Source: a virus (taxonomy: Duplodnaviria; Caudoviricetes). Taken from it: a DNA stretch of 55,830 nucleotides. Positions 1-55,830 of this stretch are shown piece after piece. The notes beneath the pieces were generated by a model. The model was not told the DNA's origin. It saw only the letters and a program-made list of their open reading frames with translations, and did not search any database. Within the stretch, counting starts at the first letter, position 1. Each line of letters opens with the position of its first letter. Both the position numbers and the translations under genes were made by a program. Where the stretch lies: the IMG/VR virus record IMGVR_UViG_3300048818_000025, positions 1 to 55,830 of that record; one strand, 5' to 3'.

Positions 1-194
1 GCTTTTATGCTCGGGCATTTTGTGGGGTGCGGCCATGATGCGGGCCGAAGTGTTATATGCCCATGGTGTCCGAACTGGCGACTTCACAGCCCTTTTAGTC
101 GCGCGTGATTTATACCCGTATTTAAAATACATAGCTCAAGGCCCTGCACGGGCGGGTAGCATTCAAGACATAATCCGTGCGGTGCGTGAGGACC
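1..194. repeat. Terminal redundancy, left copy (circular assembly overlap)
   Basis: 1-194 matches 55637-55830 except for three C/T differences (positions 28, 58, 67). Confidence 0.97.
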
Positions 195-250
195 CAAGGG
201 CATTCGACCTTGCGGCAGCGCTACATCAACTTCAACCCAGGAGACACTAA
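20..250 (+). CDS. Small helical protein with a hydrophobic N-terminus. The reading frame begins across the join (about 55623-55632) and overlaps the ligase gene in the +1 frame
   Basis: All three differences between the terminal copies are synonymous in this frame; upstream in-frame LLLGLLLLCSGILWG. Confidence 0.65.
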   Translation: MWGAAMMRAEVLYAHGVRTGDFTALLVARDLYPYLKYIAQGPARAGSIQDIIRAVREDPRAFDLAAALHQLQPRRH

Positions 251-251
251 A

Positions 252-851
252 ATGCGATTTAACTACAAGACGGCGCTGATGCTGGTCGCAATCATTGGCG
301 TCCCGCTTTCGGCGGCTTATGCGGCGGGTCTTTACCCTAACTATCCTCTGGTCGGCGGGGCGGCGGTTTGTTCCTCCACCTCAACTGGCGTGAGCGGTCA
401 GGTTTGCACCACCACCACGCCTGCCGGTCCTACCATCGTCACCGGCTCGGAAACTACGGCTTGGGATACCAACCTCAGTCAGGGCCGTTCTCCGCAGACC
501 GTGCGCCTTGGCATGGCGAGCATGAATGCTTTGCCGTGGACGTTTACGGCCTTGGTGCCTTCGGCTGCTACCCTTACGCAGACCACCCTATCAACGCAGG
601 GCGGATTGATGATTACTGGAGCGGCTTCACTCACGCCATCTATCGGCGTGATCCTGCCGCCTAGCCCGATTGACGGTCAACAGTTCTCTTTGTCTGCCAA
701 TGTAGCGCTTGCTGCATTGAATGTGGTTGGGTCCGGGTCAGCATCGGTTTCCGCTGGTCCTACGTCTCTAAGCCCATATGCGCTCGGCGCGCCGGTTGGC
801 TATAAGTTCATTTACCATGCGACAAATACCACATGGTATCGAGCCAATTGA
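252..851 (+). CDS. Secreted Ser/Thr/Gly-rich beta-type protein with signal peptide
   Basis: AGGAGA RBS; MRFNYKTALMLVAIIGVPLSAAYA leader ending AYA; one Cys pair. Confidence 0.75.
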   Translation: MRFNYKTALMLVAIIGVPLSAAYAAGLYPNYPLVGGAAVCSSTSTGVSGQVCTTTTPAGPTIVTGSETTAWDTNLSQGRSPQTVRLGMASMNALPWTFTALVPSAATLTQTTLSTQGGLMITGAASLTPSIGVILPPSPIDGQQFSLSANVALAALNVVGSGSASVSAGPTSLSPYALGAPVGYKFIYHATNTTWYRAN

Positions 852-888
852 TTTCCCCGCTTGTGCAACCTCTCGCATAAGCAAACTT

Positions 889-915
889 GCCGGGGCTTAA
901 AAACCCCGGCTCTTT
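889..915 (+). terminator. Probable intrinsic terminator or hairpin
   Basis: GCCGGGG-N8-CCCCGGC followed by TCTTT. Confidence 0.6.
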
Positions 916-930
916 CCTCAGAGACGCAAC

Positions 931-1455
931 ATGATTAGAATTATCACGGCACTAATGCTGACGTTGCTTGCGTCTCAGGCTTTGGGGCAATCAACGGTTA
1001 AGGTTTGCATTCCGACAGGTGTTGGAAATTCATGCCAAGACGTGACTTCAACTAACCCATTTTACGTCACGACCAATCCAGCGATTAGCATTGGAACGGT
1101 TAATCAGGGAACGTCCCCTTGGGTTGTGGGCGGAACGGTCGCGCTAACCGCAAGTACGCAAACGATAGGCAACGTTAATATAGCCGGGCTGAGCTATAAT
1201 AATATTTCAGCATACACGAATACGGTTGTGAAGCTGACGCCTGGGGTATTCGGCGGACTGTCTGTTAATTCCGCTGGCACAACCTCAACCGCAGTCGTCT
1301 ATGACAATACGGCGTGTAGCGGATCAATCATCGGCACATTCACCACGACTGCACAGGGCGCGGTTGTTCCAGTTAATGCCGCTGCGGCTACCGGGATTTG
1401 CGTGGCAACTGCTGGTTCACTTACGCCAGCCAACTTGACGGTTCTTTATCGTTGA
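931..1455 (+). CDS. Secreted Thr/Ser-rich protein with signal peptide, possibly virion-associated
   Basis: MIRIITALMLTLLASQALG/Q leader; four Cys in two neighbouring pairs. Confidence 0.75.
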   Translation: MIRIITALMLTLLASQALGQSTVKVCIPTGVGNSCQDVTSTNPFYVTTNPAISIGTVNQGTSPWVVGGTVALTASTQTIGNVNIAGLSYNNISAYTNTVVKLTPGVFGGLSVNSAGTTSTAVVYDNTACSGSIIGTFTTTAQGAVVPVNAAAATGICVATAGSLTPANLTVLYR

Positions 1456-2786
1456 GCAGCATTGAAGTTAACTTCCCTGAAAAGACTGCGTTTCTATTCG
1501 AGCCGCATCCTTACAAGTGCATTTATGGTGGACGTGGCAAGTCAGCCTCTTGGAGTTTTGCCAGAGCGCTATTGATCCTTGGCCGTAGACGGAAGTTGTT
1601 TATCGTTTGCGCCCGTGAAATTCAGAAGTCCATCCAGGAATCAGTTCACAAGCTCATTGCCGATCAGATCGCAGAGCTTGGCTATGGATCAGGACAAGAG
1701 CATTACTTTTACGATGTGCAGAAGTCCGAGATTATCGGATTGAATGGGACGAAGTTTGCGTTCGTCGGCATTCGCAATAACGTCAATTCGATAAAGTCCA
1801 TGGAGGCGATTGATATATTCGCGGTGTTTGAAGCGGACGCCGTTTCTCACAACTCATGGGAAAAGGTTTTACCAACGGTCCGCCGCGACCCTCCGTTCGG
1901 GCCATTCGACTTAGGCTCTGAGGTTTGGTTGGAATTCAATCCCGAACTAGAAACTGATGAAACCTACAAACGATTTGTCATTGACCCGCCTGCCGGTTGC
2001 GTCTCGGTCGAAATGTCTTATCGCGACAATCCTTTTTTCCCGCAAATCCTGCGCACTCAAATGGAAGCGGCCCGAGGTAAGGACGAGGATAACTGGCGCA
2101 CGGTTTGGTTGGGCAAGCCTCGCAAGACGTTACAAGGCGCTATTTTTGGTAAGGAATTATCGCTGGCGATAAAAGAGGAACGGCTTAGCCCGCATATCAA
2201 GATCGATCCGATGAAGCCGTGTGTGTTTAGTTTTGACCTTGGGGACCATGACGTGTGTTGCTGGTGGGCATGGCAACAGATTGGAATGGAACATAATGCG
2301 GTTGATTATTATGGCAATACTGGTTTTGGTATTGATCATTATTTGGATGAGATCGAAAGCCGCAAGTTGAAGGTCAAGAATATCCTGCTCCCGCACGACG
2401 CTGCCCAGGCGCATCAATCGGCTAGAGGCGCGAAGTCTGGAAACACCATCGAAAAACAAGCGCGAGCCATCTATGGCGATAAGGTCAAACTGGTTCCGCG
2501 CGTTTCTGTGGTCAATCGAATTAATGCTGCGCGTTCTTTGTTTCCTCGCATTAACATTGCGGAGGGTCCTACATCGGACGGGGTGATGAACTTAACTCGG
2601 TATCGATATAAGATCAGTGCGCGCGGTCAGAGGTCGTCGGTTCCAGATCACGCAGATAGCGATCCGGCAGACGCCTTTACTTACTACGCCGTTTGGTTGC
2701 GCGAAGGTTCTAGCGATGCTCCCAAGCCGCAGCAGGAAGTTCATAGGGTTTCTCCGCTTGAACACAGCCTTGGTTGGATGGGCTGA
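1452..2786 (+). CDS. terL: Terminase large subunit (PBSX-like)
   Basis: YGGRG, CAREIQKSIQESVH, FNP, YRDNPFFP, nuclease FDLG and D..DAF.Y motifs; TTG start overlapping the upstream stop; precedes the portal. Confidence 0.92.
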   Translation: MSSIEVNFPEKTAFLFEPHPYKCIYGGRGKSASWSFARALLILGRRRKLFIVCAREIQKSIQESVHKLIADQIAELGYGSGQEHYFYDVQKSEIIGLNGTKFAFVGIRNNVNSIKSMEAIDIFAVFEADAVSHNSWEKVLPTVRRDPPFGPFDLGSEVWLEFNPELETDETYKRFVIDPPAGCVSVEMSYRDNPFFPQILRTQMEAARGKDEDNWRTVWLGKPRKTLQGAIFGKELSLAIKEERLSPHIKIDPMKPCVFSFDLGDHDVCCWWAWQQIGMEHNAVDYYGNTGFGIDHYLDEIESRKLKVKNILLPHDAAQAHQSARGAKSGNTIEKQARAIYGDKVKLVPRVSVVNRINAARSLFPRINIAEGPTSDGVMNLTRYRYKISARGQRSSVPDHADSDPADAFTYYAVWLREGSSDAPKPQQEVHRVSPLEHSLGWMG

Positions 2787-2788
2787 GC

Positions 2789-5083
2789 ATGGCACGCGCG
2801 CCGCGATTAGTTGAAGTTGCCGACGAGCCTGATGCAGAGGATAAGAAAATTCTGCAAGAGGCTAAGGACAATTTTAAGCGCTGGCAGGAATACGAATCAG
2901 ACTTTCGCAATCGGTATGTGGCAGACGTAAAGTTTTCCAATGCCGATAGCGACAATGGATGGCAATGGCCGAATGATCTAAGGGCGGACCGTGAGGCTAA
3001 TAAGCGTCCTGCTCTGACGATCAATAAGGTTCAGCGCCTTGTCGCGATGATTACCAACGATTGCAGCGAGAACAAGCCTGCGATCACGATTAAACCAACC
3101 GGGAACGAAAGCTCCTACAAGTCCGCGCTGGTTTATGAGGGTCTTGTCCGCGACATTGAATACAAATCTGCGGCGCAGAACATTTACGATGATTGCTCGG
3201 TAAGTCAGGTTGAAGGCGGCATAGCTTATTTCCGCATTGAGCAGGTCCATACCGACGATGAAAGCTTTGACCAGGAGCTAAGGGTTACGCCGGTCCGCGA
3301 TCATCTAGGCGTGTTTCTGGACTGTGACATTAAGCAGAAAGACGGGTCCGACGCGCTATGGGGCGGCGTGTTCGATGACATGCCAAGGGATGAGTTTGAA
3401 AAGCTCAATCCCGACATTGATATGCAGGAAGTCGGTGGCTCTACGGTATTTGGTGAGGCCGAAGGCGGGGATTGGCTTCGTGAGGATTCAATCCGCATTG
3501 CCGAGTATTATCGGATTGTTCAGAGCAACGATGAACTATATTGGGTTGAGGACGATCAAGGAAATACCGAGACGTTCAAGGCGTCGGAAGCACCTAAAGG
3601 TTTTAAGGCCACTCTAGTCCCGGGCAAGTACAAAAAACGAAAGATAGTTAACCGGCAGTTGGAATGGTACAAGATTGCCGGTCATAAGATCATCGCGAGA
3701 CGGGATAAAGATAACGACCCTCTCAAGGGAAAATACATTCCTATCGTTCGCGTGGTCGGGGTTGAGCGAGTTATTGACGGCAAGTTAGAACGCAAAGGTT
3801 ATGTGCGTCCTATCAAAGATGCGCAGCGGATGTTCAACTATGGAGCTTCGCAAAGTGTTGAAAGCGTGTCGCTTCAAACTAAAACCCCTTGGGTTGGACC
3901 AGCGGCTGCGTTTGAAGGCAACGAAGTAGCCTGGAATAATGCCAATACGCAGAATGCGGCTTATCTAACCTATCGGCATCAAGACGCTGATGGCAATCCA
4001 CTTCCTGCACCGCAGCGCTTAGAGCCGCCTAAATCTGCGGAAGGTTTTCTGCAAGAAATGCAGATAGCCGACAATCAAATGGCGATGGTTGGTGGTCGCG
4101 AGGATGCAGGGCTTGGACGTGAGGGCCAAGAAAAGTCCGGCATTGCCATCCAGCAGCGTCAACGCATGGGCGACAAGGCCAACGGAATTTGGCTGACTAA
4201 CCTCGCAATTGCGCTTTGCTATGCCGGTAGGATTATCATCGATCTTGTTCCGCACATTTACGATACCAAACGCGTTATTCAGATCATGGGACAGGACGGC
4301 GAACAGTCCAAGGTGACTGTCGATCCTGAGGCTGAACTGGCGTATCAGGAAGTCACTCAAGACGATGTAACAAACGTCTTGTTCAATCCGGCAGTCGGTA
4401 AATACGAAGTTCAATCCGCTCCAGGTCCGGCTTATGCAACGCAGCGTCAAGAAGCATGGAACGCCTTCGTCAGCATCGTCAGTGGCGCGCCTGACCTGAT
4501 TAACAAGATTGGCGACCTCATGTTTAGGTCTGCCGATTTCCCATTGGCTGACAAAATTGCTGAGCGTTTGCGCAGGGACATTAAGAATAGCGCGCCTTGG
4601 CTATTGGGTGACACGACTAACCCGCAAGTTGCTCAAATGCAGCAAATGCTTACCGACGCGCAGGGGCAGGTTGGCGAACTCATTCAGAAACTTGCCGAGA
4701 AAAACCTTGAGCTTAAGAACAAGGATGAGGAAAACGCGGTTAGACGGTTTGATGCGGACAGCAAGCGCCTGACCGCAGAATCCAATGCAATCACGGATAT
4801 GAAAAAATCCAATATTGAATTGCATCAACTACTGATGACCATCACCGGCACCTTAAATGATATGAAAAACGACAATATGGACCGCGAAAGCGACAGGTCT
4901 AATCCGGTTCAAGAGGCCGAGGCTGATCGAGACGAAGCGGCGGAAGGTGAGCCTGGATCGCCGGTAGAGCAGAATGAAGTGCCACCGTTTGAAGGTGCAC
5001 AAAAAGCAAAAGATGGAAACTGGTATCACGAATATCAGCCTGGGAAATATGCAGCGGTTCTAGGTGGCGCGAGTGCCCAATAA
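2789..5083 (+). CDS. Portal protein, P22-like
   Basis: ~765 aa; QWP..R....RPALTINK, KDAQRMFNY, SGIAIQQRQ, GPAYATQRQEA motifs; C-terminal coiled coil; follows TerL. Confidence 0.93.
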   Translation: MARAPRLVEVADEPDAEDKKILQEAKDNFKRWQEYESDFRNRYVADVKFSNADSDNGWQWPNDLRADREANKRPALTINKVQRLVAMITNDCSENKPAITIKPTGNESSYKSALVYEGLVRDIEYKSAAQNIYDDCSVSQVEGGIAYFRIEQVHTDDESFDQELRVTPVRDHLGVFLDCDIKQKDGSDALWGGVFDDMPRDEFEKLNPDIDMQEVGGSTVFGEAEGGDWLREDSIRIAEYYRIVQSNDELYWVEDDQGNTETFKASEAPKGFKATLVPGKYKKRKIVNRQLEWYKIAGHKIIARRDKDNDPLKGKYIPIVRVVGVERVIDGKLERKGYVRPIKDAQRMFNYGASQSVESVSLQTKTPWVGPAAAFEGNEVAWNNANTQNAAYLTYRHQDADGNPLPAPQRLEPPKSAEGFLQEMQIADNQMAMVGGREDAGLGREGQEKSGIAIQQRQRMGDKANGIWLTNLAIALCYAGRIIIDLVPHIYDTKRVIQIMGQDGEQSKVTVDPEAELAYQEVTQDDVTNVLFNPAVGKYEVQSAPGPAYATQRQEAWNAFVSIVSGAPDLINKIGDLMFRSADFPLADKIAERLRRDIKNSAPWLLGDTTNPQVAQMQQMLTDAQGQVGELIQKLAEKNLELKNKDEENAVRRFDADSKRLTAESNAITDMKKSNIELHQLLMTITGTLNDMKNDNMDRESDRSNPVQEAEADRDEAAEGEPGSPVEQNEVPPFEGAQKAKDGNWYHEYQPGKYAAVLGGASAQ

Positions 5084-5345
5084 CCCGCTTCAACAAGAAC
5101 ATATCGTCCAATTATCTGGAGGCAGTCCAGTATCAATTGGTGGCTACCATATAGTTCCGGTAGACCATAATCCGTTCGATGATTCTATTGGAGATAAAGA
5201 ACGCCAGTTGCTTCATCAGAATATTTTAACTAACCGCGCCGCAACAGATATACAAACTCTTGATCCCGGCAGAACGTGGAATAATATGGATCAAAACGCG
5301 ATTGATCCGGCTAATATGCAAGCTCCGTTTCAAGAGGATATTTGA
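5064..5345 (+). CDS. Hypothetical protein
   Basis: ORF tightly coupled in the head operon. Confidence 0.55.
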   Translation: MARVPNNPLQQEHIVQLSGGSPVSIGGYHIVPVDHNPFDDSIGDKERQLLHQNILTNRAATDIQTLDPGRTWNNMDQNAIDPANMQAPFQEDI

Positions 5346-5707
5346 TGGTTGAGCAGACAGTCAGATCGGTTGCTAAGGAAATTGGCTCAGCCTTCTACGA
5401 GGAAAGCCAGCGCAGCCCAGGTTTCCGCCAAGCATTCCCAACGCTGCAAGCTTTCATGCGCGGTCAATGGTATCAACCGGACGGCTCGATTAAACTCTAT
5501 CGGCCCGGTTGGATGCACTTTGTCGATACCGCTCGTAAGCGCATTGCGCAGATGATTGGCAGCAACGGCACAAACGAATATCTGAAATACCGCATGTATG
5601 ATGCGTTGATTGAAGATCGCCAGCGGACATATCAGGCGGAAATAACCAACCGAAAGAACGTCAAGGATTTGCCGCAAGGCGTTTTGAATAGGAGGCTAGA
5701 TGGCTAA
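5345..5707 (+). CDS. Hypothetical protein
   Basis: ORF with GAGG RBS, overlapping neighbours. Confidence 0.65.
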   Translation: MVEQTVRSVAKEIGSAFYEESQRSPGFRQAFPTLQAFMRGQWYQPDGSIKLYRPGWMHFVDTARKRIAQMIGSNGTNEYLKYRMYDALIEDRQRTYQAEITNRKNVKDLPQGVLNRRLDG

Positions 5708-5894
5708 TAAACTCGCAAAGCTTGCTGGCATTAAATCCGCGCCTACGGCCATGCCGGTCAATGAGGAAATGCAATACCGAGCGCGTGAAGCCTTGCATAC
5801 CATTCATAAAGCGGCTGAGCATAAGCGCGACAAAGATTTAATGCGGCACGTCACACGGCTGGCGAAGGCGCAAGTCAAAGCAGTTTGCAAGTAA
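5700..5894 (+). CDS. Hypothetical small basic protein
   Basis: AGGAGG RBS upstream. Confidence 0.65.
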   Translation: MANKLAKLAGIKSAPTAMPVNEEMQYRAREALHTIHKAAEHKRDKDLMRHVTRLAKAQVKAVCK

Positions 5895-5942
5895 TTTAAC
5901 CAACGGTCCGGCCCGGTTGCCGTGCAATAAAGGAAACCTACG

Positions 5943-6764
5943 ATGGCTGACGAAAATACCGAAGTTGTGGCCGATGAACCGCAGCTTAAACTCGAAACTC
6001 CAAATATGGATGAACAATCATCCGCGCCGAAGGAAGTAGTTGAGCCTGTAATTCCAGATAAGGAAAAGCCCGGCGACGAAGAAAAGCCGGAAGTCAAAGA
6101 GCCGGTAAAGGCCGAGGAAGTTGAAGAAAAACCTGCCGAAACTGTCGATTGGAAAGACAAAGAACTCAAGCGCAAACACGCGCAGATCAAAGAGCGCGAC
6201 CGCGAACTAGAGACAATCCGAAAAGAGAACGAGGATTTACGCGCTCTAGCCGCACGCCCAGTTAAGGAAGGCGAAGAAAAGCCAACCGAACGCCCTGCGG
6301 CTAATATGACGCAGGCGCAAATCCAAGAAGCCGCGCGGGTAATGCGCGATCAAGAGCGCTACCAGGACGACCTGACAAGAATTAATGCGGATGGCGAGAA
6401 AAACTACAAAGGCGAATGGGCCAAATCTCTCGAAAACCTCGCCACGCTAGGCACGGTCGAAATGCCAGTGATGCAAGGTATTCTGGCAACCGATGATCCG
6501 GCGAAAGTCCTCTATGAACTCGGCAAAAACCCCGCCGAATATCAGCGCATTATGGAATTGCGGCCCGAGCGCAGACAGACCGAGTTTGTTAAATTGAGCC
6601 TCAAGGCCGTAGCTAAGCCAAAGCCATCGGCTGCACCTGAGCCGGTAGAAACCGTGAGAGGGCGCGTTACGCCGTCTGCGCTTCCTCAAGACAGCGACGA
6701 TGACGATACGTGGTATGCGAAGTGGGAGGCACATCAAGAAGCTAAGCGTAAGAAGTCTGCTTAA
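5943..6764 (+). CDS. Capsid scaffolding protein
   Basis: Acidic N-terminus, coiled coil, basic C-terminus; lies between portal and coat genes. Confidence 0.8.
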   Translation: MADENTEVVADEPQLKLETPNMDEQSSAPKEVVEPVIPDKEKPGDEEKPEVKEPVKAEEVEEKPAETVDWKDKELKRKHAQIKERDRELETIRKENEDLRALAARPVKEGEEKPTERPAANMTQAQIQEAARVMRDQERYQDDLTRINADGEKNYKGEWAKSLENLATLGTVEMPVMQGILATDDPAKVLYELGKNPAEYQRIMELRPERRQTEFVKLSLKAVAKPKPSAAPEPVETVRGRVTPSALPQDSDDDDTWYAKWEAHQEAKRKKSA

Positions 6765-6943
6765 TTAAAGCATAGTAGTCTCGGCTATCTCCGAATGCGA
6801 TCCCATACCTAGCAGGACAATAAATAAAGCTAGGCGATCCGGTCCGACGCCCCGTGCTTGCTCTAACTCTCGCGATTGAGCACCGCGAAACAAACCAACG
6901 GCTTGAAACCCCGTCCCCTCCTTAAGCACAGGATTAATCCGTC

Positions 6944-8152
6944 ATGGCTAACAGCCTTTTGACTATTTCGCAGATCACAAGAATGGCTATCCCATTGTTT
7001 GTGAACAGTAATGCATTCATCAAGAATCTTGACCGCCAATACGATAAGGAATTCGGCAAGAACGGCGAGAAAATCGGTTCAACTCTCCGTATCCGCCTGC
7101 CGAATGATTACACAACTAATTCCGGCCCGGCTATTTCCGTTCAAGACACGACGGAAGTCCAGACCGTACTCACGATGGCCGATCAGGAAAACATCGCGGT
7201 TAGCTTCACGACTGCTGACCTCTTGCTTTCCATGGACGACTTTTCGGAACGTATTCTGTTGCCCATGATGAACAACCTTGCCGGTAAAGTTGCCGTCAAC
7301 ATCATGAACAACAATGCGCTTGCGATCTGCAATATGAACGCCAACCTTGATGCGAATGGCGGTCTGCTTACCCCGAATGACGGTACTTACCTGGATGCGA
7401 AAGCCTCTATGGCGATCAATTCCACTCCGCCTTCGATGCAGAAAATTATCAACGATCCTCGTACCGAAGCCCGCGTAGTTACGTCACTGGCTGGCTTGCT
7501 CAATCCGGCAAGCGCAATCAGTGATCAGTATTACGAAGGCATCATGTACAAGGCTCTTGGTGCGACGTGGTACTCAGACCAGACGATATTGAAAAATACT
7601 ACAGGGTCGGCCACTACTGCTACGGTGAACGGCGCTAATCAAACTGGTCCTATCTTGACCATTTTGGCTCTGACAGGAACAGCTCTTGCCGGCGATATTT
7701 GGTCTATCGCTGGCGTGAACGCGAGCAACATGGTGACGAAACAAGACACTGGCGAAGTTCGTCAGTTTGTTATTACCGTGTCGGCTGCGAACGGCGATAC
7801 ATCGTTGAACATTTTCCCCTCGATCATTCCTGAGGTTAATGGTCAACCAGTGCAGTATCAGACGGTTGTAAGTTCACCGGCTGATCAGGCTGTTATGACG
7901 CCATATCTTGCGGCCTCTACGACCTATCGGAATAACTTCCGGTACTCGCCACATGCAATCACTATGGCGACTGGTGATCTCCCTCTCCCTGCCAACAAGG
8001 TAACTGCTCGCCATAAATACGATAATGTCTCGATGCGTATGGCGCGTGACTGGATGGTTGGCACCGATCAGGAAATCACCCGCGTTGACGTGCTTTTCGG
8101 TTCGTTGACCGTGCGACCTCAGTGGGGGAGCAGGGTGCCTGACCGAATCTGA
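6944..8152 (+). CDS. Major capsid protein, P22 gp5-like
   Basis: MANSLLT start, KIGSTLRIRLP, MDDFSERIL.PMMNNLA, C-terminal RVDVLFG motifs. Confidence 0.93.
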   Translation: MANSLLTISQITRMAIPLFVNSNAFIKNLDRQYDKEFGKNGEKIGSTLRIRLPNDYTTNSGPAISVQDTTEVQTVLTMADQENIAVSFTTADLLLSMDDFSERILLPMMNNLAGKVAVNIMNNNALAICNMNANLDANGGLLTPNDGTYLDAKASMAINSTPPSMQKIINDPRTEARVVTSLAGLLNPASAISDQYYEGIMYKALGATWYSDQTILKNTTGSATTATVNGANQTGPILTILALTGTALAGDIWSIAGVNASNMVTKQDTGEVRQFVITVSAANGDTSLNIFPSIIPEVNGQPVQYQTVVSSPADQAVMTPYLAASTTYRNNFRYSPHAITMATGDLPLPANKVTARHKYDNVSMRMARDWMVGTDQEITRVDVLFGSLTVRPQWGSRVPDRI

Positions 8153-8167
8153 TTTGATTTACAACTT

Positions 8168-8199
8168 AGCGGTGGGGCAATCCCGTCCCACCGCTTCTA
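8168..8199 (+). terminator. Terminator hairpin after the coat gene
   Basis: AGCGGTGGG-N10-CCCACCGCT then TCTAT. Confidence 0.65.
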
Positions 8200-8218
8200 T
8201 CTTAGGAGTGTTTAACTA

Positions 8219-8557
8219 ATGCGAGATCTTCGCAAAAGCCTGCCACAGACGGCACAGAACGACCGCAACAAATTCCCTGACTACAAATATCAGCCATACC
8301 CCAAGATGATGACCAAAATCGTCGGGGACAAAAAAGTCCCTTATCTCAACGCTTCCGGTCAGCCCGTGATTGTAAACGACGCGACCGAGGAAGCTCAGTT
8401 CAAGGCTAAGCATGGCGTGGCTGTAGATGCAGAGCCGCAGGCCAAAACGGTTGCGGTTGAAACAAAACCCGTAACGCTTGCCGCCATTGCTTCCACGGAA
8501 GCCCCGGCCAAACGCAAATACACGAAACGCGCACTTCCGGCTGACCTTCCTGCATGA
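8219..8557 (+). CDS. Hypothetical protein (post-capsid gene)
   Basis: AGGAG RBS; YQPYPKM motif. Confidence 0.7.
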   Translation: MRDLRKSLPQTAQNDRNKFPDYKYQPYPKMMTKIVGDKKVPYLNASGQPVIVNDATEEAQFKAKHGVAVDAEPQAKTVAVETKPVTLAAIASTEAPAKRKYTKRALPADLPA

Positions 8558-9294
8558 CAACCGGCGCTGACGTTGTAATTCAGGGTCTAAAGAAATCTGG
8601 CGTCACCGGACAGGGGCGCACGCCTTCTGCCGATGACAGTCAGGATGCTCTTTCTGATCTGAACGATATGTTGGCGGAATGGAATACGCAGCGTTGGATG
8701 ATTTGGCACTTGCTGGATTTGGGAGTTGTCTCGAACGGTCGCCAAACACCATACACGATAGGGCCGACCGGAGATTTTAACGTAGCGAGACGACCCGATA
8801 GGCTCGAATCTGCTTTCTTGCGGCAATTGGTTTCTACAGGCTTGGACGTTGATACCTTCATTGAGATTATTCCTTCTTGGGAGGAATATGCTCAAATCTC
8901 ACTTAAAAAGCTTCAATCGTTCTCGCTCTATGGGTTTTTGGATTCGACTTGGCCGCTCGGCAATCTCTATATTTACCCATGGCCGCAGGCTGCGAGATAT
9001 GAGTTCCACGTCCAGTTAAAAGATGTATTGCCGATAATTGATCTAGTCACCGATCTTTCGACCATTCCAGATCAATACGTTTCGGCAATGAAGTTCAACT
9101 TGGCAAGGCGTTTGCGTCAAGCCTATGGGAAGGGCTTAGCGCCTGACCCTGAGTTGAATAATCTGGCGCGCAATAGTCTGGACGTTGTTAAGACTTCAAA
9201 TATTGCCGTCCCAGAGTTGAAAATGCCCAAGGCTCTCATTCGCATGTCGAGTTCATGGAATATACTTTCTGACCAATTTTCAGGTAACGGCTAA
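8554..9294 (+). CDS. Head-to-tail adaptor, P22 gp4-like
   Basis: DALSDLNDMLAEW and A.KFNLARRL motifs; position after coat. Confidence 0.8.
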   Translation: MTTGADVVIQGLKKSGVTGQGRTPSADDSQDALSDLNDMLAEWNTQRWMIWHLLDLGVVSNGRQTPYTIGPTGDFNVARRPDRLESAFLRQLVSTGLDVDTFIEIIPSWEEYAQISLKKLQSFSLYGFLDSTWPLGNLYIYPWPQAARYEFHVQLKDVLPIIDLVTDLSTIPDQYVSAMKFNLARRLRQAYGKGLAPDPELNNLARNSLDVVKTSNIAVPELKMPKALIRMSSSWNILSDQFSGNG

Positions 9295-9333
9295 TGCGTA
9301 AATCCACCCAACACAAACTAAGGAGAAGCTAAA

Positions 9334-9735
9334 ATGATCGTCGGAATTCAGCCTGTTGCTGGTGGAGGCCCAGCCCTTGTTGACCAGACTTGGCTTAACG
9401 GCGTTGCCAATGGTCAAAACCAAAGCTTTGTTAACGGTCTTGTTGCCCATGCCGGTGGAACGAAAGCCGCTGCGCTTCAAATCCCTGCTGGTGTTGCCAT
9501 TGCTATTTTTGCCACGGTGGCAACGACTGGAGATAGCGCGCTACTCCCGCAAGCAAAACAGCGTAATACGCTCAAGGTTTATAACGCTGGCGCGCAGACG
9601 ATTGATCTTTACGGTCGTGGCACCGATACCGTTAATCAAGTCGCTACAGCTACGGCTTATACTTTGACTGCCGGACAGGCTGCGGAGTTTTTCTGCGGCG
9701 TTGATGGCAACTGGTCTGCCATAAAGAGCGCGTAG
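9334..9735 (+). CDS. Small virion or decoration-type protein, paralogue of 11324-11755
   Basis: AAALQI...VATTGDSALLP...VYNAGA resembles ANALAL...TTPANSGVRL...VFNNGG. Confidence 0.6.
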   Translation: MIVGIQPVAGGGPALVDQTWLNGVANGQNQSFVNGLVAHAGGTKAAALQIPAGVAIAIFATVATTGDSALLPQAKQRNTLKVYNAGAQTIDLYGRGTDTVNQVATATAYTLTAGQAAEFFCGVDGNWSAIKSA

Positions 9736-9741
9736 TTTTGA

Positions 9742-11187
9742 ATGGTCGCAATACCGCTTACGTCAGGTGCTTACAGTTCCAAGAGCATAATTAGTAATGC
9801 TCAGGTCTGCAAAAACCTGTACTTAGAGCAAAACCCTTCCGATACAAAACCACCACAGCCCACCACACATTATCCGCGTCCTGGTAAACTACTTCTAGCC
9901 ACTCCACCAACGCTAGGATCGGGACGCGGATTGTACCGGGCGACAAATGGCGATCTATACGTCGCAATCGACGACATAATCTATTTTGTCAGCGATACGT
10001 TTGTATTTACTCCGGTTGGAAACATAGCTCACGGTTCGTCGATTGTTTCCATGGCCGATAACGGTCAGGACATTGGCAATCAGATTTGCGTGGTGAACGG
10101 TTCGCCTAACGGGTGGACCATCGATATGACTACCCGCGCCTTTGCGATGATTGTGGATGGTACGGGTACGTTTGTAGGAGCTAATCGGGTTGATTATCTA
10201 CAGGGATATTTTCTGTTCAATGCGCCGGGTACTCCATACTGGTACATATCAAATCCGAATAGCGTTGTGTTTAACGCGCTGAACGTAGAGCCTAAATCGT
10301 CTTATGCGGACGCCATTCAAACGCTAGGGGTGAGACTTCGTGAAGTTTGGTTAATTGGAGTTCTGACTACAGAGCCGTGGTATCTTTCAGGCGCTCCAGA
10401 CTTTCCTTTCGAGGCGATTGCATCCACATTCGTTCCTTACGGCTGCATTGCTGTTTATTCCATGGCGTCGATTGACGTTTCTTTGTTCTGGCTTAGTCAG
10501 GATTTGAAGGGTCAAGGGATTGTCGTTAAATCAGACGGTTACAACGCCAAGCGAATTTCTACCTTCGCCATTGAGGCAGAGTTTCAGACCTATGGTGATT
10601 TGAGCGATGCTGTGGCCGGGACTTATCAGAAAGACGGCCATACGTTTTATGTGCTGACGTTTCCGACCGCTGACAAGACTTGGGTTTATGATCTAGCGAC
10701 TGACCAATGGTATGAATCGACATGGGTTGATAGCGATGGTAACGAGCATAGGGACCGCTGCCCGTTTTACGCCCATGCTTATAATCGAGTGATTGGGCAG
10801 GACTGGGAAACCGGCAAGCTTTACGAGATTGATAGTAATACTTACACGGATAACGGCGACCCGATTTATTGCCGCAGAGGTTTTCCGCACGTCCTAGACG
10901 AAATGGACCGGGTAACGCATTGGTGTCTGACCGCAGATATTCAGTGCGGAACTACAACCGATAACGACGCTGATCCGCAACTTAACATGCGATATTCCGA
11001 TGATCGCGGGCAAACATGGTCTGATCCGTTGATGGCTTCGTTCGGGAAAATTGGTGAATATCTGGTTTCTCCGCAGTTCCAACGCCTAGGAATGGCGCGC
11101 GATAGGGTTTATGAGTTGTTTTGGTCCGAGAATATCAAAACAGCCTTGAACGGCGTTTATATCGACGTAGAGAAAGCGGATTCGTGA
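9742..11187 (+). CDS. Tail hub / packaged-DNA stabilisation protein, P22 gp10-like
   Basis: SMADNG, RISTFAIE, GHTFYVLTFP..KTWVYD, YSDDRGQTWS, RLGMARDRV motifs. Confidence 0.88.
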   Translation: MVAIPLTSGAYSSKSIISNAQVCKNLYLEQNPSDTKPPQPTTHYPRPGKLLLATPPTLGSGRGLYRATNGDLYVAIDDIIYFVSDTFVFTPVGNIAHGSSIVSMADNGQDIGNQICVVNGSPNGWTIDMTTRAFAMIVDGTGTFVGANRVDYLQGYFLFNAPGTPYWYISNPNSVVFNALNVEPKSSYADAIQTLGVRLREVWLIGVLTTEPWYLSGAPDFPFEAIASTFVPYGCIAVYSMASIDVSLFWLSQDLKGQGIVVKSDGYNAKRISTFAIEAEFQTYGDLSDAVAGTYQKDGHTFYVLTFPTADKTWVYDLATDQWYESTWVDSDGNEHRDRCPFYAHAYNRVIGQDWETGKLYEIDSNTYTDNGDPIYCRRGFPHVLDEMDRVTHWCLTADIQCGTTTDNDADPQLNMRYSDDRGQTWSDPLMASFGKIGEYLVSPQFQRLGMARDRVYELFWSENIKTALNGVYIDVEKADS

Positions 11188-11336
11188 AAAAGGTTTGGGG
11201 CTGGTCCAAGGACGGTGAGTGGTTCCTTTCCAAGTTCAAGAAGGAACCTAATCGCCCGGCTAATAAATATGCTTCACAGGCCGAGGCAATCCAAGAGGCT
11301 GAGGCTAGAGGCTTGACGGTTGAATGGCTAGTGTAG
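11184..11336 (+). CDS. Small hypothetical protein
   Basis: GTGA overlap with the gp10-like stop. Confidence 0.5.
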   Translation: MKKVWGWSKDGEWFLSKFKKEPNRPANKYASQAEAIQEAEARGLTVEWLV

Positions 11337-11755
11337 CGACCCAACCGCCATTGGCAATGCCAACCGAGACTATGCCGGTTTCCGACAGTACCGGAATTGT
11401 TAATCAGATTTGGTGGCGGTTTTTCTACGGTCTTTATAAACGCAATGCCTCGACCATTCCTTATCTTGTCGGCACGGCTTTAACTGCTGCTGGCACCACG
11501 CAAGCGAATGCCTTGGCGCTCACTACGGAATGGAGCGACATTGCGACGACGCCAGCCAACTCAGGTGTTCGGCTTAACAATTTCGGAGTGGGGTTAAATT
11601 CGGTGGTGTTCAACAACGGCGGCGCGACGTTGAAGGTTTACCCGCCCATAGGCGCGACGATTGATGCGCTTGGATTGAACGCCCCTTACTCATTGGCGAA
11701 CGGTTTAGATCGGGACTTTTACCAATTGACCGCAACGCAGTTTCGCTCACGATGA
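11324..11755 (+). CDS. Small tail-associated protein
   Basis: N-terminal WWRFF motif typical after gp10-like genes; C-terminus paralogous to 9334-9735. Confidence 0.6.
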   Translation: MASVATQPPLAMPTETMPVSDSTGIVNQIWWRFFYGLYKRNASTIPYLVGTALTAAGTTQANALALTTEWSDIATTPANSGVRLNNFGVGLNSVVFNNGGATLKVYPPIGATIDALGLNAPYSLANGLDRDFYQLTATQFRSR

Positions 11756-12183
11756 ACCAAGTTGTTCAGCTATCGGATAGAGACAAAGTAAATCTGATCG
11801 AATCGGAAATGCGAAAGCATCCGCAAGTTTCCTTATCTTTGAAACATTACAATGCACCTGGGGTTTATGCGCGCGAATTGTTCGTCCCGGCTGGAATTTT
11901 ATTGACAGGTAAAATTCACAAGTTTGCTCAGATCAACATTCTATCCAAAGGGACTATGCGCGTTTTAACTGAGGATGGAATTAAGGAAGTTTCTGCATCG
12001 TTCACAGTGGTTTCTCCTCCAGGAACTAAACGCATTGCTCTAGCCGTGACTGATTGCGTTTGGACAACCTTTTTGCCTACCGATGAAACTGACCCTGAAA
12101 AGATTGAAATAGAATTTACGGCTGAGAATGAAGATGAATACCAACTATTCCTAAAACAAGAGCAACAAAAATGTCTTTCGTAG
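11752..12183 (+). CDS. Cupin-like conserved phage protein
   Basis: GVYARELFVPAG..LTGKIHK...SPPGTKR pattern. Confidence 0.65.
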   Translation: MNQVVQLSDRDKVNLIESEMRKHPQVSLSLKHYNAPGVYARELFVPAGILLTGKIHKFAQINILSKGTMRVLTEDGIKEVSASFTVVSPPGTKRIALAVTDCVWTTFLPTDETDPEKIEIEFTAENEDEYQLFLKQEQQKCLS

Positions 12184-12959
12184 CGACTGCAATTGTTGGT
12201 GCTGGTGTTCTAGGGGCTGGCGCAAGCATTTATGCGGCTAATACGGCTGCTGGTGCTCAGACCTCGGCTGCTAATGCCGCGATTTCCGCACAGCAACAGC
12301 AATTCCAACAGACAAAGGCTATTGAACAGCCGTTTATAGACGTAGGCACTCAGACCGCGCCACAGGCGCAGGCATTTTCCGATACATCAAACCCTAATTC
12401 CACACTATCTCAGTTGATGGCATTAACAACGCCAGGAACCACTACGGACGCGAACGGAAATCCGACTTCCACTGAAACCGCCGCATTAGCGCAAACTCCC
12501 GGCTATCAATTCTCTCTACAGCAGGGAAATATTGGAGTGCAGAACGCTCTTGCGGCAAGAGGGCTTGCTGGCCCCGGTGGGGCGCTGGCTAAAGGCTCGG
12601 CTAACTTTGCTGAGGGGTTGGCCGGAACGACTTGGCAGAATGTAGTTAACGGGCTTCAAAACACCTATTCGTCCGGTTCCAGTGCATTGCAAAACCTGCT
12701 TTCAACTGGCGGCAATGCCGCAAACGCTTTGAGTGGCGCTTCGACAACTACGGGGCAGGGGATTTCCAATAATCTTATCGGTGCTGGCAATGCACAGGCC
12801 GGGGCGGCCATCGGTTCAGCTAATGCTATCGGTGGCCTAGGAAGTTCGATTAGCACCGCAGCGCTATTGAGCAAGTTATTGGGGAATACGAGCGGCGCTC
12901 AGGCTACAACAATTTATGGCGGCGCTGGTGGACTTGGCGTTCCTACTTTCCCGCCATAA
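12171..12959 (+). CDS. DNA ejection/pilot protein, P22 gp7-like
   Basis: Gly/Ala-rich hydrophobic N-terminus MSFVATAIVGAG; TPGYQF motif. Confidence 0.75.
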   Translation: MSFVATAIVGAGVLGAGASIYAANTAAGAQTSAANAAISAQQQQFQQTKAIEQPFIDVGTQTAPQAQAFSDTSNPNSTLSQLMALTTPGTTTDANGNPTSTETAALAQTPGYQFSLQQGNIGVQNALAARGLAGPGGALAKGSANFAEGLAGTTWQNVVNGLQNTYSSGSSALQNLLSTGGNAANALSGASTTTGQGISNNLIGAGNAQAGAAIGSANAIGGLGSSISTAALLSKLLGNTSGAQATTIYGGAGGLGVPTFPP

Positions 12960-12973
12960 GGAATAGGTCAAAA

Positions 12974-13378
12974 ATGAAACGCTATTATAGCAAGATCAAA
13001 TGCCGCATAGCTTCGATCACCTCATTCCGTTGTGTTGAGCGCGATCCAGAGAATAAATATAACGCGACCTATGAGTTTAACTGCGATGTGATGGCTGATG
13101 TTATTAAGGCTAATAATCCTAATGGAAATGGACTTCACATAGTCCGGTTTAAGCAAGACGATTTAGCTTACGATGGACGAAACGAACTCAGAGAAGTTGG
13201 CGAATGGGTTGTTTCTCCGCTCCCACTCTATCTTGTAGAACGCTATGACTTTGCGGAGGATGAGATAAAATACAACATCATCGATGAGCCAAGCTTTCAC
13301 AAGTTCTATTTTCAAGACGATGAGCCGGAACTGATCGAAATGCATGGCTTTGAGGAACCAATTAGGCGTACCGCATGA
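12974..13378 (+). CDS. Hypothetical protein inserted in the ejection-gene cluster
   Basis: 134-aa ORF, AT-richer than neighbours. Confidence 0.6.
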   Translation: MKRYYSKIKCRIASITSFRCVERDPENKYNATYEFNCDVMADVIKANNPNGNGLHIVRFKQDDLAYDGRNELREVGEWVVSPLPLYLVERYDFAEDEIKYNIIDEPSFHKFYFQDDEPELIEMHGFEEPIRRTA

Positions 13379-13675
13379 TACCTGATCTTAAAGAAGTAGA
13401 GATTGGAGCGAGGGCGCTTGCACAAGTTTATGGCCGCGACCCCGATAAGACTTGGATTCAGTTTTCTACTAGAGCGGAAGCGGTATTAAAAGCAGTTCAA
13501 GAGGCTAAAAATGACCAATGAAGAATATGCCTATTGGGCTAGGAACTCAATTCAATCAAGCAACGCCAATGCTCTTAAATTTAATCATGAAACTGGAAAA
13601 CTTGAACGGATATTGCCGCCATTAGGCGCGGCTCAGATAGTTGAACTTCACTGCTCCAATAGTACGGAAGCCTAA
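13375..13675 (+). CDS. Two small coupled ORFs (13375-13521, 13511-13675)
   Basis: Read by hand; ATGA and TAATG overlaps with neighbours. Confidence 0.45.
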
Positions 13676-14211
13676 TGCCTTCATTGCAAGACCTTCTAGC
13701 TGCTAAAGGCGCTCCTGCTATGCCTCCGCAGGGCCAGCAGGCTATGCCACAGCAACCCATGCAAGGTGGCAATCCTCTTGCTCAACTCGCTCCACAGCAG
13801 CAGCAACCTCCTCCGCCGCCACCGGCTCCTACCCATGCGCAGACCGTAGCGGCAGTTCATTACTTTGGGCAAATCAAACAAGCCATGAGGCCAGTATTGG
13901 ACGATCCTAATCTGGGATCAAAAAACATTCGTCCTAAGCTGCTCGATCAATTCTCAAAGCTTATCGCGTCAAAGACGTTGACACTTCCTGAGATTATGAA
14001 AGCCATCAAGTCACTTCCTGATGATCCAATACAGCAAAAATCATTCGTGGAAAATATTTATCAGGCCAACGACAAGGCTCAAATGCTAGTGCTCGGCCAT
14101 CACGCTATGGGACCGCAAGCACAGCCGGGCCAAGAGCCTGAACAATGGTCGCCTGATAATCATCAGGATCAAATGGCTGGTTTGATGCAGCAATATGGTG
14201 GGCAGCGGTAA
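13675..14211 (+). CDS. Gln/Pro-rich putative internal virion protein
   Basis: Coupled (TAATG) to the downstream ejection gene. Confidence 0.6.
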   Translation: MPSLQDLLAAKGAPAMPPQGQQAMPQQPMQGGNPLAQLAPQQQQPPPPPPAPTHAQTVAAVHYFGQIKQAMRPVLDDPNLGSKNIRPKLLDQFSKLIASKTLTLPEIMKAIKSLPDDPIQQKSFVENIYQANDKAQMLVLGHHAMGPQAQPGQEPEQWSPDNHQDQMAGLMQQYGGQR

Positions 14212-15545
14212 TGGCCGAGGTAAACACAGACATTTACAAATCGTTAGGTCAGAATAATCAGTCCATGTCGCCGTTGCAGATTATGCAACTCATTGGTCAG
14301 GTTAATCAAAACAAGTTATTTAACCAGACTTACGATGCCCGCCAAGGAATTGGCGAGGCATATAGTCAGAATGTTGGGCCGGATGGAAAGATCAATACTC
14401 CTGGATTAATTCAGTCTTTAACCGCAAAGCCTAATTTCCTAGCTGGCGATGCGGTTAACCAAGGCATTACCAATGCAACAAATCAGTTTTCATTGGATAC
14501 TGGCAAGACCAAATACGCACAGCAAACGCTTAGTGCGCTAGCTTCTAAAAAGGATTTGGCACCTTCGGACTTTGCTAGTTGGTCGGCCAATGCCGCTAGG
14601 GCTGGCGTTGATCCTTCGATTATTCACGGCGTCTTAAATGACGTTTATTCTGCTGGTAACAATCCTAAGGCTTTACGAGAGGCAGTAGCTACCCAAGGTA
14701 TTATGTCCATGGGAACAGATGCGCTTAGCGGCGAAGCCGGTCCACCTGATGATTCAGGAACCGCAACTACTATCCCTAAGGGCCAAGCAATAAACCAGCG
14801 TATGCAGCCGGGCGGCATGGCGACAACTAATCCTCCCGGTTTCCAAGAGGCTGCGGCTCATTCAGGACAAATGCTTGCTGCGGCGCGTGATCGCGCTAAT
14901 ACGTGGGGGTCGGATAACTTCGTTGCCACTAATCTGTTGAATAATCTTGAAAAGCTTGGACCTTCCGGTACAGGTCCAGGAACTAAAGAACTCAATAATA
15001 TGAAAGCGTTTGTGCAATCTAATCTGAATTGGTTACCGGGTGCCGATAAACTCGTTGGCGACCCGAACAAGATTGATAATTATTATCAGGCTGAAAAGTA
15101 TGCAACTCAGTTGGCAGGTTCGCGCGCTTCTATGTTTGGTGGTGGTACAGATCAGTCAATGTCTCTTGCACTCACTGGTTCCCCGAGTACGCATATTGCC
15201 AACATGGCCGGTCAGGATTTGACCAAGGCCGTTATTGGATTGCGTAACATGGAGCAGGTGCAAACGTCTGAGGCTGATAGGCTTGGTATTAAGCCGGGAC
15301 AATACTCGTCTTGGGCGTCAAGGTGGGTGTCCGGTATTAATCCTCAGACCATGAAGCCTGATAAGAATTACGCAATTGATCCTAATGCTTTCATGGCTCA
15401 TTTGATGACGCCAGAACAGTTACAGAATTATTCAAAGACACTCAACACGCCAGCCAAACGCGACAAGTTCAACCGTTCATATCAGTTGGGTTTGGATAAT
15501 GGCGTGATTGATGATCCATCCGGCCAACATACTGGTGCGCAATAG
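14211..15545 (+). CDS. Putative DNA ejection protein
   Basis: 444 aa, Ala/Gly/Gln/Asn-rich; position in the podoviral ejection cluster. Confidence 0.7.
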   Translation: MAEVNTDIYKSLGQNNQSMSPLQIMQLIGQVNQNKLFNQTYDARQGIGEAYSQNVGPDGKINTPGLIQSLTAKPNFLAGDAVNQGITNATNQFSLDTGKTKYAQQTLSALASKKDLAPSDFASWSANAARAGVDPSIIHGVLNDVYSAGNNPKALREAVATQGIMSMGTDALSGEAGPPDDSGTATTIPKGQAINQRMQPGGMATTNPPGFQEAAAHSGQMLAAARDRANTWGSDNFVATNLLNNLEKLGPSGTGPGTKELNNMKAFVQSNLNWLPGADKLVGDPNKIDNYYQAEKYATQLAGSRASMFGGGTDQSMSLALTGSPSTHIANMAGQDLTKAVIGLRNMEQVQTSEADRLGIKPGQYSSWASRWVSGINPQTMKPDKNYAIDPNAFMAHLMTPEQLQNYSKTLNTPAKRDKFNRSYQLGLDNGVIDDPSGQHTGAQ

Positions 15546-17968
15546 TGGCTGATAACGACCTCTCTCCGCAAGATCGCGATATGCTTATAAGGACTGTGAT
15601 CGGGGAAGCTGCAAATCAGCCGCCTATCGGTCAAGCTGCCGTTGCTCATGTAGTTTTGAACCGTTTGAACTCTGGAAATTATGGCGACACGGCTTCACAG
15701 GTTGTCTTATCTCCACATCAATTTGAGCCTTGGCAAACTAGGACACAGGAACTTGCTACTATCCCGCGCACCTCACAGCAATATCAGGATATTGGTAAGA
15801 TAGTTGACGGGGCTGCTAGTGGTGATATTCCAGACCCTACGCAAGGGGCCACAAACTTTGCAAACGTTAAGACAGTTCAAGATCGTGGCAACACGAAAGG
15901 AATGAACTGGATTAACTCAATGACCAATCAAACCCGCATTGGCGATCACACATTCGGCAACGCCGATGGTCAGAAAGCTATAAACAAGGCGGCTAATATT
16001 CAGGATAGCCAACCTACAACGGCATTACAGTTTCAGGATGCTGTGCCGGACCATCTTGGCGCGCTTCTAAGTTCAAGTGGTGCTACGGATAATGTGCCAG
16101 CCGTAGCTTCTGACAGCACAACGCCGGACCATCTTGGCGAGTTGCTAAAAACCAATAGCTCTAAGCCACTACCTCCTGAGGGTTATTATGGCGGCAAGCT
16201 TCATATCAACATTACGCCCGGCGTTCCTCTATCGACCGAAGATAGCAGTGGAAATACCGTCTATATCCAACCGGGTGATCCGCGCTATCCTGTAGCCAAC
16301 CCTAATCCGAGTATGGTTCCTCAGATTGCCAAGGATTATGTTGGCCGCTTGAATGAACTTGCTGGGCAGAATGCCAGCATGGCCGGAGAAGGCCTAAGCG
16401 ATATTTCTCAAGGCAATGTGGCTACAGGGTCAGTCAAGGCGGGGCTTGGAGCATTGGGATATGTATTTTCTCCGGCCAGCGCGATAGATAAACCGATTGA
16501 AAACATTACTGGGAATAAAAATCTTGGAGAAATAGCGTCTCTTATAGGGCCGGGAACCCTATTGGGGAAAGCGGCAAATGCCGCGCGCCCTGCCGTTAGT
16601 GCCTTGTCGGATATTATCAAAGACGTTGGCGCTGAGAATATTCCGTCTATTGTCTCACGGCTTGAAAGCAATCCTAAGCTTACACTTATGGATGTAGCCC
16701 CGACCGTTAGAGGCAATGCCGCTGGTCTAGCGACAGACCCGCGCAACGTTCCGGCCATGAACCAACTCAATCAATTCCAGCAGGCTAGAATGGCTGATCG
16801 TTCGGGTGATGCTGTTAATATATTTGAGGATGCGCTTGGGCCAACACCTAATATGGCTGCTACTAAAAAAGAACTAACCCAATCCATTGCTGATGTAGGA
16901 AAGAAATTTGACCCGGTAATCGATAAAATTGGGCCGGTGGACATTACGCCTGTAATCAATAACATTGATTCTCAATTCCCTGCTTCAACACTTAATCAAT
17001 TGAAACAAAATAAATATGAAGGGCCTCAGTTATCTCCAGAATTGAGTAGACTATGGGAAATGAGAGAAAAGTTGAGGGGTAATTGGTCCGATAGAGAACA
17101 AATGTTTGCTAATGCGGCAGATTTGCATAAACAACAACGTGATCTTCGGCTGAAATACGGCAATAGTCGGGACCCAGGCTCTTATGAGGCGCGTCAAGTG
17201 CGCCGAGAAATCATTAATGCCATCGATGAAAAATCAGGTGGAAAATACAAACCTATTCAAAAAGAATACAAAGACGCCAACGATGTTGATAAGGCTTTTC
17301 AAGAAGGTTTCAGCGTATTCTCCAATCCGACAAGCGCAAAAGGTGCAATAGATAATCACCCTGACGTATGGCGTGAATGGATGAATGATGCTTCTGACAC
17401 TGAGAAACGCGCGGTCGCCCAAGGCATTCTATTCGGCGCTAACAATAAAATAATGAATACGCGACGTGGAATTGACGTTCCTGAGAACAGCTATGCCCAT
17501 GAACGAATAGCCTCTGTAGTTGGCAAGCCAAATGCTGATGAAATTGTGAGACGCCTAGGTGATTGGAGAGACATTGCCGAGACTGATAATCTCCTAACTA
17601 AAAACTCGGCAACTGCTGTTCGCCAAGCTGGTCAAGAGGCTCGGTCAGTGCGGGATGCGCGTTCAGGCCATGATATATTGCAAAGCCTTATGCCAGCAGC
17701 CGTAGTTGGTGGGGCGGCGCATTTGGCGTCTGGTGGCAGGGGACTACTAAGCGCAATAGCGGCTGGTACTGCCATAGGAGCAGGCAAGGCGGCTAATTAT
17801 GCCGGGAAGGCTCATGATCTTGCAAGTAATAAAGCCTATGCGCAGTGGGCGTCGGCTACAGGATCAAAGAAAGAGGATTTAATCACGGCCTTGCGCGCGA
17901 TGGCTGAGAAACAAAATCCCGGCAATCGACTTTCGACAAGCTCTATCTTGCAAGCTTTGCCACGCTAG
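15545..17968 (+). CDS. Large ejection protein with an N-terminal SleB-like (Hydrolase_2) cell-wall hydrolase domain
   Basis: RTVIGEA..Q...GQAAVAHVVLNR, QFEPW, DPTQGATNF, IGDHTF motifs. Confidence 0.85.
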   Translation: MADNDLSPQDRDMLIRTVIGEAANQPPIGQAAVAHVVLNRLNSGNYGDTASQVVLSPHQFEPWQTRTQELATIPRTSQQYQDIGKIVDGAASGDIPDPTQGATNFANVKTVQDRGNTKGMNWINSMTNQTRIGDHTFGNADGQKAINKAANIQDSQPTTALQFQDAVPDHLGALLSSSGATDNVPAVASDSTTPDHLGELLKTNSSKPLPPEGYYGGKLHINITPGVPLSTEDSSGNTVYIQPGDPRYPVANPNPSMVPQIAKDYVGRLNELAGQNASMAGEGLSDISQGNVATGSVKAGLGALGYVFSPASAIDKPIENITGNKNLGEIASLIGPGTLLGKAANAARPAVSALSDIIKDVGAENIPSIVSRLESNPKLTLMDVAPTVRGNAAGLATDPRNVPAMNQLNQFQQARMADRSGDAVNIFEDALGPTPNMAATKKELTQSIADVGKKFDPVIDKIGPVDITPVINNIDSQFPASTLNQLKQNKYEGPQLSPELSRLWEMREKLRGNWSDREQMFANAADLHKQQRDLRLKYGNSRDPGSYEARQVRREIINAIDEKSGGKYKPIQKEYKDANDVDKAFQEGFSVFSNPTSAKGAIDNHPDVWREWMNDASDTEKRAVAQGILFGANNKIMNTRRGIDVPENSYAHERIASVVGKPNADEIVRRLGDWRDIAETDNLLTKNSATAVRQAGQEARSVRDARSGHDILQSLMPAAVVGGAAHLASGGRGLLSAIAAGTAIGAGKAANYAGKAHDLASNKAYAQWASATGSKKEDLITALRAMAEKQNPGNRLSTSSILQALPR

Positions 17969-18079
17969 AAAACAATACCACAGCGCGGCAAACTTCGTCA
18001 CATACCAAAAATATCTAATGATGGGCCAGATTAACGGTTGCATGTACTCCCTTATGCCTAAAACACCGGAAAAGTCAAA

Positions 18080-21000
18080 ATGCTCGCTAGGATAATCTCA
18101 GGCATTCTCATCTATGTAATGGCCGTTACCCAAGTGGTAGCGCAGACCGCCACGCTATTGCCTAATGCCAAGCAGACTTTTCTAGGAACTACTGGAGCGC
18201 CGTTAGCGGCTGGTACGGTTACGCTTTACACGCCTAACTCAACCAATAAAAAGACGACTTGGGTTGATCCTAACCAAGTCTCTGCCAATACAAATCCGAT
18301 TAACTTGGACGCCGCTGGCCGGGCTATTATCTTCGGGCAGGGCAACTATCGCCAAGTTGTTAAGGACGTAAATGGCGTAACAATTTGGGATGCGTTTACA
18401 TCTGCGGTTGGTTCGGCTTCACCTTCCGGTTCTACGGGGACAGATACGGCTCCGGTTGGAACTGTCCTGCCGTATTCCGGGTTTGCGATTCCGACAAATT
18501 GGCAGTTGGCTTATGGGCAACCGTTAAATCGCGTCACGTTTGCATCGCTTCTGACCGCAATCACTATTTCCAATACAGCCGTATCATGCACGGCAACGTC
18601 AACGACCTTAACCGGATTTGCCAGCACGGCACAGTTTTCAGCCGGTGAGCCGATTGAGGCCACGTGCTTACCTGCCAATACAACGATTGCTTCGATAACT
18701 AACTCGACAACGATTGTCGTAAGTGCAGCGGCTATTTCTAGCGCTGCACTTACCGCAGTTGTGTTTCCATGGGGCAATGGCGACGGAAACTCAACATTCA
18801 ATGTTCCTGACTTGCGCGGGCGTGTTTTTGCCGGCGCAGATGCTATGGGCGGAACGGCGGCAAATCTTCTAACGGCGTCTTATTATGGAGCAAGTGCTGC
18901 GGCTCCAGGAATATCAGGTGGTTCTCAAAGTCACACTCTACTTCAAGCCGAGTTGCCAGCATTCAAACCGGCAATTACAATTACCGATCCTGGGCATACT
19001 CATCCTATTGGAGGAGGAGGAAATTCCGGTGGTGGCCTTTCTACCGCAATTAGTGGAACTATAAGCCAAACTAATAATACTGGCACTTCTACAACTGGTA
19101 TTACCGCCGCGCTCACAAGCAATCTTGGTTCTGGAACGGCCCTAGCAATAATTCAGCCTACGCTCACCGTCAATTACATCATCAAGGTTGCGCCTAATGC
19201 TTCTGGCGCAGGAGGCGTTGTTTCTATCGGAGGAATGTTTGGGGATATTATTTGCGATGCGACTTTCCTTTGTACCAATCAAACTATTGGGTTGGCAACT
19301 CAGTTAACCGGGACAATTCTGGCTAATATTGGTGCGTCCACAATGACGCCAACTGCCGTAACATTAAGTAATATTATGGATGATACTTGTGGCTCTTCAC
19401 AAGGTGATATTTTCTATCGTGGTCCGTCAACATGGAATTGCTTGCCTCCAGGAACGGCTGGCTTTGCTCTTTTAACGCAAGGAGGCGGCACAAGTCCTTT
19501 ATGGGGACCAACTGCAACTAGCGATTCTACGGCAGTTAAAGCCCCGGCCCAAATTGCAACGACCGGAAGCAATATAACTCTTTCTGGCGAACAGACGATT
19601 GATGGAGTTCTAACCAATTTCTCTCGCGTCGTTGTTAAGGATCAAAGTATTTCTAGTCAAAATGGTATTTACAATACATCTCCTGGTACATGGAACAGAT
19701 CGACAGACGCCAACACAACTGGTCAACTTGTAACCGGAACTCAAGTATTTGTGACATCTGGTACTGTCAATGGGCAGAAGTTCTTCGCAGTCACTTCTAC
19801 TAATCCAATATTTATTGGAACATCATCTATTAATTTAGTCCTTTACACAGGAAACGTCATATCTAATGGTGGTACTGCGGGACAGATTGCGCTATTCAAC
19901 GATCCACAGCACATCTACGGCGTGACCGCGCTAACGACTGTTCTCAACACGCAACTTGGCACTACCTACACAGTTCAATCGACTGACCAAAATTCTACTA
20001 TTGCTTTCAGCAATAGTAGCCCTTTTGCTATAGCCCTCCCTCAAGCTGGCGGCCTATTCCCAACTGGATGGGCCATTACACTTTTCAACATTGGTACGTC
20101 GAACGCAACTATTACGCCAGCAACATCGACAATCAATGGTCTGACTTCGCTCATTCTCCAACCATCCGATTCCGTCACCCTTATTTCAGATGGCACAAAT
20201 TACAAGGGTATCATCTCGCCTGGCTATCTTTCGACCATTAATGCTGTGGGCGGAAGATTAGTTGTTTCATCAGGGTCCAATACTGCATCTCCAACATATA
20301 CGACCGCTGGAACTGGCGTTATTACTGCCATTAGTAACAACGTAAATACAACAGGTGGTATTGCTACATACCCGATCAATATATCGGCCCCAATCAACGC
20401 TCAAACCGGAACGACCTACACAGTCTTGTCCACGGATAACGGAAAACTTGTAACCTTCACGAATGCGTCGCCCATTGCAATCACATTACCAGCGGCGACA
20501 GGATCATTTGGGAGCGGATTTGCCACGACCCTATTCTGCCTCTCGACCAGCACGGGATCATGCACGATCACGGCGGGGGCAGCCGTAAATAATAACACCA
20601 CCATTGTCTTGCAGCCTGGCGATTCGATCTACGTCGAGTCAAACGGGTCAATCTACGTCGGGACCGTTTCTCTGGGTTATATGCAGCAGATCGCGGGGAA
20701 CAGCACGCGGATATTGACGGCTCCAGCTACCAACGGTATCTCGCCGTCTTACTTCACAGCCGCGACCGGCGTTCAGACTGCGCTTGGCGTGAGCATTGGG
20801 TCTGCTGGGTCTTTTGTTGTGAATGGTGGCGCGTTGGGCACCCCATCATCTGGCACCGGAACAAACATTACCGGCATCAGCGCTTCGAACGTGACTTCGG
20901 GATCACTCCCCGTTGCGCAGCTTGGCGCGAGCGCGGCATCACATGCCTCACTGATAGATGTTGGTGGAACGGCAACGTGGAAAGTAATACCGGACTGCCT

Positions 21001-22795
21001 AGATTCAGGCGGCAATCACCTCAACTACACGCAATCCACGGACGCCTATAGTTGCGGGACAAGTGGCAACAGCGGCCTTGTTGTTGGCACGACGGCTATC
21101 ACCAGTGGCGTGATTGGTGGATTTCTTTACCAGACCAGCGGCAATGTACTAGGCAATTCTGCGGCGGCGTCATCGGCATCATTGATTTTTAACCAAAACG
21201 CTGCGGCTTCGCCAACGGTGTTGGGTAGTTTCGGTGCCTTGACCCTTATAACGGCAGACGCACAAAACACTGGTTTGATTATTAACGGTTTTGGCACCTC
21301 CAATGGCGTTACATTAAATATAGCCAAAGCAAATGGGACGGGGGCATCGCCTACCGCTTTAGGAAGCGGAAACATCATCAGCGACATTCTATCCTGGGGA
21401 TATAATGGCGCTTCGTATATCGACACAATTAAGATTGAGTGTTCCTCAACTGAGGCGTGGAGCGTAGGACACAACGGCACTAAATGCGTATGGGCAACAA
21501 CGCCGAACGGCTCCGCTTCGCTTGTAACAGCAATAACGCTTGGTCAAGACCAGAGCCTGACCGTCGTTGGTCCCGTGGTGTCCCCTACCGGGACGTTTAC
21601 CACCGCCGTGACCTCACCGACATTGACGTTAGGCACCATCTCATCGGCCACTGGCACGTTGAAACTAGCCAATGCTTCGTCGGCTAATCTAACGACTATC
21701 CAAGCCGGTAATGCAGCGGCGGCACGGACATACACATGGCCGACAGACTTCGGCGCGGCTGGTACAGTTCTAACCGACGCTGCGGGTAACGGCACATTAA
21801 GCTGGGCTGCTGGGGGAAGTGGGATCACGGCGCTTACCGGCGACGTAACAGCAAGTGGCACAGGTTCAGTAGCGGCGAACGTTGCCAAAATTGCAGGTGT
21901 TGCCGTAGGCACTCCTACAGGGACAGGCAACGTCGCGTTTTCCGCATCACCAACATTTACAGGTACGGCAAACTTTGCGGCACTGACCGCGAGTGGCGTC
22001 ATAACTTCTGGTGCTGGAGGCGTATCGGCTCCAGGCATTGCGGTCGGTGCCAGCAACTATGGACTATATCAAGCGACCAACCAACTTGGTTTCACTATCG
22101 CAGGAACTAAGCGGCTTGACTACGGCATCACGCAGTCTGCGATTTGGACATTTAATAATGCTTCCGGCGTTGAGATTACAGCAAATGGTGTAAGCACTGG
22201 AAATCTTATCCAACTTATACCTAATGCTTCCAATGGAGGCGTCGTTTCCATTTTTTCAAGTTATTCTGTCACTGAGGGTCCGCTGGCTCTAGGTACTTAT
22301 AGTAACTACACCACACAACTTGTTTTGAACCCTAATGGAACCGTGAGCATCGGCGCTGGAAATCTTTTGATTGCTGGGAGCAATCAACTCAACATTGCGG
22401 CGATGACAAATGCCGCGACCACGAGTTCAGTTTGTTACAATACTGGAACTGGTGCGGTGACATATGACGGCACTCTCGGAACCTGTACGGTTTCCGATGA
22501 GCGTCTAAAAAATATGGGCGAGCGTATTCCAAACGCGCTTGATCGACTGCTGCAAATTAACGGCGTCTATTACACTTGGAAAGACCCATCGATGGGCGCT
22601 GGTCGCCAAATTGGCGTGGGCGCGCAGACGGTTGAGGCAGTATTCCCTGAGTTAGTGCAAACAGACTCCAACGGCCGAAAGAGTGCCGACTATCAACGCC
22701 TTACCGCGCCTATTATTGAGGCGTTGCGCGAGTTAAAAGCCAACAACGACAATCTGCAAAATGAGATTGAATCCATCAAGAAGGCCGTTCGATGA
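18080..22795 (+). CDS. Tail fibre: signal-peptide-like leader, anchor domain, tail-collar domain, repeats, C-terminal intramolecular chaperone (peptidase S74)
   Basis: LLPNAKQTF..G.PLAAG anchor; PVGTVLPY...GDGNSTFNVPDLRGR collar; SDERLK...IGVGAQ.VEAVFPELV chaperone. Confidence 0.9.
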   Translation: MLARIISGILIYVMAVTQVVAQTATLLPNAKQTFLGTTGAPLAAGTVTLYTPNSTNKKTTWVDPNQVSANTNPINLDAAGRAIIFGQGNYRQVVKDVNGVTIWDAFTSAVGSASPSGSTGTDTAPVGTVLPYSGFAIPTNWQLAYGQPLNRVTFASLLTAITISNTAVSCTATSTTLTGFASTAQFSAGEPIEATCLPANTTIASITNSTTIVVSAAAISSAALTAVVFPWGNGDGNSTFNVPDLRGRVFAGADAMGGTAANLLTASYYGASAAAPGISGGSQSHTLLQAELPAFKPAITITDPGHTHPIGGGGNSGGGLSTAISGTISQTNNTGTSTTGITAALTSNLGSGTALAIIQPTLTVNYIIKVAPNASGAGGVVSIGGMFGDIICDATFLCTNQTIGLATQLTGTILANIGASTMTPTAVTLSNIMDDTCGSSQGDIFYRGPSTWNCLPPGTAGFALLTQGGGTSPLWGPTATSDSTAVKAPAQIATTGSNITLSGEQTIDGVLTNFSRVVVKDQSISSQNGIYNTSPGTWNRSTDANTTGQLVTGTQVFVTSGTVNGQKFFAVTSTNPIFIGTSSINLVLYTGNVISNGGTAGQIALFNDPQHIYGVTALTTVLNTQLGTTYTVQSTDQNSTIAFSNSSPFAIALPQAGGLFPTGWAITLFNIGTSNATITPATSTINGLTSLILQPSDSVTLISDGTNYKGIISPGYLSTINAVGGRLVVSSGSNTASPTYTTAGTGVITAISNNVNTTGGIATYPINISAPINAQTGTTYTVLSTDNGKLVTFTNASPIAITLPAATGSFGSGFATTLFCLSTSTGSCTITAGAAVNNNTTIVLQPGDSIYVESNGSIYVGTVSLGYMQQIAGNSTRILTAPATNGISPSYFTAATGVQTALGVSIGSAGSFVVNGGALGTPSSGTGTNITGISASNVTSGSLPVAQLGASAASHASLIDVGGTATWKVIPDCLDSGGNHLNYTQSTDAYSCGTSGNSGLVVGTTAITSGVIGGFLYQTSGNVLGNSAAASSASLIFNQNAAASPTVLGSFGALTLITADAQNTGLIINGFGTSNGVTLNIAKANGTGASPTALGSGNIISDILSWGYNGASYIDTIKIECSSTEAWSVGHNGTKCVWATTPNGSASLVTAITLGQDQSLTVVGPVVSPTGTFTTAVTSPTLTLGTISSATGTLKLANASSANLTTIQAGNAAAARTYTWPTDFGAAGTVLTDAAGNGTLSWAAGGSGITALTGDVTASGTGSVAANVAKIAGVAVGTPTGTGNVAFSASPTFTGTANFAALTASGVITSGAGGVSAPGIAVGASNYGLYQATNQLGFTIAGTKRLDYGITQSAIWTFNNASGVEITANGVSTGNLIQLIPNASNGGVVSIFSSYSVTEGPLALGTYSNYTTQLVLNPNGTVSIGAGNLLIAGSNQLNIAAMTNAATTSSVCYNTGTGAVTYDGTLGTCTVSDERLKNMGERIPNALDRLLQINGVYYTWKDPSMGAGRQIGVGAQTVEAVFPELVQTDSNGRKSADYQRLTAPIIEALRELKANNDNLQNEIESIKKAVR

Positions 22796-24471
22796 TGTTG
22801 CGCTGGCTCGCAAATGCTACCGGCGCGGTCCTCTTGGCGCTGACCATCATGTTGCCATTGAGTGCCGCTCTACATGCCCAAGGCACGCCACAGTTCCTAC
22901 GCGGAACCCCTCAGATCATCGCGCCAGTCCCGCTCACGACGACCTTCATCGTGGCCGAAGGTGACAGCATCACACAAAACAATGCCACAGGCGTTATAAC
23001 CTATCCAATAAAGTTTGCGCCAGATACATCACTCGTTACACTAATTGACACTGGTCACGCGGGGGACCAATTAGCTGCTGTTGTAGCTCGCGAGGCGTCG
23101 GATACGGCACTGTTTGCTGCTAATCCTGGATTCAAAAACTATATTTACACGGTCCTTATCGGTGTTAATAATTGTTGCGGGTTTGACCCGACTACTCTCG
23201 CTGCTGGCATTGGTACACTTGCAGCAACGATGAAAACCAACATCCAAGGTGTTGTTGCGCCTGGAAGTAATGTTTATGTTGTTGTATCGACGCTTCCCGA
23301 TTTTAGCGACGGCGACGCAACGAAGGAGGCTTGGCGAACCACGCTTAACGCTGGGATCGTCACGCTAGTACCTTCACAGGCCGACGCAGTTATCGACTAC
23401 GGTGCTGACCCCATTATGGGGCCGGCAGGTGCAGCCATAAATGTTTCGCTATTTTTTGACCAACTTCATCCGACCAATCTCGGTCAGACTTACGTGGAGC
23501 GCGACTATGCGGTAGTCGTTAACAGTCTTATCGCTGGTTCTGTTGCACCCGGCGCACCAACAGCACCTTACGCGAATGGTATACAGCAAACGGCAGTAAC
23601 GCTGACTTGGACACCACCCGCGACGGGCGGCTACTATTCGGATTTTACAATTCAGTACCGCACTCATGGTTCTGGTGCGGCGTGGTCAACTTTCTCTCAT
23701 ACCGCTTCGCGCGCACCAACGGCCTACATTACCGGCCTTGTTGCAAATACGAGTTATGATTTCCAGGTTGCCGCTACAGGTATGTTTGGACAAAGTGAAT
23801 TTGCAGCGTTATCAGGCATAACTACTAACGCCACACCTTATACAAACACGTTTGATACAATCAGCGCTGCGGCTCTTGGGGTAACATTTTCAAATAGCAA
23901 CCTCACAGTCAATGCGACAGCGCAAGGCTTTGCGGGCCTTGCAAAGACATTTGCTGGTAAATCATCCGGCAAATGGTACTTTGAGTTCAAAATAACTAAA
24001 AGCACCGCTGGGGTGTTTACCTTTGGTATTATCGACGGCACCGCCGCACAGATTCTTCCAAATTGGTTGGATTTAGGGCTTATACCAAACTCGGCAGCAG
24101 CTGGTGCTGTGACCAATCAAACGGGGTTTAATCTCGTCAACGTGCCGGGAATATCACCAGGCCTAAACGACATTATTGGCATCGCCTTTGACGCAACGGC
24201 CAAAAAGGTTTGGGTTGCAGTGAACAACACCTACACAGCTTCTGGCAATCCAGGAACTGGGGCAAACCCTTGGGAAACCTGGTCGCCCACATACACCATC
24301 TATGGCGCGGCGGAGGTTAGCTTTAACGGTGACGCAGTAACCTACTCGGGGGCAAGTCCGTTCTACTCGCCACCGAGCGGTTTCTCGATCTTGACACCGT
24401 ATCTCCTCAAACGCGATCTTTATCCGGCAAGCAATGACAATTCTCCAGTTGGAATAAATCATGCTGCGTAG
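22792..24471 (+). CDS. Signal peptide + SGNH/GDSL esterase + fibronectin III + SPRY/lectin-like protein
   Basis: EGDSIT, IGVNN, DQLHPT.LG (SGNH blocks); LTWTPP...YDFQVAA (FN3); GKWYFE...DIIGIAFD (SPRY-like). Confidence 0.8.
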   Translation: MMLRWLANATGAVLLALTIMLPLSAALHAQGTPQFLRGTPQIIAPVPLTTTFIVAEGDSITQNNATGVITYPIKFAPDTSLVTLIDTGHAGDQLAAVVAREASDTALFAANPGFKNYIYTVLIGVNNCCGFDPTTLAAGIGTLAATMKTNIQGVVAPGSNVYVVVSTLPDFSDGDATKEAWRTTLNAGIVTLVPSQADAVIDYGADPIMGPAGAAINVSLFFDQLHPTNLGQTYVERDYAVVVNSLIAGSVAPGAPTAPYANGIQQTAVTLTWTPPATGGYYSDFTIQYRTHGSGAAWSTFSHTASRAPTAYITGLVANTSYDFQVAATGMFGQSEFAALSGITTNATPYTNTFDTISAAALGVTFSNSNLTVNATAQGFAGLAKTFAGKSSGKWYFEFKITKSTAGVFTFGIIDGTAAQILPNWLDLGLIPNSAAAGAVTNQTGFNLVNVPGISPGLNDIIGIAFDATAKKVWVAVNNTYTASGNPGTGANPWETWSPTYTIYGAAEVSFNGDAVTYSGASPFYSPPSGFSILTPYLLKRDLYPASNDNSPVGINHAA

Positions 24472-24529
24472 TTCCACACTGTTAATGACGGATTAGAATG
24501 GCTCTAAATACAATACGGGAGGTCGCAAC

Positions 24530-25114
24530 TTGGTTGATCTAGTCTCTCTGTCAAAATCCAACCTTACGCGATGGAATGTCGCGAAGGTTTGGCCAGAGCT
24601 TACTAAGGCAATATCGGCTGTTTCCAATCGCCTAGTTTTGGCCAAGTCACGTTATCAGACTGTTTCTAGTGAAACGGAAGTTCCGTGGTTTATCATTGCG
24701 GTTATCCACGAACGCGAAAGCTCGCAAAGCTGGCTGGCAAGTCTGGCGCAAGGCGACCCCTGGAATAGACCGTCAATTCATGTTCCTGTCGGGCGTGGGC
24801 CGTTTGCAAGTTGGGAGGATGCGGCTGTTGATGCATTGACCACTTGCGCTCCCCATGCATCGGAATGGAAGGATTGGACTTCTGGTGGTGCGCTGACTTT
24901 GCTAGAGCAATACAATGGACTAGGCTATGCTATGCACGGCGTGCCGTCACCATATATTTGGTCGTCTACCGACCAATATCATTCTGGAAAATACATAGCT
25001 GACGGACATTACGATCCGCAAGCGATTGACCATCAAATTGGGTGCGCCGCGCTCATCAAACAAATGCAGGTTTTGGATTCAACAATTCAGTTCTCAGAGG
25101 AAACAACGGTATGA
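24530..25114 (+). CDS. Endolysin, lysozyme-like (COG5526 type)
   Basis: VPWFIIAVIHERES, HVPVGRGPFASWE, EQYNGLGY, SPYIWS, GKYIADG motifs; GGGAGG RBS. Confidence 0.82.
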   Translation: MVDLVSLSKSNLTRWNVAKVWPELTKAISAVSNRLVLAKSRYQTVSSETEVPWFIIAVIHERESSQSWLASLAQGDPWNRPSIHVPVGRGPFASWEDAAVDALTTCAPHASEWKDWTSGGALTLLEQYNGLGYAMHGVPSPYIWSSTDQYHSGKYIADGHYDPQAIDHQIGCAALIKQMQVLDSTIQFSEETTV

Positions 25115-25509
25115 GCATCAATTCATTGACGCCGCCAGCACCTACAAATAAGTCGGCTGCTACACCTGTATCACCGCCATCCATATTATCATTACTTACT
25201 AAATTCGTTGACGCCAACAAACTTGGCGGCTGGGTACGCGCTATCGTAGCCGCAGGGTTTGTGGCCTTGATTGCCGAATATCCCGTGCTTGGCAATTACG
25301 TTGCCCCTGCCGTGCAAACGCAAATTGCTGCTGCAATCGCAGCAATCGTAGTTGGATATTGGTCGCAATTGACAAAATCAGACGAAGCAAAAATTAAAAT
25401 GGTAACTGACCTTCCTGGCGTAGATACCGTTAATATCAATGCAACGGCTACCGATGGTGTAGCCAAGGCTGCTGCCGACCCAACTCAACCAAAGGTAATT
25501 CAAGCATGA
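25111..25509 (+). CDS. Holin-like membrane protein
   Basis: Two hydrophobic segments; directly after the endolysin. Confidence 0.55.
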   Translation: MSINSLTPPAPTNKSAATPVSPPSILSLLTKFVDANKLGGWVRAIVAAGFVALIAEYPVLGNYVAPAVQTQIAAAIAAIVVGYWSQLTKSDEAKIKMVTDLPGVDTVNINATATDGVAKAAADPTQPKVIQA

Positions 25510-26060
25510 AAAAAATCATTATTATTGCCGCACTACTTGCAATATCAACCATCGCCAATGCGCAAGTCAGGAAACCGGCATTAACCGGAGATCCACTGAA
25601 AGACATTCAGACAGATATTACCGGAACGCAAAAGGTTGTTGGAACGGACATTGCAAATTTTCTGACAAACCTCGCTGCGATCCCCGATGCAATAACGCTC
25701 AGCACATCAATTACCGGGTTGAACGATCCGGTTGGCAATGCCTGCTGGACGCAGTTCGGCCCATTGGGCGAATTAATTAAAACTCACCCATTGATTATTT
25801 CAGGTAAAGCCGCTGCTGATATTGAGGCATTAAGATTGGCCGCTATTGGTCTTAATCAAATTTGCGCTAATCCAAATTGCGGACAAATGTTTGTTGACGC
25901 AACAAATGCTGCAACTGCTATCGCGGGTAATTCATCAATGGGAATTTCATTAGCTTCTTTGTGCGGCAAAGTTCCTGTTATCGGAACGTCTGCCGTACCC
26001 ACAACAAATGTGCCTACGGCTGGTGTTGGTACAGTTGCAACCCCTGCTGTAGCAAAATGA
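25506..26060 (+). CDS. Secreted protein with signal peptide and 4 Cys
   Basis: MKKIIIIAALLAISTIANA/Q classical Sec leader. Confidence 0.75.
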   Translation: MKKIIIIAALLAISTIANAQVRKPALTGDPLKDIQTDITGTQKVVGTDIANFLTNLAAIPDAITLSTSITGLNDPVGNACWTQFGPLGELIKTHPLIISGKAAADIEALRLAAIGLNQICANPNCGQMFVDATNAATAIAGNSSMGISLASLCGKVPVIGTSAVPTTNVPTAGVGTVATPAVAK

Positions 26061-26719
26061 TAACTGATAAAGACATTGCTGAATTGTGTGTGGGGAGCTA
26101 TGGCACGCCAGCAATTTCATGGGATTTTTGGGAGGACGGCACTACAAATGATGGTGTAAAATACGGCGTAAAAATTATTGACGGCATCGACGTAATAATT
26201 TTACCGGGTTCGGAAGTGATGCTTGATTGGCGGCGCGACCTTGATACATTTCCTGAAACAGCGACAAATCACCCTCAACTTGGACAACTCCATACCGGCT
26301 TCTACACCGGAATGGAACAAACTTGGCAAAAGATAAAATCGCGCAATAGGTCTAAGCGAATAGGTGGTGCACATTCACTTGGCGCTTCACGCTTGCGAAT
26401 ACTAGCCGGTCTAGCTGTTATCGACCAACAACCACCGATAGCTTGCATTACTTTTGGTGAACCGAAGGCTGGAATGCAGCAACTTGCCGATATAACTAAA
26501 AGTGTTAGTGGACGGACCTATCGAAACGGTGGCACGTTATTCCACGATCCGGTTACTGATGTTCCATATTTTTTGCCACCAAAACTACTGTTTATTCACG
26601 ATAGGGAATTTACACTTGTCAGCAACTCGCCACCATCAGATGATGAATGGGGATTTTTTTCGTATCATCATATACCGCTTTATGCCGAAGTAACACCGGC
26701 CACTTTAATTGTTTCATAG
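26057..26719 (+). CDS. Class-3 lipase (alpha/beta hydrolase)
   Basis: ILPGS....DW..D, LHTGF, AHSLG nucleophile elbow, TFGEPK, DPVTDVP, C-terminal H. Confidence 0.8.
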   Translation: MITDKDIAELCVGSYGTPAISWDFWEDGTTNDGVKYGVKIIDGIDVIILPGSEVMLDWRRDLDTFPETATNHPQLGQLHTGFYTGMEQTWQKIKSRNRSKRIGGAHSLGASRLRILAGLAVIDQQPPIACITFGEPKAGMQQLADITKSVSGRTYRNGGTLFHDPVTDVPYFLPPKLLFIHDREFTLVSNSPPSDDEWGFFSYHHIPLYAEVTPATLIVS

Positions 26720-26728
26720 AGACTTAAC

Positions 26729-27076
26729 ATGCGAGTTCAATGGGAACCAAAAATAGGCCCCGCCGCAATTGTCGGTGTATTGAGCATTGTCGCGACTTTG
26801 CTATCTGTTGGTGTGCTTTGGGGAAATGTGACTAGCAGACAAGATACTACTCTTGACGCCATTAAAGCAGTTATTACTACACAAGAAAAATTTTGGAATA
26901 TTGTTGGCACGATGGATAAAAATGTAGGTGATATAAAAACGTCACAAGCAACAATGGTTGCAAATTTTAATTCACATACTCGCGAAGATGATGCATTTGA
27001 AAATACGGTCAAGGCTGCAATTCAAGATCACGAAAACAGGCTTCGCATGATTTCTCAGCCTCCGGTGCGACCGTGA
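26729..27076 (+). CDS. N-terminal TM plus coiled-coil membrane protein (lysis module)
   Basis: Single N-terminal hydrophobic helix followed by a helical segment. Confidence 0.6.
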   Translation: MRVQWEPKIGPAAIVGVLSIVATLLSVGVLWGNVTSRQDTTLDAIKAVITTQEKFWNIVGTMDKNVGDIKTSQATMVANFNSHTREDDAFENTVKAAIQDHENRLRMISQPPVRP

Positions 27077-27369
27077 TTGACGCAACAATTACTATCGGAA
27101 ACATTATTGAAATAACAGTTATTGGTTGTGGTGGGATAGCAGCCGTTGTTGCGGTTAGAAATAGTGTTATTAATTTAGGTCGTGATCTAATGCGAATGGA
27201 AGCAGATTTTCAAGATATGAAAGTTGAAATTAAAAAAGTCGGCGATGTTCTCATTGCAATGGCTACTACTGATTTGCGTTTGACAAATGTCGAGCAAGAC
27301 ATTCGAGAAATGAAGCACGGACAAGGCTTCATTCAGCGCCAGCTAACCGGCGAGTATCCGCCACGATAG
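27073..27369 (+). CDS. N-terminal TM plus coiled-coil membrane protein (lysis module)
   Basis: IDATITIGNIIEI hydrophobic start, coiled coil. Confidence 0.6.
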   Translation: MIDATITIGNIIEITVIGCGGIAAVVAVRNSVINLGRDLMRMEADFQDMKVEIKKVGDVLIAMATTDLRLTNVEQDIREMKHGQGFIQRQLTGEYPPR

Positions 27370-27393
27370 TGGGTGGAACTAAAAAGCACGTTC

Positions 27394-27726
27394 CTAATTA
27401 TTCAGGTCTAGCCCTAAAACTTTCCGCATTTCGGGTGACAGATGCTTTGCGGCGTCTTGGCCTGACGGGCTACGCGCCCATTCGTCGCTTTCCTCTTTCG
27501 TCGCGTCAAACTCGCCGTTGGCAACGCGGGTCGCAAATTTGGTGAGGCCAGCAGCCGTCAATTCGGAATGGAGTTGCGTGATAGGACAGGCGTAGGTATC
27601 GGCATAATCATCAAACTCGCCAGTCTCGGCACGTTTCGCAAACGCTTCATACTGATCGCGTTTCCAGTTGACGCTCTCCACGCCAACCTTGCGAAGCTCT
27701 GCCGCTAGTTTATCGCGTGTTCGCAT
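27394..27726 (-). CDS. Hypothetical protein
   Basis: 110-aa ORF with GGAG RBS; ends AAT-TAG-GAAC. Confidence 0.65.
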   Translation of the reverse strand: MRTRDKLAAELRKVGVESVNWKRDQYEAFAKRAETGEFDDYADTYACPITQLHSELTAAGLTKFATRVANGEFDATKEESDEWARSPSGQDAAKHLSPEMRKVLGLDLNN

Positions 27727-27904
27727 TATGATGCTCCAGTTTTTCGATTGCCGCGTTTAATTGATCTATCGCCCATTCCGGCACGTCATATTCCCCAAGC
27801 GCCCAACGGCGTGACGTGCGCTCATTCACGCCAAGAAACTTCCCGGCCTTAACTTGTGAAAGGCCGAGAAGCTTTATTGCTGCGCGGTATTGGGCTGGAG
27901 TCAC
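27710..27904 (-). CDS. XRE-like HTH regulator
   Basis: MTPAQYRAAI..LGLSQ..AG.FLGV..RTSRRW. Confidence 0.75.
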   Translation of the reverse strand: MTPAQYRAAIKLLGLSQVKAGKFLGVNERTSRRWALGEYDVPEWAIDQLNAAIEKLEHHNANTR

Positions 27905-29432
27905 CGCGCGTTAATCCACTTATTAAATCCAAACGTGAAGGCCCAAGCCGCCCATAGGCGCTCAGACCATTTTCGGCTGACTGTGATCGTGTAGTGATTG
28001 GGGTTGTGCTGCAACGCTTCCTGTCGCTCGATCTTCTCAACAATCGTGACCATATTCCTTGTTCTCGCAGAAAGCAACCGTAGAGATACCGGCGCGATCA
28101 AAGCCTATCGCGTGGTTGCCGATGCAAGAAAACAAGTCGAGAGAGTTCACGCTTGGTCATCCTTCAAAACAGGCGTTACGCCTTCAAATTCCCCTGCAAA
28201 AATCTTGCGCATTGTCTCGTTAAAGTCGGCGCGCGTTTCTGCGGTATCTGGCTCAAGAGTAACCGCGCCATCCTCAGCGAACTTCGCAACATATCGCGGC
28301 GACATGCTCGGCTTCAATTTTGACATTGCTGTTTCTGCATCTTCGATGGCCCTCATAAGATCACCGCTATTTTTACGCGCCCATTCTGGATCAAGGTTCC
28401 CGATTGCATAACCAGCCATTTCAGTCAGGAAGCGGAGCGCGTCGTATAAATCTGGCGCGGCGCAGATCAGGTTGGCGTTGGCCTCGATGATTGCCGGGTC
28501 CCCTTGCGAGCCGGGCGTAGCCATAAAGCAGATACGGCGTTCGCTGTCTTGGTGAATGACCAAGTTGGGCAAGTCATCGTCGCCGTATTCGTGGATAGTC
28601 CACGGACTAGGAGTGTGTGTCATCGGCGCAAATCCCTTAGTGCCTGACGGGCAATTTCCTGCAAGTGTGATGCGCTGGTAGCGATTGTGTAAGCGTTTCT
28701 CTCTAGCTTCTCGTTGTTGATCGAGGCGCGGCGTTGCAGCATAACCAACGGGCTGACTATTTCCTCTAGCGCCATCGTCAAACATTCGTTTTGCGAGCGC
28801 AGCATCTTTACTTCTCGTACCATCGCTTCCCATTCCAGAGCTTTGTTAGTCACGCGACGTTCTCCGGCCAGCCCATGACCTTGAACTTTAGCCAATCGCC
28901 AATGCGGGCGGCCACGTCGCAGTTTTCTTTGTCACGTCCATAGGTGGTGACATGTTCGCCACCACCAACCTTGCGAGCTATGACGACTACCTGATCGTAG
29001 TCGTATTTATCGGCGATGACCTTCGCCGCGCTGATCGGAATTGGTTTCATTAAAACACCTTGATCTGAAACGACATGCGTTGAGTGCTGCCGTAGGCGGT
29101 TTCTAGGCAAGTTGTCGGCACTGAGAAATGCCGATTTACGATGCAAGTGCATGGGTCCATATCCGCGCGCTCACATGCCGTAGCGGCTTCCTCCCAAGTA
29201 GCGAAAGTACCAACTGGCGTTTCATAATTTATCATTCCGGCACCATCGCCATAAAACGCAGACCGTGAATATCGGTCATTTCGTTAAAGCGCTTAGCTTT
29301 CGAGCGAGCGCCGTCCAGGTTTTGATAAGTGAAAGCCTCAGAAACTTTCGGGCTAACCCAACCATCGCCAGCCCGGCCAGTATAGAAAAACTCTTTACCG
29401 TCTTTGTCGAGAGCGCGGAGAAGGTAGTTCAT
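27901..29432 (-). CDS. Operon of small hypothetical early genes (27901-28053, 28147-28623, 28620-28853, 28850-29050, 29050-29235, 29232-29432)
   Basis: Coupled ORFs with ATGA/GTGA overlaps; 28147-28623 has the HTPSPW...ANANLICAAPDL phage motif. Confidence 0.6.
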
Positions 29433-29636
29433 TTGAAGCCCCTACTTGCCGGGCTGAATTGCCCTTGCAGGCATTGGTATGCCCTAGGACGCGGAATGGG
29501 TCAAGAGCTATTTTATGGTGCAGTGCAGTATTGCAGCCAAGGCCAGTTTCGGATAGATAATCCGTTCCCCCTCACAGCACAGGAGCCTAACCGAGTTTCA
29601 CATCGCAACCCCGCAACACAAATACGGAGCTACGAA

Positions 29637-30269
29637 ATGAACCCGTCTAAACTCCTTGCAATTATTTTCTGTCTCACAACTTTAGTATATGTCAGCCCTG
29701 CTGACGCAAAAAGTAAGCATTTGTCCCTTAATCACACACAACGGCACGTTTCCAACCATCGGCACCATTTAGCCAAGGCGCAGCCGTGGCAACCTAGCGG
29801 TCTATTCGATCAAGCCGCTATCGCGCCATACCCAACCGAGCAAACCCGCCAGAATCGCATTATTGCAAGCCCAATGGGGCGTCGGCATATCGCGCCGAGC
29901 CGGGGCTATGATATGGCGGAAGGGATTATAGGTCACCCGGCAGGCTGCCCGCATAGCCAGTTTTGTGGCTGCGGGGCTTCCGTACGTATATTCGGCCATC
30001 CAGTTCGCGAACTCTACCTCGCAAGCAATTGGTTCCAGTTTGCACATACCGCGCCGGGGCCTGGAATGGTCGCTGTCCGCAATCACCATGTCTTTGTGAT
30101 AGAATCGGTTAACGGCGATGGTACGGTAGTGGCTTGGGATGCAAATTCAGGTGGCCATGCCACAAGGATTCATACCGTTAGTTTATCCGGCTATTCAGTC
30201 CGCGACCCGCATAGTGCAGGCCAGACATTCTCAGCCAATCGTCATCATCGCCAAATGAGTTCGCTATGA
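29637..30269 (+). CDS. Secreted CHAP-like (Cys/His) peptidase-type protein, moron-like
   Basis: Signal peptide ending ADA; FCGCGAS...LASNW...GMVAVRNHHVFVI...DANSG. Confidence 0.65.
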   Translation: MNPSKLLAIIFCLTTLVYVSPADAKSKHLSLNHTQRHVSNHRHHLAKAQPWQPSGLFDQAAIAPYPTEQTRQNRIIASPMGRRHIAPSRGYDMAEGIIGHPAGCPHSQFCGCGASVRIFGHPVRELYLASNWFQFAHTAPGPGMVAVRNHHVFVIESVNGDGTVVAWDANSGGHATRIHTVSLSGYSVRDPHSAGQTFSANRHHRQMSSL

Positions 30270-30357
30270 GAACAGTAACTCGCATCGAGCTATTCGCGCT
30301 GGCCATCTTCATTCCGGTGGCGTTTACGATCTTGAGCCGTCCGCTCGTTCCACCAGG

Positions 30358-31101
30358 CTAGAACATCATCGGATCATGCGGTGTAAATATCGGCGCGACG
30401 AAATATATCAGCGCAAGCGCCAAGCCGACCAACGCAAAGGCTAAGGCGGTCAGGACAACCCGCACGGCGCGGAAGCCGTAGCGGCCTATATCAATAGGCA
30501 AATGCCTTACAGCCAACGGCCTGTTCCATTGATGCTGTTTTGGAAAGCCGAAATGACGGTGCATTATCCGAACTCCACCTCTAGCCAAAGCGCGAGCATG
30601 AATGCGAAGGTTGCAGCGGCGATGAATTGAGTAATGTGCTGCATTGGCCTAAGTCTGCTGATTAAGAAACTCTATAACGCGCTCGACAGAAATAGCTTCT
30701 TTCGGAATATCTCGAACGGATTTGTGCAATAGAACGAATTGCCCCATCCCTGGGATGACGGTCACACCATGACCGCCTCCGGTAAATTCTGGCAAGCCAT
30801 TCGTCGGCGCTTTCCAAAAGTAATACATGGCCCTCATCACCTATAACTGATCGTCTCTGCGGCCAAGGTGGCCCTTGATCCAATCGGCCTTTGTTATTTC
30901 CAGACGACCGATTGCCTCAGAAAACTTGTTTGTGCCGCTGCTCCTATTTGTCCATTCCCCGTTGGGGTGGCTCAACAACATGATAACGGTATCTATATTC
31001 CCGGCTTCTGCCTCGGCCAGCGTCTCGCGCAAAATGCTGATGATGCTTTCTCGGACTTCATCTTGCGCTGTAGGCTTAGGAACTAGGGTAACAGGTTTCA
31101 T
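30358..31101 (-). CDS. Small hypothetical genes (30358-30588, 30649-30840, 30841-31101)
   Basis: Abutting minus-strand ORFs. Confidence 0.5.
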
Positions 31102-31542
31102 GGAATGACCTTCGCCACAACATAGCCGATTAGAAAACCAATAGAAGCGCCGATGATTGCTGTTGCCATTGTCAGTCTCTATTTATAAGCGCCGTAAGCT
31201 TCTTTTTTCAGGTGACGTATCTCGCCGCGCAACTTCTTTATTTCGGTCGCCTGATCGACGGTCACGATCCTAAGACGCTCCAATTCCTCGCCACGCTCGG
31301 CAAGCCTTTTGGTGAGAAATTCCTCGCGCTTGTTCATTGGCGCTGACTGCCTATGACCGCCGAACTTTGATTAAATCGACGGTTGCCACACCCGCCAAAA
31401 CGCCAGCTACATAGCTCGCCCCGCCTGACCAGTTTATTGAGCCGACTTCGTGAGGCAATCCGTTTGCCATCAGAACTAGCCCGAAAGAGGCACACCACAT
31501 TGAAACCTTATATTGCCAATCCATTTTGGCGCTTCCTTCCGA

Positions 31543-31809
31543 TCACAGGGCCGCTTTCCGGCATACGCTTGCGGTCAATGGCTCCAAACCACAGGATAAG
31601 CTCCTGTAGGACCAAGTTCCGGCAGTCATAAACTTTTCGTGCCAGTGTTTTATCTGCCGAGCCTTGATTAGCTCCAGCGGCATGTCGCCCAAGTCCTGCT
31701 CAATGCGCTTGCACAAATGGCCGTAATGCTCTCGCGTGTGATAGCGGAGTTTGTGAAATGGAGAATCCACATCTGAGATATAGGACGCAATCAACTCGTT
31801 CGGTGTCAT
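31543..31809 (-). pseudogene. Probable remnant of a tyrosine integrase (core-binding domain only)
   Basis: LIASY..D.DSPFHKLRY.TR.HY..LC.RI..DLG...L..IKAR.I..WH; no catalytic domain follows. Confidence 0.5.
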
Positions 31810-32180
31810 TTCATTTCCTTAATGTCGGTGGCTATCTTCTGCATTGCTTCTAAGTCGTTTCTCGCATCCCAAAGCGCCTTGGCTATCGGTAGCGGATCAA
31901 TCCCCATATTAGACCACCAACTAAATTCCCCGGAATTGTGCTGCGCGTTTGGATATAGACGATGATGACCTGCACATAACGGTAAAATCCAACGATGATC
32001 GCGCCCATTAAGTTTTTTGTATCTAGCGTCACTAAACCGGAGGTGCGCCGCTTCTGCTTCCGCGCCGCAAATCAAACATGGGCATTGTCTGATATTCTTT
32101 ATGAACTTCCCAAACGCATCCGGCTGGCGCTTGCTTCGGCTGGTTGTTTTATCCAAACGAGAAATTACTTTACCACTCAT
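31806..32180 (-). CDS. DUF968-like putative HNH/zinc nuclease
   Basis: IRQCPCLICG...EAAHLR...ILPLC..HH...QH. Confidence 0.7.
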   Translation of the reverse strand: MSGKVISRLDKTTSRSKRQPDAFGKFIKNIRQCPCLICGAEAEAAHLRFSDARYKKLNGRDHRWILPLCAGHHRLYPNAQHNSGEFSWWSNMGIDPLPIAKALWDARNDLEAMQKIATDIKEMK

Positions 32181-32494
32181 TCCACAACCTTCTTGGGCCT
32201 TCCCCTTTTCCGCTTAACCGGAATTTCATCTACCGCCTTGCGCAGTTCTGCAATTGGCTTTGCGGAAACCTTGGCGCTGGCGAACCTGGATTCACGCTGT
32301 TCGCGTAGTGCTATTTCCTTGGGGCCTAGAGTTTTAGACACTTCTCGTTGCTCTTATCTCGGCCCGCAGTTGTTTCGTAACCAAGCCCTGTAGCTTGGCA
32401 TGACAAGCGTTTGCTGCCTTAAGCCGCCGATGCTTCATGTGTTCGTGATAGCGGCGCTTGAGGCTGAATATCTGTTCGGACCTAGTAGCTATAT

Positions 32495-32950
32495 TCATAT
32501 ATGCCTCCATGTCTTTCCAGTTTTAATATTGGAAATGACAGATTGAGATATATTGTATGATTTTGATATTTCTTTTTGCAATCTATTATCCAAACGAATA
32601 TCCAAAATATCCTTTGGTGTTAAAACTGCGAAATGATGATTAACCCCGCATGGGTGCGGTGGCATTTTCATTCTTTTTTTATTTCTCATATCATCCATAT
32701 TTTCTTGATGGGTGCCGAGAAATAAATGATCAACATTTACACAGAGAGGATTGTCGCATCTATGACACACAAAAAATTCTTGAGGATCACCATTCGTAAT
32801 AATCCACGCAACACGATGGGCGAGGCGATTTTTCCCATAATATGAAATTCTTCCATACCCCACATTGCTAAGTGCGCCCAACCAAATAAAGCAGCCAGAG
32901 TTTGGCTCTGGAATATATTTATTCTCAAATCTTTCAATGAGAGTTCTCAT
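32495..32950 (-). CDS. HNH homing endonuclease
   Basis: PEPNSGCFIW, AHRVAW, VCHRCDNPLCVNVDHL..GT..ENM; low GC. Confidence 0.9.
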   Translation of the reverse strand: MRTLIERFENKYIPEPNSGCFIWLGALSNVGYGRISYYGKNRLAHRVAWIITNGDPQEFFVCHRCDNPLCVNVDHLFLGTHQENMDDMRNKKRMKMPPHPCGVNHHFAVLTPKDILDIRLDNRLQKEISKSYNISQSVISNIKTGKTWRHI

Positions 32951-32954
32951 AGCT

Positions 32955-33266
32955 TTATATCCTGCGCTCCGCTCTTGCCGTTGCTTCGGCTGATTGTTGC
33001 TCGCTGAATTTCATTCTAATCCACTCAAGCTGAACCTTCAAAAGATTTGCATGCTTGCGGGCGTCCGTCATTGTCTTGATGTAGCTCGTCCATTGCTCAG
33101 AGGCCTTTGCCAGCATTTCAGCTTTGGAAACCGAGTCGGCGTTGGTCGCTAGCATCATCTGAGAAAGGTTGGCTGATTTAGTCTCTTCGAGAAGAGAGGC
33201 GGCGGCATCGGCCTCAACCCAGGCCTTTGCCGCCAGCCTAAAAGTTTCTGAGAGTATCTTTGCCAT
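32955..33266 (-). CDS. Conserved coiled-coil phage protein (recombination cluster)
   Basis: ORF coupled to the SSB gene. Confidence 0.65.
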   Translation of the reverse strand: MAKILSETFRLAAKAWVEADAAASLLEETKSANLSQMMLATNADSVSKAEMLAKASEQWTSYIKTMTDARKHANLLKVQLEWIRMKFSEQQSAEATARAERRI

Positions 33267-33718
33267 CAGAACGGGATTTCGTCGTCCATATCGCCAGGTT
33301 GACGAGACGGCACCTGATCGTCGGCAAAGTCATCATCAGCATTAGCTTGTAATTTGGACGGCTGGCGTTGCTGTGCAGGCTGCGCTTGCTGCTGTGGTGG
33401 ACGGGCTGATTTATTTCGTGATGGCCCGCGCACGCGGATCGCCGGGACTGTCTTACCCTGAAAATCCACCATAGCTTCAAACAGAACGATTTCGTGCCCC
33501 GTCCAATCGTCGGTTTCATCGCCATAGATTATTGAGATATTGTTGGCGTTGGTCTTGTTCAAAACCATGCCCTTTTCCTTGCCCTGGAAATATAGGATTA
33601 GTTTCTTATCGTCGCCAATCATTTCATATTCAACCCGGCCCATCTTAACCAAAACTTGCCGCTGTTGCAGATCGGATGCTTTCAGGTATTTTGATGGAAA
33701 GGCTTCTGAGGTACGCAT
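33266..33718 (-). CDS. Single-stranded DNA-binding protein
   Basis: FPSKYLKASDL...LNKTNA; acidic C-terminus DDEIPF. Confidence 0.8.
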   Translation of the reverse strand: MRTSEAFPSKYLKASDLQQRQVLVKMGRVEYEMIGDDKKLILYFQGKEKGMVLNKTNANNISIIYGDETDDWTGHEIVLFEAMVDFQGKTVPAIRVRGPSRNKSARPPQQQAQPAQQRQPSKLQANADDDFADDQVPSRQPGDMDDEIPF

Positions 33719-33741
33719 GTAGGTTCCTTTGAGGTTAAGTG

Positions 33742-34503
33742 TTAGATTTCTCTTGTCGTTTCGGCTATTACGCCATCTGGCAGCGCGCCTTTTAATTTAC
33801 GATAATCCCTCGCTGCCAAAAGGATTGCCGCTTCTATTTTCTCATTTGGACCAATAGCCTTTATGGCCTTTGCATAGCTGGTCAAAACAAGAGTTTCCTT
33901 GGTCCGCATGGAAAGGGCGCGACCTGAAAAGCCACCACCAACGCGCACGTTAACGTCGCGCTCGGCTCTAACGGCCTCACGGGAGGCTTTGCCGTAGTCA
34001 GCAAAGGCGCTATCAGCCTCGGCAATGGCTTCGCCTACGTTAGCTCCAATTTCGCCTACCGCTGCGTCGGCTTTGATATTTTGCTCGCGCTGTTCGGCTT
34101 CGCGCGCAACTCGTTCGGCTTCTTCGGCACGCTGTCTAGCTTCCTCTGCTATGCGGAGGCGCTTTTCTTCTTCGGCTTGTGCAAAGGCCGTCAATCGCGC
34201 TTTAAGCTCGCTGAAAATACGGTCAAATATGCCGGGCCGTTTGGGGTCGGTATTGTGGTGCGATTTGAATTGATCGTTAATATCGGCTAGTTTTGTATTG
34301 AGCGGCGTAACGAGTTGAACGCGCTCGGCCTCAATGTCGTCAAGGGTTGATCTAGTGCGGTCAAAGAAAAGCTTGCCTTGCTCAGCTTGTGCACCGTTTT
34401 CAATAACGGGATTTTCCGCAAGCCACGCCGACAAGTCCGCCATGGCAGCCTTGCCAAGATCAATAGACCCAGGCGGCATATTGTGACCAACTTCGGCATT
34501 CAT
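33742..34503 (-). CDS. Coiled-coil hypothetical protein (GHN.PP start)
   Basis: 253-aa helical ORF upstream of SSB. Confidence 0.65.
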   Translation of the reverse strand: MNAEVGHNMPPGSIDLGKAAMADLSAWLAENPVIENGAQAEQGKLFFDRTRSTLDDIEAERVQLVTPLNTKLADINDQFKSHHNTDPKRPGIFDRIFSELKARLTAFAQAEEEKRLRIAEEARQRAEEAERVAREAEQREQNIKADAAVGEIGANVGEAIAEADSAFADYGKASREAVRAERDVNVRVGGGFSGRALSMRTKETLVLTSYAKAIKAIGPNEKIEAAILLAARDYRKLKGALPDGVIAETTREI

Positions 34504-35226
34504 TACATCAACTCCCCAAGGACCATATTGCCGATGCTGACAAACCGATTATCGGCCTGCATAACTGGATTAGTGAACGACACAAAGATTTCTCCGCAAC
34601 GCTTGGTTATGTCCTGCGTTGCTTCGTAAACATCGGCTATGGTTTGGCCGGTTACGATGATTGCGCCTTTGTCGGCTTCAATCATGGTCATGGTTCTTCA
34701 CCTTCTATGCAAGGACCAACCCACTTCGCATCATCAGGCAACCCTACGAGGCGAAACTTCTTGTGGTATCTCTCGGCCTCGTCAAACGATACAAACTCAT
34801 CGCATTCGTTTGTGTATTGCTTGCGGGAGGGAGAATAAAGCACATAGAACATATCACTCACTTGAACTTCTCCAATGGCATCGCCAGTCTGGCGTAACAG
34901 TTATTGGTTTTCAGATCGCACCATGCATCGCGCTTGACCGGCTCATAGCTAGACCAAAACAGCACAAACATAAGAGCGCCGATTAATGCGCCGCAGCCTA
35001 GGAGTGTTTTGGTTTCAGTCATGTTTGTTCTGTGTTGACGATTGAATGTGCATTAGCCAGTGTACGGGACTTGGCCAGTTTGAACTGGCTTATCTTGAAG
35101 CCGGGTAACGGTTAGGCCGTCGCGGCTGATAACTACATCGAGTTTCTTTTCGAGAAACCCAATGAATGCTTCCCGCGCCTGTTCTTTGGCGTCGTAGTTG
35201 ATGCAAGATGACATGAATTTCTGCAT
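34503..35226 (-). CDS. Small early genes (including 34503-34691 and 35053-35226)
   Basis: Minus-strand ORFs downstream of the divergent promoter. Confidence 0.5.
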
Positions 35227-35241
35227 TGGCTTTCCCCTTGC

Positions 35242-35292
35242 GTTGACCCTATAAAGCACACGGTTGACATGCCGTCAATACCTGTATAGAAA
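35242..35292. promoter_or_regulatory. Early divergent promoter pair
   Basis: TTGAC-atgcc-GTCAA back-to-back -35 boxes with TATA-like -10 elements, at the strand switch. Confidence 0.65.
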
Positions 35293-35299
35293 TTAAAAC

Positions 35300-35449
35300 A
35301 TGAAAAAGACGCCGGTTGCCTACAAGCTTAATCCATTGCTAATTAAGCGCCTAAAGGCCGCATCTAAAGGCCATTATGCGCCTACTATGACAGCAATCCT
35401 AGAGCGCGGGATTGAGTTAGCGTTGCGGGAATTGGAGAGAAAGAAATGA
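35300..35449 (+). CDS. Ribbon-helix-helix (Arc/CopG-like) regulator
   Basis: MKKTPVAYKLNPLLIKRLKAAS...MTAILERGIELAL read by hand; first rightward gene. Confidence 0.65.
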   Translation: MKKTPVAYKLNPLLIKRLKAASKGHYAPTMTAILERGIELALRELERKK

Positions 35450-35635
35450 GTGGCTTGGAATGGATTTTAATTCTGGCTCATTATGTTGGCCCCACTTCCT
35501 CACCTTACATAGAGGTTAAGCATTTTCCAACGGAACAAGCTTGTATGGACTATGAAAAAAGACGTGATGGTGGGACAAGCTGTTTTGAGATACCAGTCTC
35601 ATCAATGCGCATTGTTAGATAGTCTCAGGACACAC

Positions 35636-36213
35636 ATGGCAAACTCACCAAAGCGAGATAATGAAACGCAAAGTTCCTATGTGATCCGTCTCATTCAAGA
35701 GGAGGAGCGCGAGCGGTGTGCTAAGATTGCAGAGAATTGGGCTTATCCTCCGGTTGAAACTGCCTCTGGAATTGCCGCCGCTATTCGCAAGCAAGTCTCT
35801 TAACAAATCCAGACTGACAAAATGATTATAGTTGCTTGCAAATGTGGATGGGAAGGCGACCAAGAACTATTGGTTGAAGTGAAGGGCTGTGACGGCAAAT
35901 ACTGCCCTCATTGTGGCAAATGGTTTGCAAGGTGGCCTGCAAGGGCAATAGTCATGGAAGATATGAGAGACGCCACGGGAGAGTTCAAATGACCGCAGCC
36001 TCCTTGCGCGAAATGGCCTACCGCATGTGTAATTGGAGCGCATACGATCTGATTAAGGCTGGTGTGCTGGTCGCGGATAGCAAGGGTGAGCCAGCAGTCG
36101 GCGGATCGGACTGGAAACGCTTCAACATCGACCCTTGGACATTCATCATTAAGCTGCCGGACGACCGACTTGCAAATCTCGCATCACTCATCGATGCGCG
36201 GACTATAAAATAG
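35636..36213 (+). CDS. Small genes 35636-35803, 35822-35992 (CxC/CPHC zinc finger), 35989-36213
   Basis: Coupled ORFs; EERERCAKIAE motif in the first. Confidence 0.55.
35796..35819 (+). repeat. 24-bp direct repeat, copy 1
   Basis: TCTCTTAACAAATCCAGACTGACA; 22/24 identical to 38255-38278. Confidence 0.75.
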
Positions 36214-36253
36214 TGCAACGATGCACCTTTGCTGCCACTTAGAAAGCAGACTC

Positions 36254-36754
36254 ATGCCAAACCCGATTTCATCTTGGACCGACGAGCGAACGTTTCTTGC
36301 GCGTGAGCTTTACGAATCTGGAAAGCATAGCAATGCGCAGATTGCTCGTCGGCTAGGTGGCGTGAGCCGGAATGGCGTCATAGGAAAAGCAAACCGCGAA
36401 GGTTGGGTAAATCCTAATCCTAAACGCGGTGGCACAAAGCCTGGAGAGAAAAGACCGCGAGCCGCTGGCTGGAGCCGCAAGAGTGCGCTATCAATATTCG
36501 GCAATCTATCTCGCAATGATCCTGGCGAAGCTTCCCTTCCCGCTCAAATCACCCCGCCTGAGTTTCTTGCTCTAACACTGGTGGAGCTTGGCAATCGACA
36601 ATGCCATTATATCCCAGGCAATGACCGCCTTTACTGCGGGCAGCCGACTGAGGGAGAATCCTCATATTGCGGATGGTGCAGAAAAATAATATACCAGCCT
36701 ATGTACAGAAGTCATGGGCGATTAACTTTAGTTCCAGTAAACAGTAAGGGGTAA
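36254..36754 (+). CDS. gcrA: GcrA-family cell-cycle regulator
   Basis: WTDER...S.AQIARRLGGVSRNGVIGK..R; L.L.EL...QCHYI.G....YCG......SYC..C. Confidence 0.88.
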   Translation: MPNPISSWTDERTFLARELYESGKHSNAQIARRLGGVSRNGVIGKANREGWVNPNPKRGGTKPGEKRPRAAGWSRKSALSIFGNLSRNDPGEASLPAQITPPEFLALTLVELGNRQCHYIPGNDRLYCGQPTEGESSYCGWCRKIIYQPMYRSHGRLTLVPVNSKG

Positions 36755-36756
36755 AA

Positions 36757-37383
36757 ATGGCCTACTTGGAATCCGAACCAAATTCAGTTCAGCGCGAATT
36801 TCGGCAGGCTCATATTGAGCGACGATTGCGAATAGCCTCGGCAGCTAGGGTTGATAGGCCGATAAATCTCAAGTTCAAGAATGGGATCGACCCATCCATA
36901 GTTAAACGGATTGAGATAAAATCTGTTGATAAAGAGCAAGAAAATATAAACTCTATTCATATCAAAGAGTTAATGGAAAAGTGCATAGCTCTAGAACTTC
37001 AATATAAACAGCTTATGCACAAGTTTTTTCCGCTTGAAACCGCTCCAGATACCCCAGAACCTACCATTTTGATCCGCAAGCCAAGCGTGGCAGAAATAAT
37101 AAAAGAGGTCGCGTTATTTTCGGGATTTACGCGGCTAGATATTCTCTCGCCACGAAGGGAAAAAGAGGTCTGCCGGGCGCGGCAAATATCAGTTTACTTG
37201 GCTAAGAAATTTACCCTACGTAGTTTCCCGGAACTCGGCAGAATATTCGGGCGCGATCATTCTACTCTCGTCCATTCTAGTCAGAAGATCGAGAAAAATC
37301 GCGCAGTTGATCCAATATTGGATGATAATATTAAAGAGCTAGAACTTAGAATTTCTATCATCGCGTCTAAGACTGCACTGTAA
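36757..37383 (+). CDS. Protein with a DnaA C-terminal DNA-binding HTH
   Basis: DILSPRR...V.RARQI..YLA..FT.RSFPELGRIFGRDHSTLVHS. Confidence 0.85.
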   Translation: MAYLESEPNSVQREFRQAHIERRLRIASAARVDRPINLKFKNGIDPSIVKRIEIKSVDKEQENINSIHIKELMEKCIALELQYKQLMHKFFPLETAPDTPEPTILIRKPSVAEIIKEVALFSGFTRLDILSPRREKEVCRARQISVYLAKKFTLRSFPELGRIFGRDHSTLVHSSQKIEKNRAVDPILDDNIKELELRISIIASKTAL

Positions 37384-37387
37384 TCGG

Positions 37388-38080
37388 CGTACAATAAAAC
37401 TGCACCGCGTTACTAAGCCGGGCCGGTTGACTGCCGTCCATTGCTCAGACTTGCCGCGTACAAAATCGACGCATGGCGAAATTGGGCTTTACGATATGCC
37501 AGGTGATATTATCAAGGCCCATATAGAAAACGGGTGGACCTACCACAGCCGAATTACTGTCTGGAAAGACCCTGTAGTGGAAATGCAGCGCACCAAGGCG
37601 CTAGGGCTGCTCTATAAGCAGCTACAGAAAGACGCTACGCGGTCTAGGCAGGGGATGCCGGACTATGTTTTGGTGTTTCGTAAGACCCCGGACGTAGAGC
37701 AGTCCAGCGACCCTGTGGGGCAGGATGCGGCCCATTTCCCGGTTGACCAGTGGCAGCGTTGGGCTTCCCCGGTTTGGATGGATATTAACCAAACCAATGT
37801 CTTGAATGTCCGTATGGCGAAAGAGGACAAAGACGAAAAGCATCTATGCCCGTTGCAATTAGATTTGATCGATCGGGCAATTTACCTTTGGACCAATCGA
37901 GACGATATTGTTCTTTCACCTTTTATGGGCATTGGGTCTGAGGGTGTCATGGCCCTTAAATGCGGGCGTAAATTTGTTGGTGCCGAGCTTAAGCAGTCCT
38001 ACTACCAGCAAGCTATCAAGAATTTAGAGTTTCAGGAATCTGAAAGTGCCGGAGGGGATTTGCTGACAGGTGCAGCGTGA
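37388..38080 (+). pseudogene. N4/N6 DNA methyltransferase, 5'-truncated
   Basis: KPGR..AVHC, WKDP, HLCPLQLD, VLSPFMGIGSEG present; catalytic SPP(F/Y) motif absent; in-frame stop at 37340. Confidence 0.7.
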
Positions 38081-38262
38081 CGCCGGAACGAAAAGTTGAA
38101 TCTGCTTTAGATAATTGGTTTCGCGGCGAAGGATGGACGCTAGATATTTCTGGCGGCGATCACATCGCCAACCAATTCTATGATGATGAAAGTGACGAAG
38201 GATACGAGATTAGCTTGAACTTGACCGAGCTAGCCAAATCAATCGTCACAGAAATCTCTTAA
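38077..38262 (+). CDS. Hypothetical acidic protein
   Basis: GTGA overlap with the methylase stop. Confidence 0.55.
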   Translation: MTPERKVESALDNWFRGEGWTLDISGGDHIANQFYDDESDEGYEISLNLTELAKSIVTEIS

Positions 38263-38278
38263 CAACTACAGACTGACA
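38255..38278 (+). repeat. 24-bp direct repeat, copy 2, abutting the island's left end
   Basis: TCTCTTAACAACTACAGACTGACA. Confidence 0.75.
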
Positions 38279-38284
38279 GTTGGC

Positions 38285-38954
38285 CTATTTTAATAGAATT
38301 GTGAGTGCTATGGTAAACAATCCGCAAACTATGAACCATTCCGCTGCTGCGCTTTGCATATCGGCCTATTCTGACTTAAGGGCAGCGACGGCAATGCGCC
38401 TCGCTCTCACCCGGCAAGCTGGCTTGTAGCTATCCTCTTTTCGGTCGCGTAGAGGCAGGTCCGCGATCTTCTGCAACGCCTTCCGCAACCGCGTCACGGT
38501 CAAGGCTAAATGCACTATGCGTTCCTGGCGCGTCACGGCGGGGTAATCCTACTGCTTGACCTTCTCAAATCGAAGGCTGTGGAATTTAGCAAATTCGGCG
38601 ACGGCTTTCAGGTTAGGCAAGTCAACGTCCGCATTCTGCACAGCACCAGTCCAGACCTTATTCGAGCGGCCATTGCCATGCTGGTCGCAAGCGATTAGCT
38701 CGCCGCATAGGCGCTCGCCTTCATAAAACCGAACCGTTGTGCATTCTTGGCGCGGCATTGGGCTATTCCTTCAACTTTAGAAGTGCATTGAGACAAGCGT
38801 TAAGTTCAATCTCGTCGCGTTCCGTCCATGGGGCCATTCCGTAATTGAATGTGCAAACTTCTCGATCCCATGAAGCGTGGATAGTGCGCCGATTACGATC
38901 AGGTTTGCCACCAAGTAGCGTCTGCAATACAAAATATGGCGGCAGCGTAACCAT
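38285..38954 (-). CDS. Left-array genes 38285-38359, 38366-38536, 38549-38758, 38763-38954
   Basis: Each ends in TAG within a junction motif, with the next start 4-12 nt later; the two leftmost read by hand. Confidence 0.6.
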
Positions 38955-38971
38955 CGGCGGGGCCTCTATAT

Positions 38972-39307
38972 TCAACGGGTGGGTGGTGCTGGTAGCAGCA
39001 TCCAATAAGTCGGATTTACGAGGGACAGCAATTCAGCTTCAAGCGACCCCTCGTACCAGCCAGCGGGGGCGAAATCGCCGTCCTCGTCGTAGTCATGCTT
39101 TGGTAGGTCGTCGCGATACTGCGCGTGCATGGACCGCCACTTGCCGAGCGAGTTGAAAAACCCGACCAGCAACAGCCGATCCTTCGGCGCTGTCTCAATC
39201 GGTTTCCACTCGTCGCTTTTGGCTTTTCCGGGTAGCTGGCAAATATCGGCAACGTCATGATCGTGTTGCAGATGATCGCTCAGTTGTGATGCTAGCGTTT
39301 CGGTCAT
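38972..39307 (-). CDS. DUF551-like protein
   Basis: WKPIETAPKD...PTYWMLLPAPP. Confidence 0.7.
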   Translation of the reverse strand: MTETLASQLSDHLQHDHDVADICQLPGKAKSDEWKPIETAPKDRLLLVGFFNSLGKWRSMHAQYRDDLPKHDYDEDGDFAPAGWYEGSLEAELLSLVNPTYWMLLPAPPTR

Positions 39308-39317
39308 GGCTGCGGGC

Positions 39318-39780
39318 CTATTTCGCTAGGTTTTGGATTTGCGTTTCTAGGTGGCGCACATCGGCCTCGCAGCCGCACGCCTTGGCATCGGCAAGCTCTT
39401 TAGTGAGCCGATTTAGCTTGGCCTGTTTTCGGTCCTGTGCGGTCATTTTCGGGCCTATTCTAACTGATCGCGGAGGTCGCTGACGGCTTCCGCTTCCGTC
39501 TTGCCGTAGCCAATGGGGCGGCCCGGCTCATAGCCATCCTCAACCGCCGACCAATCAAACGATCTTATCGGAATTGGTGGATAAATATGGGCGGTGACTA
39601 TTTTCATGCCGCCATTTTCACCTTCGCCAAAATGGCCTGATTGGTGAGTTTGACATTCAGCTTAAGGTTATTTGTTGCGAACGATAGGGCTGCGGGAAGC
39701 GTCCAAAATCCCAATTCATCGCCCCGCTCTGAAATCTTGAGGAACCAGCAGTTGTTCCGGTAATCAATGGTGGTGGTCAT
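39318..39780 (-). CDS. Left-array genes 39318-39446, 39455-39607, 39604-39780
   Basis: Read by hand; TAGGCCCG junctions at 39318 and 39455. Confidence 0.6.
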
Positions 39781-39808
39781 TTGTGCTCTCCGTTTCCGAT
39801 AAATATAC

Positions 39809-39829
39809 AATACGCCAATTTGGCGTATT
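39809..39829 (-). promoter_or_regulatory. Perfect palindromic operator inside a leftward promoter
   Basis: AATACGCCAA-T-TTGGCGTATT between TTGCAA and TATATT, just after the HTH gene. Confidence 0.7.
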
Positions 39830-39837
39830 TGCAATAG

Positions 39838-40047
39838 CTATCTGCGCAACTTTATTGCTTTCTTTTGGAGCCTGTTTAGGGCCATCCGGTCCTTACCAAC
39901 GGCCAGCAAAACCATAGAAACGGCCAGTGGTGGGCCTTCTGAAGCCCAACGCTGGCCGCTGCGGGCGCTGGTGCCAAATAGCTCGCCTGCAGCTTCCTGG
40001 GTAAGCCCAAGGGCCTCAATACGGCTGCGGTAGGCTTCTGGCGACAC
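39838..40047 (-). CDS. XRE-like HTH regulator, homologue of 27710-27904
   Basis: MSPEAYR..IEALGLTQ..AGELFG...RSGQRW. Confidence 0.75.
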   Translation of the reverse strand: MSPEAYRSRIEALGLTQEAAGELFGTSARSGQRWASEGPPLAVSMVLLAVGKDRMALNRLQKKAIKLRR

Positions 40048-40053
40048 GGCGGC

Positions 40054-40314
40054 CTAATCTAACAGGGTTAGAGTTTCGCGGGCCTTGGTAAGACAGCCCT
40101 GCATATCGGTGTGGTGTTCGGTGATCCATTCCAGCGCATCCTTCGCCGCGACCAGCCTCATATCGCGCTCCATCACAAGATCAGCAATCTCGGCCTCGAC
40201 TTGCTTGCGCTCGGTAGCTATTGCGCCAGCGACCTGATCCCTCAACGCGCCGGAATGAGCCGCGACTATCGCGTTAGCCTTGTCAAAATCCTCGTTGTGG
40301 ATAGCTACGGGCAT
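40054..40314 (-). CDS. Hypothetical protein (array gene)
   Basis: Bounded by junction motifs on both sides. Confidence 0.6.
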   Translation of the reverse strand: MPVAIHNEDFDKANAIVAAHSGALRDQVAGAIATERKQVEAEIADLVMERDMRLVAAKDALEWITEHHTDMQGCLTKARETLTLLD

Positions 40315-40329
40315 TTCGGGCCTTATTTG

Positions 40330-40785
40330 TTAGATTGCTTCGCCAATAATCTCACGCTCAAGAGCGCCGTATTTTTCATCGTCACCGACGACTTGGCCCT
40401 TGAGCGCGACGATCCACCACCGCTCACCTTTCCACTTTGGCGGAATAAGTGTGGCGTGGAGAGTGCCTTTTTTGCAGAGGTCGAGCGGCCCAGGCGAAGT
40501 GTGAATAACGCCGGGCGCTGGCGTCTCGACTTTAACACCGCCGTTTGCCGGGGAGCCGTCCGGGTTAGACCGCCAGAACGCAATCTTGGCACCGTCCCGC
40601 GTTAGTTCGTTCATGCGTTTCTGCTGGCGCTCGTTCCACTTGGCGGCGAAGTAAGCAATACAGGACTGCCAATAGTAGCCGTCGGCGGAGCCGTCGCCGG
40701 AGCCGTAGCCGTAGCCGTAGCCGTAGCCGTCGCCGTTTGCCGGGAAGCCGTCCGGCAGCTTACCTTGCAGGACTACCGGGACCAC
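40330..40785 (-). CDS. GYG-repeat protein, paralogue of 49578-50201
   Basis: GDGYGYGYGYGSGDG; TLHATLIPPKWKGERWW shared. Confidence 0.75.
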   Translation of the reverse strand: MVPVVLQGKLPDGFPANGDGYGYGYGYGSGDGSADGYYWQSCIAYFAAKWNERQQKRMNELTRDGAKIAFWRSNPDGSPANGGVKVETPAPGVIHTSPGPLDLCKKGTLHATLIPPKWKGERWWIVALKGQVVGDDEKYGALEREIIGEAI

Positions 40786-41075
40786 GGCGCGGCCTCCCAA
40801 GCAACAGCCGCTGCGGGCGTAACTTCGGCAACGCAGGTAATATCCCGCAGTTCAATATCTGCCGCAGGCCCGACGCGAGCGCCGTCAACCGGCCCCATTG
40901 AAGCTAGGCCGAGAAAGCCCTTATTCGCAGTCGGCCACGAAATGCAGTTACGGGCGGCGCGGAGCTTAATCATCACGCCGTCAGTCTTGATCGCGTAGCC
41001 GAAGAACACGCCCCGGTGCGAGGTTGTGACCAGCACGGCGCGTTCGTTCTTTTTGCGGTTAGGGTGGTTTACCAT
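40773..41075 (-). CDS. Conserved phage protein, paralogue of 49282-49590
   Basis: RAV.VTTSHRGVFFGY...KGFLGLASMGP...GPAADIEL. Confidence 0.75.
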   Translation of the reverse strand: MVNHPNRKKNERAVLVTTSHRGVFFGYAIKTDGVMIKLRAARNCISWPTANKGFLGLASMGPVDGARVGPAADIELRDITCVAEVTPAAAVAWEAAPWSR

Positions 41076-41128
41076 CTTGGCTCCTATGCCCCTGAATGCC
41101 GAGGCGCACATTGCCCGAAGGTTCGGGC

Positions 41129-41302
41129 CTACTTTGACTTCGGTGGGGTATCGAGTTCGGTTCGCAGCGCATCCATTTCCGTCACCAGCGCCTCGATACG
41201 TTTGCGCGTGGTGCCGATGTAGGTGTCCTTGTACGTTGGCGACTTGAGGTAGTGGCGAAGGCCCTCTACCGCGTCAAACAGCACATCCGAAACCATCGCC
41301 AT
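41129..41302 (-). CDS. Small protein divergent from the recombinase
   Basis: GGGAG RBS; ends at the innermost TAGGCCCGAA junction. Confidence 0.6.
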   Translation of the reverse strand: MAMVSDVLFDAVEGLRHYLKSPTYKDTYIGTTRKRIEALVTEMDALRTELDTPPKSK

Positions 41303-41310
41303 ATCTCCCT

Positions 41311-41376
41311 GTTGACCGTATATAGGCAAAGCCTTGACAACTTGTCAATAGCCCTATACGCATAGTTGACAACTTG
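41311..41376. promoter_or_regulatory. Island central divergent promoter and candidate recombinase-binding region
   Basis: Palindrome TTGACAA-C-TTGTCAA (41334-41348); TTGACAACTTG repeated at 41334 and 41366. Confidence 0.7.
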
Positions 41377-41388
41377 ATAGGGTTCGGA

Positions 41389-42033
41389 ATGTCCACCGAT
41401 TTACTGCCAAAAGGGTTTTTAGTCGGCTATGCGAGAGTTTCCACAGAAGATCAAAAGCTCGACCTCCAGCTTGATGCACTTAGATCAGCCGGGGTGCTAC
41501 CTGATAATTTGCACGTCGAAAAAATCTCAGGCGCTTCCGCTAAACGTCCGGCTCTTGATCTTGCTATTAAAGACCTTCGCCAAGGCGATACATTGGTCGT
41601 GTGGCGCTTGGATCGTTTGGCCCGAAGTATGCGCCAACTCTACATGCGCCTCGACCAAATTTACGCAAAGGGGGCGAATTTCCGAAGCATTACGGAAGCC
41701 TTCGACTTCGGCACAGTCAGCGGCAAATTCGTCCTCGGAATCCTGGGACTTGTCGCTGAGTTTGAACGCCAGATCATCGCCCAAAGAACGTCAGCAGGCA
41801 TCGCGGCGCTCAAGTCTCGCAAGGGCAAGGAATACAAGTGGGGACGTACATTGCACATGACACCGGAGCGCGTGGCGCTCGTTGGGGACTATCTCAACGG
41901 TCGCAATGGCAAGCCACAGTTGAGCGGACCGAAGATCGCCGCGAAGCTCAAGGTTTCTACGGCCTCAATCTATGGGTATTGGAAACAGGCAGGCAAGGGC
42001 CGGTTCACTCGCCGGAAAGCTACGCCGAAATGA
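41389..42033 (+). CDS. Small serine recombinase (resolvase/invertase family)
   Basis: GYARVSTEDQ..DLQ..AL, GDTLVVWRLDRLARS, AEFER..I..RT..G; C-terminal HTH (IAAKLKVSTASIY). Confidence 0.95.
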   Translation: MSTDLLPKGFLVGYARVSTEDQKLDLQLDALRSAGVLPDNLHVEKISGASAKRPALDLAIKDLRQGDTLVVWRLDRLARSMRQLYMRLDQIYAKGANFRSITEAFDFGTVSGKFVLGILGLVAEFERQIIAQRTSAGIAALKSRKGKEYKWGRTLHMTPERVALVGDYLNGRNGKPQLSGPKIAAKLKVSTASIYGYWKQAGKGRFTRRKATPK

Positions 42034-42551
42034 CCGAAAGGCTTTACGTGTACGTCGCAGAAAGCTCCAAGGGCTTAATCAAGATCGGCTTCTCGGCTAA
42101 CCCGAAACGCCGCGTGAAGTATTTGAGCGGAACCGTGCTTCATGCACACCGTCCGGTTACTTTCTTGCGAGCTAAGCGCATGGACGCAATAGCTGCATAC
42201 AAGGTGGAAAAGTTCACTCAGTACCTTCTAGCCGAACACGCAGCCCCTATGACTTACCCCGGCCTTGGGCCTTCGATGGAGTGGTTTCAATGCTCACAGG
42301 AAGCCGCCTTTAAGGCCCTAAGAACCGCCGTTCGTTGCGTGCAGAACGCAACAGAGTATTTCGGGCATGATCGGTTTAACTGGCGGCGAGCCGTGCCGTT
42401 TATAAAGGCACGAAAAGGATTGGTGTTGCCGCATAAATTCGACATGTGGCTTACTCGGCAAATCGAACTATCTAAGGGCGAGCGCCTTGATGCGATGATT
42501 GATGTTCAACGTAAGATGCACAATCTATGCGCTACGGCGCAGAACAATTAG
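42030..42551 (+). CDS. GIY-YIG / T5orf172-like protein
   Basis: YVYV......IKIGFS.NP..R...L and EWF motifs; ATGA-coupled to the recombinase. Confidence 0.75.
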   Translation: MTERLYVYVAESSKGLIKIGFSANPKRRVKYLSGTVLHAHRPVTFLRAKRMDAIAAYKVEKFTQYLLAEHAAPMTYPGLGPSMEWFQCSQEAAFKALRTAVRCVQNATEYFGHDRFNWRRAVPFIKARKGLVLPHKFDMWLTRQIELSKGERLDAMIDVQRKMHNLCATAQNN

Positions 42552-42560
42552 GAGACTGGC

Positions 42561-44008
42561 GTGGCCGACGTGAAGCTCACAGAACTCGAACCGCAATGGC
42601 TCACGCGGGACGGCAAGCGCGTGGGCGTGATATTTCGCAATCCGTCGCCAGAGCATCGGAAGTGGCGGGTGACTTGCTTCGCTGCGCCGACGCCGAATGA
42701 CGATCAAGAGGCAATCGTTCACGCGGCTGTCGGGGAGACGGATATGTGGCAGGGCTGCAATCCGGCGTCGGGCTGGAAATTTGAAGGCGGTATAGACGGC
42801 GCTACATTCGAGACGCTGACAATCACGCCTTCGCTCGATGGTGGTCAGCATTGGTGGCACGGATTTGTTACCGGCGGGGTTTGCAGGTGAGCGACAAGTG
42901 CCACATGTGTGGGAGGCCGCCCTCGGAACATTCTTGGGACACCCGCTCCATATGCAACTTCTATCTCGGCGCGGCCGGGTCAAATCTCACGAAAGACCAG
43001 GAGGACGCAGTCTATGCCGCATATCTCGGCATCTGCTTTCTTCAAACGATGTGCCGCAGAGTGAACCTGAAACTTGGTGAGCAGCGTGCACAAGAATTGC
43101 TTACCGAATTAGGCGTCGCCTTCCCGTTCATTCCCGAACGGGTCGGTTTGTCCGCCTTACGTTGAATATGCAGGAGTTTAGCGTGACGATCAAAGAGGCA
43201 ATAGAAATTCTCACGGAAGAAGTGGTTGCGCGCAAGACGAGCCCGAATAGTTGTTCGGAAGAAGTTACTCAGGCAATTGAAACGCTTTTGTCCGTCATCA
43301 CACAGAAAGCTTAGGAGAATTTTGCTGTGACCGTAGCAACCGATTTTAAGCGCGCCTACTTGCAAGAAAACAAACGCGCCAACTATGCCGAGGGCGCGCT
43401 GCGCAACATCGTTCTGGCATGGAACAAACTCAAGCCCGGCAATTACTCCAAGGACGTATGGGAAACGTGGCTGGAAGAAACTCTCAAGCCTGCCGTAGTG
43501 GCTGGCGAGGTTGCGCTGACTGTTCTAAATAATCAGCGAAAGAATTAGGAGTTTTTAGATGGCGTGGACCGCAAAGCAGAAGGCCGCGTTCAAAAAGGAA
43601 CGGCGGAATTTCAGCGCCAAGACCTATCTCAAGGTCAAGAAGGAATTTGACCGGCAACGCAAGCTGCCGCGCAACGCGCCTGTCTGGTACATGAACAAGA
43701 CTGAATGGAACGCAATATCGTCGGCGCTCAAGATTGCTGCCGATCACTCTAAATAATTAGGAGCCGAGGCGGTGTACGAGAAAATGAGTGCCAGCGAGAT
43801 TGTTTTGCAAGCCCTCATTTGGGGCGAGGAAAGCATTACCGAAATGATAAACGGCACCCATGAATCAGAACCGCACCGCGCCGAATTGGTCGAGTTGCGA
43901 AGGCAGATGCGAGTTTACAGGAAGCGGCGTTACGGCAAGCCGGTTGATCCCTTCGCAAACGCCAAGCTTGTCAGCGCCTTTGATCTGCCCATTACGAAAG
44001 AGGGATAA
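42561..44008 (+). CDS. Right-array genes 42561-42890, 42887-43165, 43183-43314, 43327-43548, 43559-43756, 43772-44008
   Basis: Short ORFs separated by (T)TAGGAG junctions; the first has an LT.TPS....WHG motif. Confidence 0.65.
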
Positions 44009-44009
44009 C

Positions 44010-44792
44010 GTGGTTTCTCCGGTTCCAAAGCACCTACGCGCCGATGACGAGTACGACGCTATCGCTGGCGAGCTGCGAGATCATCGGTATGGCCTAGAGG
44101 TTGACCGATCAAAGGGAGTTGACCTTCCCGGCATCGGCGCGCACCGCGCCAAGTACGCGCCCGGCCTTGCAACGGCACTCTTGGCGCTGGCCGGGACCGA
44201 TGACGTTGGCGACCCGATGTGCGGGACCGGGACGCTTGGACGAGAAACCGGGAAGCTAGTTGCCCTGAACGACATTGATTACGGCATGTGGAATTTTTTG
44301 GAGCCTCTTGGGAAAAATGGGTGCCAAGTCACGTTTGGTCCCGCTACCGAGATTAAGTGGCGGCGCGAAGTCTGCATCTTTTCGCCGCCGTATTATCCGA
44401 AGGCCGATCGCTGCAAGCCGTGCGCTCACAATGACGCGAGGCGCGGCCCGGTCGTCGGCTTCCGTGATTCCTATTCTGGCGACCATCCTCAATTCGTCGG
44501 CAACCCCGGCGGCGTGAACGCTATTCTAAAATATCGCCAGCAGATGACCGCGATCTATGACCACCTTAAAACGGTCTGCGACCGCATGATTGTAGTCACA
44601 AAAAACTGGACGCGGCTTGGCGTGGAAATGCGCCTCGACCTCGACACGATATTGATGGCGCAATCGGTCGGCTGGTACTGCGAAGGGCGGAACGGATTTG
44701 AGCCGTCGCCGTCTTTGTGGTCGCGCTACAATAAGCAACGCGGCGGCGGTGTCACCGTCGAAGATGTGTTGATGTTCTCGAAACCCCGTTGA
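44010..44792 (+). CDS. SAM-dependent (N4/N6-type) DNA methyltransferase-like protein
   Basis: DPMCGTGT SAM-binding motif, NDID, then FSPPYY catalytic motif. Confidence 0.75.
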   Translation: MVSPVPKHLRADDEYDAIAGELRDHRYGLEVDRSKGVDLPGIGAHRAKYAPGLATALLALAGTDDVGDPMCGTGTLGRETGKLVALNDIDYGMWNFLEPLGKNGCQVTFGPATEIKWRREVCIFSPPYYPKADRCKPCAHNDARRGPVVGFRDSYSGDHPQFVGNPGGVNAILKYRQQMTAIYDHLKTVCDRMIVVTKNWTRLGVEMRLDLDTILMAQSVGWYCEGRNGFEPSPSLWSRYNKQRGGGVTVEDVLMFSKPR

Positions 44793-44809
44793 AGAATTAG
44801 GAGAATTTA

Positions 44810-44998
44810 ATGCGCTGGCGTCACAAGAAGCGCGGAACGACTTACGAGGAAATTGGTCGCGCCAAGCTCCAAGCCTCTGACACTGGCGGTATGGGCGACC
44901 ATCATCCGATGGTAGTTTATCGTGGTGAGGATGGTCAGCTTTGGGTGCGGCCAGAAGATGAATTTGAAGATGGCCGCTTCGAGCGGCTGGTGGATTAG
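44810..44998 (+). CDS. DUF1653-like small protein
   Basis: WRHKKRG..Y...MVVYR...GQLWVRP..EF.DGRFE. Confidence 0.7.
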   Translation: MRWRHKKRGTTYEEIGRAKLQASDTGGMGDHHPMVVYRGEDGQLWVRPEDEFEDGRFERLVD

Positions 44999-45007
44999 GA
45001 GTTTGAA

Positions 45008-45649
45008 ATGGCTACCAACACCCCGTTCTATCCCGGCGATACTCACTGGTCCTACGTCAAGCGTTGGGCGTGGCTGATGTGGGTGCAGTATTGGTCGCCG
45101 CTCGGGTCGAGCGTCTCGACGCAGTATGTTTGTGCAGTTACCAAACCAAAGGAACTGAAAAATGAAATACTTGAACGACAAGTGCCAGCGTTGTGCCAAC
45201 AGCCGAGGACTTCACGCCGCCGTCATCAAGACTAATACGCAACAGCGATGGCCGCTCGTGTGCGAAGCGTTCAAAGAGGCTGATGAGAATTAGGAGAATG
45301 AAACATGCGCGTCGAATTTACTTGGTCTAAGTGGTGCGTCCTATTCACACAGCAGCCGACGCCATCCGGTCTTGATCGGTGGTTTACAATCGGTCCGGCC
45401 CATTTTCGGTGGACCGCCAAGCAACTTCGCCCGCTGTCATAGGCGGTCAGTCCCCGTCGCCCGGTGAAGAAAGCCGGGCACCGTTTGAATTTAGAGGAGT
45501 TTGCCGTGGTCATAGAAAACATTGGCCTTGGCTTCCACTGGCATAAAATCAGACACGCCTATAAAGAATTTTACGATATGTGGTCAGGATATTGTAGCGG
45601 ACCAAGTGAGTGCGTGTGGATTGTGCCGGGAACGGCACTAGAGGACTAG
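45008..45649 (+). CDS. Right-array genes 45008-45235, 45162-45293, 45305-45442, 45506-45649
   Basis: Partly read by hand; TAGG junctions; the last is a paralogue of 51618-51776. Confidence 0.55.
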
Positions 45650-45846
45650 GAACGACCATGCCGATCACGTCAGAGCAGCGCGAAATTCGCAATCTGAAAA
45701 AACACCTTCGCGGGCTGACGGCGCAGGTCATGGAGACGATTGCTAGGATAGACAGGATTATGAAAATTCCGGAAGGACCATTGCGCGGCAAGATGATTGC
45801 CGAGGCGACGAACGCGCTGGAAATGACAAATCATGCTTATCCGGTT

Positions 45847-46917
45847 TCAACATGCAGGCTCTAGCGGTTGATGTGTTCCATGACTGACATTCGGGTGCGT
45901 CCACTCGCCGCTATACAGCCCGTCATAGGTCGGGCTTTCGCCGTTTGCGCCGATGCCCAAGAGCGAGCGGAAGGCATTGAATGGGTAGAAGCGGCGATTG
46001 AACCGGAAGGTAAATTCGTTGAGGTAGGCTTGCAGGTGCTTCGGCTCGACGCGCCCGTGGTGCGTGCCTTGCAGCCAAGCTTTGAGGTTGCTGAAAACAA
46101 GGTGAACGATAGGCAGGTATTCTTCGGCAACATCGGGCTTGTTGGACTCGACCACGGGCATGTGAGCGTAGCCGCGATCAGCAAGCGAGTTGTAGCCGCC
46201 CCAAGCGTCGGTAACGACCATGTTGGACGTAGGATCAACCGCAGCCTCTACAAAGCCGCACAGCGACTTGGCGGTACGGTCGGGGGCGATTTCCAGCCTG
46301 AGACGGCCAGCATATCGGCCACCGCGCCGCATGGGCTTGTCGCCCTTCTTGGCCGGGCGCTGCCGAACCTCGACGGCGGCGACTACGAGCGTCTTGTCGT
46401 CGGCATGGGGACCTTTGCCCTCGCCCCGCGTCACGCCGCCGATGTAGGTTTCGTCAATCTCGATATGGTCGCGGCCCGAAATGCTGCCACCGATCCGGTC
46501 GCGGTCTTGGCGCACCATACCGGCTCGCAGCTTGTGCAGGATGCCGAAGGCGGTTTCGTATCGGGTAAGGCCAAGCTGGCGCTGAAATTGAACGGCGGAC
46601 AGGCCGGGCGTCATGCTGGAAATGAGGTAAGCCCCCCAAAACCAAGTCGTCAGCGGCGTATGGGTGCGTTCCATGACCGTGCCGACCGTCAGGGAGGTTT
46701 GCTTACGGCATTTGCGGCAGGCCACCACATGCGGACGCGCCGCAGAACAGTACAGCGGCTCGCCAATGGCCTTGCAGTGCGGGCAGCGGAAGCCGTCAGG
46801 CCATTTTGCGCCTTCCAGATAACGAGCGCAGGCCGCGTCGTCAGGGAACAGCTTTTGGAACTGCGGCAGGGACTTGGGGAATGGCAGTTTTTCCCATTGG
46901 TGAATGTCTTGGATCAT
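45847..46917 (-). CDS. IS1595-family DDE transposase
   Basis: Zn ribbon CPHC..CRKC; IEIDETYIGG, VVTD, HLQAYLNEFTFRFNRR. Confidence 0.95.
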   Translation of the reverse strand: MIQDIHQWEKLPFPKSLPQFQKLFPDDAACARYLEGAKWPDGFRCPHCKAIGEPLYCSAARPHVVACRKCRKQTSLTVGTVMERTHTPLTTWFWGAYLISSMTPGLSAVQFQRQLGLTRYETAFGILHKLRAGMVRQDRDRIGGSISGRDHIEIDETYIGGVTRGEGKGPHADDKTLVVAAVEVRQRPAKKGDKPMRRGGRYAGRLRLEIAPDRTAKSLCGFVEAAVDPTSNMVVTDAWGGYNSLADRGYAHMPVVESNKPDVAEEYLPIVHLVFSNLKAWLQGTHHGRVEPKHLQAYLNEFTFRFNRRFYPFNAFRSLLGIGANGESPTYDGLYSGEWTHPNVSHGTHQPLEPAC

Positions 46918-46920
46918 GGC

Positions 46921-47181
46921 CTATTTTCCTGTTTTGGCCTGATAAGCGTCGGCGGCGTCGGACGGGTTGTATCCAAGGTCTTGATATTCAGCCAAGCCGC
47001 GCCGTTCCTCAGTTGTGATGACGTGGCCGGGGTTACGGTAGTCCAAAAGCGCCTCGCAAGCATCGCCGACCCACAACATGCGCTTCATGCTGAGTCCGCT
47101 CATGCGGACGTTCCCGAGCTTGTTGACCATATCCTGATGCGCCGGGCCGTGCCCCTCATGGTGTTTCGAGGTACTTGCCAC
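46921..47181 (-). CDS. IS passenger gene
   Basis: Inside the TIRs, upstream of and co-oriented with the transposase. Confidence 0.65.
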   Translation of the reverse strand: MASTSKHHEGHGPAHQDMVNKLGNVRMSGLSMKRMLWVGDACEALLDYRNPGHVITTEERRGLAEYQDLGYNPSDAADAYQAKTGK

Positions 47182-47182
47182 G

Positions 47183-47479
47183 TTAGCCTACCTTTCCGGC
47201 AGGATCGGCTATGCGATCCTTTAGCTCGCCCGGTTCAATCGTGGAGTCCTCATGGCTCCAACTATGGCCTGCCCAGTCCGCGACATACCATTTTGTGCCG
47301 TCGCCCGGCACGGTGCGGTCGAGCTTTACCATCGAGCCGTCATGCGAGACAAAAACCTGTTCGGGCGCTAGTTCATCGCGTCGAGCGTACCAGTCGGTCG
47401 TTTTTCCTACGGTATCCACGCCCGTTTGATGGGCTATGCCGCCTCGCGGATCGCTTCCGTGTCCTTTTGCGTCTTTCAT
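47183..47479 (-). CDS. IS passenger gene
   Basis: GGGAG RBS; starts MKDAKGHGSDP. Confidence 0.7.
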   Translation of the reverse strand: MKDAKGHGSDPRGGIAHQTGVDTVGKTTDWYARRDELAPEQVFVSHDGSMVKLDRTVPGDGTKWYVADWAGHSWSHEDSTIEPGELKDRIADPAGKVG

Positions 47480-47813
47480 GTTCAACTCCCGTTAACTACG
47501 AGCCTTTCGGCCTCTGCAATCTATATAGCACTAGTAGGTGCATGTGTCAAGCGGATAAGCATGTGACAAATGACGGCGCGCGGTACTTTGGCCTTGGCGT
47601 AGATTTCCGCAAGGACCGCAAGCCGGGCCGAGACAACGCACCGCCGAAATTTCGTGAAATGCGCGGTATCTTGAAGTCACAATAGGAGTAATCCGTCGAT
47701 TATAACCACAGACAGCGCATCGGCGGCTAAGTGAGTTTGTCTTGCGGTGTTAATGGTCTTTACATCTATTAGTAGCGATTGTGCGGCGTAAAAAACTACG
47801 CTAGAAAAAATCA

Positions 47814-48195
47814 GCGCCGCGCAGGAGGTCTATTTCCTGGCGGCGCAGACCCGAATTGATGCTTGGCGGCTGAAACTCGGGCCAATGACTTAAGAACTAT
47901 ATAGCCTGCGGGCTAGTTCCGGTCAAATCATAAAATCCATGCCGCCAGAAGCCGCCAGAAGGCCCGGGATGCATTTATTTGCATTCTAGGCTCTCGTAGC
48001 AGGGGCGGAACGTGCAGGGTGTAGGGGCGAGGCCCCAACTTGGATGTGCGGCTACGGAAAAGGCCAAGTATGGCTGACGGGACGCTCGGCTCCATTGAGC
48101 AGAATCCTAAGCCACTTCCTCTTGCCTTCCATTGGTTTCCAATGGGGGTAAGGGGGGTGTGGCTTCCGAACACTCTCACCATTGAGCAGGATTAA
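47814..48195 (+). ncRNA. Candidate structured non-coding element upstream of the HNH gene
   Basis: Several stems; long hairpin 48109-48165 relying on G-U pairs; no convincing + strand ORF. Confidence 0.35.
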
Positions 48196-48201
48196 GTAAA
48201 G

Positions 48202-48843
48202 ATGAAAGCTAGAAATAAGAAAGAGGCTGCGATAGTAGTTATTACTAATGCAGCTTTAGTTAATAAAATTGTTGGCGTTAATTTTTCCGATAAATGTAAA
48301 TTATTGGCTCAAAAATACTGTTTTGAATGTCCGATAGTATTAGCTTCAAATCACGCGACCGGAATGGTTACAGCGGATGTAATTGTTTTTGCAACAATGA
48401 TTGCTAAGGAAATCCAGAAGGATTTTCCAAGTTGGTGTCGGCGAGCTTTAGATCATTTAGAAGATAAGGTGGCAAAGCCTTCGACAAAGAGAAAAATAAG
48501 ATTTTTTGAAAAATCAACTAATCCAAATGCGGCCCCAAGCCAAAAGAAAATTGATAATTTTTATGGGTCTTGGGAATGGAAAAGATTGCGGTATGATTTT
48601 ATAAAAAAGAATATCAGAAAATGTAAATGCTGCGGTGCCACACCTGATGATGGCATATCAATTAACGTCGATCATATTAAGCCAATTAGGCATTATTGGC
48701 ATTTGCGCACCAAGGAATACAATCTCCAAGTACTTTGTGCAGATTGCAATATGGGAAAAGGAAGCCGCGATGAGACGGACTGGAGGGGAGATAGGATAGT
48801 CTCTCTTGACTTAATTCGGGAACAACTAAAACCAAGGGGATAA
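48202..48843 (+). CDS. HNH endonuclease
   Basis: FY.SWEWKRLRY...CKCCG...VDHIKP...NLQVLC.DCN.GKG. Confidence 0.88.
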   Translation: MKARNKKEAAIVVITNAALVNKIVGVNFSDKCKLLAQKYCFECPIVLASNHATGMVTADVIVFATMIAKEIQKDFPSWCRRALDHLEDKVAKPSTKRKIRFFEKSTNPNAAPSQKKIDNFYGSWEWKRLRYDFIKKNIRKCKCCGATPDDGISINVDHIKPIRHYWHLRTKEYNLQVLCADCNMGKGSRDETDWRGDRIVSLDLIREQLKPRG

Positions 48844-48845
48844 CT

Positions 48846-49199
48846 ATGCTAACATTTTCTGAATTTTGGTCATCCTACCCTAAACGCCTCGGCTCTAATC
48901 CAAAATCAGCGGCTCAAAAGAAATACAATGCACTGGTTAAATCTGGCATTGAACCTGAGCGAATGATAAACTCGGCCAAAGCCTACGCCGATGAATTGCG
49001 CGACCAAAAGAAACTTGGAACAGAGTTTGTTTGCCAAGCGCGAACATGGTTAAATCAAGAGCGCTATAACGACTACGCGCCAGACCCAGGATCAGCCGAA
49101 CGGACTGCCAAAATCAACGCGGATATGCTAAGACGCGGATGGAAATGGAACGGCGCGAAGTGGGAAAAGATCGAAGCCAATATCCTAAGCGCAGGCTAA
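48846..49199 (+). CDS. Replication-associated protein (phage replisome-organiser C-terminal type)
   Basis: F.EFWSSYPKR...K..A.K.Y...ARTWLNQERY. Confidence 0.65.
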   Translation: MLTFSEFWSSYPKRLGSNPKSAAQKKYNALVKSGIEPERMINSAKAYADELRDQKKLGTEFVCQARTWLNQERYNDYAPDPGSAERTAKINADMLRRGWKWNGAKWEKIEANILSAG

Positions 49200-49206
49200 A
49201 TCTCTA

Positions 49207-49236
49207 TTGACGCACTTACGCATATCTGCGTATAAA
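49207..49236 (+). promoter_or_regulatory. Promoter with palindromic operator
   Basis: TTGACG...TATAAA with TACGCA-TATC-TGCGTA (49217-49232). Confidence 0.65.
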
Positions 49237-49281
49237 TAATCACCGTGCGCCTCGACGGTCCACTGGGGCGGAGAACTGAAA

Positions 49282-49590
49282 ATGAATACTCACCCAAATC
49301 GTACTAAGCGAACTGGCGAACGTGCCGTTATGGTCACGACTTCGCATCGTGGCGTTTTCTTTGGCTATGCCGCCAAAACGGACGGCGCGATCATCAAACT
49401 GCGGCGCGCCCGCAACTGCATCTATTGGGGAACCGATAATAAGGGTTTCCTGGGCCTCGCCTCAATGGGACCGACCAGCACAGCGAAGATCGGTCCCGCA
49501 GCCGATATTGAGCTTTGCGATATTACTTGCGTGGCTGAGTGTTCCGAAGAAGCCACGAAGGCCTGGGAGACGGCCCCATGGAGCCGGTAA
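49282..49590 (+). CDS. Conserved phage protein, paralogue of 40773-41075
   Basis: Near-colinear similarity. Confidence 0.75.
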   Translation: MNTHPNRTKRTGERAVMVTTSHRGVFFGYAAKTDGAIIKLRRARNCIYWGTDNKGFLGLASMGPTSTAKIGPAADIELCDITCVAECSEEATKAWETAPWSR

Positions 49591-50201
49591 TCCTTAAAGG
49601 AGACGCCGCGAAAGCGGCGGCAATTCTTGGCTATGGCTCTGGCTCTGGCTATGGCGATGGCTCTGGCGATGGCTATGGCTCTGGCGATGGCTATGGCTAT
49701 GGCTCTGGCTATGGCGATGGCTCTGGCTATGGCTCTGGCTCTGGCGATGGCTATGGCTCTGGCGATGGCTATGGCTATGGCTCTGGCTATGGCTATGGCT
49801 ATGGCGATGGCTCTGGCGATGGCTATGGCTCTGGCGATGGCTATGGCTCTGGCTCTTATTGGTCCTCCTGTATTGCTTACTTTGCTTCCAAGTGGACTGA
49901 CGCTGATCGCGCTCGATTTACCGCAGCTAAAAAATTAAAAACCAAGATCGCTATCTGGCGATCAACCGATAAAGGCTTGCCGTCGAATGGTGGTGGCAAG
50001 ATTGAACCAGCGGCTCCCGGCGTTATCCATACTGCACCTGGACCGCTCAATCTATGCCACAAAGACACACTCCACGCCACCCTTATTCCTCCGAAATGGA
50101 AAGGCGAGCGGTGGTGGGTTGTGGCACTCCACGGCGAAGTCATTGGTGACGATGAAAAGTATGGCTGCCTGAAACGAGAAATTATTGGCGAATGCCTGTA
50201 A
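49578..50201 (+). CDS. GYG/GSG/GDG-repeat protein
   Basis: Long Gly-X repeat; C-terminus shared with 40330-40785. Confidence 0.75.
   Translation: MEPVILKGDAAKAAAILGYGSGSGYGDGSGDGYGSGDGYGYGSGYGDGSGYGSGSGDGYGSGDGYGYGSGYGYGYGDGSGDGYGSGDGYGSGSYWSSCIAYFASKWTDADRARFTAAKKLKTKIAIWRSTDKGLPSNGGGKIEPAAPGVIHTAPGPLNLCHKDTLHATLIPPKWKGERWWVVALHGEVIGDDEKYGCLKREIIGECL
49629..49856 (+). repeat. Coding hexamer tandem repeat GGC(TAT/TCT/GAT)
   Basis: Directly visible. Confidence 0.95.
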
Positions 50202-50572
50202 TTTTCCAACACAGAATCTACCGCTTAGACCTAGTTGCGAATCCGTCTGTCCTTTATCTTTTTGGGGACAACGAACAGCGAGTAGGCCTAGGCGGTCAAG
50301 CCGCTATGATGCGCGGCGAACCAAATGCGGTTGGCGTTTGCACCAAAGCTACGCCGGGTGGCCCGAATGAGTTTTGGGGTGATGATAGGTTTGAGGAAAA
50401 TTGCACCGTTATTGATGCAGATTTAACGCGAGCCTTTAACCATGCAAGGAAAGGCGGCAACATCGTTATTCCTTCCGATGGTCTAGGGACTGGGCTTGCC
50501 CAACTCGACACTAAAGCGCCGAGAACTTTCAAATATTTGTCAGGGCGGCTTTCCAAACTGGAAAGAACCTAA
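50192..50572 (+). CDS. Conserved phage protein (FGDN...GGQA family)
   Basis: LYLFGDN..R.G.GGQA..MRGEPNAVG..TK; DGLGTGLAQL. Confidence 0.7.
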   Translation: MPVIFQHRIYRLDLVANPSVLYLFGDNEQRVGLGGQAAMMRGEPNAVGVCTKATPGGPNEFWGDDRFEENCTVIDADLTRAFNHARKGGNIVIPSDGLGTGLAQLDTKAPRTFKYLSGRLSKLERT

Positions 50573-50781
50573 TGCCTGCCGGACCTTGGATGGATATTTT
50601 TGCGGTTGAAAAGATGCTTCGGCGCATGGTCGAAGGGAATCAAGCTGCTTGGGCAAAGCGCAACAAAATATCACTCGGCTATGTGAACGATGTTCTCAAT
50701 GGCCGCCGATTGCCGGGCGACAAAATCACTCAAGCCATGGGGTTGGAAAAGGCTTTACTTTGGCGAGTGCCAAACAAATAA
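50572..50781 (+). CDS. Small HTH protein
   Basis: QAAWA....IS..YVNDVLNGRR.PG. Confidence 0.7.
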   Translation: MPAGPWMDIFAVEKMLRRMVEGNQAAWAKRNKISLGYVNDVLNGRRLPGDKITQAMGLEKALLWRVPNK

Positions 50782-50800
50782 TTGGAAATTGAGTCCGCCA

Positions 50801-51776
50801 ATGAAAATCGAAAACGACACCGCTACCTTTTCTTCTGGCCGCACAGCATATGCGAATCGTGGGATTATTGGGCTATCGCCAGAATTAAATCTTTCCGAAG
50901 GCTATGACGGCGGATTTTGCGCTTGGCCTATTCCTGAATGGTGGAGTGACGAAGAAAAGCGCGCCTGTTTGCAATCTTCTGATATGATTGAGCTTGCAGA
51001 TTACATGATTTCTCAATGGGGAAAGTTCAAAGAATTAGTTTCCGAGAAAGCCAATGATGTCCTGTAATCCCGCAACAACGCCAATAGTTTAGCATGAACA
51101 TCACCAATATCCACGAAGGCCGAATGCCAGCGATGCTTCTAATGGTGTTTCGCCAGATTGAACGCTTAGCGCAGGGCTGCACTCTCGCAACGAAACTACC
51201 TATCTCGCCAGACTACTTTGGCGAGGCTTGCGCGGAATGCAAAGGACACGGCTGGATTAAGAAGGAGCGAGATACACATGCCAAGGCTTTGCCTTGTAAG
51301 GCTTGTGGGAGCGATGGATGGTCTAAATGATGTTCTGAGCGACGAATCATTCCAACGATCCTAGAGCCAATTCCGCGAAGCCTAAGGGCATCTTTAGGAC
51401 ACGTCGCAATGTCATCGAGGGAAATAGCAGCCCTCAATCGCAATCAGCCCGGCGATCATGAAATTCTGCAAGAAGTTGTGGAAATCTGCCAAGCCGAAGA
51501 TATGGCCGACGCAATGAGAACCTGGAAATTCAAGCCGCGAAAGGTTACGGCTAAGACAGCAAAGCTTGCGCCAAGTCACAGGCTAGCTATGAAAAGCGCC
51601 ATTCGCGCGGGGAAATAATGGTCGTAGAAAACATCGGCCTTGGTTTTCATTGGCATAAAATTCGACATAGCTACCAAGAGTTTTATGATCGATGGTCGGG
51701 ACATTGTAGCGGATGTAACGAATGTGTTTGGATTGTTCCTGAAACAGTTTTAGAAAACGAGGAATCTAAACTTTGA
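50801..51776 (+). CDS. Small hypothetical genes 50801-51067, 51094-51330 (CxxCxGxG), 51409-51618, 51618-51776
   Basis: Consecutive ORFs; the last read by hand. Confidence 0.55.
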
Positions 51777-52276
51777 TAATATGGGGTGCCGCTTATACAG
51801 AGCCTCGCAAGGAATTTCAGGCTCAAGGCGAAATAAAACGCTTGGGCTTTGAAACATTCTTGCCGGTCCTAACGCGAACTAAAATGGTGCGGCGCAAGAA
51901 GATGCTTTTATCGGAGGCTGTTTTCTCCCGGTATTTATTCGTGGCATTCGACCCGGCCCACGGCACCTACGGAGCGGTTAAAAGAGCTAAAGGGGTAGTT
52001 TGCCTCCTAGAGAACCAGTCAGGCCCTCAGCGGGTGCCCTTTGAGGCAATAGAGCGGTTCAGACAGGCAGAGCGCGCCGGGCTATTCGACATGACGAAGC
52101 CAAAGATTGATTTTGTCGCCGGACAAGAGGTTAAAATCACGGAAGGCCCCTTTGCAGGATTGATAGCCAAGGTAAGATCGGCCAGCCCAAGCAAGCGGGT
52201 AAAGTTGCTAATGCGATTGTTAGGCGGCGACGTATCGCTCGAAATCAATGCCGAAGATTTGCAAAAGGTGGGATAG
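51773..52276 (+). CDS. NusG/RfaH-like transcription antiterminator
   Basis: NGN domain (GFETFLP, VFSRYLFV) plus KOW motif (GQEVKITEGPFAG). Confidence 0.85.
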   Translation: MIIWGAAYTEPRKEFQAQGEIKRLGFETFLPVLTRTKMVRRKKMLLSEAVFSRYLFVAFDPAHGTYGAVKRAKGVVCLLENQSGPQRVPFEAIERFRQAERAGLFDMTKPKIDFVAGQEVKITEGPFAGLIAKVRSASPSKRVKLLMRLLGGDVSLEINAEDLQKVG

Positions 52277-52277
52277 C

Positions 52278-52703
52278 ATGGGCATGTTACTATCAATCGG
52301 CGCGGAGAGCGAGCTTACGATTGGAATGCTCACGCGGGAAATGCTGCGCTTAACGGCAGAATATATGCGAGATCATCCGGTAGAATTTGACGGCAATCAG
52401 CCGCCCGAAGGAACTAAGCTATTTCAAAAGCAGGTTCAATTGGAAGTGACAGACAAGATGTTGAGCCAAACTTTAGATGATGTCGCAGAACGCGAGATTC
52501 ATCCGTTGGCCCATGCGTTAGCTGATAATCTCAAGCATATGAAAATCAAAAACTCCTACGCGCTGCACCTGAATAGCGGCTCAAGCGGTCTAAAGGAATC
52601 ATTCCATATATTAGACGGTTTGGCTATGCGTGGTAGGTTGGGCTTTATGCCTGGAACAGATAATAAACTGGCGGTTTTTGATGTGCTTGGCGCGGCTGAG
52701 TAG
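52278..52703 (+). CDS. Hypothetical protein
   Basis: ORF following the NusG-like gene. Confidence 0.6.
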   Translation: MGMLLSIGAESELTIGMLTREMLRLTAEYMRDHPVEFDGNQPPEGTKLFQKQVQLEVTDKMLSQTLDDVAEREIHPLAHALADNLKHMKIKNSYALHLNSGSSGLKESFHILDGLAMRGRLGFMPGTDNKLAVFDVLGAAE

Positions 52704-53152
52704 CCCCCTTGCATTCCACAAAAACTTAGCTACCATTACTAAATCTGGTAGGTCTATGGCGGCACCGTGCGCAAAGGCAGACTAGCTATCCGCATGTGCG
52801 GATTAGTATGGGTTTCTCGGTTTGAGAGGCCCGATTTATAAATGGGGAAACGAATGCGCGAAGCAATCCACCACTCGCCAATTCGATTTATCTCCGATAT
52901 TGAACGGCGCGCACAGCGAAAGTTAGAACGTGCTGCCAAACGCGAGAGCAAACAAGCCAACTATCACGCGAATGGTTTGAATGGCCCTAACGCAATGGCC
53001 CGTCGCGCTAAACAGGCAGAAAATTCACCTTGCGCGTCGCCCTTTCCGCGCAACGCCCGCGCCTAACCTTATTCGTCCCCCATGCGTAAGGCGGCGCGGG
53101 CAATAAATCAAAGAGGCGTTGATTAAATTGAATTCATACAGAGACAATCAAA

Positions 53153-53563
53153 GTGGCGAAGGGCGGTAAGCGCGAAGGCGCGGGGCGTAAGAAGGGCGCG
53201 CTCACAAAACGCACTAGGGCTATTGCTGAGCAGGCCTTGGCGACTGGGACAACGCCATTAGAAGTTATGCTTGAGAACATGCGACATTTCCGACAGGTCG
53301 CATTAGACGCCGAGCAAACGATAGCTGGTCTTAGCGTTGAGGAAATGGGTGGTGGAAAACTTGAACCAGAGGAACAGTTCAAGCTAATTCTGGCGCAAGT
53401 TAAGAAGGCTGCTGGCCTGCGACAAATGGCCCAAGAATGTGCTAGGGATGCAGCTTCTTACACACATGCAAAGCTTTCTGCGATAACCATGCAGGGCAAT
53501 CCTGATAAGCCATTAAAATATGAACTTTCAATCCGTTTTGTAAGCGCAAAGGCAGACGAATGA
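53153..53563 (+). CDS. terS: Terminase small subunit
   Basis: GGKREGAGRKKG..TK, TPLEVML..MR, A.DAASY.HAKL, G..DKPL motifs. Confidence 0.8.
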   Translation: MAKGGKREGAGRKKGALTKRTRAIAEQALATGTTPLEVMLENMRHFRQVALDAEQTIAGLSVEEMGGGKLEPEEQFKLILAQVKKAAGLRQMAQECARDAASYTHAKLSAITMQGNPDKPLKYELSIRFVSAKADE

Positions 53564-53811
53564 AACGCTGGCTCCTAGCTCTCGCCCTACTCGCAAATCA
53601 CTGGATGCTCTTGCCTGCCAATGCGCAGGAGGTTTCAGTAACGCTCACGGTTAATCAAGCTGATCTAGCCTTGGTAAGCAAGGGTCTTGGCGGGTTGCCA
53701 TTTGCGGAAGTAGCCCCGTTGATGAATAAGTTGCAAACTCAGGTCATGGAACAGCAGAAAGCTAAGGCTGCGCCAATTGTCCCGACTGCGCCGATAGAGC
53801 CGCCGAAGTAG
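53560..53811 (+). CDS. Small signal-peptide protein
   Basis: MKRWLLALALL...ANA/Q leader; LPFAEVAPL..KL..Q motif. Confidence 0.7.
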   Translation: MKRWLLALALLANHWMLLPANAQEVSVTLTVNQADLALVSKGLGGLPFAEVAPLMNKLQTQVMEQQKAKAAPIVPTAPIEPPK

Positions 53812-53948
53812 AATTTTATTCTTACCGTCTCGGGCAAGATGAAAAAGTTATTCTACGGTCAAAACAGCACAGCGGAACGAATAGACATGCCGCATGTTGT
53901 CCATCCGACTAGCGGCAATCCTGCTGCTGAGATCAAAGGATAATCCCC

Positions 53949-54731
53949 ATGCAAGTCTATGACACTCTGCGCGCAGGCGCTATTCATGACGTTCGAGTTG
54001 GACATTCGGTAGTTGCTCCCAACGCGGCTCCGGCTCAATCCGTTCCTAACACCAACACGCTCAAGGCTAAGACGGCGCATGTTCAAAAGCTCAATGACAT
54101 TGGCGCAGATACTACGTTGACTGCGGCCCAAAAGCGCGAGGCCGTCGCGGCTGAGAATGAAAGCTACGCGGCCAACGTGCCGACTAAGGACTTTCATCCT
54201 GATTATGCCGCTGAACATCGCGACCGTCTAGCGGCTATTGCAGCTGATACTTCGCTGACTGATGCGCAGAAAAAGGCGGCGACCGACGCAGAGAATGCGG
54301 ACTATGCCGCCGATGAAAATCAGGACGGCGTTCCCGACGAGACGCAGGACATCATCCACCTGACCCTTAATGGTGGTGAGAAGCGTTCCATCCTCCGTTC
54401 TGATCTGCTGTTTGCGCCAGCCATTATAGCGCGTCGGCAGGCTGATTATCCTGCTTATGCACAGCGCGGGCCGGATAAGAACGGAGTGACCGGGCCTAAC
54501 TCATTGAACTCGGCCAATACGGTTAATTCGGCACAGGCTGGAAGTGGTCAATCGTTTACTGAGCCAAAGCCGGCGGATGAGGTCAAATCTGACGAAGCTA
54601 AGAGTAATGACGTTTACCCCCGCATCGGGGATTATCTGGTTGAGGACTTCGACATTTTGACCGACACCTATACGCAGAAAATCTATGATGCCGCGACGTT
54701 CGCGCGGTACTTCAAGGCGAGCTTGAACTAA
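53949..54731 (+). CDS. Acidic Ala-rich hypothetical protein with an internal repeat
   Basis: I.ADT.LT.AQK..A..AEN..YAA occurs twice. Confidence 0.7.
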   Translation: MQVYDTLRAGAIHDVRVGHSVVAPNAAPAQSVPNTNTLKAKTAHVQKLNDIGADTTLTAAQKREAVAAENESYAANVPTKDFHPDYAAEHRDRLAAIAADTSLTDAQKKAATDAENADYAADENQDGVPDETQDIIHLTLNGGEKRSILRSDLLFAPAIIARRQADYPAYAQRGPDKNGVTGPNSLNSANTVNSAQAGSGQSFTEPKPADEVKSDEAKSNDVYPRIGDYLVEDFDILTDTYTQKIYDAATFARYFKASLN

Positions 54732-54736
54732 GTGGC

Positions 54737-55744
54737 ATGGCGGGACTGAACTATGCAAAATGGTTTGCTCCCGCCACCGCTTTCCTTATCTCGGTCGCCT
54801 TCTGGCCTGGAATTTCAGGCGCAGCCACTTCGCCTCGATGGGCCATCGCTGCCGTCTCTCTCGGCTACTTGGATTGGCGCTTGCTGCCTTTCGTCGCCTT
54901 TTGTTTCTTTGCAGTTGACTTTGACAGCGCCGTTCATTGGGCAATCGTTTGTGCGGCGTTCTGTTGGGGGTTGAATGAAGGACAAGGAACTGGAAGCAAT
55001 ATACGAAAGGTCTGCGCAGCTACGTGCGGAGGCATCGCAATTTCTGGCGTCATTGCCGCCTTCCAATGCTACGGCTTTGAAGGCATTCCCCAACTCGCCA
55101 TCCCAGGCGGATTGTTCCTCAACAAAAACTTCATGGGCGAAGCCGCATGTCTTGCTCTCATCGCCAGTCTACAGTATCGACTATGGCTCCCCGCTCTAAT
55201 ATGCGTTCCGGCCCTGATCCTATCGACGAGCAGAGCTTCCTGGATTGGAGCTATCCTCAGTATTTGCTTTATATTGCCTTGGCGTTGGGCGGCTGGTCTA
55301 TTATTTTTGGCAGCTATTATGCTCTGCGCTGGCTATCTGGCGGGGGTTGAAACGTCGCCAGCCACGTTACTACAGCGCCTTTCACTTTGGCATGACGCAA
55401 TACAGAATTTCCATTGGTTAGGTTCGGGAGCTTACGATTATTCCACCATTCAATACCGCGAACCAAACCTGCACAACGATTGGCTACAGCTAATCTATGA
55501 GTTCGGCATCGTCGGGCTTATTCCTCTCATCGTCGTTTTCATGGCCGGAGGAAATGGCCTGCCTTTCGCTGTGGCACTCTTGGTCATTGGCTCATTCGGT
55601 TTTCCTCTACAGATGCCAGCTACTGCTTGGTTTGCTGCTTTTATGCTCGGGCATTTTGTGGGGCGCGGCCATGATGCGGGCCGAAGTGTTATACGCCCAT
55701 GGCGTCCGAACTGGCGACTTCACAGCCCTTTTAGTCGCGCGTGA
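54737..55744 (+). CDS. O-antigen ligase / O-oligosaccharyltransferase-like (Wzy_C) polytopic membrane protein
   Basis: GLFLNKN, LSTSRASWIG, RLSLW..A, LGSG, LHNDWLQLIYEFGIVG, FPLQ.P motifs; many TM segments. Confidence 0.85.
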   Translation: MAGLNYAKWFAPATAFLISVAFWPGISGAATSPRWAIAAVSLGYLDWRLLPFVAFCFFAVDFDSAVHWAIVCAAFCWGLNEGQGTGSNIRKVCAATCGGIAISGVIAAFQCYGFEGIPQLAIPGGLFLNKNFMGEAACLALIASLQYRLWLPALICVPALILSTSRASWIGAILSICFILPWRWAAGLLFLAAIMLCAGYLAGVETSPATLLQRLSLWHDAIQNFHWLGSGAYDYSTIQYREPNLHNDWLQLIYEFGIVGLIPLIVVFMAGGNGLPFAVALLVIGSFGFPLQMPATAWFAAFMLGHFVGRGHDAGRSVIRPWRPNWRLHSPFSRA

Positions 55745-55830
55745 TTTATACCCGTATTTAAAATACATAGCTCAAGGCCCTGCACGGGCGGGTAGCATTC
55801 AAGACATAATCCGTGCGGTGCGTGAGGACC
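55637..55830. repeat. Terminal redundancy, right copy
   Basis: Matches 1-194. Confidence 0.97.

Follow-up and report, generated by a model that had tools for sequence, protein, structure and literature searches.

The block of small genes found in the window, by which the whole analysed stretch of 55,830 nucleotides is meant, was interpreted as a hyperplastic accessory-gene module that carries SAS-like junction motifs and is shuffled with other modules at short junction homologies in the manner of T4 PeSLs; this reading was given a probability of about 60%. Judged from comparisons of related contigs, the block consists of promoterless cassette arrays, the content and order of which vary precisely at the motif. 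To that extent the initial annotation, which had proposed an integron-like element driven by a serine recombinase, was retained, but the recombinase is probably not what swaps the cassettes.

The GC content of the block was 54.9% with the insertion sequence left out, compared with 49.6% in the rest of the phage. The leftward and rightward genes diverged from an intergenic region of 92 nt (41297-41388), and curation gave 13 leftward genes, as counted before, and 14 rightward ones instead of the earlier 15 or so. Most module genes were ORFans and some encoded DNA methyltransferases; those of the block are probably early genes.

According to the curated ORF lists, the left arm comprised 13 ORFs of 24-151 aa on the minus strand (38285-41296), with gene ends at 41129, 40773, 40330, 40054, 39838, 39604, 39455, 39318, 38972, 38763, 38549, 38366 and 38285. 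It included a DUF6948 protein (40773-41075; Pfam, 5.8e-20), a Gly/Tyr-repeat protein (40330-40785) and, by translation, a terminal hydrophobic peptide of 24 aa (38285-38359), while all nine of the other ORFs scanned were without a Pfam family. The junction motif of this arm, (A)ATAGGCC(CG) on the minus strand between 38282 and 41131, was present as exact TAGGCC at 41126-41131, 40051-40056, 39452-39457, 39315-39320, 38363-38368 and 38282-38287, the last of these coming after the terminal ORF with no gene beyond. Variants were TAAGGCCC near 40323, TAGAGGCCCC near 38960 and TAGCCC near 38761. Only one long intergenic gap was present in this arm. It held a perfect 19-bp palindrome with a terminator-like hairpin (39809-39829, minus strand), which was followed by a GGAGAG ribosome site and could serve as an operator or terminator inside the arm.

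The right arm opened with the gene of a small serine recombinase of the resolvase/invertase type (41389-42033, plus strand, 214 aa). Its cassettes, assigned from ORF lists and Pfam, extended on the plus strand from 42030 to 45831 and encoded a T5orf172-domain protein (42030-42551), small ORFs at 42561-42890, 42887-43165, 43183-43314, 43327-43548, 43559-43756 and 43772-44008, a putative SAM methyltransferase (44010-44792), further small ORFs at 44810-44998, 45008-45235, 45162-45293, 45305-45442 and 45506-45649, and the 5' part of a gene starting at 45658 that was split by the insertion sequence. Nine of ten small ORFs were without a Pfam family; of the overlapping pair 45008-45235 and 45162-45293, only the latter was used in the count of gene ends. 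The junction motif (A)ATTAGGAG occurred on the plus strand between 42549 and 47688, with TAGGAG starting at 42549, 43312, 43546, 43758, 44798, 44996, 45291 and 47683. The copy at 47683 was terminal, with no start codon downstream. At 43758 and 44798 the TAG of the motif was not the stop, since the true stop was an upstream TAA or TGA.

The stretch at 45832-47563, previously read as rightward cassettes, was found to be an IS1595-family insertion of 1732 bp with three leftward ORFs, as indicated by Pfam, inverted repeats, target duplication and an empty site. Its transposase (45847-46917, minus strand) matched DDE_Tnp_IS1595 (3.5e-31) and Zn_ribbon (3.6e-9), and two extra small ORFs lay at 46921-47181 and 47183-47479 on the same strand; a long plus-strand ORF (45868-47685) was antisense to the element. 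The termini were inverted repeats of 25 nt, the 8-bp target duplication TGACAAAT was present at 45824-45831 and 47564-47571, and the empty site was observed in runs X7 and X9 (joint 45823->47564). The 3' part of the split gene (47564-47688, plus strand) ended in the terminal TAGGAG, and with the element removed the frame 45658-45823 plus 47564-47685 was open over 95 aa, as checked for length and openness. The element thus shares with the IS1595 family the DDE_Tnp_IS1595 domain, zinc ribbon, terminal inverted repeats and 8-bp target duplication, and differs in bearing the two extra ORFs. The insertion is recent and struck the right arm later.

The putative central divergent promoter region (41297-41388, no strand assigned) was read by eye. 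It contained back-to-back TTGACA boxes (palindrome TTGACAACTTGTCAA at 41335-41349), a putative leftward promoter (TTGACA-N18-TATATA) and a second TTGACA/TTGATA pair at 41367-41380, directly before the recombinase start. The region was conserved across 10 relatives, the upstream TTGACA/TTGATA repeats were kept in relatives, and it was also found in one genome lacking the recombinase (L237). The divergence that had been annotated stood, whereas the consensus promoter scan did not list the central promoters themselves. Neither class of signal was in excess in the scan, with 5 promoter-like matches against 6.3 expected and 15 terminator-like matches against 13.3.

It had been stated that TAGG lies at nearly every gene boundary, which was overstated: any TAGG was present at 17 of the 27 curated block gene ends (13 left, 14 right) and at 6 of the 78 outside, and the ten TAGG-less block boundaries had ATGA/GTGA overlaps or ordinary spacers instead. 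The enrichment itself and the arm-specific form of the motif held, as exact TAGGCC or TAGGAG was recorded at 14/27 block ends (6/13 left, 8/14 right) and at 1/78 outside (Fisher p = 2.8e-9). The earlier remark on late genes was also correct, TAG being the stop in 8 of 30 and the next base G in none of the eight. TTAGGAG had nine matches in the window, seven of them on the plus strand at 42548-45296, that is, within one 2.7-kb stretch of a single strand (binomial 2e-10), and AATAGGCC had eight matches against 1.63 expected, five on the minus strand within the block. The arms were nearly pure, with TAGGCC at 0/92 right-arm gene ends and TAGGAG at 1/59 left-arm ends. The motif of 9-11 nt was non-palindromic, with no conserved second half-site and no information 3' of it, and stop-to-start gaps were 0-12 nt at most junctions (spacers 6-12 nt).

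Some 15 further contigs of uncultivated phages with relatives of the recombinase showed the two-arm architecture, and their cassette genes differed. At least two coding-strand TAGGAG copies lay downstream of the recombinase in 15 of 22 distinct contigs (recombinases of at least 56% identity), and many of the 22 also had TAGGCC upstream on the opposite strand. A tblastn search of 19 viral loci with the window proteins gave no homologue of other block genes except one in L005. Over whole records, AATAGGAG clustered by the recombinase (8/9, 6/7, 3/5, 2/3 and 1/1 matches), and junction-type TAGGAG reached a density of 2.58 per 10 kb in L002-L015, while 80 unrelated phage loci had 0.16; by these counts the motif is a local feature of the module. 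Its flavour differs phage by phage: T preceded TAGGAG in 7/8 sites of the window and in 2/31 sites of four relatives (p = 2e-5). More distant relatives mixed TAGGAG with TGAGGAG, the motif grading into ordinary stop-over-SD junctions such as TGAGGAG and TGAGGAA.

We proposed that a conserved back-to-back promoter pair would drive two outward arrays of small, tightly packed promoterless genes, in which the TAG stop of one gene would be joined to the ribosome-binding region of the gene that follows. On the right arm this would be a strong AGGAG site lying 5-8 nt upstream of the start, and on the left arm a weak TAGGCC site. Through the fusion, translation would be coupled within each arm and held at a level of its own in each. 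A stricter version of this idea, in which the motifs are only selected translational-coupling or ribosome-binding elements and random illegitimate joints survive only in spacers, was regarded as unlikely. It agrees with the TGAGGAG and other stop-over-SD forms of the more distant relatives and with a role in translation initiation proposed for SAS motifs in the available part of PMC3203893. However, random joints would not recreate the same 9-11 nt including non-SD bases, would not let phage-specific flavours persist and would not leave full motifs at the arm ends (38282, 47683). More of the motif was conserved than a ribosome site requires: the bases 5' of TAG were kept, and so was TAG itself at 43758 and 44798, two sites at which an upstream codon is the stop. 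In many relatives the left-arm TAGG was only 3-5 nt from the start and therefore too close for a Shine-Dalgarno role. Conservation past the SD core in an arm-specific way, together with TAGGAGAAT at several window sites, would also suit recognition of polycistronic mRNA by a phage or host factor, such as a translational repressor or a GGAG-cutting endoribonuclease of the T4 RegB kind, with arm-specific timing and shuffling as a by-product. This was considered highly improbable, as neither a RegB-like protein nor any other candidate factor was found and no gene was common to all modules.

In a contig of a near-identical phage from another metagenome (X7, 97-100% identity), the window pieces 44994-45289, 43311-43540 and 45286-45823 followed each other, and both joints were inside a shared 10-11-nt AGAATTAGGAG(AAT), the match beginning at the 44996 motif; the extent of these shared letters argues against purely random joints. 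A single cassette of 74 aa was 97% identical between L003 and L015, the recombinase genes of which were 71% identical, and its homology began at TAG(G/C)C..ATG and ended directly after the stop codon. The recombinase and promoter of L007, L157, L158 and L160 were 88-95% alike, and divergence was complete directly after ATATAGGAG on the right side in L007, L157 and L160, the contig of L158 stopping within the recombinase; on the left side, in L007, L157 and L158, it was complete after (T/C)AGGCCG. As a counter-example, a piece of 98 nt, 100% identical between L006 and L153, had both breakpoints within genes, a mosaic joint that is in line with random joining. Moreover, spacers of only 6-12 nt mean that gene-preserving breakpoints must fall near the motif, so that their position there supports guidance by the motif less strongly than it appears to.

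Nearly all cassettes share the same terminal 7-11 nt, and for this reason the module reading also takes the junctions as the places of cassette replacement, movement and loss. The exchange would occur between co-infecting relatives, and its agent would be general recombination, microhomology-guided or assisted by a phage recombinase, with selection for intact genes. Efficient homologous recombination normally calls for more shared sequence than 7-11 nt. This shortness was counted against the module reading, as were the extra conservation of the motif, its full copies beyond the last gene of both arms, its phage-specific flavours, the 3-5-nt spacing in the left arm and the gene-internal breakpoints of L006/L153.

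The recombinase at 41389-42033 was confirmed as the resolvase-type serine recombinase annotated earlier. Its catalytic domain matched PF00239 over residues 12-144 (Pfam Resolvase, 2.9e-38), the best solved relative was Gin invertase (3e-33, residues 11-146), and gamma-delta resolvase matched at 2e-24. In the alignment the catalytic residues were intact, and the Ser of YARVSTEDQ, the N-terminal nucleophile, aligned with the Gin motif VRVSTNDQ. The closest cultured-phage match, annotated as a DNA invertase, was only 44% identical. The catalytic domain was thus like those of the Gin/Hin/Cin invertases and Tn3/gamma-delta resolvases, but the C-terminal 68 residues did not match the DNA-binding domain of Gin; residues 147-214 gave no Pfam or PDB sequence match, and a resemblance to a helix-turn-helix was seen only on visual inspection. 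No cognate site was identified, flanking inverted repeats of at least 20 nt being absent around the gene in the window and in six relatives. A Gin/Hin-type inversion switch was rejected, as no inverted crossover-type repeats bounding a segment by the invertase gene were found in the window or in the six relatives. None of the 15 joints listed, of 21, changed strand. In transposons tnpR adjoins res, and the recombinase gene likewise adjoins a promoter region with repeated sites. Its own job is probably to resolve or invert DNA elsewhere or to bind the TTGACA repeats before its gene.

It is nevertheless conceivable, and was judged very doubtful, that this recombinase, in cis or in trans from co-infecting relatives, cuts and rejoins DNA at the junction motif as an integron-like capture system. 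Cassettes would be excised as circles and inserted at other junctions, and the dinucleotide AG or CC after TAGG would be the crossover overlap, making the arms orthogonal and preventing inversion; serine recombinases are known for orthogonality set by the central dinucleotide, and the arms were nearly pure. In about 20 contigs no module gene other than the recombinase, with its promoter region, was conserved, the conserved platform stopped on either side precisely where the first motif lies, the cassettes were co-oriented and promoterless by the consensus scan, the full motif ended both arms with no gene beyond, and the catalytic residues were intact. If true, this would be a two-armed, phage-borne serine-recombinase analogue of the integron, trading small accessory, possibly anti-defence, genes among phages.

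Several observations spoke against such a role. Both TAGGAG and TAGGCC arrays were present in two complete genomes with terminal repeats (the L237 and L244 records, 71,465 and 86,655 bp), yet no PF00239 match was obtained in either whole record, two positive controls being detected. In L237 the promoter region aligned with that of the window and a T5orf172 gene took the first place. Most close homologues of the recombinase had flanking motif arrays, as had been anticipated, but L008, with a 73%-identical recombinase, had none. By the test set in the initial annotation itself, the proposed link to the recombinase failed on these genomes and L008. The left arm of L156 mixed TAGGAG with TAGGCC. 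The recombinase gene often stands first in the right arm but appears to be dispensable there. The sites on which known small serine recombinases act are dyads of about 26-34 bp, and accessory sites or an enhancer are required as well, whereas the motif was short and asymmetric with no information 3' of it, and so without a second half-site. No circle, deletion or inversion joint at the motif, as proposed for checking earlier, was found in the source-sample contigs, which is weak evidence because contigs drop rare variants. Integron-like arrays without an integrase exist, and for this reason the recombinase-less arrays leave some room for action in trans.

Integrons have a platform promoter beside promoterless co-oriented cassettes of varying content, and their arrays may lack the recombinase. 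The module is alike in its conserved platform and putative promoter beside promoterless arrays of one orientation and varying content, the platform promoters being those that the scan did not list, and it differs in having two arms and stop-to-start gaps of 6-12 nt. Membership among integrons was rejected on two defining features: no integrase family was found by Pfam among the 29 block ORFs scanned, the only block recombinase being of the serine type and not a tyrosine integrase, and attC hairpins were absent, with no recurrent inverted repeat found and most junction gaps being 0-12 nt. The SAS of Cluster K mycobacteriophages, as described in the available part of PMC3203893, are 5'-GGGATAGGAGCCC sequences found 3-7 nt before the starts of non-structural genes, sometimes holding the upstream stop, and their function is given there as unknown. 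To that extent the SAS and the module motifs agree: each is a short asymmetric repeat built on an ATAGGAG core, present many times in one orientation a few nt before starts, confined to non-structural genes of unrelated families and sometimes including the upstream stop; an asymmetric AGGAG-core motif at this distance describes the right arm, the left arm having TAGGCC. Only ATAGGAG is common to the 13-bp consensus GGGATAGGAGCCC and to (A)A(T)TAGGAG of the module, in which the flanks carry little information. The module also has a separate version for each arm (TAGGAG, TAGGCC) on the two sides of a single putative divergent promoter, lacks the extended 17-bp inverted repeats, belongs to an unrelated host group and shows cassette breakpoints at the motif, of which that part of PMC3203893 makes no note. 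PeSL-mediated shuffling in hyperplastic regions of T4-type phages, as far as the available part of PMC2839356 describes it, relies on a unit of early promoter and stem-loop terminator, whereas the module junction is a stop/ribosome-site motif of 9-11 nt, too short for a promoter or hairpin and without promoter or terminator excess in the scan; mini-circles belong to that system, and no circle joint was seen in the source-sample contigs, which drop rare variants. Within the same limits, the two share repeated short elements between small non-essential ORFan genes, and indels and replacements between close relatives at these repeats, L006/L153 excepted.

The gene ends of the block at 38281-47690 differed from those of the rest of the phage. 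The exact hexamers, TAGGCC in the leftward left arm and TAGGAG in the rightward right arm, were found at 14 of the 27 block gene ends and at 1 of the 78 ends outside (p = 2.8e-9), whereas any TAGG was recorded at 17 of 27 and 6 of 78 ends, respectively. The pattern was therefore real and the motif commoner in the block than genome-wide, yet it marked about half to two thirds of the junctions rather than nearly every boundary, as the initial annotation had proposed. The remaining block junctions were ATGA/GTGA overlaps or ordinary ribosome sites. Seven of the nine TTAGGAG matches of the window lay on one strand inside 2.7 kb (binomial 2e-10). As noted earlier, TAG was a minority stop in the late genes (8 of 30) and was never followed by G there. 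A suppressor tRNA or recoding was ruled out as the cause of the TAG excess, since no Rfam family and, by ARAGORN, no tRNA was detected in the window; its late ORFs were open under code 11.

In the right arm, an ATG or GTG was located 5-8 nt downstream of TAGGAG, hence the right-arm motif combined a stop codon with a canonical ribosome site. This did not account for all of its features. AATTAGGAG was retained at 43758 and 44798 although the true stop there was an upstream TAA or TGA, and a full motif closed each arm without a gene beyond it (38282-38287 and 47683-47688). Upstream of the motif, two or three reading frames were often closed by stop codons. The information content of 56 TAGGAG and 24 TAGGCC junctions was confined to about 3-5 bases before TAG and the hexamer itself, with none 3' of it. 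TAGGAG was preceded by T at 7 of 8 sites in the window versus 2 of 31 in four relatives (p = 2e-5), and GTTCGC occurred 24 nt upstream at just 5 of the 56 sites, in frame. That the motif is recognised at the level of RNA, like the targets of T4 RegB (PMC3014915), was considered very improbable. Three-codon mini-ORFs (Met-Glu-Ile-stop, Met-Arg-Arg-stop) were seen between junction motifs of other phage loci, in the left-arm leaders of L157 (~640-690) and L158 (~360-410) and in L007 (~8520-8545); these are possibly what is left of lost cassettes, or else act as relay ORFs in coupling.

The window, 55,830 bp long, corresponds to a single complete virus record. Genes for the large terminase, portal and major head protein were located within 1398-8152 (PHROGs 6.9e-47, 1.3e-87 and 3.8e-47), and replication-type and HNH genes at the right end. 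When the block and the first 25 kb were compared with cultured phages by megablast, no DNA match was obtained. Gene coordinates rest on simple ORF listings together with a crude caller based on codon usage, the block being additionally curated by eye. Left of the recombinase, 13 leftward ORFs were counted (41296 down to 38285), in agreement with the first count, and 14 rightward ORFs to its right instead of about 15. The GC content was 54.9% in the block versus 49.6% in the remainder of the phage, and 18 of the 19 block ORFs scanned (small-ORF set) had no Pfam family.

The stretch at 45832-47563, previously taken as part of the cassette array, proved to be an IS1595-family element with a transposase match (3.5e-31), a zinc ribbon, 25-nt terminal inverted repeats and an 8-bp duplication, TGACAAAT. 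Its insertion is recent. Contigs from two other metagenome sequencing runs, X7 and X9, lacked the element and joined 45823 to 47564, and the right-arm gene split by it formed a 95-aa open frame once it was removed. An element of 638 bp in the right arm of L007 (12499-13136), bounded by near-identical terminal repeats (CATGCTTATCCGG...), looks like a non-autonomous derivative. Distant IS1595-type transposases were observed in or beside the arrays of L005 and L237.

Several other features of the window were recorded. The last left-arm ORF (38285-38359, minus strand) specifies a hydrophobic peptide of 24 aa (MQSAAAEWFIVCGLFTIALTILLK), which may be a small membrane peptide. The sole long gap of this arm holds a perfect 19-bp palindrome (39809-39829), directly preceded by ORF 39838-40047, helix-turn-helix-like by eye; the palindrome is a possible operator or terminator dividing the arm into two units. 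An adjacent DUF6948 and Gly/Tyr-repeat pair was present twice, in the left arm (40330-41075, minus strand) and, outside the block, in the rightward operon (49282-50201, plus strand), the DNA being 75% alike (40339-40589 versus 49942-50192). Further paralogous pairs were 39838-40047 with 27710-27904 and 45507-45652 with 51619-51764. Tandem 12/18-nt repeats encode Gly-Tyr/Gly-Asp runs at 49586-49904 and 40675-40735, and the read-depth bin 40406-40839 was hugely inflated by unrelated low-complexity contigs. No convincing ORF, Rfam family or tRNA was found in the ~500 nt after the right arm (47690-48200). The non-structural half contains two free-standing genes for HNH endonucleases (32495-32950, PHROG 1.1e-34; 48202-48843, PHROG 6.8e-17). 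A 21-nt inverted repeat, 90% complementary (30465-30485/32047-32067), encloses 1.56 kb of mixed-strand small ORFs; DNA like 31926-32093 occurred ~3 kb from the recombinase of L005, and homologues of 29496-30269 were located 1-5 kb from the recombinase in L002, L004, L009 and L015.

On the left flank, the 194-aa protein 37496-38080 matched domains inside phage methyltransferase/helicase families (PHROG 16, 67) and had 591 relatives in viral contigs (62-84% identity) with unrelated neighbours. A search through this gene for a relative with an empty site yielded none, as its neighbours varied and L021, the closest locus, lacked collinearity.

Relatives of the recombinase were gathered from 19 viral, 50 genome and 80 metagenome loci. 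Their DNA likeness was confined to the recombinase gene and its upstream region, and a tblastn of the window proteins against the 19 viral loci found no homologue of other block genes except one in L005. Cassettes, the small promoterless array genes, were nearly all singletons when 13 loci were compared all against all; cassette 43327-43548 had no relatives in viral contigs, and a cassette of L003 had none beyond the known L003/L015 pair. The arrangement itself nonetheless recurred, and the motif was conserved across phages. At least two coding-strand TAGGAG sites within 6 kb downstream were present in 15 of the 22 distinct contigs with a recombinase of at least 56% identity (13 sites in L007), many of which also carried TAGGCC on the opposite strand upstream. 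The expectation that close homologues have flanking arrays thus held for most contigs and failed for L008, which had no sites. Among the other contigs, L157, L158 and L160 were too short to judge, L162 had no sites in about 860 nt, and L009 and L010 had one junction-type site each. In whole records, 8 of 9, 6 of 7, 3 of 5, 2 of 3 and 1 of 1 matches of AATAGGAG adjoined the recombinase. The density of junction-type TAGGAG per 10 kb was 2.58 in L002-L015, a set containing four overlapping pieces of one phage, versus 0.16 in 80 unrelated phage loci and 0.22 in 50 genome loci. An automatic tally, in which some arms were shortened by ORF miscalls (the window's right arm was cut after one gene by a spurious ORF, and its counts above come from the curated list), counted TAGGAG 35 times among 92 right-arm gene ends and TAGGCC 13 times among 59 on the left, versus 14 and 4 times among 390 elsewhere. 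Module-bearing phages with no detectable homologue of the window's head and portal genes came from peat, lake and permafrost metagenomes. The window's major head and portal proteins had no match in five module-bearing records (three complete) in a search run without a positive control; if this negative holds, the module would be present in phages with different structural genes.

Gene content and order changed at the motif, as had been predicted. A 2,474-nt contig of run X7, from a different study, carried window pieces with 0-6 differences each in the order 44994-45289, 43311-43540, 45286-45823 and 47564-47713, and thus had the single-gene cassette 43327-43548 at the 45291 junction in that relative. 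Both joints fell within shared motif letters (10 and 11), and the match started at the 44996 motif, the preceding 1,184 nt being unlike the window. A 245-nt contig of X9 was exactly one cassette (43312-43551). L003 and L015 had a 74-aa left-arm cassette in common at 97% identity, compared with 71% for their recombinase genes; the cassette homology ran from the TAG(G/C)C..ATG junction to directly after the stop codon, with unrelated flanks. The recombinase and promoter were common to L007, L157, L158 and L160 at 88-95%. On the right, the alignment of L007, L157 and L160 was lost directly after ATATAGGAG (the L158 contig ends within the recombinase), and on the left, that of L007, L157 and L158 was lost past the (T/C)AGGCCG of the leader, so that the first motif of either arm bounds the conserved platform. 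The tie between breakpoints and motif was not without exception, however. A 98-nt stretch was 100% identical between L006 (7675-7772) and L153 (3014-3111), whose left-arm genes were otherwise dissimilar, and both its breakpoints were intragenic, forming a mosaic joint away from the motif. Since spacers are only 6-12 nt, any gene-preserving breakpoint must fall near a motif, and the motif could be a pure expression signal with breakpoints placed there by selection only; we regard this as unlikely.

The gene at 41389-42033 (plus strand) encodes a small serine recombinase of the resolvase type, as initially annotated (Pfam Resolvase, 2.9e-38). Among solved proteins, the Gin invertase (3e-33) and the gamma-delta resolvase (1.8e-24) were its closest relatives. 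The match spanned residues 11-146 with the serine of YARVSTEDQ aligned. No inverted repeats of at least 20 nt flanked the recombinase in the window or six relatives, hence a classical Gin-type invertible segment was not supported. The palindrome before the gene was rejected as a motif-related half-site because its spacing varies between relatives, and is best read as putative back-to-back -35 boxes of two promoters. Extra TTGACA/TTGATA repeats directly before the recombinase start, not present in L237, may be binding sites of the recombinase.

The initial annotation had the recombinase driving the arrays by capturing cassettes at the motif. Several features favour this reading: the platform boundary coincides with a motif, the arms are nearly pure in motif type, the terminal motifs are empty, and AG or CC fits neatly as an overlap dinucleotide; moreover, integron arrays without integrase exist. 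Arrays and recombinase were nevertheless separable. When viral contigs were scanned with one extended junction, 12 loci emerged, three of them in already known contigs. The new loci L237 and L244, located in complete genomes of 71,465 and 86,655 bp that have terminal repeats, carried full two-armed arrays, and PF00239 had no match in either whole record, the same search being positive in two control records. The L237 central region aligned with the window promoter region, having the TTGACA palindrome, TATAT box and CAACAGGGAGA leader in common, and a T5orf172-domain gene occupied the recombinase's position; T5orf172 was rejected as a common partner, being present in 0 of 5 other module-bearing records. 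No gene was common to all modules. A Dam and two cytosine-5 methyltransferases were among the L244 cassettes. Conversely, L008 had a 73% recombinase and no arrays, and L009 and L010 (63-64%) had mixed junctions (TGAGGAG, TGAGGAA, TAGGAG). This is evidence against the recombinase being required for arrays, and recombinase-driven capture was judged quite improbable.

We proposed instead, with a probability of about 0.6, that the block is a hyperplastic accessory module, its genes presumably early. The junction motifs would act primarily in expression, by putative stop-start translational coupling, with one arm strong and the other weak, and the 7-11 nt shared by junctions would make them preferred points of modular exchange. 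Phage recombination systems of the exonuclease-like kind tolerate short homology, and an exonuclease-like protein is encoded in the window (PHROG 1.1e-5); recombination of this kind may be involved. The recombinase would be a frequent yet dispensable passenger.

Phage accessory regions show the fastest turnover of new genes, often of unknown function, and the organisation of this turnover is understood in few systems, such as the T4 PeSLs and mycobacteriophage SAS. The module described here is conserved and portable, with one divergent promoter and two arrays, each with its own junction motif, and in near-identical genomes single genes relocate precisely at the motif. The module is a tractable system in which to ask whether short junction motifs guide gene exchange, what SAS-like motifs do and whether a small serine recombinase can act on such sites, and motif arrays provide a search rule by which pools of cassettes with ORFan and methyltransferase genes can be traced in metagenomes. 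In the open-access text searched, no description was encountered of such a two-armed array next to a serine recombinase. The SAS of Cluster K mycobacteriophages, whose function is given as unknown in PMC3203893, occur solely in non-structural genes, 3-7 nt before starts, with the consensus 5'-GGGATAGGAGCCC, and are the closest known features to the junction motifs.

What the first reader, a model, noticed from the sequence alone, without database searches (positions are those of the whole stretch)
38281..41131. Left-arm junction motif CGGGCC-TA-TT (coding strand AATAGGCCCG), with no Shine-Dalgarno
Seen on the + strand: TGGCCTATTT (38281), TCGGCCTATT (38361), AATCCTAC (38545), GGGCTATT (38760), GGGGCCTCTATA (38959), CGGGCCTATTT (39313), TTCGGGCCTATT (39448), CGGCCTAAT (40050), TTCGGGCCTTATTT (40315) and TTCGGGCCTAC (41122). 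At all but the innermost site the next start codon follows within about 4-12 nt with no SD. This motif therefore cannot be dismissed as a ribosome-binding site, which makes it the stronger evidence for a DNA-level site. The innermost copy lies in a hairpin GCCCGAA-GG-TTCGGGC (41113-41128).
Basis: seen in the sequence. Interest (0 to 1): 0.78.

Follow-up and report, generated by a model that had tools for sequence, protein, structure and literature searches.

The report
Start-linked AGGCC joints between phage genes
The repeated motif is real: a short signal sits just before the start of nearly every small gene in one early operon of this phage, contains the previous gene's stop codon, recurs in other phages around unrelated genes, and is not an ordinary ribosome-binding site, so how it works is still open.

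Summary
The window is a complete 55.8-kb phage record, probably from an alphaproteobacterial host.

**What is there.** Positions 38281-41131 are the minus-strand early operon of 13 small ORFs. On the coding strand the motif is (A/T)AGGCC(C/G)(C/G), and its TAG is the stop codon of the upstream gene.
- 8 of the 10 listed sites carry the AGGCC core.
- At 8 of the 10 sites a start codon follows.
- A weight matrix trained only on other phages puts its three best hits of the whole window on three arm junctions.
- Predicted pairing with the 16S tail is no better than for random sequence (mean -4.3 versus -3.5 kcal/mol; about -8 for the canonical sites). "No SD" therefore holds.

**Where else it occurs.** At least 12 other phage arms have the same start-linked motif around unrelated genes. 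In each, the arm is transcribed divergently from a small serine recombinase gene. The recombinase's own arm uses TAGGAG joints.

**Best reading (0.5).** This is an RNA-level, start-associated element for re-initiation between cistrons. It also serves as the joint where gene cassettes are exchanged. The closest known case is the start-associated sequences (SAS) of Cluster K mycobacteriophages, whose function is still unknown.

A DNA site for the recombinase is not supported. The motif has no dyad symmetry, no copy at the promoter, and is locked to start codons. Only conserved neighbourhood links it to the recombinase.

Earlier notes of this scan describe the same layout on other DNA.

The parts
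38281..38290 (-). Junction motif copy (AAATAGGCCA). TAG 38285-38287 is the stop of G13. No start follows, so this is an orphan copy at the end of the operon.
   Evidence: (11.2 bits)
38361..38370 (-). Junction motif (AATAGGCCGA). It holds the G12 stop TAG 38366-38368. The G13 ATG ends at 38359.
   Evidence: (10.7 bits)
38545..38552 (-). Degenerate junction (GTAGGATT). It holds the G11 stop TAG 38549-38551. The G12 GTG is at 38536, 11 nt after AGG.
38760..38767 (-). Degenerate junction (AATAGCCC, one G missing). It holds the G10 stop TAG 38763-38765. The G11 ATG is at 38758.
38957..38974 (-). Second flavour of the junction, TGA-ATATAG-AGGCCCCG, between the G9 stop TGA 38972-38974 and the G10 ATG at 38954. 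The same 18-mer joins unrelated genes in phage record G006.
39313..39323 (-). Junction motif (AAATAGGCCCG). It holds the G8 stop TAG 39318-39320. The G9 ATG is at 39307. This is the best matrix hit of the whole window.
   Evidence: (17.1 bits)
39448..39459 (-). Junction motif (AATAGGCCCGAA). It holds the G7 stop TAG 39455-39457. The G8 ATG is at 39446.
   Evidence: 15.8 bits; family D5
40050..40058 (-). Junction motif (ATTAGGCCG). It holds the G4 stop TAG 40054-40056. The G5 GTG is at 40047.
40315..40328 (-). Junction motif (AAATAAGGCCCGAA), lying after the G3 stop TAA 40330-40332. The G4 ATG is at 40314.
   Evidence: (16.2 bits)
41113..41132 (-). Innermost copy (GTAGGCCCGAA, holding the G1 stop TAG 41129-41131). 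Its GCCCGAA forms a hairpin with TTCGGGC. It is not followed by a start at the usual distance.
   Evidence: (12.4 bits)
38285..41302 (-). The operon of 13 small ORFs: G1 41129-41302/41296, G2 40773-41075, G3 40330-40800, G4 40054-40314, G5 39838-40047, G6 39604-39780, G7 39455-39607, G8 39318-39446, G9 38972-39307, G10 38763-38954, G11 38549-38758, G12 38366-38536, G13 38285-38359. G1 and G6 head the two transcription units and have GGGAG and GGAGAG.
39809..39829 (-). Terminator-like hairpin with a T-rich tail between G5 and G6. It splits the arm into two units.
41076..41112 (-). Structured leader of G2 (DUF6948). A hairpin with an invariant 8-nt loop and a covarying stem is followed by an invariant G-rich stretch and TAGGAG (41080-41086).
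41374..42033 (+). Small serine recombinase gene (Resolvase N-terminal domain; ATG at 41389). It heads the opposite arm, and it is the only gene shared by all motif-bearing arms examined.
42544..45299 (+). Right arm junctions of the form AAT-TAG-GAG-N6-9-start. The stop codon lies inside a canonical SD.
   Evidence: family D2

Best explanation
The motif is a start-associated junction element that works on the mRNA. Each internal cistron of this early operon is preceded, 4-9 nt before its start codon, by (A/T)AGGCC(C/G)(C/G).

In this 51% G+C phage the first letters are written as TAG, so the same letters also end the preceding gene.

Ribosomes load at the canonical Shine-Dalgarno site of the first cistron of each transcription unit (G1, G6). 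Each ribosome that terminates at a joint restarts a few bases downstream. Expression of the whole string of small genes therefore hangs on one or two entry points.

The AGG offers only marginal pairing with 16S rRNA. The conserved CC(S)(S) is not explained by rRNA pairing and is probably read by something else, such as a host or phage factor or a feature of the ribosome.

Because the same 10-35 nt joint is repeated between unrelated genes, it also acts as the place where recombination swaps, adds or removes single-gene cassettes.

**Shown:** the anatomy, the enrichment, the start-locked spacing, the single orientation, the weak rRNA pairing, the recurrence in other phages, and block boundaries at joints.

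**Inferred:** re-initiation, the existence of a trans factor, and recombination at the joints.
For: - **Position.** The stop codon lies inside or just before the motif, and a start follows at 8 of 10 sites.
- **Across 13 arms.** There are 68 sense and 4 antisense matrix hits. 53 of the 68 are followed by a start 4-10 nt after AGG (mode 8); the starts are ATG 42, GTG 6, TTG 5. In the 6 arms not used for training the counts are 34 sense, 2 antisense and 25 start-linked.
- **Start-locked, not stop-locked.** The distance to the upstream stop varies from -1 to -14, while the distance to the start stays narrow.
- **First cistrons differ.** G1 and G6 lack the motif and have strong SDs (-8.0 and -9.6 kcal/mol). 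Junction starts average -4.3, against -3.5 for random sequence.
- **Not a promoter or a fold.** One promoter-like site was found in the arm against 1.9 expected. There is no common fold around the joints and no Rfam family.
- **The motif belongs to the arm, not to the genes.** A homologue of arm gene G12 in a phage with no recombinase homologue found in its record (L275) has overlapping ATGA joints. The G12 homologue in L276 sits in an AGGCC arm.
- **Arm-specific.** In 160 recombinase loci there are 63 start-linked hits on the divergent strand and 13 on the recombinase strand. 9 of the 160 loci have 3 or more, all on the divergent strand.
- **Not a general host signal, judged on a proxy.** In noisy junction calls, AGGCC versus four-letter SD cores is 67 versus 86 in the divergent arms, 9 versus 104 in the recombinase-side arms, and 20 versus 155 in 400 kb of a Rhizobium genome.
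- **Joints as exchange points.**
  - In L133 versus L134, the 100% identical 581-nt block starts and ends at motif copies, and the following replaced segment ends at a copy in L134 only. The joints themselves match each other over 23-35 nt.
  - Identical 18-nt and 16-nt joints link unrelated genes in WIN and G006, and in WIN and L113.
  - Lake-metagenome contigs match single arm genes, with ends at the joints: 38366-38535, and 39810-40052.
Against: - No expression data exist. No RNA run holds the phage, so re-initiation is an inference.
- Two of the ten copies (38281 and 41122) have no start at the usual distance. A purely translational element does not need them.
- With gaps of only 10-20 nt between genes, any site in the gap is bound to lie near a start. 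The start-lock is therefore weaker evidence than it looks. Stoperators are DNA-level sites, and they too are orientation-locked and sit in short gaps (PMC9283540, passages).
- Weak rRNA pairing alone does not explain why CC(S)(S) is conserved, and no reader of it was identified.
- The only protein common to all motif arms within 6 kb is the recombinase, which keeps a DNA-level link alive.
- The 18 large structural genes also have weak SD pairing (mean -4.1). Weak SDs are therefore not special to this arm.
Confidence: 0.5

Rival explanations
1. The motif is a DNA-level protein-binding site. It would be bound in one orientation by a phage regulator, with the neighbouring serine-recombinase-like HTH protein as the obvious candidate. 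Binding would either silence the divergent arm in the manner of a stoperator, or insert and excise single-gene cassettes in the manner of an integron.
For: - The recombinase is the only gene shared by all 9 motif-bearing loci compared.
- Two routes that did not use the recombinase reached arms lying next to a homologue of it.
- The motif is confined to the arm divergent from that gene.
- Each phage lineage has its own extended flavour of the motif, as expected for a co-evolving reader.
- Two orphan copies have no start behind them.
- The recombinase keeps the catalytic-serine motif region.
Against: - There is no dyad symmetry and no paired half-sites; only 5-8 letters are conserved across phages.
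- No copy lies in the promoter or operator region at 41310-41390. That region carries a different palindrome.
- The spacing is tied to the start codon, not to the stop.
- No inverted repeats bracket the arms.
- The motif label is scattered on the recombinase tree.
- Many close recombinase relatives have few or no copies.
- Breakpoints between L133 and L134 lie at the edges of the shared joint, as homologous exchange would also give.
Confidence: 0.15
2. The motif has no function of its own. It is a linker that spreads and is homogenised because cassette exchange by homologous or microhomology-driven recombination happens at gene joints. In that case the start-lock only reflects the short gaps between genes.
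For: - Mosaic block ends coincide with the joints.
- Identical 16-35 nt joints link unrelated genes, both within and between phages.
- The arm genes are ORFans that differ between phages.
Against: - The same 5-6 letter core survives between phages whose recombinases are only 41-58% identical and whose G+C ranges from 50 to 63%, while the flanks differ.
- Within short gaps the spacing to the start is still narrow, with a mode of 8-9.
- The opposite arm of the same phages keeps a different, plainly functional joint, TAGGAG.
Confidence: 0.15
3. The motif is an ordinary weak ribosome-binding site. AGG or AAAGG would pair with the extreme 3' end of 16S rRNA, and the following C/G letters would only reflect base composition.
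For: - AGG sits where an SD sits.
- In G+C-richer relatives the motif reads GAAAGG or AGAAAGG, which is complementary to the CCUUUCU end of alphaproteobacterial 16S genes.
- Many genes of this phage have weak SDs anyway.
Against: - In this window the pairing energy is at background.
- The two C after AGG are the most conserved letters after the core across all lineages, although they cannot pair with the tail.
- The other arm and the first cistrons use full SDs, so the host reads them.
- AGGCC is rare at junctions of a Rhizobium genome, relative to SD cores.
Confidence: 0.12
4. The motif is a transcriptional pause signal at each start codon. The GG of the motif and the TG of the ATG would fit the G(-10)...Y(-1)G(+1) elemental pause (the consensus is recalled, not checked here). 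The pause would keep RNA polymerase and ribosomes together.
For: A GG lies about 10 nt before the TG of the start codon at most joints.
Against: The recalled consensus needs a spacing of 7 between AGG and the start. The observed mode is 8-9, and only 5 of the 53 start-linked hits have 7. The idea also does not explain the CC.
Confidence: 0.05

Closest known systems
Start-associated sequences (SAS) of Cluster K mycobacteriophages (Pope et al. 2011, PMC3203893, passages read; PMC12699233, passages read)
   Same: - Both are short asymmetric repeats present in about 10-19 copies.
- Both are confined to the non-structural part of the genome and occur in one orientation.
- Both lie 3-7 bp before start codons that are mostly ATG.
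- In both, the upstream stop codon sometimes lies inside the motif, and the motif is found before genes of unrelated families.
- Both include conserved C-rich letters after the AGG part that cannot pair with 16S rRNA.
- The function of both is unknown.
   Different: - SAS contains the full AGGAG core, while this motif has AGG only and pairs with rRNA at background level.
- The SAS consensus is not enriched in this window: 11 matches with up to 3 mismatches, against 10.7 expected.
- The hosts differ (an Alphaproteobacterium is likely here), and no 17-bp inverted repeats (ESAS) were seen.
- The motif here is confined to one of two divergent arms, next to a serine recombinase gene.
Stoperators of Cluster A mycobacteriophages (L5 repressor sites; PMC9283540, passages read)
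   Same: Both are asymmetric sites in short gaps between genes. In both, the orientation follows the direction of transcription, and there are many copies per genome.
   Different: - Stoperators are 13-mers found in both arms and also at the early promoter, and a dedicated monomeric repressor binds them.
- Here no copy lies at the promoter and the copies are in one arm only.
- Only 5-8 letters are conserved, the spacing is tied to the start codon, and no repressor is known.
PeSL (promoter-early stem-loop) cassettes of T4-type phages (PMC2839356, abstract read; PMC4122927, listing only)
   Same: Both are repeated regulatory joints between small non-essential ORFan genes, and exchange between copies shuffles genes.
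   Different: A PeSL is a strong sigma-70 promoter plus a terminator hairpin. The joints here show neither a promoter nor a common hairpin, and they lie inside operons.
Translational coupling with the stop codon embedded in the next gene's SD (textbook; the right arm of this same phage)
   Same: In both, stop and start are a few bases apart, the stop is part of the upstream signal, and the first cistron carries a strong SD.
   Different: The SD core is replaced by AGGCC(S)(S), with no useful rRNA pairing.
Termination-reinitiation signals (TURBS) of caliciviruses (recalled, not read here)
   Same: Both are short motifs just upstream of a stop-start junction that would hold the terminating ribosome for a restart.
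   Different: - TURBS is eukaryotic and acts by pairing with an exposed 18S loop.
- Here only the 6-mer AAGGCC is constant, and the variable letters do not preserve pairing with the one complementary 16S stretch.
- That stretch is recalled to be base-paired in the ribosome.

Membership tests
Cluster K SAS | Match to the 13-bp consensus with at most 2 deviations, in 11-19 copies | tested here: not met
   One search found 11 matches with up to 3 mismatches, against 10.65 expected. Only 2 of them have 2 mismatches, and one of those is the G2 ribosome site at 41078-41090.
Cluster K SAS | Contains the AGGAG Shine-Dalgarno core | tested here: not met
   The core here is AGGCC. Pairing energy is -4.3 kcal/mol against -3.5 for random sequence.
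Cluster K SAS | A few bases upstream of start codons, one orientation, non-structural region, before unrelated genes | tested here: met
Stoperator system | The same site is also present as an operator at the early promoter | tested here: not met
   No matrix hit of 9 bits or more lies in 41140-41400. That region holds a different palindrome.
Stoperator system | Sites in both arms across the genome (more than 20) | tested here: not met
   The hits cluster in one arm, and the other arm uses TAGGAG.
Stoperator system | Orientation follows transcription | tested here: met
   68 sense hits against 4 antisense in 13 arms
Stoperator system | Bound by the immunity repressor, with a block to elongation | not testable with these tools
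   This needs EMSA, ChIP and transcription assays.
PeSL | Sigma-70-type promoter followed by a terminator stem-loop | tested here: not met
   One promoter-like site in the arm against 1.9 expected. No common fold at the joints.
PeSL | Exchange between copies shuffles ORFan genes | tested here: inconclusive
   Block ends lie at joints in L133 versus L134, in metagenome contigs and in the DUF6948 cassette. The mechanism was not shown.
Serine recombinase site (res / hix / att type) | Two inverted half-sites around a central dinucleotide, about 26-40 bp | tested here: not met
   Inspection of all sites found no dyad beyond GGCC. The feature itself is recalled.
Serine recombinase site (res / hix / att type) | Bound and cut by the recombinase | not testable with these tools
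   No DNA-protein tool was available.
Integron attC | Long imperfect inverted repeat that folds as single-stranded DNA, with a tyrosine integrase | tested here: not met
   No hairpin at 9 of the 10 joints. The neighbouring enzyme is a serine recombinase. The features themselves are recalled.
Canonical SD-led translational coupling | Four or more bases pairing with the 16S 3' tail, 5-10 nt before the start | tested here: not met
   The spacing fits but the pairing is at background level.

The most novel reading that the evidence does not exclude
The two-armed layout is a gene-cassette system built around a small serine recombinase. In this reading, AGGCC(S)(S) is the DNA (or RNA) address by which the recombinase, or a partner of it, recognises the joints of the divergent arm and adds, removes or silences single genes. 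That would be a phage counterpart of an integron that uses a serine enzyme and a start-codon-linked site.
Probability: 0.08. Interest if true: 0.9.

Novelty: new variant of a known kind. Interest (0 to 1): 0.55.

Why it matters
Start-associated sequences have been known in one group of mycobacteriophages since 2011, and a 2025 paper still lists their role as unverified.

This window shows an independent example in phages of a very different host group. Three features make it informative:
- The Shine-Dalgarno core is missing, which separates the unexplained part of such motifs (the C-rich letters) from ordinary rRNA pairing.
- The same phages carry a built-in control: the opposite arm has canonical stop-in-SD joints.
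- The motif recurs around unrelated genes in at least 13 phage lineages, so it can be studied comparatively.

If a specific reader of the motif exists, it would be a new way to start translation, or to control a whole operon of accessory genes at once. If the joints are exchange points, they help to explain how phages trade single small genes.

Tried and rejected
- **Close relatives of the arm.** None were found. There was no blastn match in the phage collection. Only G2-G3 are shared with the 44 DUF6948 loci. G9 has only distant relatives. G4 has none.
- **The second exact-motif scan** gave two chance hits inside genes of low-G+C contigs (L104 and L107).
- **My first regular expression for the motif was wrong** and was redone.
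- **Host-wide use of the motif.** The pattern counts in four genomes are confounded, because AAG-GCC is a common Lys-Ala codon pair. The result is inconclusive and was replaced by the junction count. That count is itself noisy (789 'junctions' in 400 kb at 65% G+C) and uses a proxy host.
- **Pairing with 16S rRNA outside the tail.** AAGGCCCG(G) is the exact complement of a conserved 16S stretch in 2 of the 3 genes examined. The chance for an 8-mer is 2.4%. However, only AAGGCC is constant across phages, and the letters after it vary in ways that break the pairing. Rejected as support.
- **Promoter at each joint**, **common RNA fold** and **Rfam family**: none found.
- **Inverted repeats bracketing the arms** for an inversion: none found.
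- **Recombinase tree.** The motif label is not clustered beyond chance. The label is crude, because short contigs and arms with 1-2 copies count as negative. 70 of 83 rows were used; 13 short matches were dropped.
- **RNA evidence.** No RNA holder was listed.
- **Read laying on four DNA runs** showed only short contigs of other phages.
- **Literature.** Searches found no description of this motif. They cover open-access text only.
- **Earlier-notes look-up by place** found nothing for this genome.


Full report
**Setting**

The window is one complete virus record of 55,830 bases. It has 50.7% G+C. It carries a GcrA-like regulator, a DnaA-C-domain protein and a CcrM-type methylase at 36221-38080. 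I read these as pointing to an alphaproteobacterial host; that GcrA and CcrM are typical of Alphaproteobacteria is my own knowledge.

The finding covers a minus-strand operon of 13 small ORFs running from about 41300 down to 38285.
- Only G2 has a Pfam family (DUF6948).
- G1 matches a PHROG family of unknown function. G5 and G9 have only weak PHROG matches.
- The other nine ORFs match nothing.

The operon starts at a divergent promoter region. On the other side of that region lies a small serine recombinase gene (41374-42033, Resolvase domain, E = 3e-38). The recombinase heads a plus-strand arm of small genes.

**The observation**

Read on the coding strand, the ten strings are stop-start joints.

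| Joint | Sequence on the coding strand |
|---|---|
| G7/G8 | GAA-TAG-GCCCGAAA-ATG |
| G8/G9 | AAA-TAG-GCCCGCAGCC-ATG |
| G12/G13 | GAA-TAG-GCCGAT-ATG |
| G4/G5 | GAT-TAG-GCCGCC-GTG |
| G3/G4 | TAA-CAAATAAGGCCCGAA-ATG |
| G9/G10 | TGA-ATATAGAGGCCCCGCCG-ATG |

- Eight of the ten sites have the AGGCC core. Two (38545 and 38760) are degenerate.
- Ten of the 13 ORFs end in TAG. In a crude gene model of the rest of the window, 24 of 99 do.
- The copy at 38281 closes the operon and has no start behind it.
- The innermost copy (41122-41132) is followed by a hairpin and then by a structured leader. The next gene, G2, really starts at 41075 with its own TAGGAG, as its relatives show.

The repeat finder independently groups three copies as an 18-nt family (D5).

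**Chance**

I trained a 17-column weight matrix on 29 start-linked sites taken only from other phages (13.8 bits in total).
- Its three best hits on both strands of the window are 39319 (17.1 bits), 40323 (16.2) and 39456 (15.8). All three are arm joints.
- At 10.5 bits or more the arm's coding strand holds 6 hits. Two hundred dinucleotide shuffles give a mean of 0.5 and a maximum of 4.
- At 15 bits or more it holds 3 hits, against 0.045.
- Window-wide the loose pattern AGGCC-N2-8-ATG is not enriched (16 against 13.5 expected). Five of the 16 sit in the 2 kb of the arm.

**Is it a ribosome-binding site?**

I took the 3' tail of the 16S gene from an alphaproteobacterial genome. The same tail occurs in the three genomes I looked at.

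| Set of starts | Mean predicted duplex energy (kcal/mol), |
|---|---|
| 8 junction starts | -4.3 (range -2.7 to -6.4) |
| Random 20-mers of the window | -3.5 +/- 2.5 |
| G1, G2, G6 (GGGAG, TAGGAG, GGAGAG) | -8.0 |
| Seven right-arm starts behind TAGGAG | -8.1 |

The right arm shows what an ordinary joint looks like in this phage: AAT-TAG-GAG-N6-9-start. The two arms share the letters TAGG and differ in what follows.

**Other phages**

- **Exact 16-mer.** It occurs in five IMG/VR loci. Two of them belong to one phage lineage, records G006 and G007. There the same motif is repeated about ten times on one strand between small ORFs. The copies include GAAGGAATAGGCCCG...ATG and the 18-mer TTGAATATAGAGGCCCCG found in this window.
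- **G006 compared with this phage.** There is no blastn match. The only tblastx match with its own significant E-value is the recombinase (52% identical). In G006 the recombinase again heads a TAGGAG arm, transcribed divergently from the AGGCC arm.
- **Recombinase relatives.** I searched viral contigs and genomes with the recombinase. Over 160 loci there are 63 start-linked matrix hits on the divergent strand and 13 on the recombinase strand. Nine loci have three or more, always on the divergent strand.
- **Lineage flavours.** Each lineage has its own extended version:
  - GAAGCGAAAGGCCAGGACCG-ATG in L133, L134 and L126;
  - AATAAAGGCCC(C/G)... in L191, a contig binned with a Beijerinckiaceae genome;
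  - TGAGAAAGGCCGGACCG-ATG in L135;
  - GAAGGAATAGGCC in L112.
- **A third route.** A homologue of arm gene G12 led to L276. L276 has an AGGCC arm and, next to it and divergent, a recombinase 58% identical to the one here. The other G12 homologue, L275, lies in a complete record in which no recombinase homologue was found, and it has plain overlapping joints. The motif therefore goes with the arm, not with the genes.
- **Totals.** In 13 arms there are 68 sense and 4 antisense hits. 53 are followed by a start 4-10 nt after AGG (mode 8; ATG 42, GTG 6, TTG 5). In the six arms not used for training the counts are 34, 2 and 25.
- **TAG is optional.** In G+C-richer phages the stop lies 2-14 nt upstream and the motif begins AAAGG. 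TAG is therefore a local economy, not the essence of the motif.

**What it is not**

- Not a promoter at each joint: one promoter-like site against 1.9 expected.
- Not a shared RNA fold, and not an Rfam family.
- Not a member of the Cluster K SAS by sequence: 11 matches against 10.7 expected.
- No copy lies in the promoter region.
- No dyad symmetry, and no inverted repeats around the arms.
- Probably not a general host signal. In equally noisy junction calls, AGGCC versus four-letter SD cores is 67 versus 86 in the divergent arms, 9 versus 104 in the recombinase-side arms, and 20 versus 155 in 400 kb of a Rhizobium genome. Rhizobium is a proxy, not the host.

**Mechanism**

The features that bear on mechanism are:
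- the fixed distance to the start, with a variable distance to the stop;
- the single orientation;
- the absence of the motif from the first cistron of each unit (G1, and G6 behind the terminator-like hairpin at 39809-39829);
- the strong SDs of those first cistrons.

Together these fit a signal read on the mRNA during termination and re-initiation. Ribosomes enter at G1 or G6 and are handed on from gene to gene. This step is inferred, because no expression data exist.

What reads CC(S)(S) is unknown. The one complementary 16S stretch fails as an explanation, because the letters that vary between phages break the pairing.

**Joints as exchange points**

- L133 and L134 share a 100% identical 581-nt block that starts and ends at motif copies. 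The following replaced segment ends at a copy in L134 only. The joints themselves match each other over 23-35 nt.
- The DUF6948-G3 cassette shared with 44 loci begins at 41133 and ends near 40340, that is, at the joints.
- Lake-metagenome contigs match G12 from 38366 to 38535 and G5 from 39810 to 40052.
- These facts show that exchange happens at the joints. They do not show whether it is homologous or site-specific.

**The recombinase**

Its constant neighbourhood is the most striking unexplained fact. Within 6 kb it is the only protein shared by the nine motif-bearing loci compared.

On a tree of 70 recombinases the motif label needs 10 changes, and 61 of 500 shuffles do as well. Several of its closest relatives have only one to three copies.

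I therefore read the link as shared descent of an early-region scaffold. I keep a DNA-level role as a minority possibility.

**Comparison with what is known**

- **SAS of Cluster K mycobacteriophages.** This is the nearest known case. It is a 13-bp asymmetric repeat in 11-19 copies, 3-7 bp before mostly ATG starts. It has one orientation, lies in the non-structural half, sometimes has the upstream stop inside it, and has conserved letters that cannot pair with rRNA (PMC3203893, passages). A 2025 survey still calls its role unverified (PMC12699233, passages). The present motif works like an SAS but fails its sequence definition and lacks the AGGAG core.
- **Stoperators** (PMC9283540, passages) share the orientation rule but not the promoter copy or the two-arm spread.
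- **PeSLs** (PMC2839356, abstract) share the shuffling role but not the anatomy.
- **Literature.** Two searches found no description of this motif.
- **Earlier notes of this scan** describe the same recombinase-plus-two-arms layout and similar joints on other DNA, and reached the same nearest relatives. I had noted SAS before reading them.

**Verdict**

'Not an SD' is right, but 'DNA site for the recombinase' is unsupported.

The most likely reading is a start-associated, SD-poor re-initiation joint that doubles as a cassette boundary: a new variant of a known but unexplained kind.

Noticed in passing
window 41076-41112 (minus strand); L003-L040 upstream of the DUF6948 gene: The 5' leader of the DUF6948 gene is conserved. 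It has a hairpin with an invariant 8-nt loop (GCGCCUCG) and a 4-bp stem. In 18 phages, 63 of 63 stem cells pair and 4 of 4 pairs show compensatory changes; 0 of 500 shuffles do as well. An invariant UCAGGGGC and the SD follow. The loop contains CCUC and could mask the G-rich stretch. No Rfam family matches.
   Followed up: partly
window 49282-50572 (+): There is a second copy of the DUF6948 gene plus a G3-like gene, 71% DNA identity to 40339-40734. It is followed by a DUF7831 gene. The cassette is therefore present twice, on opposite strands.
   Followed up: no
window 45832-47563: An IS1595-family insertion sequence lies inside the phage. It has a transposase (45847-46917), two small ORFs and 25-nt inverted ends that are 84% complementary. 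Its internal TAGGCC-ATG joint at 46923 is probably unrelated to the arm motif.
   Followed up: partly
window 40675-40735 (minus-strand gene G3): A 12-nt tandem repeat encodes a Gly-Tyr/Gly-Ser-rich stretch. Metagenome contigs pile up on it, with many length variants and joints.
   Followed up: no
window 41334-41348 and 41366-41377: The divergent promoter region holds a perfect 7+7 palindrome, TTGACAA-C-TTGTCAA, and a second partial copy. They overlap a likely -35 of the left-arm promoter (-10 TATATA at 41319-41324, judged by eye). This is a candidate operator for an unidentified regulator.
   Followed up: no
window 35793-35819 and 38252-38278 (+): A 27-nt direct repeat (89% identical) spans the TAA stop codons of two plus-strand genes. 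The second copy abuts the end of the left arm (D8).
   Followed up: no
window 1-194 and 55637-55830: The two ends of the record repeat each other with a few mismatches. The same contexts appear at 46/55682 and at 138/55774. IMG/VR nevertheless classes the record as linear.
   Followed up: no
window 36221-38080 (+): An operon encodes a GcrA-like regulator, a DnaA C-terminal-domain protein and a CcrM-type N6/N4 methylase. It converges on the end of the left arm, which suggests that the phage interferes with the host cell cycle.
   Followed up: no
window 26740-26775 (+) and 48050-48080 (+): Two strong matrix hits lie outside the arm. AAAAATAGGCCCCGC (14.8 bits) lies inside or at the start of ORF 26729-27076. 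AAAAGGCCAAGT-ATG (13.5 bits) lies in the gap before the HNH gene. Neither was examined.
   Followed up: no

Follow-up and report, generated by a model that had tools for sequence, protein, structure and literature searches.

A closely packed operon of 15 genes (41389..45864, + strand) raises the question of why a single short word should recur at the borders of unrelated genes, and whether it serves translation, records recombination or does both. The operon lies in a 55,830-bp stretch of DNA from a peat-soil phage, here called the window, whose portal protein points to a P22-like rather than a T4-like phage. It encodes at its head a serine recombinase of the invertase/resolvase type (41389-42033, + strand; PF00239, 2.9e-38; PHROG 'DNA invertase', 3.8e-53), followed by genes that include those for a T5orf172-domain protein, a 260-aa methyltransferase-like protein and a DUF1653-like protein, with the remaining 11 genes being small ORFs without a known family. 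No close relative of the operon was recovered from phage, viral-contig or genome collections, and neither 40000-48000 nor 1-20000 had a nucleotide match among 50,697 phage records. At the level of single genes, relatives of the methyltransferase were absent from viral contigs (single-protein search) and phage records (tblastn), its profile had no match in genome contigs, the T5orf172 gene had none in viral contigs, and the cassette gene g6 (43327-43548, + strand; 73 aa, no known family) returned there a single, uninformative 17-residue match. A Pfam scan of 22 ORFs of the island that holds the operon identified the serine recombinase (PF00239) and an IS1595 DDE transposase as the only recombinases and no tyrosine integrase; genes beyond these 22 were covered by the PHROGs scan only, which, for the 61 proteins that it covered outside the GC-rich module (E <= 1e-5), recognised no phage recombinase of Red-beta, Erf or RecT type.

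The exact word AATTAGGAG begins, as an earlier note had recorded, at 42546, 43543, 43755, 44795 and 45288, always on the + strand and nowhere else in the window. In the first copy (42546..42554) TAG 42549-51 is the stop codon of the T5orf172-domain gene, and GGAG stands 6 nt before GTG 42561. The second, within AGAATTAGGAG at 43541..43551, ends g6 with TAG 43546-48, lies 7 nt before ATG 43559 and forms the right border of a mobile cassette. At the third (43755..43763), 8 nt before GTG 43772, the preceding gene stops at TAA 43754-56, and at the fourth, within AGAATTAGGAGAAT at 44793..44806 and 6 nt before ATG 44810, the stop of the methyltransferase-like gene, TGA 44790-92, comes before the motif; the earlier statement that the full motif persists in these two copies despite an earlier stop is thus accurate. 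The fifth, again within AGAATTAGGAGAAT (45286..45299), ends a 43-aa gene with TAG 45291-93 and lies 8 nt before ATG 45305; it is the site at which g6 is inserted in a relative, and together with the second and fourth copies it belongs to repeat family D2. All the variants listed earlier are also present. The left border of the mobile cassette is (GC)TTAGGAGAAT at 43311..43320 (the same site as the variant GCTTAGGAG at 43309), where TAG 43312-14 ends a 43-aa gene and GGAG stands 9 nt before GTG 43327, and the junction after the DUF1653-like gene is GATTAGGAG at 44993..45001, with TAG 44996-98 as the stop of that gene and GGAG 6 nt before ATG 45008. Two junctions are looser: TGCAGGAG at 43172..43176, with GGAG 6 nt before GTG 43183 and the upstream TGA (43163-65) 8 nt before, and TTTAGAGGAG at 45490..45499, with GGAG 6 nt before GTG 45506 and the upstream stop 54 nt away, where the variant TTAGAGGAG is found at about 45490. 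The variants GACTAGGAAC (about 45644) and TCATAGGCGG (about 45437, with a 63-nt gap after it) resemble the motif only loosely. Close to where the GC-rich module ends on the right, CAATAGGAG at 47680..47688 contains TAG 47683-85, the original stop of a gene that starts at 45658 and is split by an insertion sequence, and no start codon follows it.

Taken over the operon, the core TTAGGAG occurs at 7 of the 14 junctions, and GGAG is placed 6-9 nt before the start codon at 9 of the 14, seven of these with TTAGGAG, six with ATTAGGAG and five with AATTAGGAG; the longest extension shared between copies, with its A/T-rich flanks, is AGAATTAGGAGAAT. Since TAG is the in-frame stop of the upstream gene in five of the seven TTAGGAG copies, and the motif stands at this fixed distance before the next start, the joint is a stop plus a Shine-Dalgarno site. 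In the other two copies the stop falls 4 and 8 nt before the Shine-Dalgarno site, and a motif junction leaves 8-17 nt from the stop to the start codon that follows. A Shine-Dalgarno core precedes 12 of the 15 starts of the operon; for starts that lie outside the GC-rich module the figure is 25 of 70. This arrangement suggests that the motif acts as a ribosome site and couples translation of adjacent genes; the coupling that had been proposed earlier fits the anatomy, in the spacing of GGAG and in the stop within or just before the motif. The claim that the joint obliges upstream proteins to end in N or D is largely but not wholly correct, as those terminating at the motif TAG end in N three times, in D once and in A once.

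The word is far more frequent than chance would allow. AATTAGGAG occurs 5 times in the window against 0.32 expected (0 of 100 shuffles reach 5) and 5 times in the operon against 0.011, a count matched by none of 1000 dinucleotide shuffles of the operon; for TTAGGAG the operon has 7 against 0.14 (0/1000 shuffles). Given TAGGAG, the probability of AAT before it in at least 5 of 7 copies is 2.9e-8, and a null in which the bases upstream of GGAG are drawn from A/T only gives a P of about 1e-4 after correction for 32 possible words. Elsewhere in the window TAGGAG occurs 16 times, preceded by 15 different triplets among which AAT is absent, and in L106, a distant relative, 6 TAGGAG sites on the + strand have six different ones. 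An all-against-all BLASTP of 28 island proteins yielded no pair with E < 0.01, and gene duplication as the origin of the repeated joint was rejected on this ground; a known RNA family or tRNA at the junctions was likewise rejected, since Rfam at its gathering score and a tRNA search both gave 0 matches. Furthermore, the divergent operon of 13 small genes (38285..41296, - strand) has a junction word of its own, (A/T)TAGGCC: 10 of its 13 stops are TAG, and TAGGCC occurs 6 times against 0.67 expected (0/1000 shuffles). This word makes a poor ribosome site or Shine-Dalgarno sequence. Based on the probability under the A/T-only null, the lack of paralogy and the different word in the divergent operon, AATTA is beyond what ribosome-site selection alone explains, and one 'house' word per operon fits descent or copying better than a single optimum set by the ribosome.

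We then considered related contigs from metagenomes, and observed that g6 occupies a different junction in a relative, a contig of 2,474 nt from another metagenome run (X2 record 10). Here it lies between the gene ending at 45293 and the gene starting at 45305, the contig reading 44994-45289, then 43311-43540, then 45286-45823 and then 47564-47713; this relocation is read from the alignment table of one contig of depth 7 from one run. The contig has no differences from the window in 44994-45289 and 45286-45823 and 6 in the 230 nt of 43311-43540, such that the moved cassette is 2.6% diverged between identical flanks. At the joint 45289->43311 ten letters fit both sides, which are the shared TTAGGAGAAT, and at the joint 43540->45286 eleven do so, which are the shared AGAATTAGGAG. 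Further breakpoints fall at three other motif copies, with exact divergence at 42546-54 and 44993-45001: X11 record 2 fits 42348-42554, up to the end of the first motif copy, and then continues for 369 nt unlike the window; the X9 records fit 43312 to 43551, and 44997 onward, with letters beyond these unlike the window; and the fit of the X2 contig begins at 44994, the preceding sequence being unlike the window. Three other runs supply the supporting contigs, which are short; a contig end at low depth is not by itself a breakpoint, and stretches without cover in X2, X9 and X11 (for instance 42596-43243 and 43676-44755) do not amount to absence of genes. Homologues of g6 with 82-95% identity all end in ...NQRKN, the 95%-identical P0121 and P0125 being encoded on contigs of 4,636 and 4,675 nt; two other homologues, P0122 and P0127, differ from the window, at the protein level, over the first ~13 residues, and at least some exchanges therefore end within the gene and not at the motif.

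The earlier note would have given up its reading had homologues outside the island shared the motif ending, a comparison carried out for the methyltransferase only. The stop could be read in 20 homologues (15 distinct), in no case with the motif behind it, and the 22 loci of methyltransferase homologues encode none of the other 27 proteins of the island, with which they have no neighbouring gene in common. The phage gene itself retains the usual C-terminus of the family and its own stop.

The joint anatomy, the excess of the motif, the lack of paralogy and the one cassette relocated with both of its joints in the motif lead us to propose, as the probable explanation, that the word is a portable translation-start joint serving as a short homology for cassette shuffling. 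The same joint, judging from the contig comparisons, also appears to mark sites of whole-gene swaps. In the mechanism we envisage, the core TTAGGAG would provide TAG as the stop for the gene on its left and GGAG as the Shine-Dalgarno site for the gene on its right, and a small gene, together with the spacer, start codon and stop that belong to it, would form a cassette between two copies of the joint. The recurrence of 9-14 identical bases at the borders of unrelated genes makes a crossover inside the joint possible, either between related phages co-infecting one cell or between copies within one genome, by which a whole gene might be inserted, lost or moved with all reading frames intact. The newcomer would immediately be provided with a ribosome site and be closely coupled to the preceding gene, and each event would copy the joint, which would account for the single 'house' word per operon. 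Lengths of 9-14 nt are very short for homologous recombination. The earlier description of the word as a recombination scar holds with regard to recombination, as g6 has been relocated with both joints in the motif; nothing shows the scar of a dedicated recombinase, and dyad symmetry is lacking. We infer that the crossovers arise by ordinary short-homology recombination and not by a dedicated enzyme, and regard the motif rather as a translation-start joint, common to these gene borders, that offers short homology for such recombination.

A contrasting explanation, which we consider unlikely, is that selection for ribosome sites produced the word by convergence alone, each junction having independently reached the best start sequence of the host, with breakpoints falling there since viable recombinants must break between genes. 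The strict anchoring of the motif 6-9 nt before starts is in keeping with this, as are the frequent overlaps of stop and Shine-Dalgarno site in relatives (the 6 TAGGAG of L106, TGAGGAG in L113) and the presence of the same 9-mer in unrelated AT-rich phages. Two motif copies 190-220 nt apart were found at 103 loci in viral contigs (median GC 0.34, several being tandem repeats), none of them related to the island by tblastx, and one locus, L005, has four copies of the 9-mer along a chain of small genes. The exact 14-mer AGAATTAGGAGAAT occurs at at least 118 loci (median GC 0.35), with no island protein encoded there among the matches listed. However, convergence leaves unaccounted for the five bases before GGAG that are identical at 5 of 9 junctions, far above the A/T-rich null, the retention of AATTA in the two copies whose TAG is no stop, and the sister operon, which repeats another word with a poor Shine-Dalgarno sequence. 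It also sits poorly with the relative, whose joints lie inside 10-11 identical nt and whose cassette has diverged by 2.6% between identical flanks. A still less probable reading takes AAUUA as an RNA-level signal, either an RNase E-type cleavage site or the operator of a translational repressor 5' of each ribosome site, that processes or controls each cistron and could add to a role in recombination. The RNase E-type consensus is RAUUW, or RN|WUU, to which AAUUA or GAUUA conforms in 6 of 7 copies, and the word is kept where TAG is no stop; yet a match to so short and A/U-rich a consensus is weak evidence, and the joints in related contigs are left unexplained.

The serine recombinase gene at the head of the array (41389-42033) suggests another possibility, namely that the word is the site at which this enzyme captures and moves cassettes, in the manner of an integron with a serine enzyme. 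A fixed word with TA at its centre does border the cassettes, one of which has moved. Crossover sites of serine recombinases (res, hix, gix) consist of two inverted half-sites around a central dinucleotide, but the junctions, with a conserved part of merely 9-14 nt, have no dyad symmetry, scoring 8-12/24 against a mean best of 11.7 in random operon windows. Such a palindrome, TTGACAACTTGTCAA, is instead found at 41334-41348, just upstream of the recombinase gene and together with a third half-site; it is the likelier putative binding site and a candidate site for the serine recombinase or a regulator. The Pfam scan of the 22 island ORFs recovered no tyrosine integrase. The attC sites of integrons, imperfect inverted repeats at cassette ends, span tens of bases, and the joints match them in neither length nor symmetry. 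Hence we consider a dedicated recombinase very improbable. We attach equally little credence to phage-borne cassette capture, in which the serine recombinase would recognise an asymmetric junction word of 11-14 nt and insert or excise single promoterless genes, and it is just as doubtful that each operon would on this account have its own word in a site doubling as stop codon and ribosome-binding site. The likeness to an integron, in which promoterless cassettes follow a recombinase gene as an array read from one end, is offset by the serine enzyme in place of the tyrosine recombinase IntI, by the absence of attC-like imperfect palindromes and by the asymmetric junction of 9-14 nt, so that an integron-like role of the adjacent recombinase is unlikely.

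The portable joint that we favour has partial counterparts in known systems. Overlap of stop and Shine-Dalgarno site with translational coupling is established in compact operons, and the present joints share with it the upstream stop inside or just before the downstream Shine-Dalgarno site and the short gaps; ordinary coupling requires no fixed word past the Shine-Dalgarno core, whereas here five more bases are identical across unrelated genes. The mobile regulatory cassettes termed PeSLs (promoter-early stem-loop) of T4-type phages are described as recombining between conserved intergenic regulatory elements, with some of the exchanges falling in the interval from the Shine-Dalgarno site to the -10 box (Arbiol et al. 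2010, PMC2839356). As far as this description goes, the likeness lies in a conserved regulatory sequence between unrelated small ORFs of a variable region and in copy-to-copy recombination that inserts, deletes or moves whole ORFs, with expression kept in the PeSLs; in the window too, copies flank unrelated ORFs (no paralogy) and recombination has moved an ORF (g6). Comeau et al. 2014 (PMC4122927) reportedly also treated the PeSL cassettes of T4-type phages. A PeSL, in the same description, is ~100 bp long and comprises a sigma-70 promoter, an A/T-rich tract and a stem-loop, each cassette being its own transcription unit, unlike the present joint of 9-14 nt, which has no promoter or hairpin and whose cassettes are cistrons of one operon. 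Inverse PCR has reportedly been used on PeSL mini-circles. In a consensus scan of 38000-48300 promoter-like sites number 5 against 6.0 expected, with none at a junction, and none of 15 terminator-like hits falls at a motif copy, the gaps of 8-17 nt being too small for a stem-loop. Under the modular theory of phage evolution, short homologies at module borders, the 'short conserved boundary sequences' cited in PMC3029335, are proposed as points of crossover that separate mosaic segments. In comparison with these, the present sequence is explicit, recurs 5-7 times within a single operon and acts at once as a stop and, by its anatomy, as a ribosome site.

These joints bear on the old question of how phage mosaicism originates, whether through short conserved 'linker' sequences or through illegitimate joining at random with selection acting afterwards. 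To our knowledge, explicit linkers have seldom been identified so far. The present linker, only 9-14 nt long, is given letter by letter, stands on secure statistics and matches real joints observed in a natural population, and, by supplying stop, ribosome site and coupling, it would solve the problem of how an incoming gene is expressed. If the arrangement is general, stop/Shine-Dalgarno joints could delimit exchangeable accessory genes in genomes of uncultured phages, with a candidate anti-defence orphan methyltransferase as an example of such cargo, and could offer a natural design for swappable cistrons.

The gene starting at 45658 is split by an insertion sequence of the IS1595 family (45832-47563, - strand), which has 25-nt terminal inverted repeats (21/25 match) and an 8-bp target duplication, TGACAAAT, and codes for a 356-aa transposase and two further ORFs. 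The relatives of this transposase are mostly found in Alphaproteobacteria MAGs at <=77% identity, a mere hint of the host. In the X2 and X9 contigs the site of the insertion sequence is empty, with 45823 joined to 47564.

Exact copies of the motif AATTAGGAG occur five times in the window, at 42546, 43543, 43755, 44795 and 45288, all on the plus strand and nowhere else, just where the earlier note had placed them, and every variant that it listed is likewise present in the sequence. The expectation is 0.32 copies for the whole window, with none of 100 shuffles reaching five, and 0.011 when only the operon is shuffled (0 of 1000 reaching five). The core TTAGGAG is observed seven times in the operon versus 0.14 expected, and the longest form in common, AGAATTAGGAGAAT, is found at 44793 and 45286. 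The plus-strand operon (41389-45864) comprises 15 called genes and hence 14 junctions. It codes for a serine recombinase (PF00239, 2.9e-38; PHROGs 'DNA invertase', 3.8e-53), a T5orf172-domain protein (Pfam, 1e-8), a methyltransferase-like protein with a weak match to PF01170 (3.4e-4, under the curated cut-off), a DUF1653-like protein with a weak Pfam match just under the cut-off, and a 109-aa protein of an unnamed PHROGs family; its remaining genes are without Pfam or PHROGs matches. At nine of the 14 junctions GGAG stands 6-9 nt ahead of the start codon, as part of TTAGGAG in seven cases, of ATTAGGAG in six and of AATTAGGAG in five. Three others have no motif and display direct overlap or near-abutment (ATGA at 42030; GTGA at 42887; TAA, C, GTG at 44006-44012), one reads TAGGAAC, and one is a 74-nt overlap (45162-45235) between ORFs in different frames (45008-45235 and 45162-45293), which is either a genuine long overlap or a sign that the tail of the first ORF is not real. 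In five copies out of seven the upstream gene ends, in frame, at the TAG of the core; ahead of the other two, as previously claimed, the gene has already ended (TAA, 43754-56; TGA, 44790-92). As TAG serves as a stop in only these five copies, with GGAG always 6-9 nt from a start, the motif is fixed to the downstream start and free of the upstream frame, a placing which, judged from the sequence, is that of a ribosome-binding site.

Given the trinucleotide frequencies of the operon, the probability of AAT preceding TAGGAG in at least five of the seven copies is 2.9e-8, and even the most generous null, which admits only A or T before GGAG and any of the 32 possible words, yields about 1e-4. AAT is the last sense codon in 4 of 104 genes called elsewhere, and the 16 TAGGAG sites outside the cluster are preceded by 15 different triplets, none of them AAT. 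In a distant relative of the phage (L106/L121), which has the methyltransferase in common with it along with several further genes, six TAGGAG sites in 12.8 kb of plus strand follow six different triplets, and another relative (L113) uses TGAGGAG. The minus-strand operon (38285-41296) repeats a word of its own, (A/T)TAGGCC, present six times versus 0.67 expected (0 of 1000 shuffles), which is a poor Shine-Dalgarno match; its extended form is (A/T)TAGGCC(C)G, and TAG is the stop in 10 of the 13 genes. Two different house words in two operons fit a copying of the joint, and would not arise from a single ribosome optimum. Tandem duplication can be ruled out as the means by which the joint spread, because an all-against-all comparison of the 28 island proteins returned no pair at E < 0.01. 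AAUUA matches an RNase E consensus, but a role for it at the RNA level is improbable. This 9-mer joint is not confined to the present phage: in an unrelated AT-rich one (IMG/VR contig L005, 31% G+C), AATTAGGAGGTTCAAATGGA occurs four times within 322-1320, at the starts of small, mutually similar genes that form a chain.

Logan contigs from four further metagenomes (one of permafrost, one of lake water and two from peat; out of 22 runs listed) were aligned to 41300-47750, a comparison that rests on alignment tables, with the relocation borne by one contig and the remaining breakpoints by short contigs. In a 2,474-nt contig of depth 7 from run X2, four segments follow one another in the direction of the window: 44994-45289 without differences, 43311-43540 with six, 45286-45823 with none but one 6-nt insertion, and 47564-47713. 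The 73-aa cassette gene g6 (43327-43548) thus lies in this relative between the genes ending at 45293 and starting at 45305, and not between 43314 and 43559. At the two relocation joints 10 and 11 letters fit both sides, namely TTAGGAGAAT (43311-20 and 45290-99 in the window) and AGAATTAGGAG (43541-51 and 45286-96). The moved g6 is 2.6% diverged and its new flanks are identical to the window, as expected of a piece imported from another lineage. To the left of 44994 the match ends inside GATTAGGAG, with 1,184 further letters of the contig's own beyond. A 576-nt contig from run X11 matches 42348-42554 with two differences, up to the last G of the first motif copy, and continues with 369 nt unlike the window; contigs from run X9 match 43312-43551 (six differences, the same count as in X2) and from 44997 on, and differ from the window past these points. 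A joint or a point of divergence thus falls at five of the seven TTAGGAG copies, each in one run or more; the remaining two lack cover and are uninformative. The assembler works with 31-mers and would not be misled by repeats as short as 10-14 nt.

We found no close relative in phage records, viral contigs or species genomes. In a protein collection, 144 relatives of the methyltransferase-like protein were detected at E <= 0.001 (53-90% identity among the 120 matches listed). A profile built from 34 of them recovered 22 loci, of which 20 (15 once duplicates are set aside) have a stop that can be read. The motif was absent from the 45 nt past the stop in all 20 (15 distinct), and the 22 loci encode none of the 27 remaining island proteins. 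When a cargo gene is compared in this way with homologues outside the island, as the earlier note had proposed, similarity does not extend past the gene and the native stops stand in different contexts, although such motif-free stops are equally expected from fast-evolving spacers alone. Relatives of g6 fall into three clusters, with a total of six sequences apart from that of the window, and all end in ...NQRKN; two of these relatives differ across the first ~13 residues, so some exchanges end inside the gene.

We propose that the joint most likely serves the right-hand gene as a ribosome site and, in most copies, the left-hand gene as a stop, and that it would closely couple the two, as its anatomy implies. 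The repeated identical 9-14 nt would act as crossover points at which whole cistrons move with unbroken frames, a view supported by the contig alignments; each insertion would duplicate the joint, resulting in one house word per operon. The prior interpretation of the motif as a recombination scar that also provides translational coupling is supported in substance, in that the g6 relocation joints lie inside the motif and the anatomy points to coupling. A dedicated recombination enzyme is not needed and is unlikely: dyad symmetry is absent from the junctions (a score of 8-12 out of 24 positions, versus 11.7 as the mean best score of random windows), and the serine recombinase has a separate palindrome upstream. 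This perfect palindrome, TTGACAACTTGTCAA (41334-48), lies just upstream of the recombinase gene in a 90-bp divergent control region; with a third half-site, TTGACAA, 32 nt on at 41366 (feature span 41334-41372), it may constitute an operator or res-like site. No single-strand-annealing type recombinase was recognized among the phage proteins scanned against PHROGs.

Among described systems, the PeSL cassette of T4-type phages comes closest: in its published account, conserved elements of ~100 bp, with a promoter, a stem-loop and a Shine-Dalgarno site, flank ORFans and recombine, the crossovers sometimes adjoining the Shine-Dalgarno site (PMC2839356). The present joint works alike, but acts in translation where the PeSL acts in transcription, and is not a PeSL because it has neither a promoter nor a stem-loop. 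In phage lambda, recombination joints between diverged sequences are reported, some in identical blocks down to 2 bp (PMC2327257). A full-text literature search found no published description of such a Shine-Dalgarno joint, which is no proof of absence.

The window, which is the complete 55,830-bp record in a single contig, is the genome of a tailed phage. The phage has a P22-type portal protein (best match 44% identity, Pseudomonas phage) and PHROGs matches for terminase, scaffold, major head, head-closure, tail, replication-initiation and antiterminator genes; no tRNA or Rfam family was found in the window, and the public run with the best DNA match is a peat metagenome. G+C is 54-58% at ~38.3-47.7 kb versus ~49% outside it, and this stretch contains the two divergent small-gene operons followed by an insertion sequence. 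TAG is the stop of 17 of 27 genes in the module versus 17 of 70 genes outside it (Fisher P = 7e-4), and a Shine-Dalgarno core precedes the start in 12 of 15 plus-operon, 7 of 13 minus-operon and 25 of 70 other genes. The module (38300-47713) looks like a segment of different origin. On its left it is bordered by a methyltransferase/helicase-like gene (37496-38080), on its right by the HNH and replication genes (from 48202), and the X2 contig ceases to match at 47713. A 27-nt direct repeat, AAGTCTCTTAACAAATCCAGACTGACA, 89% identical between copies, occurs at 35793-35819 and 38252-38278, each time after the stop codon of a plus-strand gene, the second copy lying at the left edge of the module.

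On the right, an IS1595-family insertion sequence (45832-47563) sits within the gene starting at 45658. It codes for a 356-aa transposase (PF12762 and PF12760), whose relatives are mostly from Alphaproteobacteria MAGs (<=77% identity), and for two extra ORFs (46921-47181 and 47183-47479); it has 25-nt terminal inverted repeats (21/25 matching) and an 8-bp target duplication, TGACAAAT, and its uninterrupted insertion site is seen in contigs of two other runs. No gene follows CAATAGGAG at 47680, at the right edge of the module, or the last copy of the minus operon's junction word (38282-38288), at the opposite edge. Directly 3' of the TAG that ends the first minus-strand gene is a hairpin, GCCCGAA-CC-TTCGGGC (41112-41127, minus strand), which begins with that operon's junction word. 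Inside the same operon a perfect 21-nt palindrome, AATACGCCAAATTGGCGTATT (39809-39829, minus strand), is followed by a T-rich run and appears to be terminator-like or an operator. A 12-nt tandem repeat at 40675-40735 encodes a Gly-Tyr/Gly-Asp run (GYGYGYGYGSGDGSADGYY) close to the N-terminus of a 151-aa minus-strand protein.
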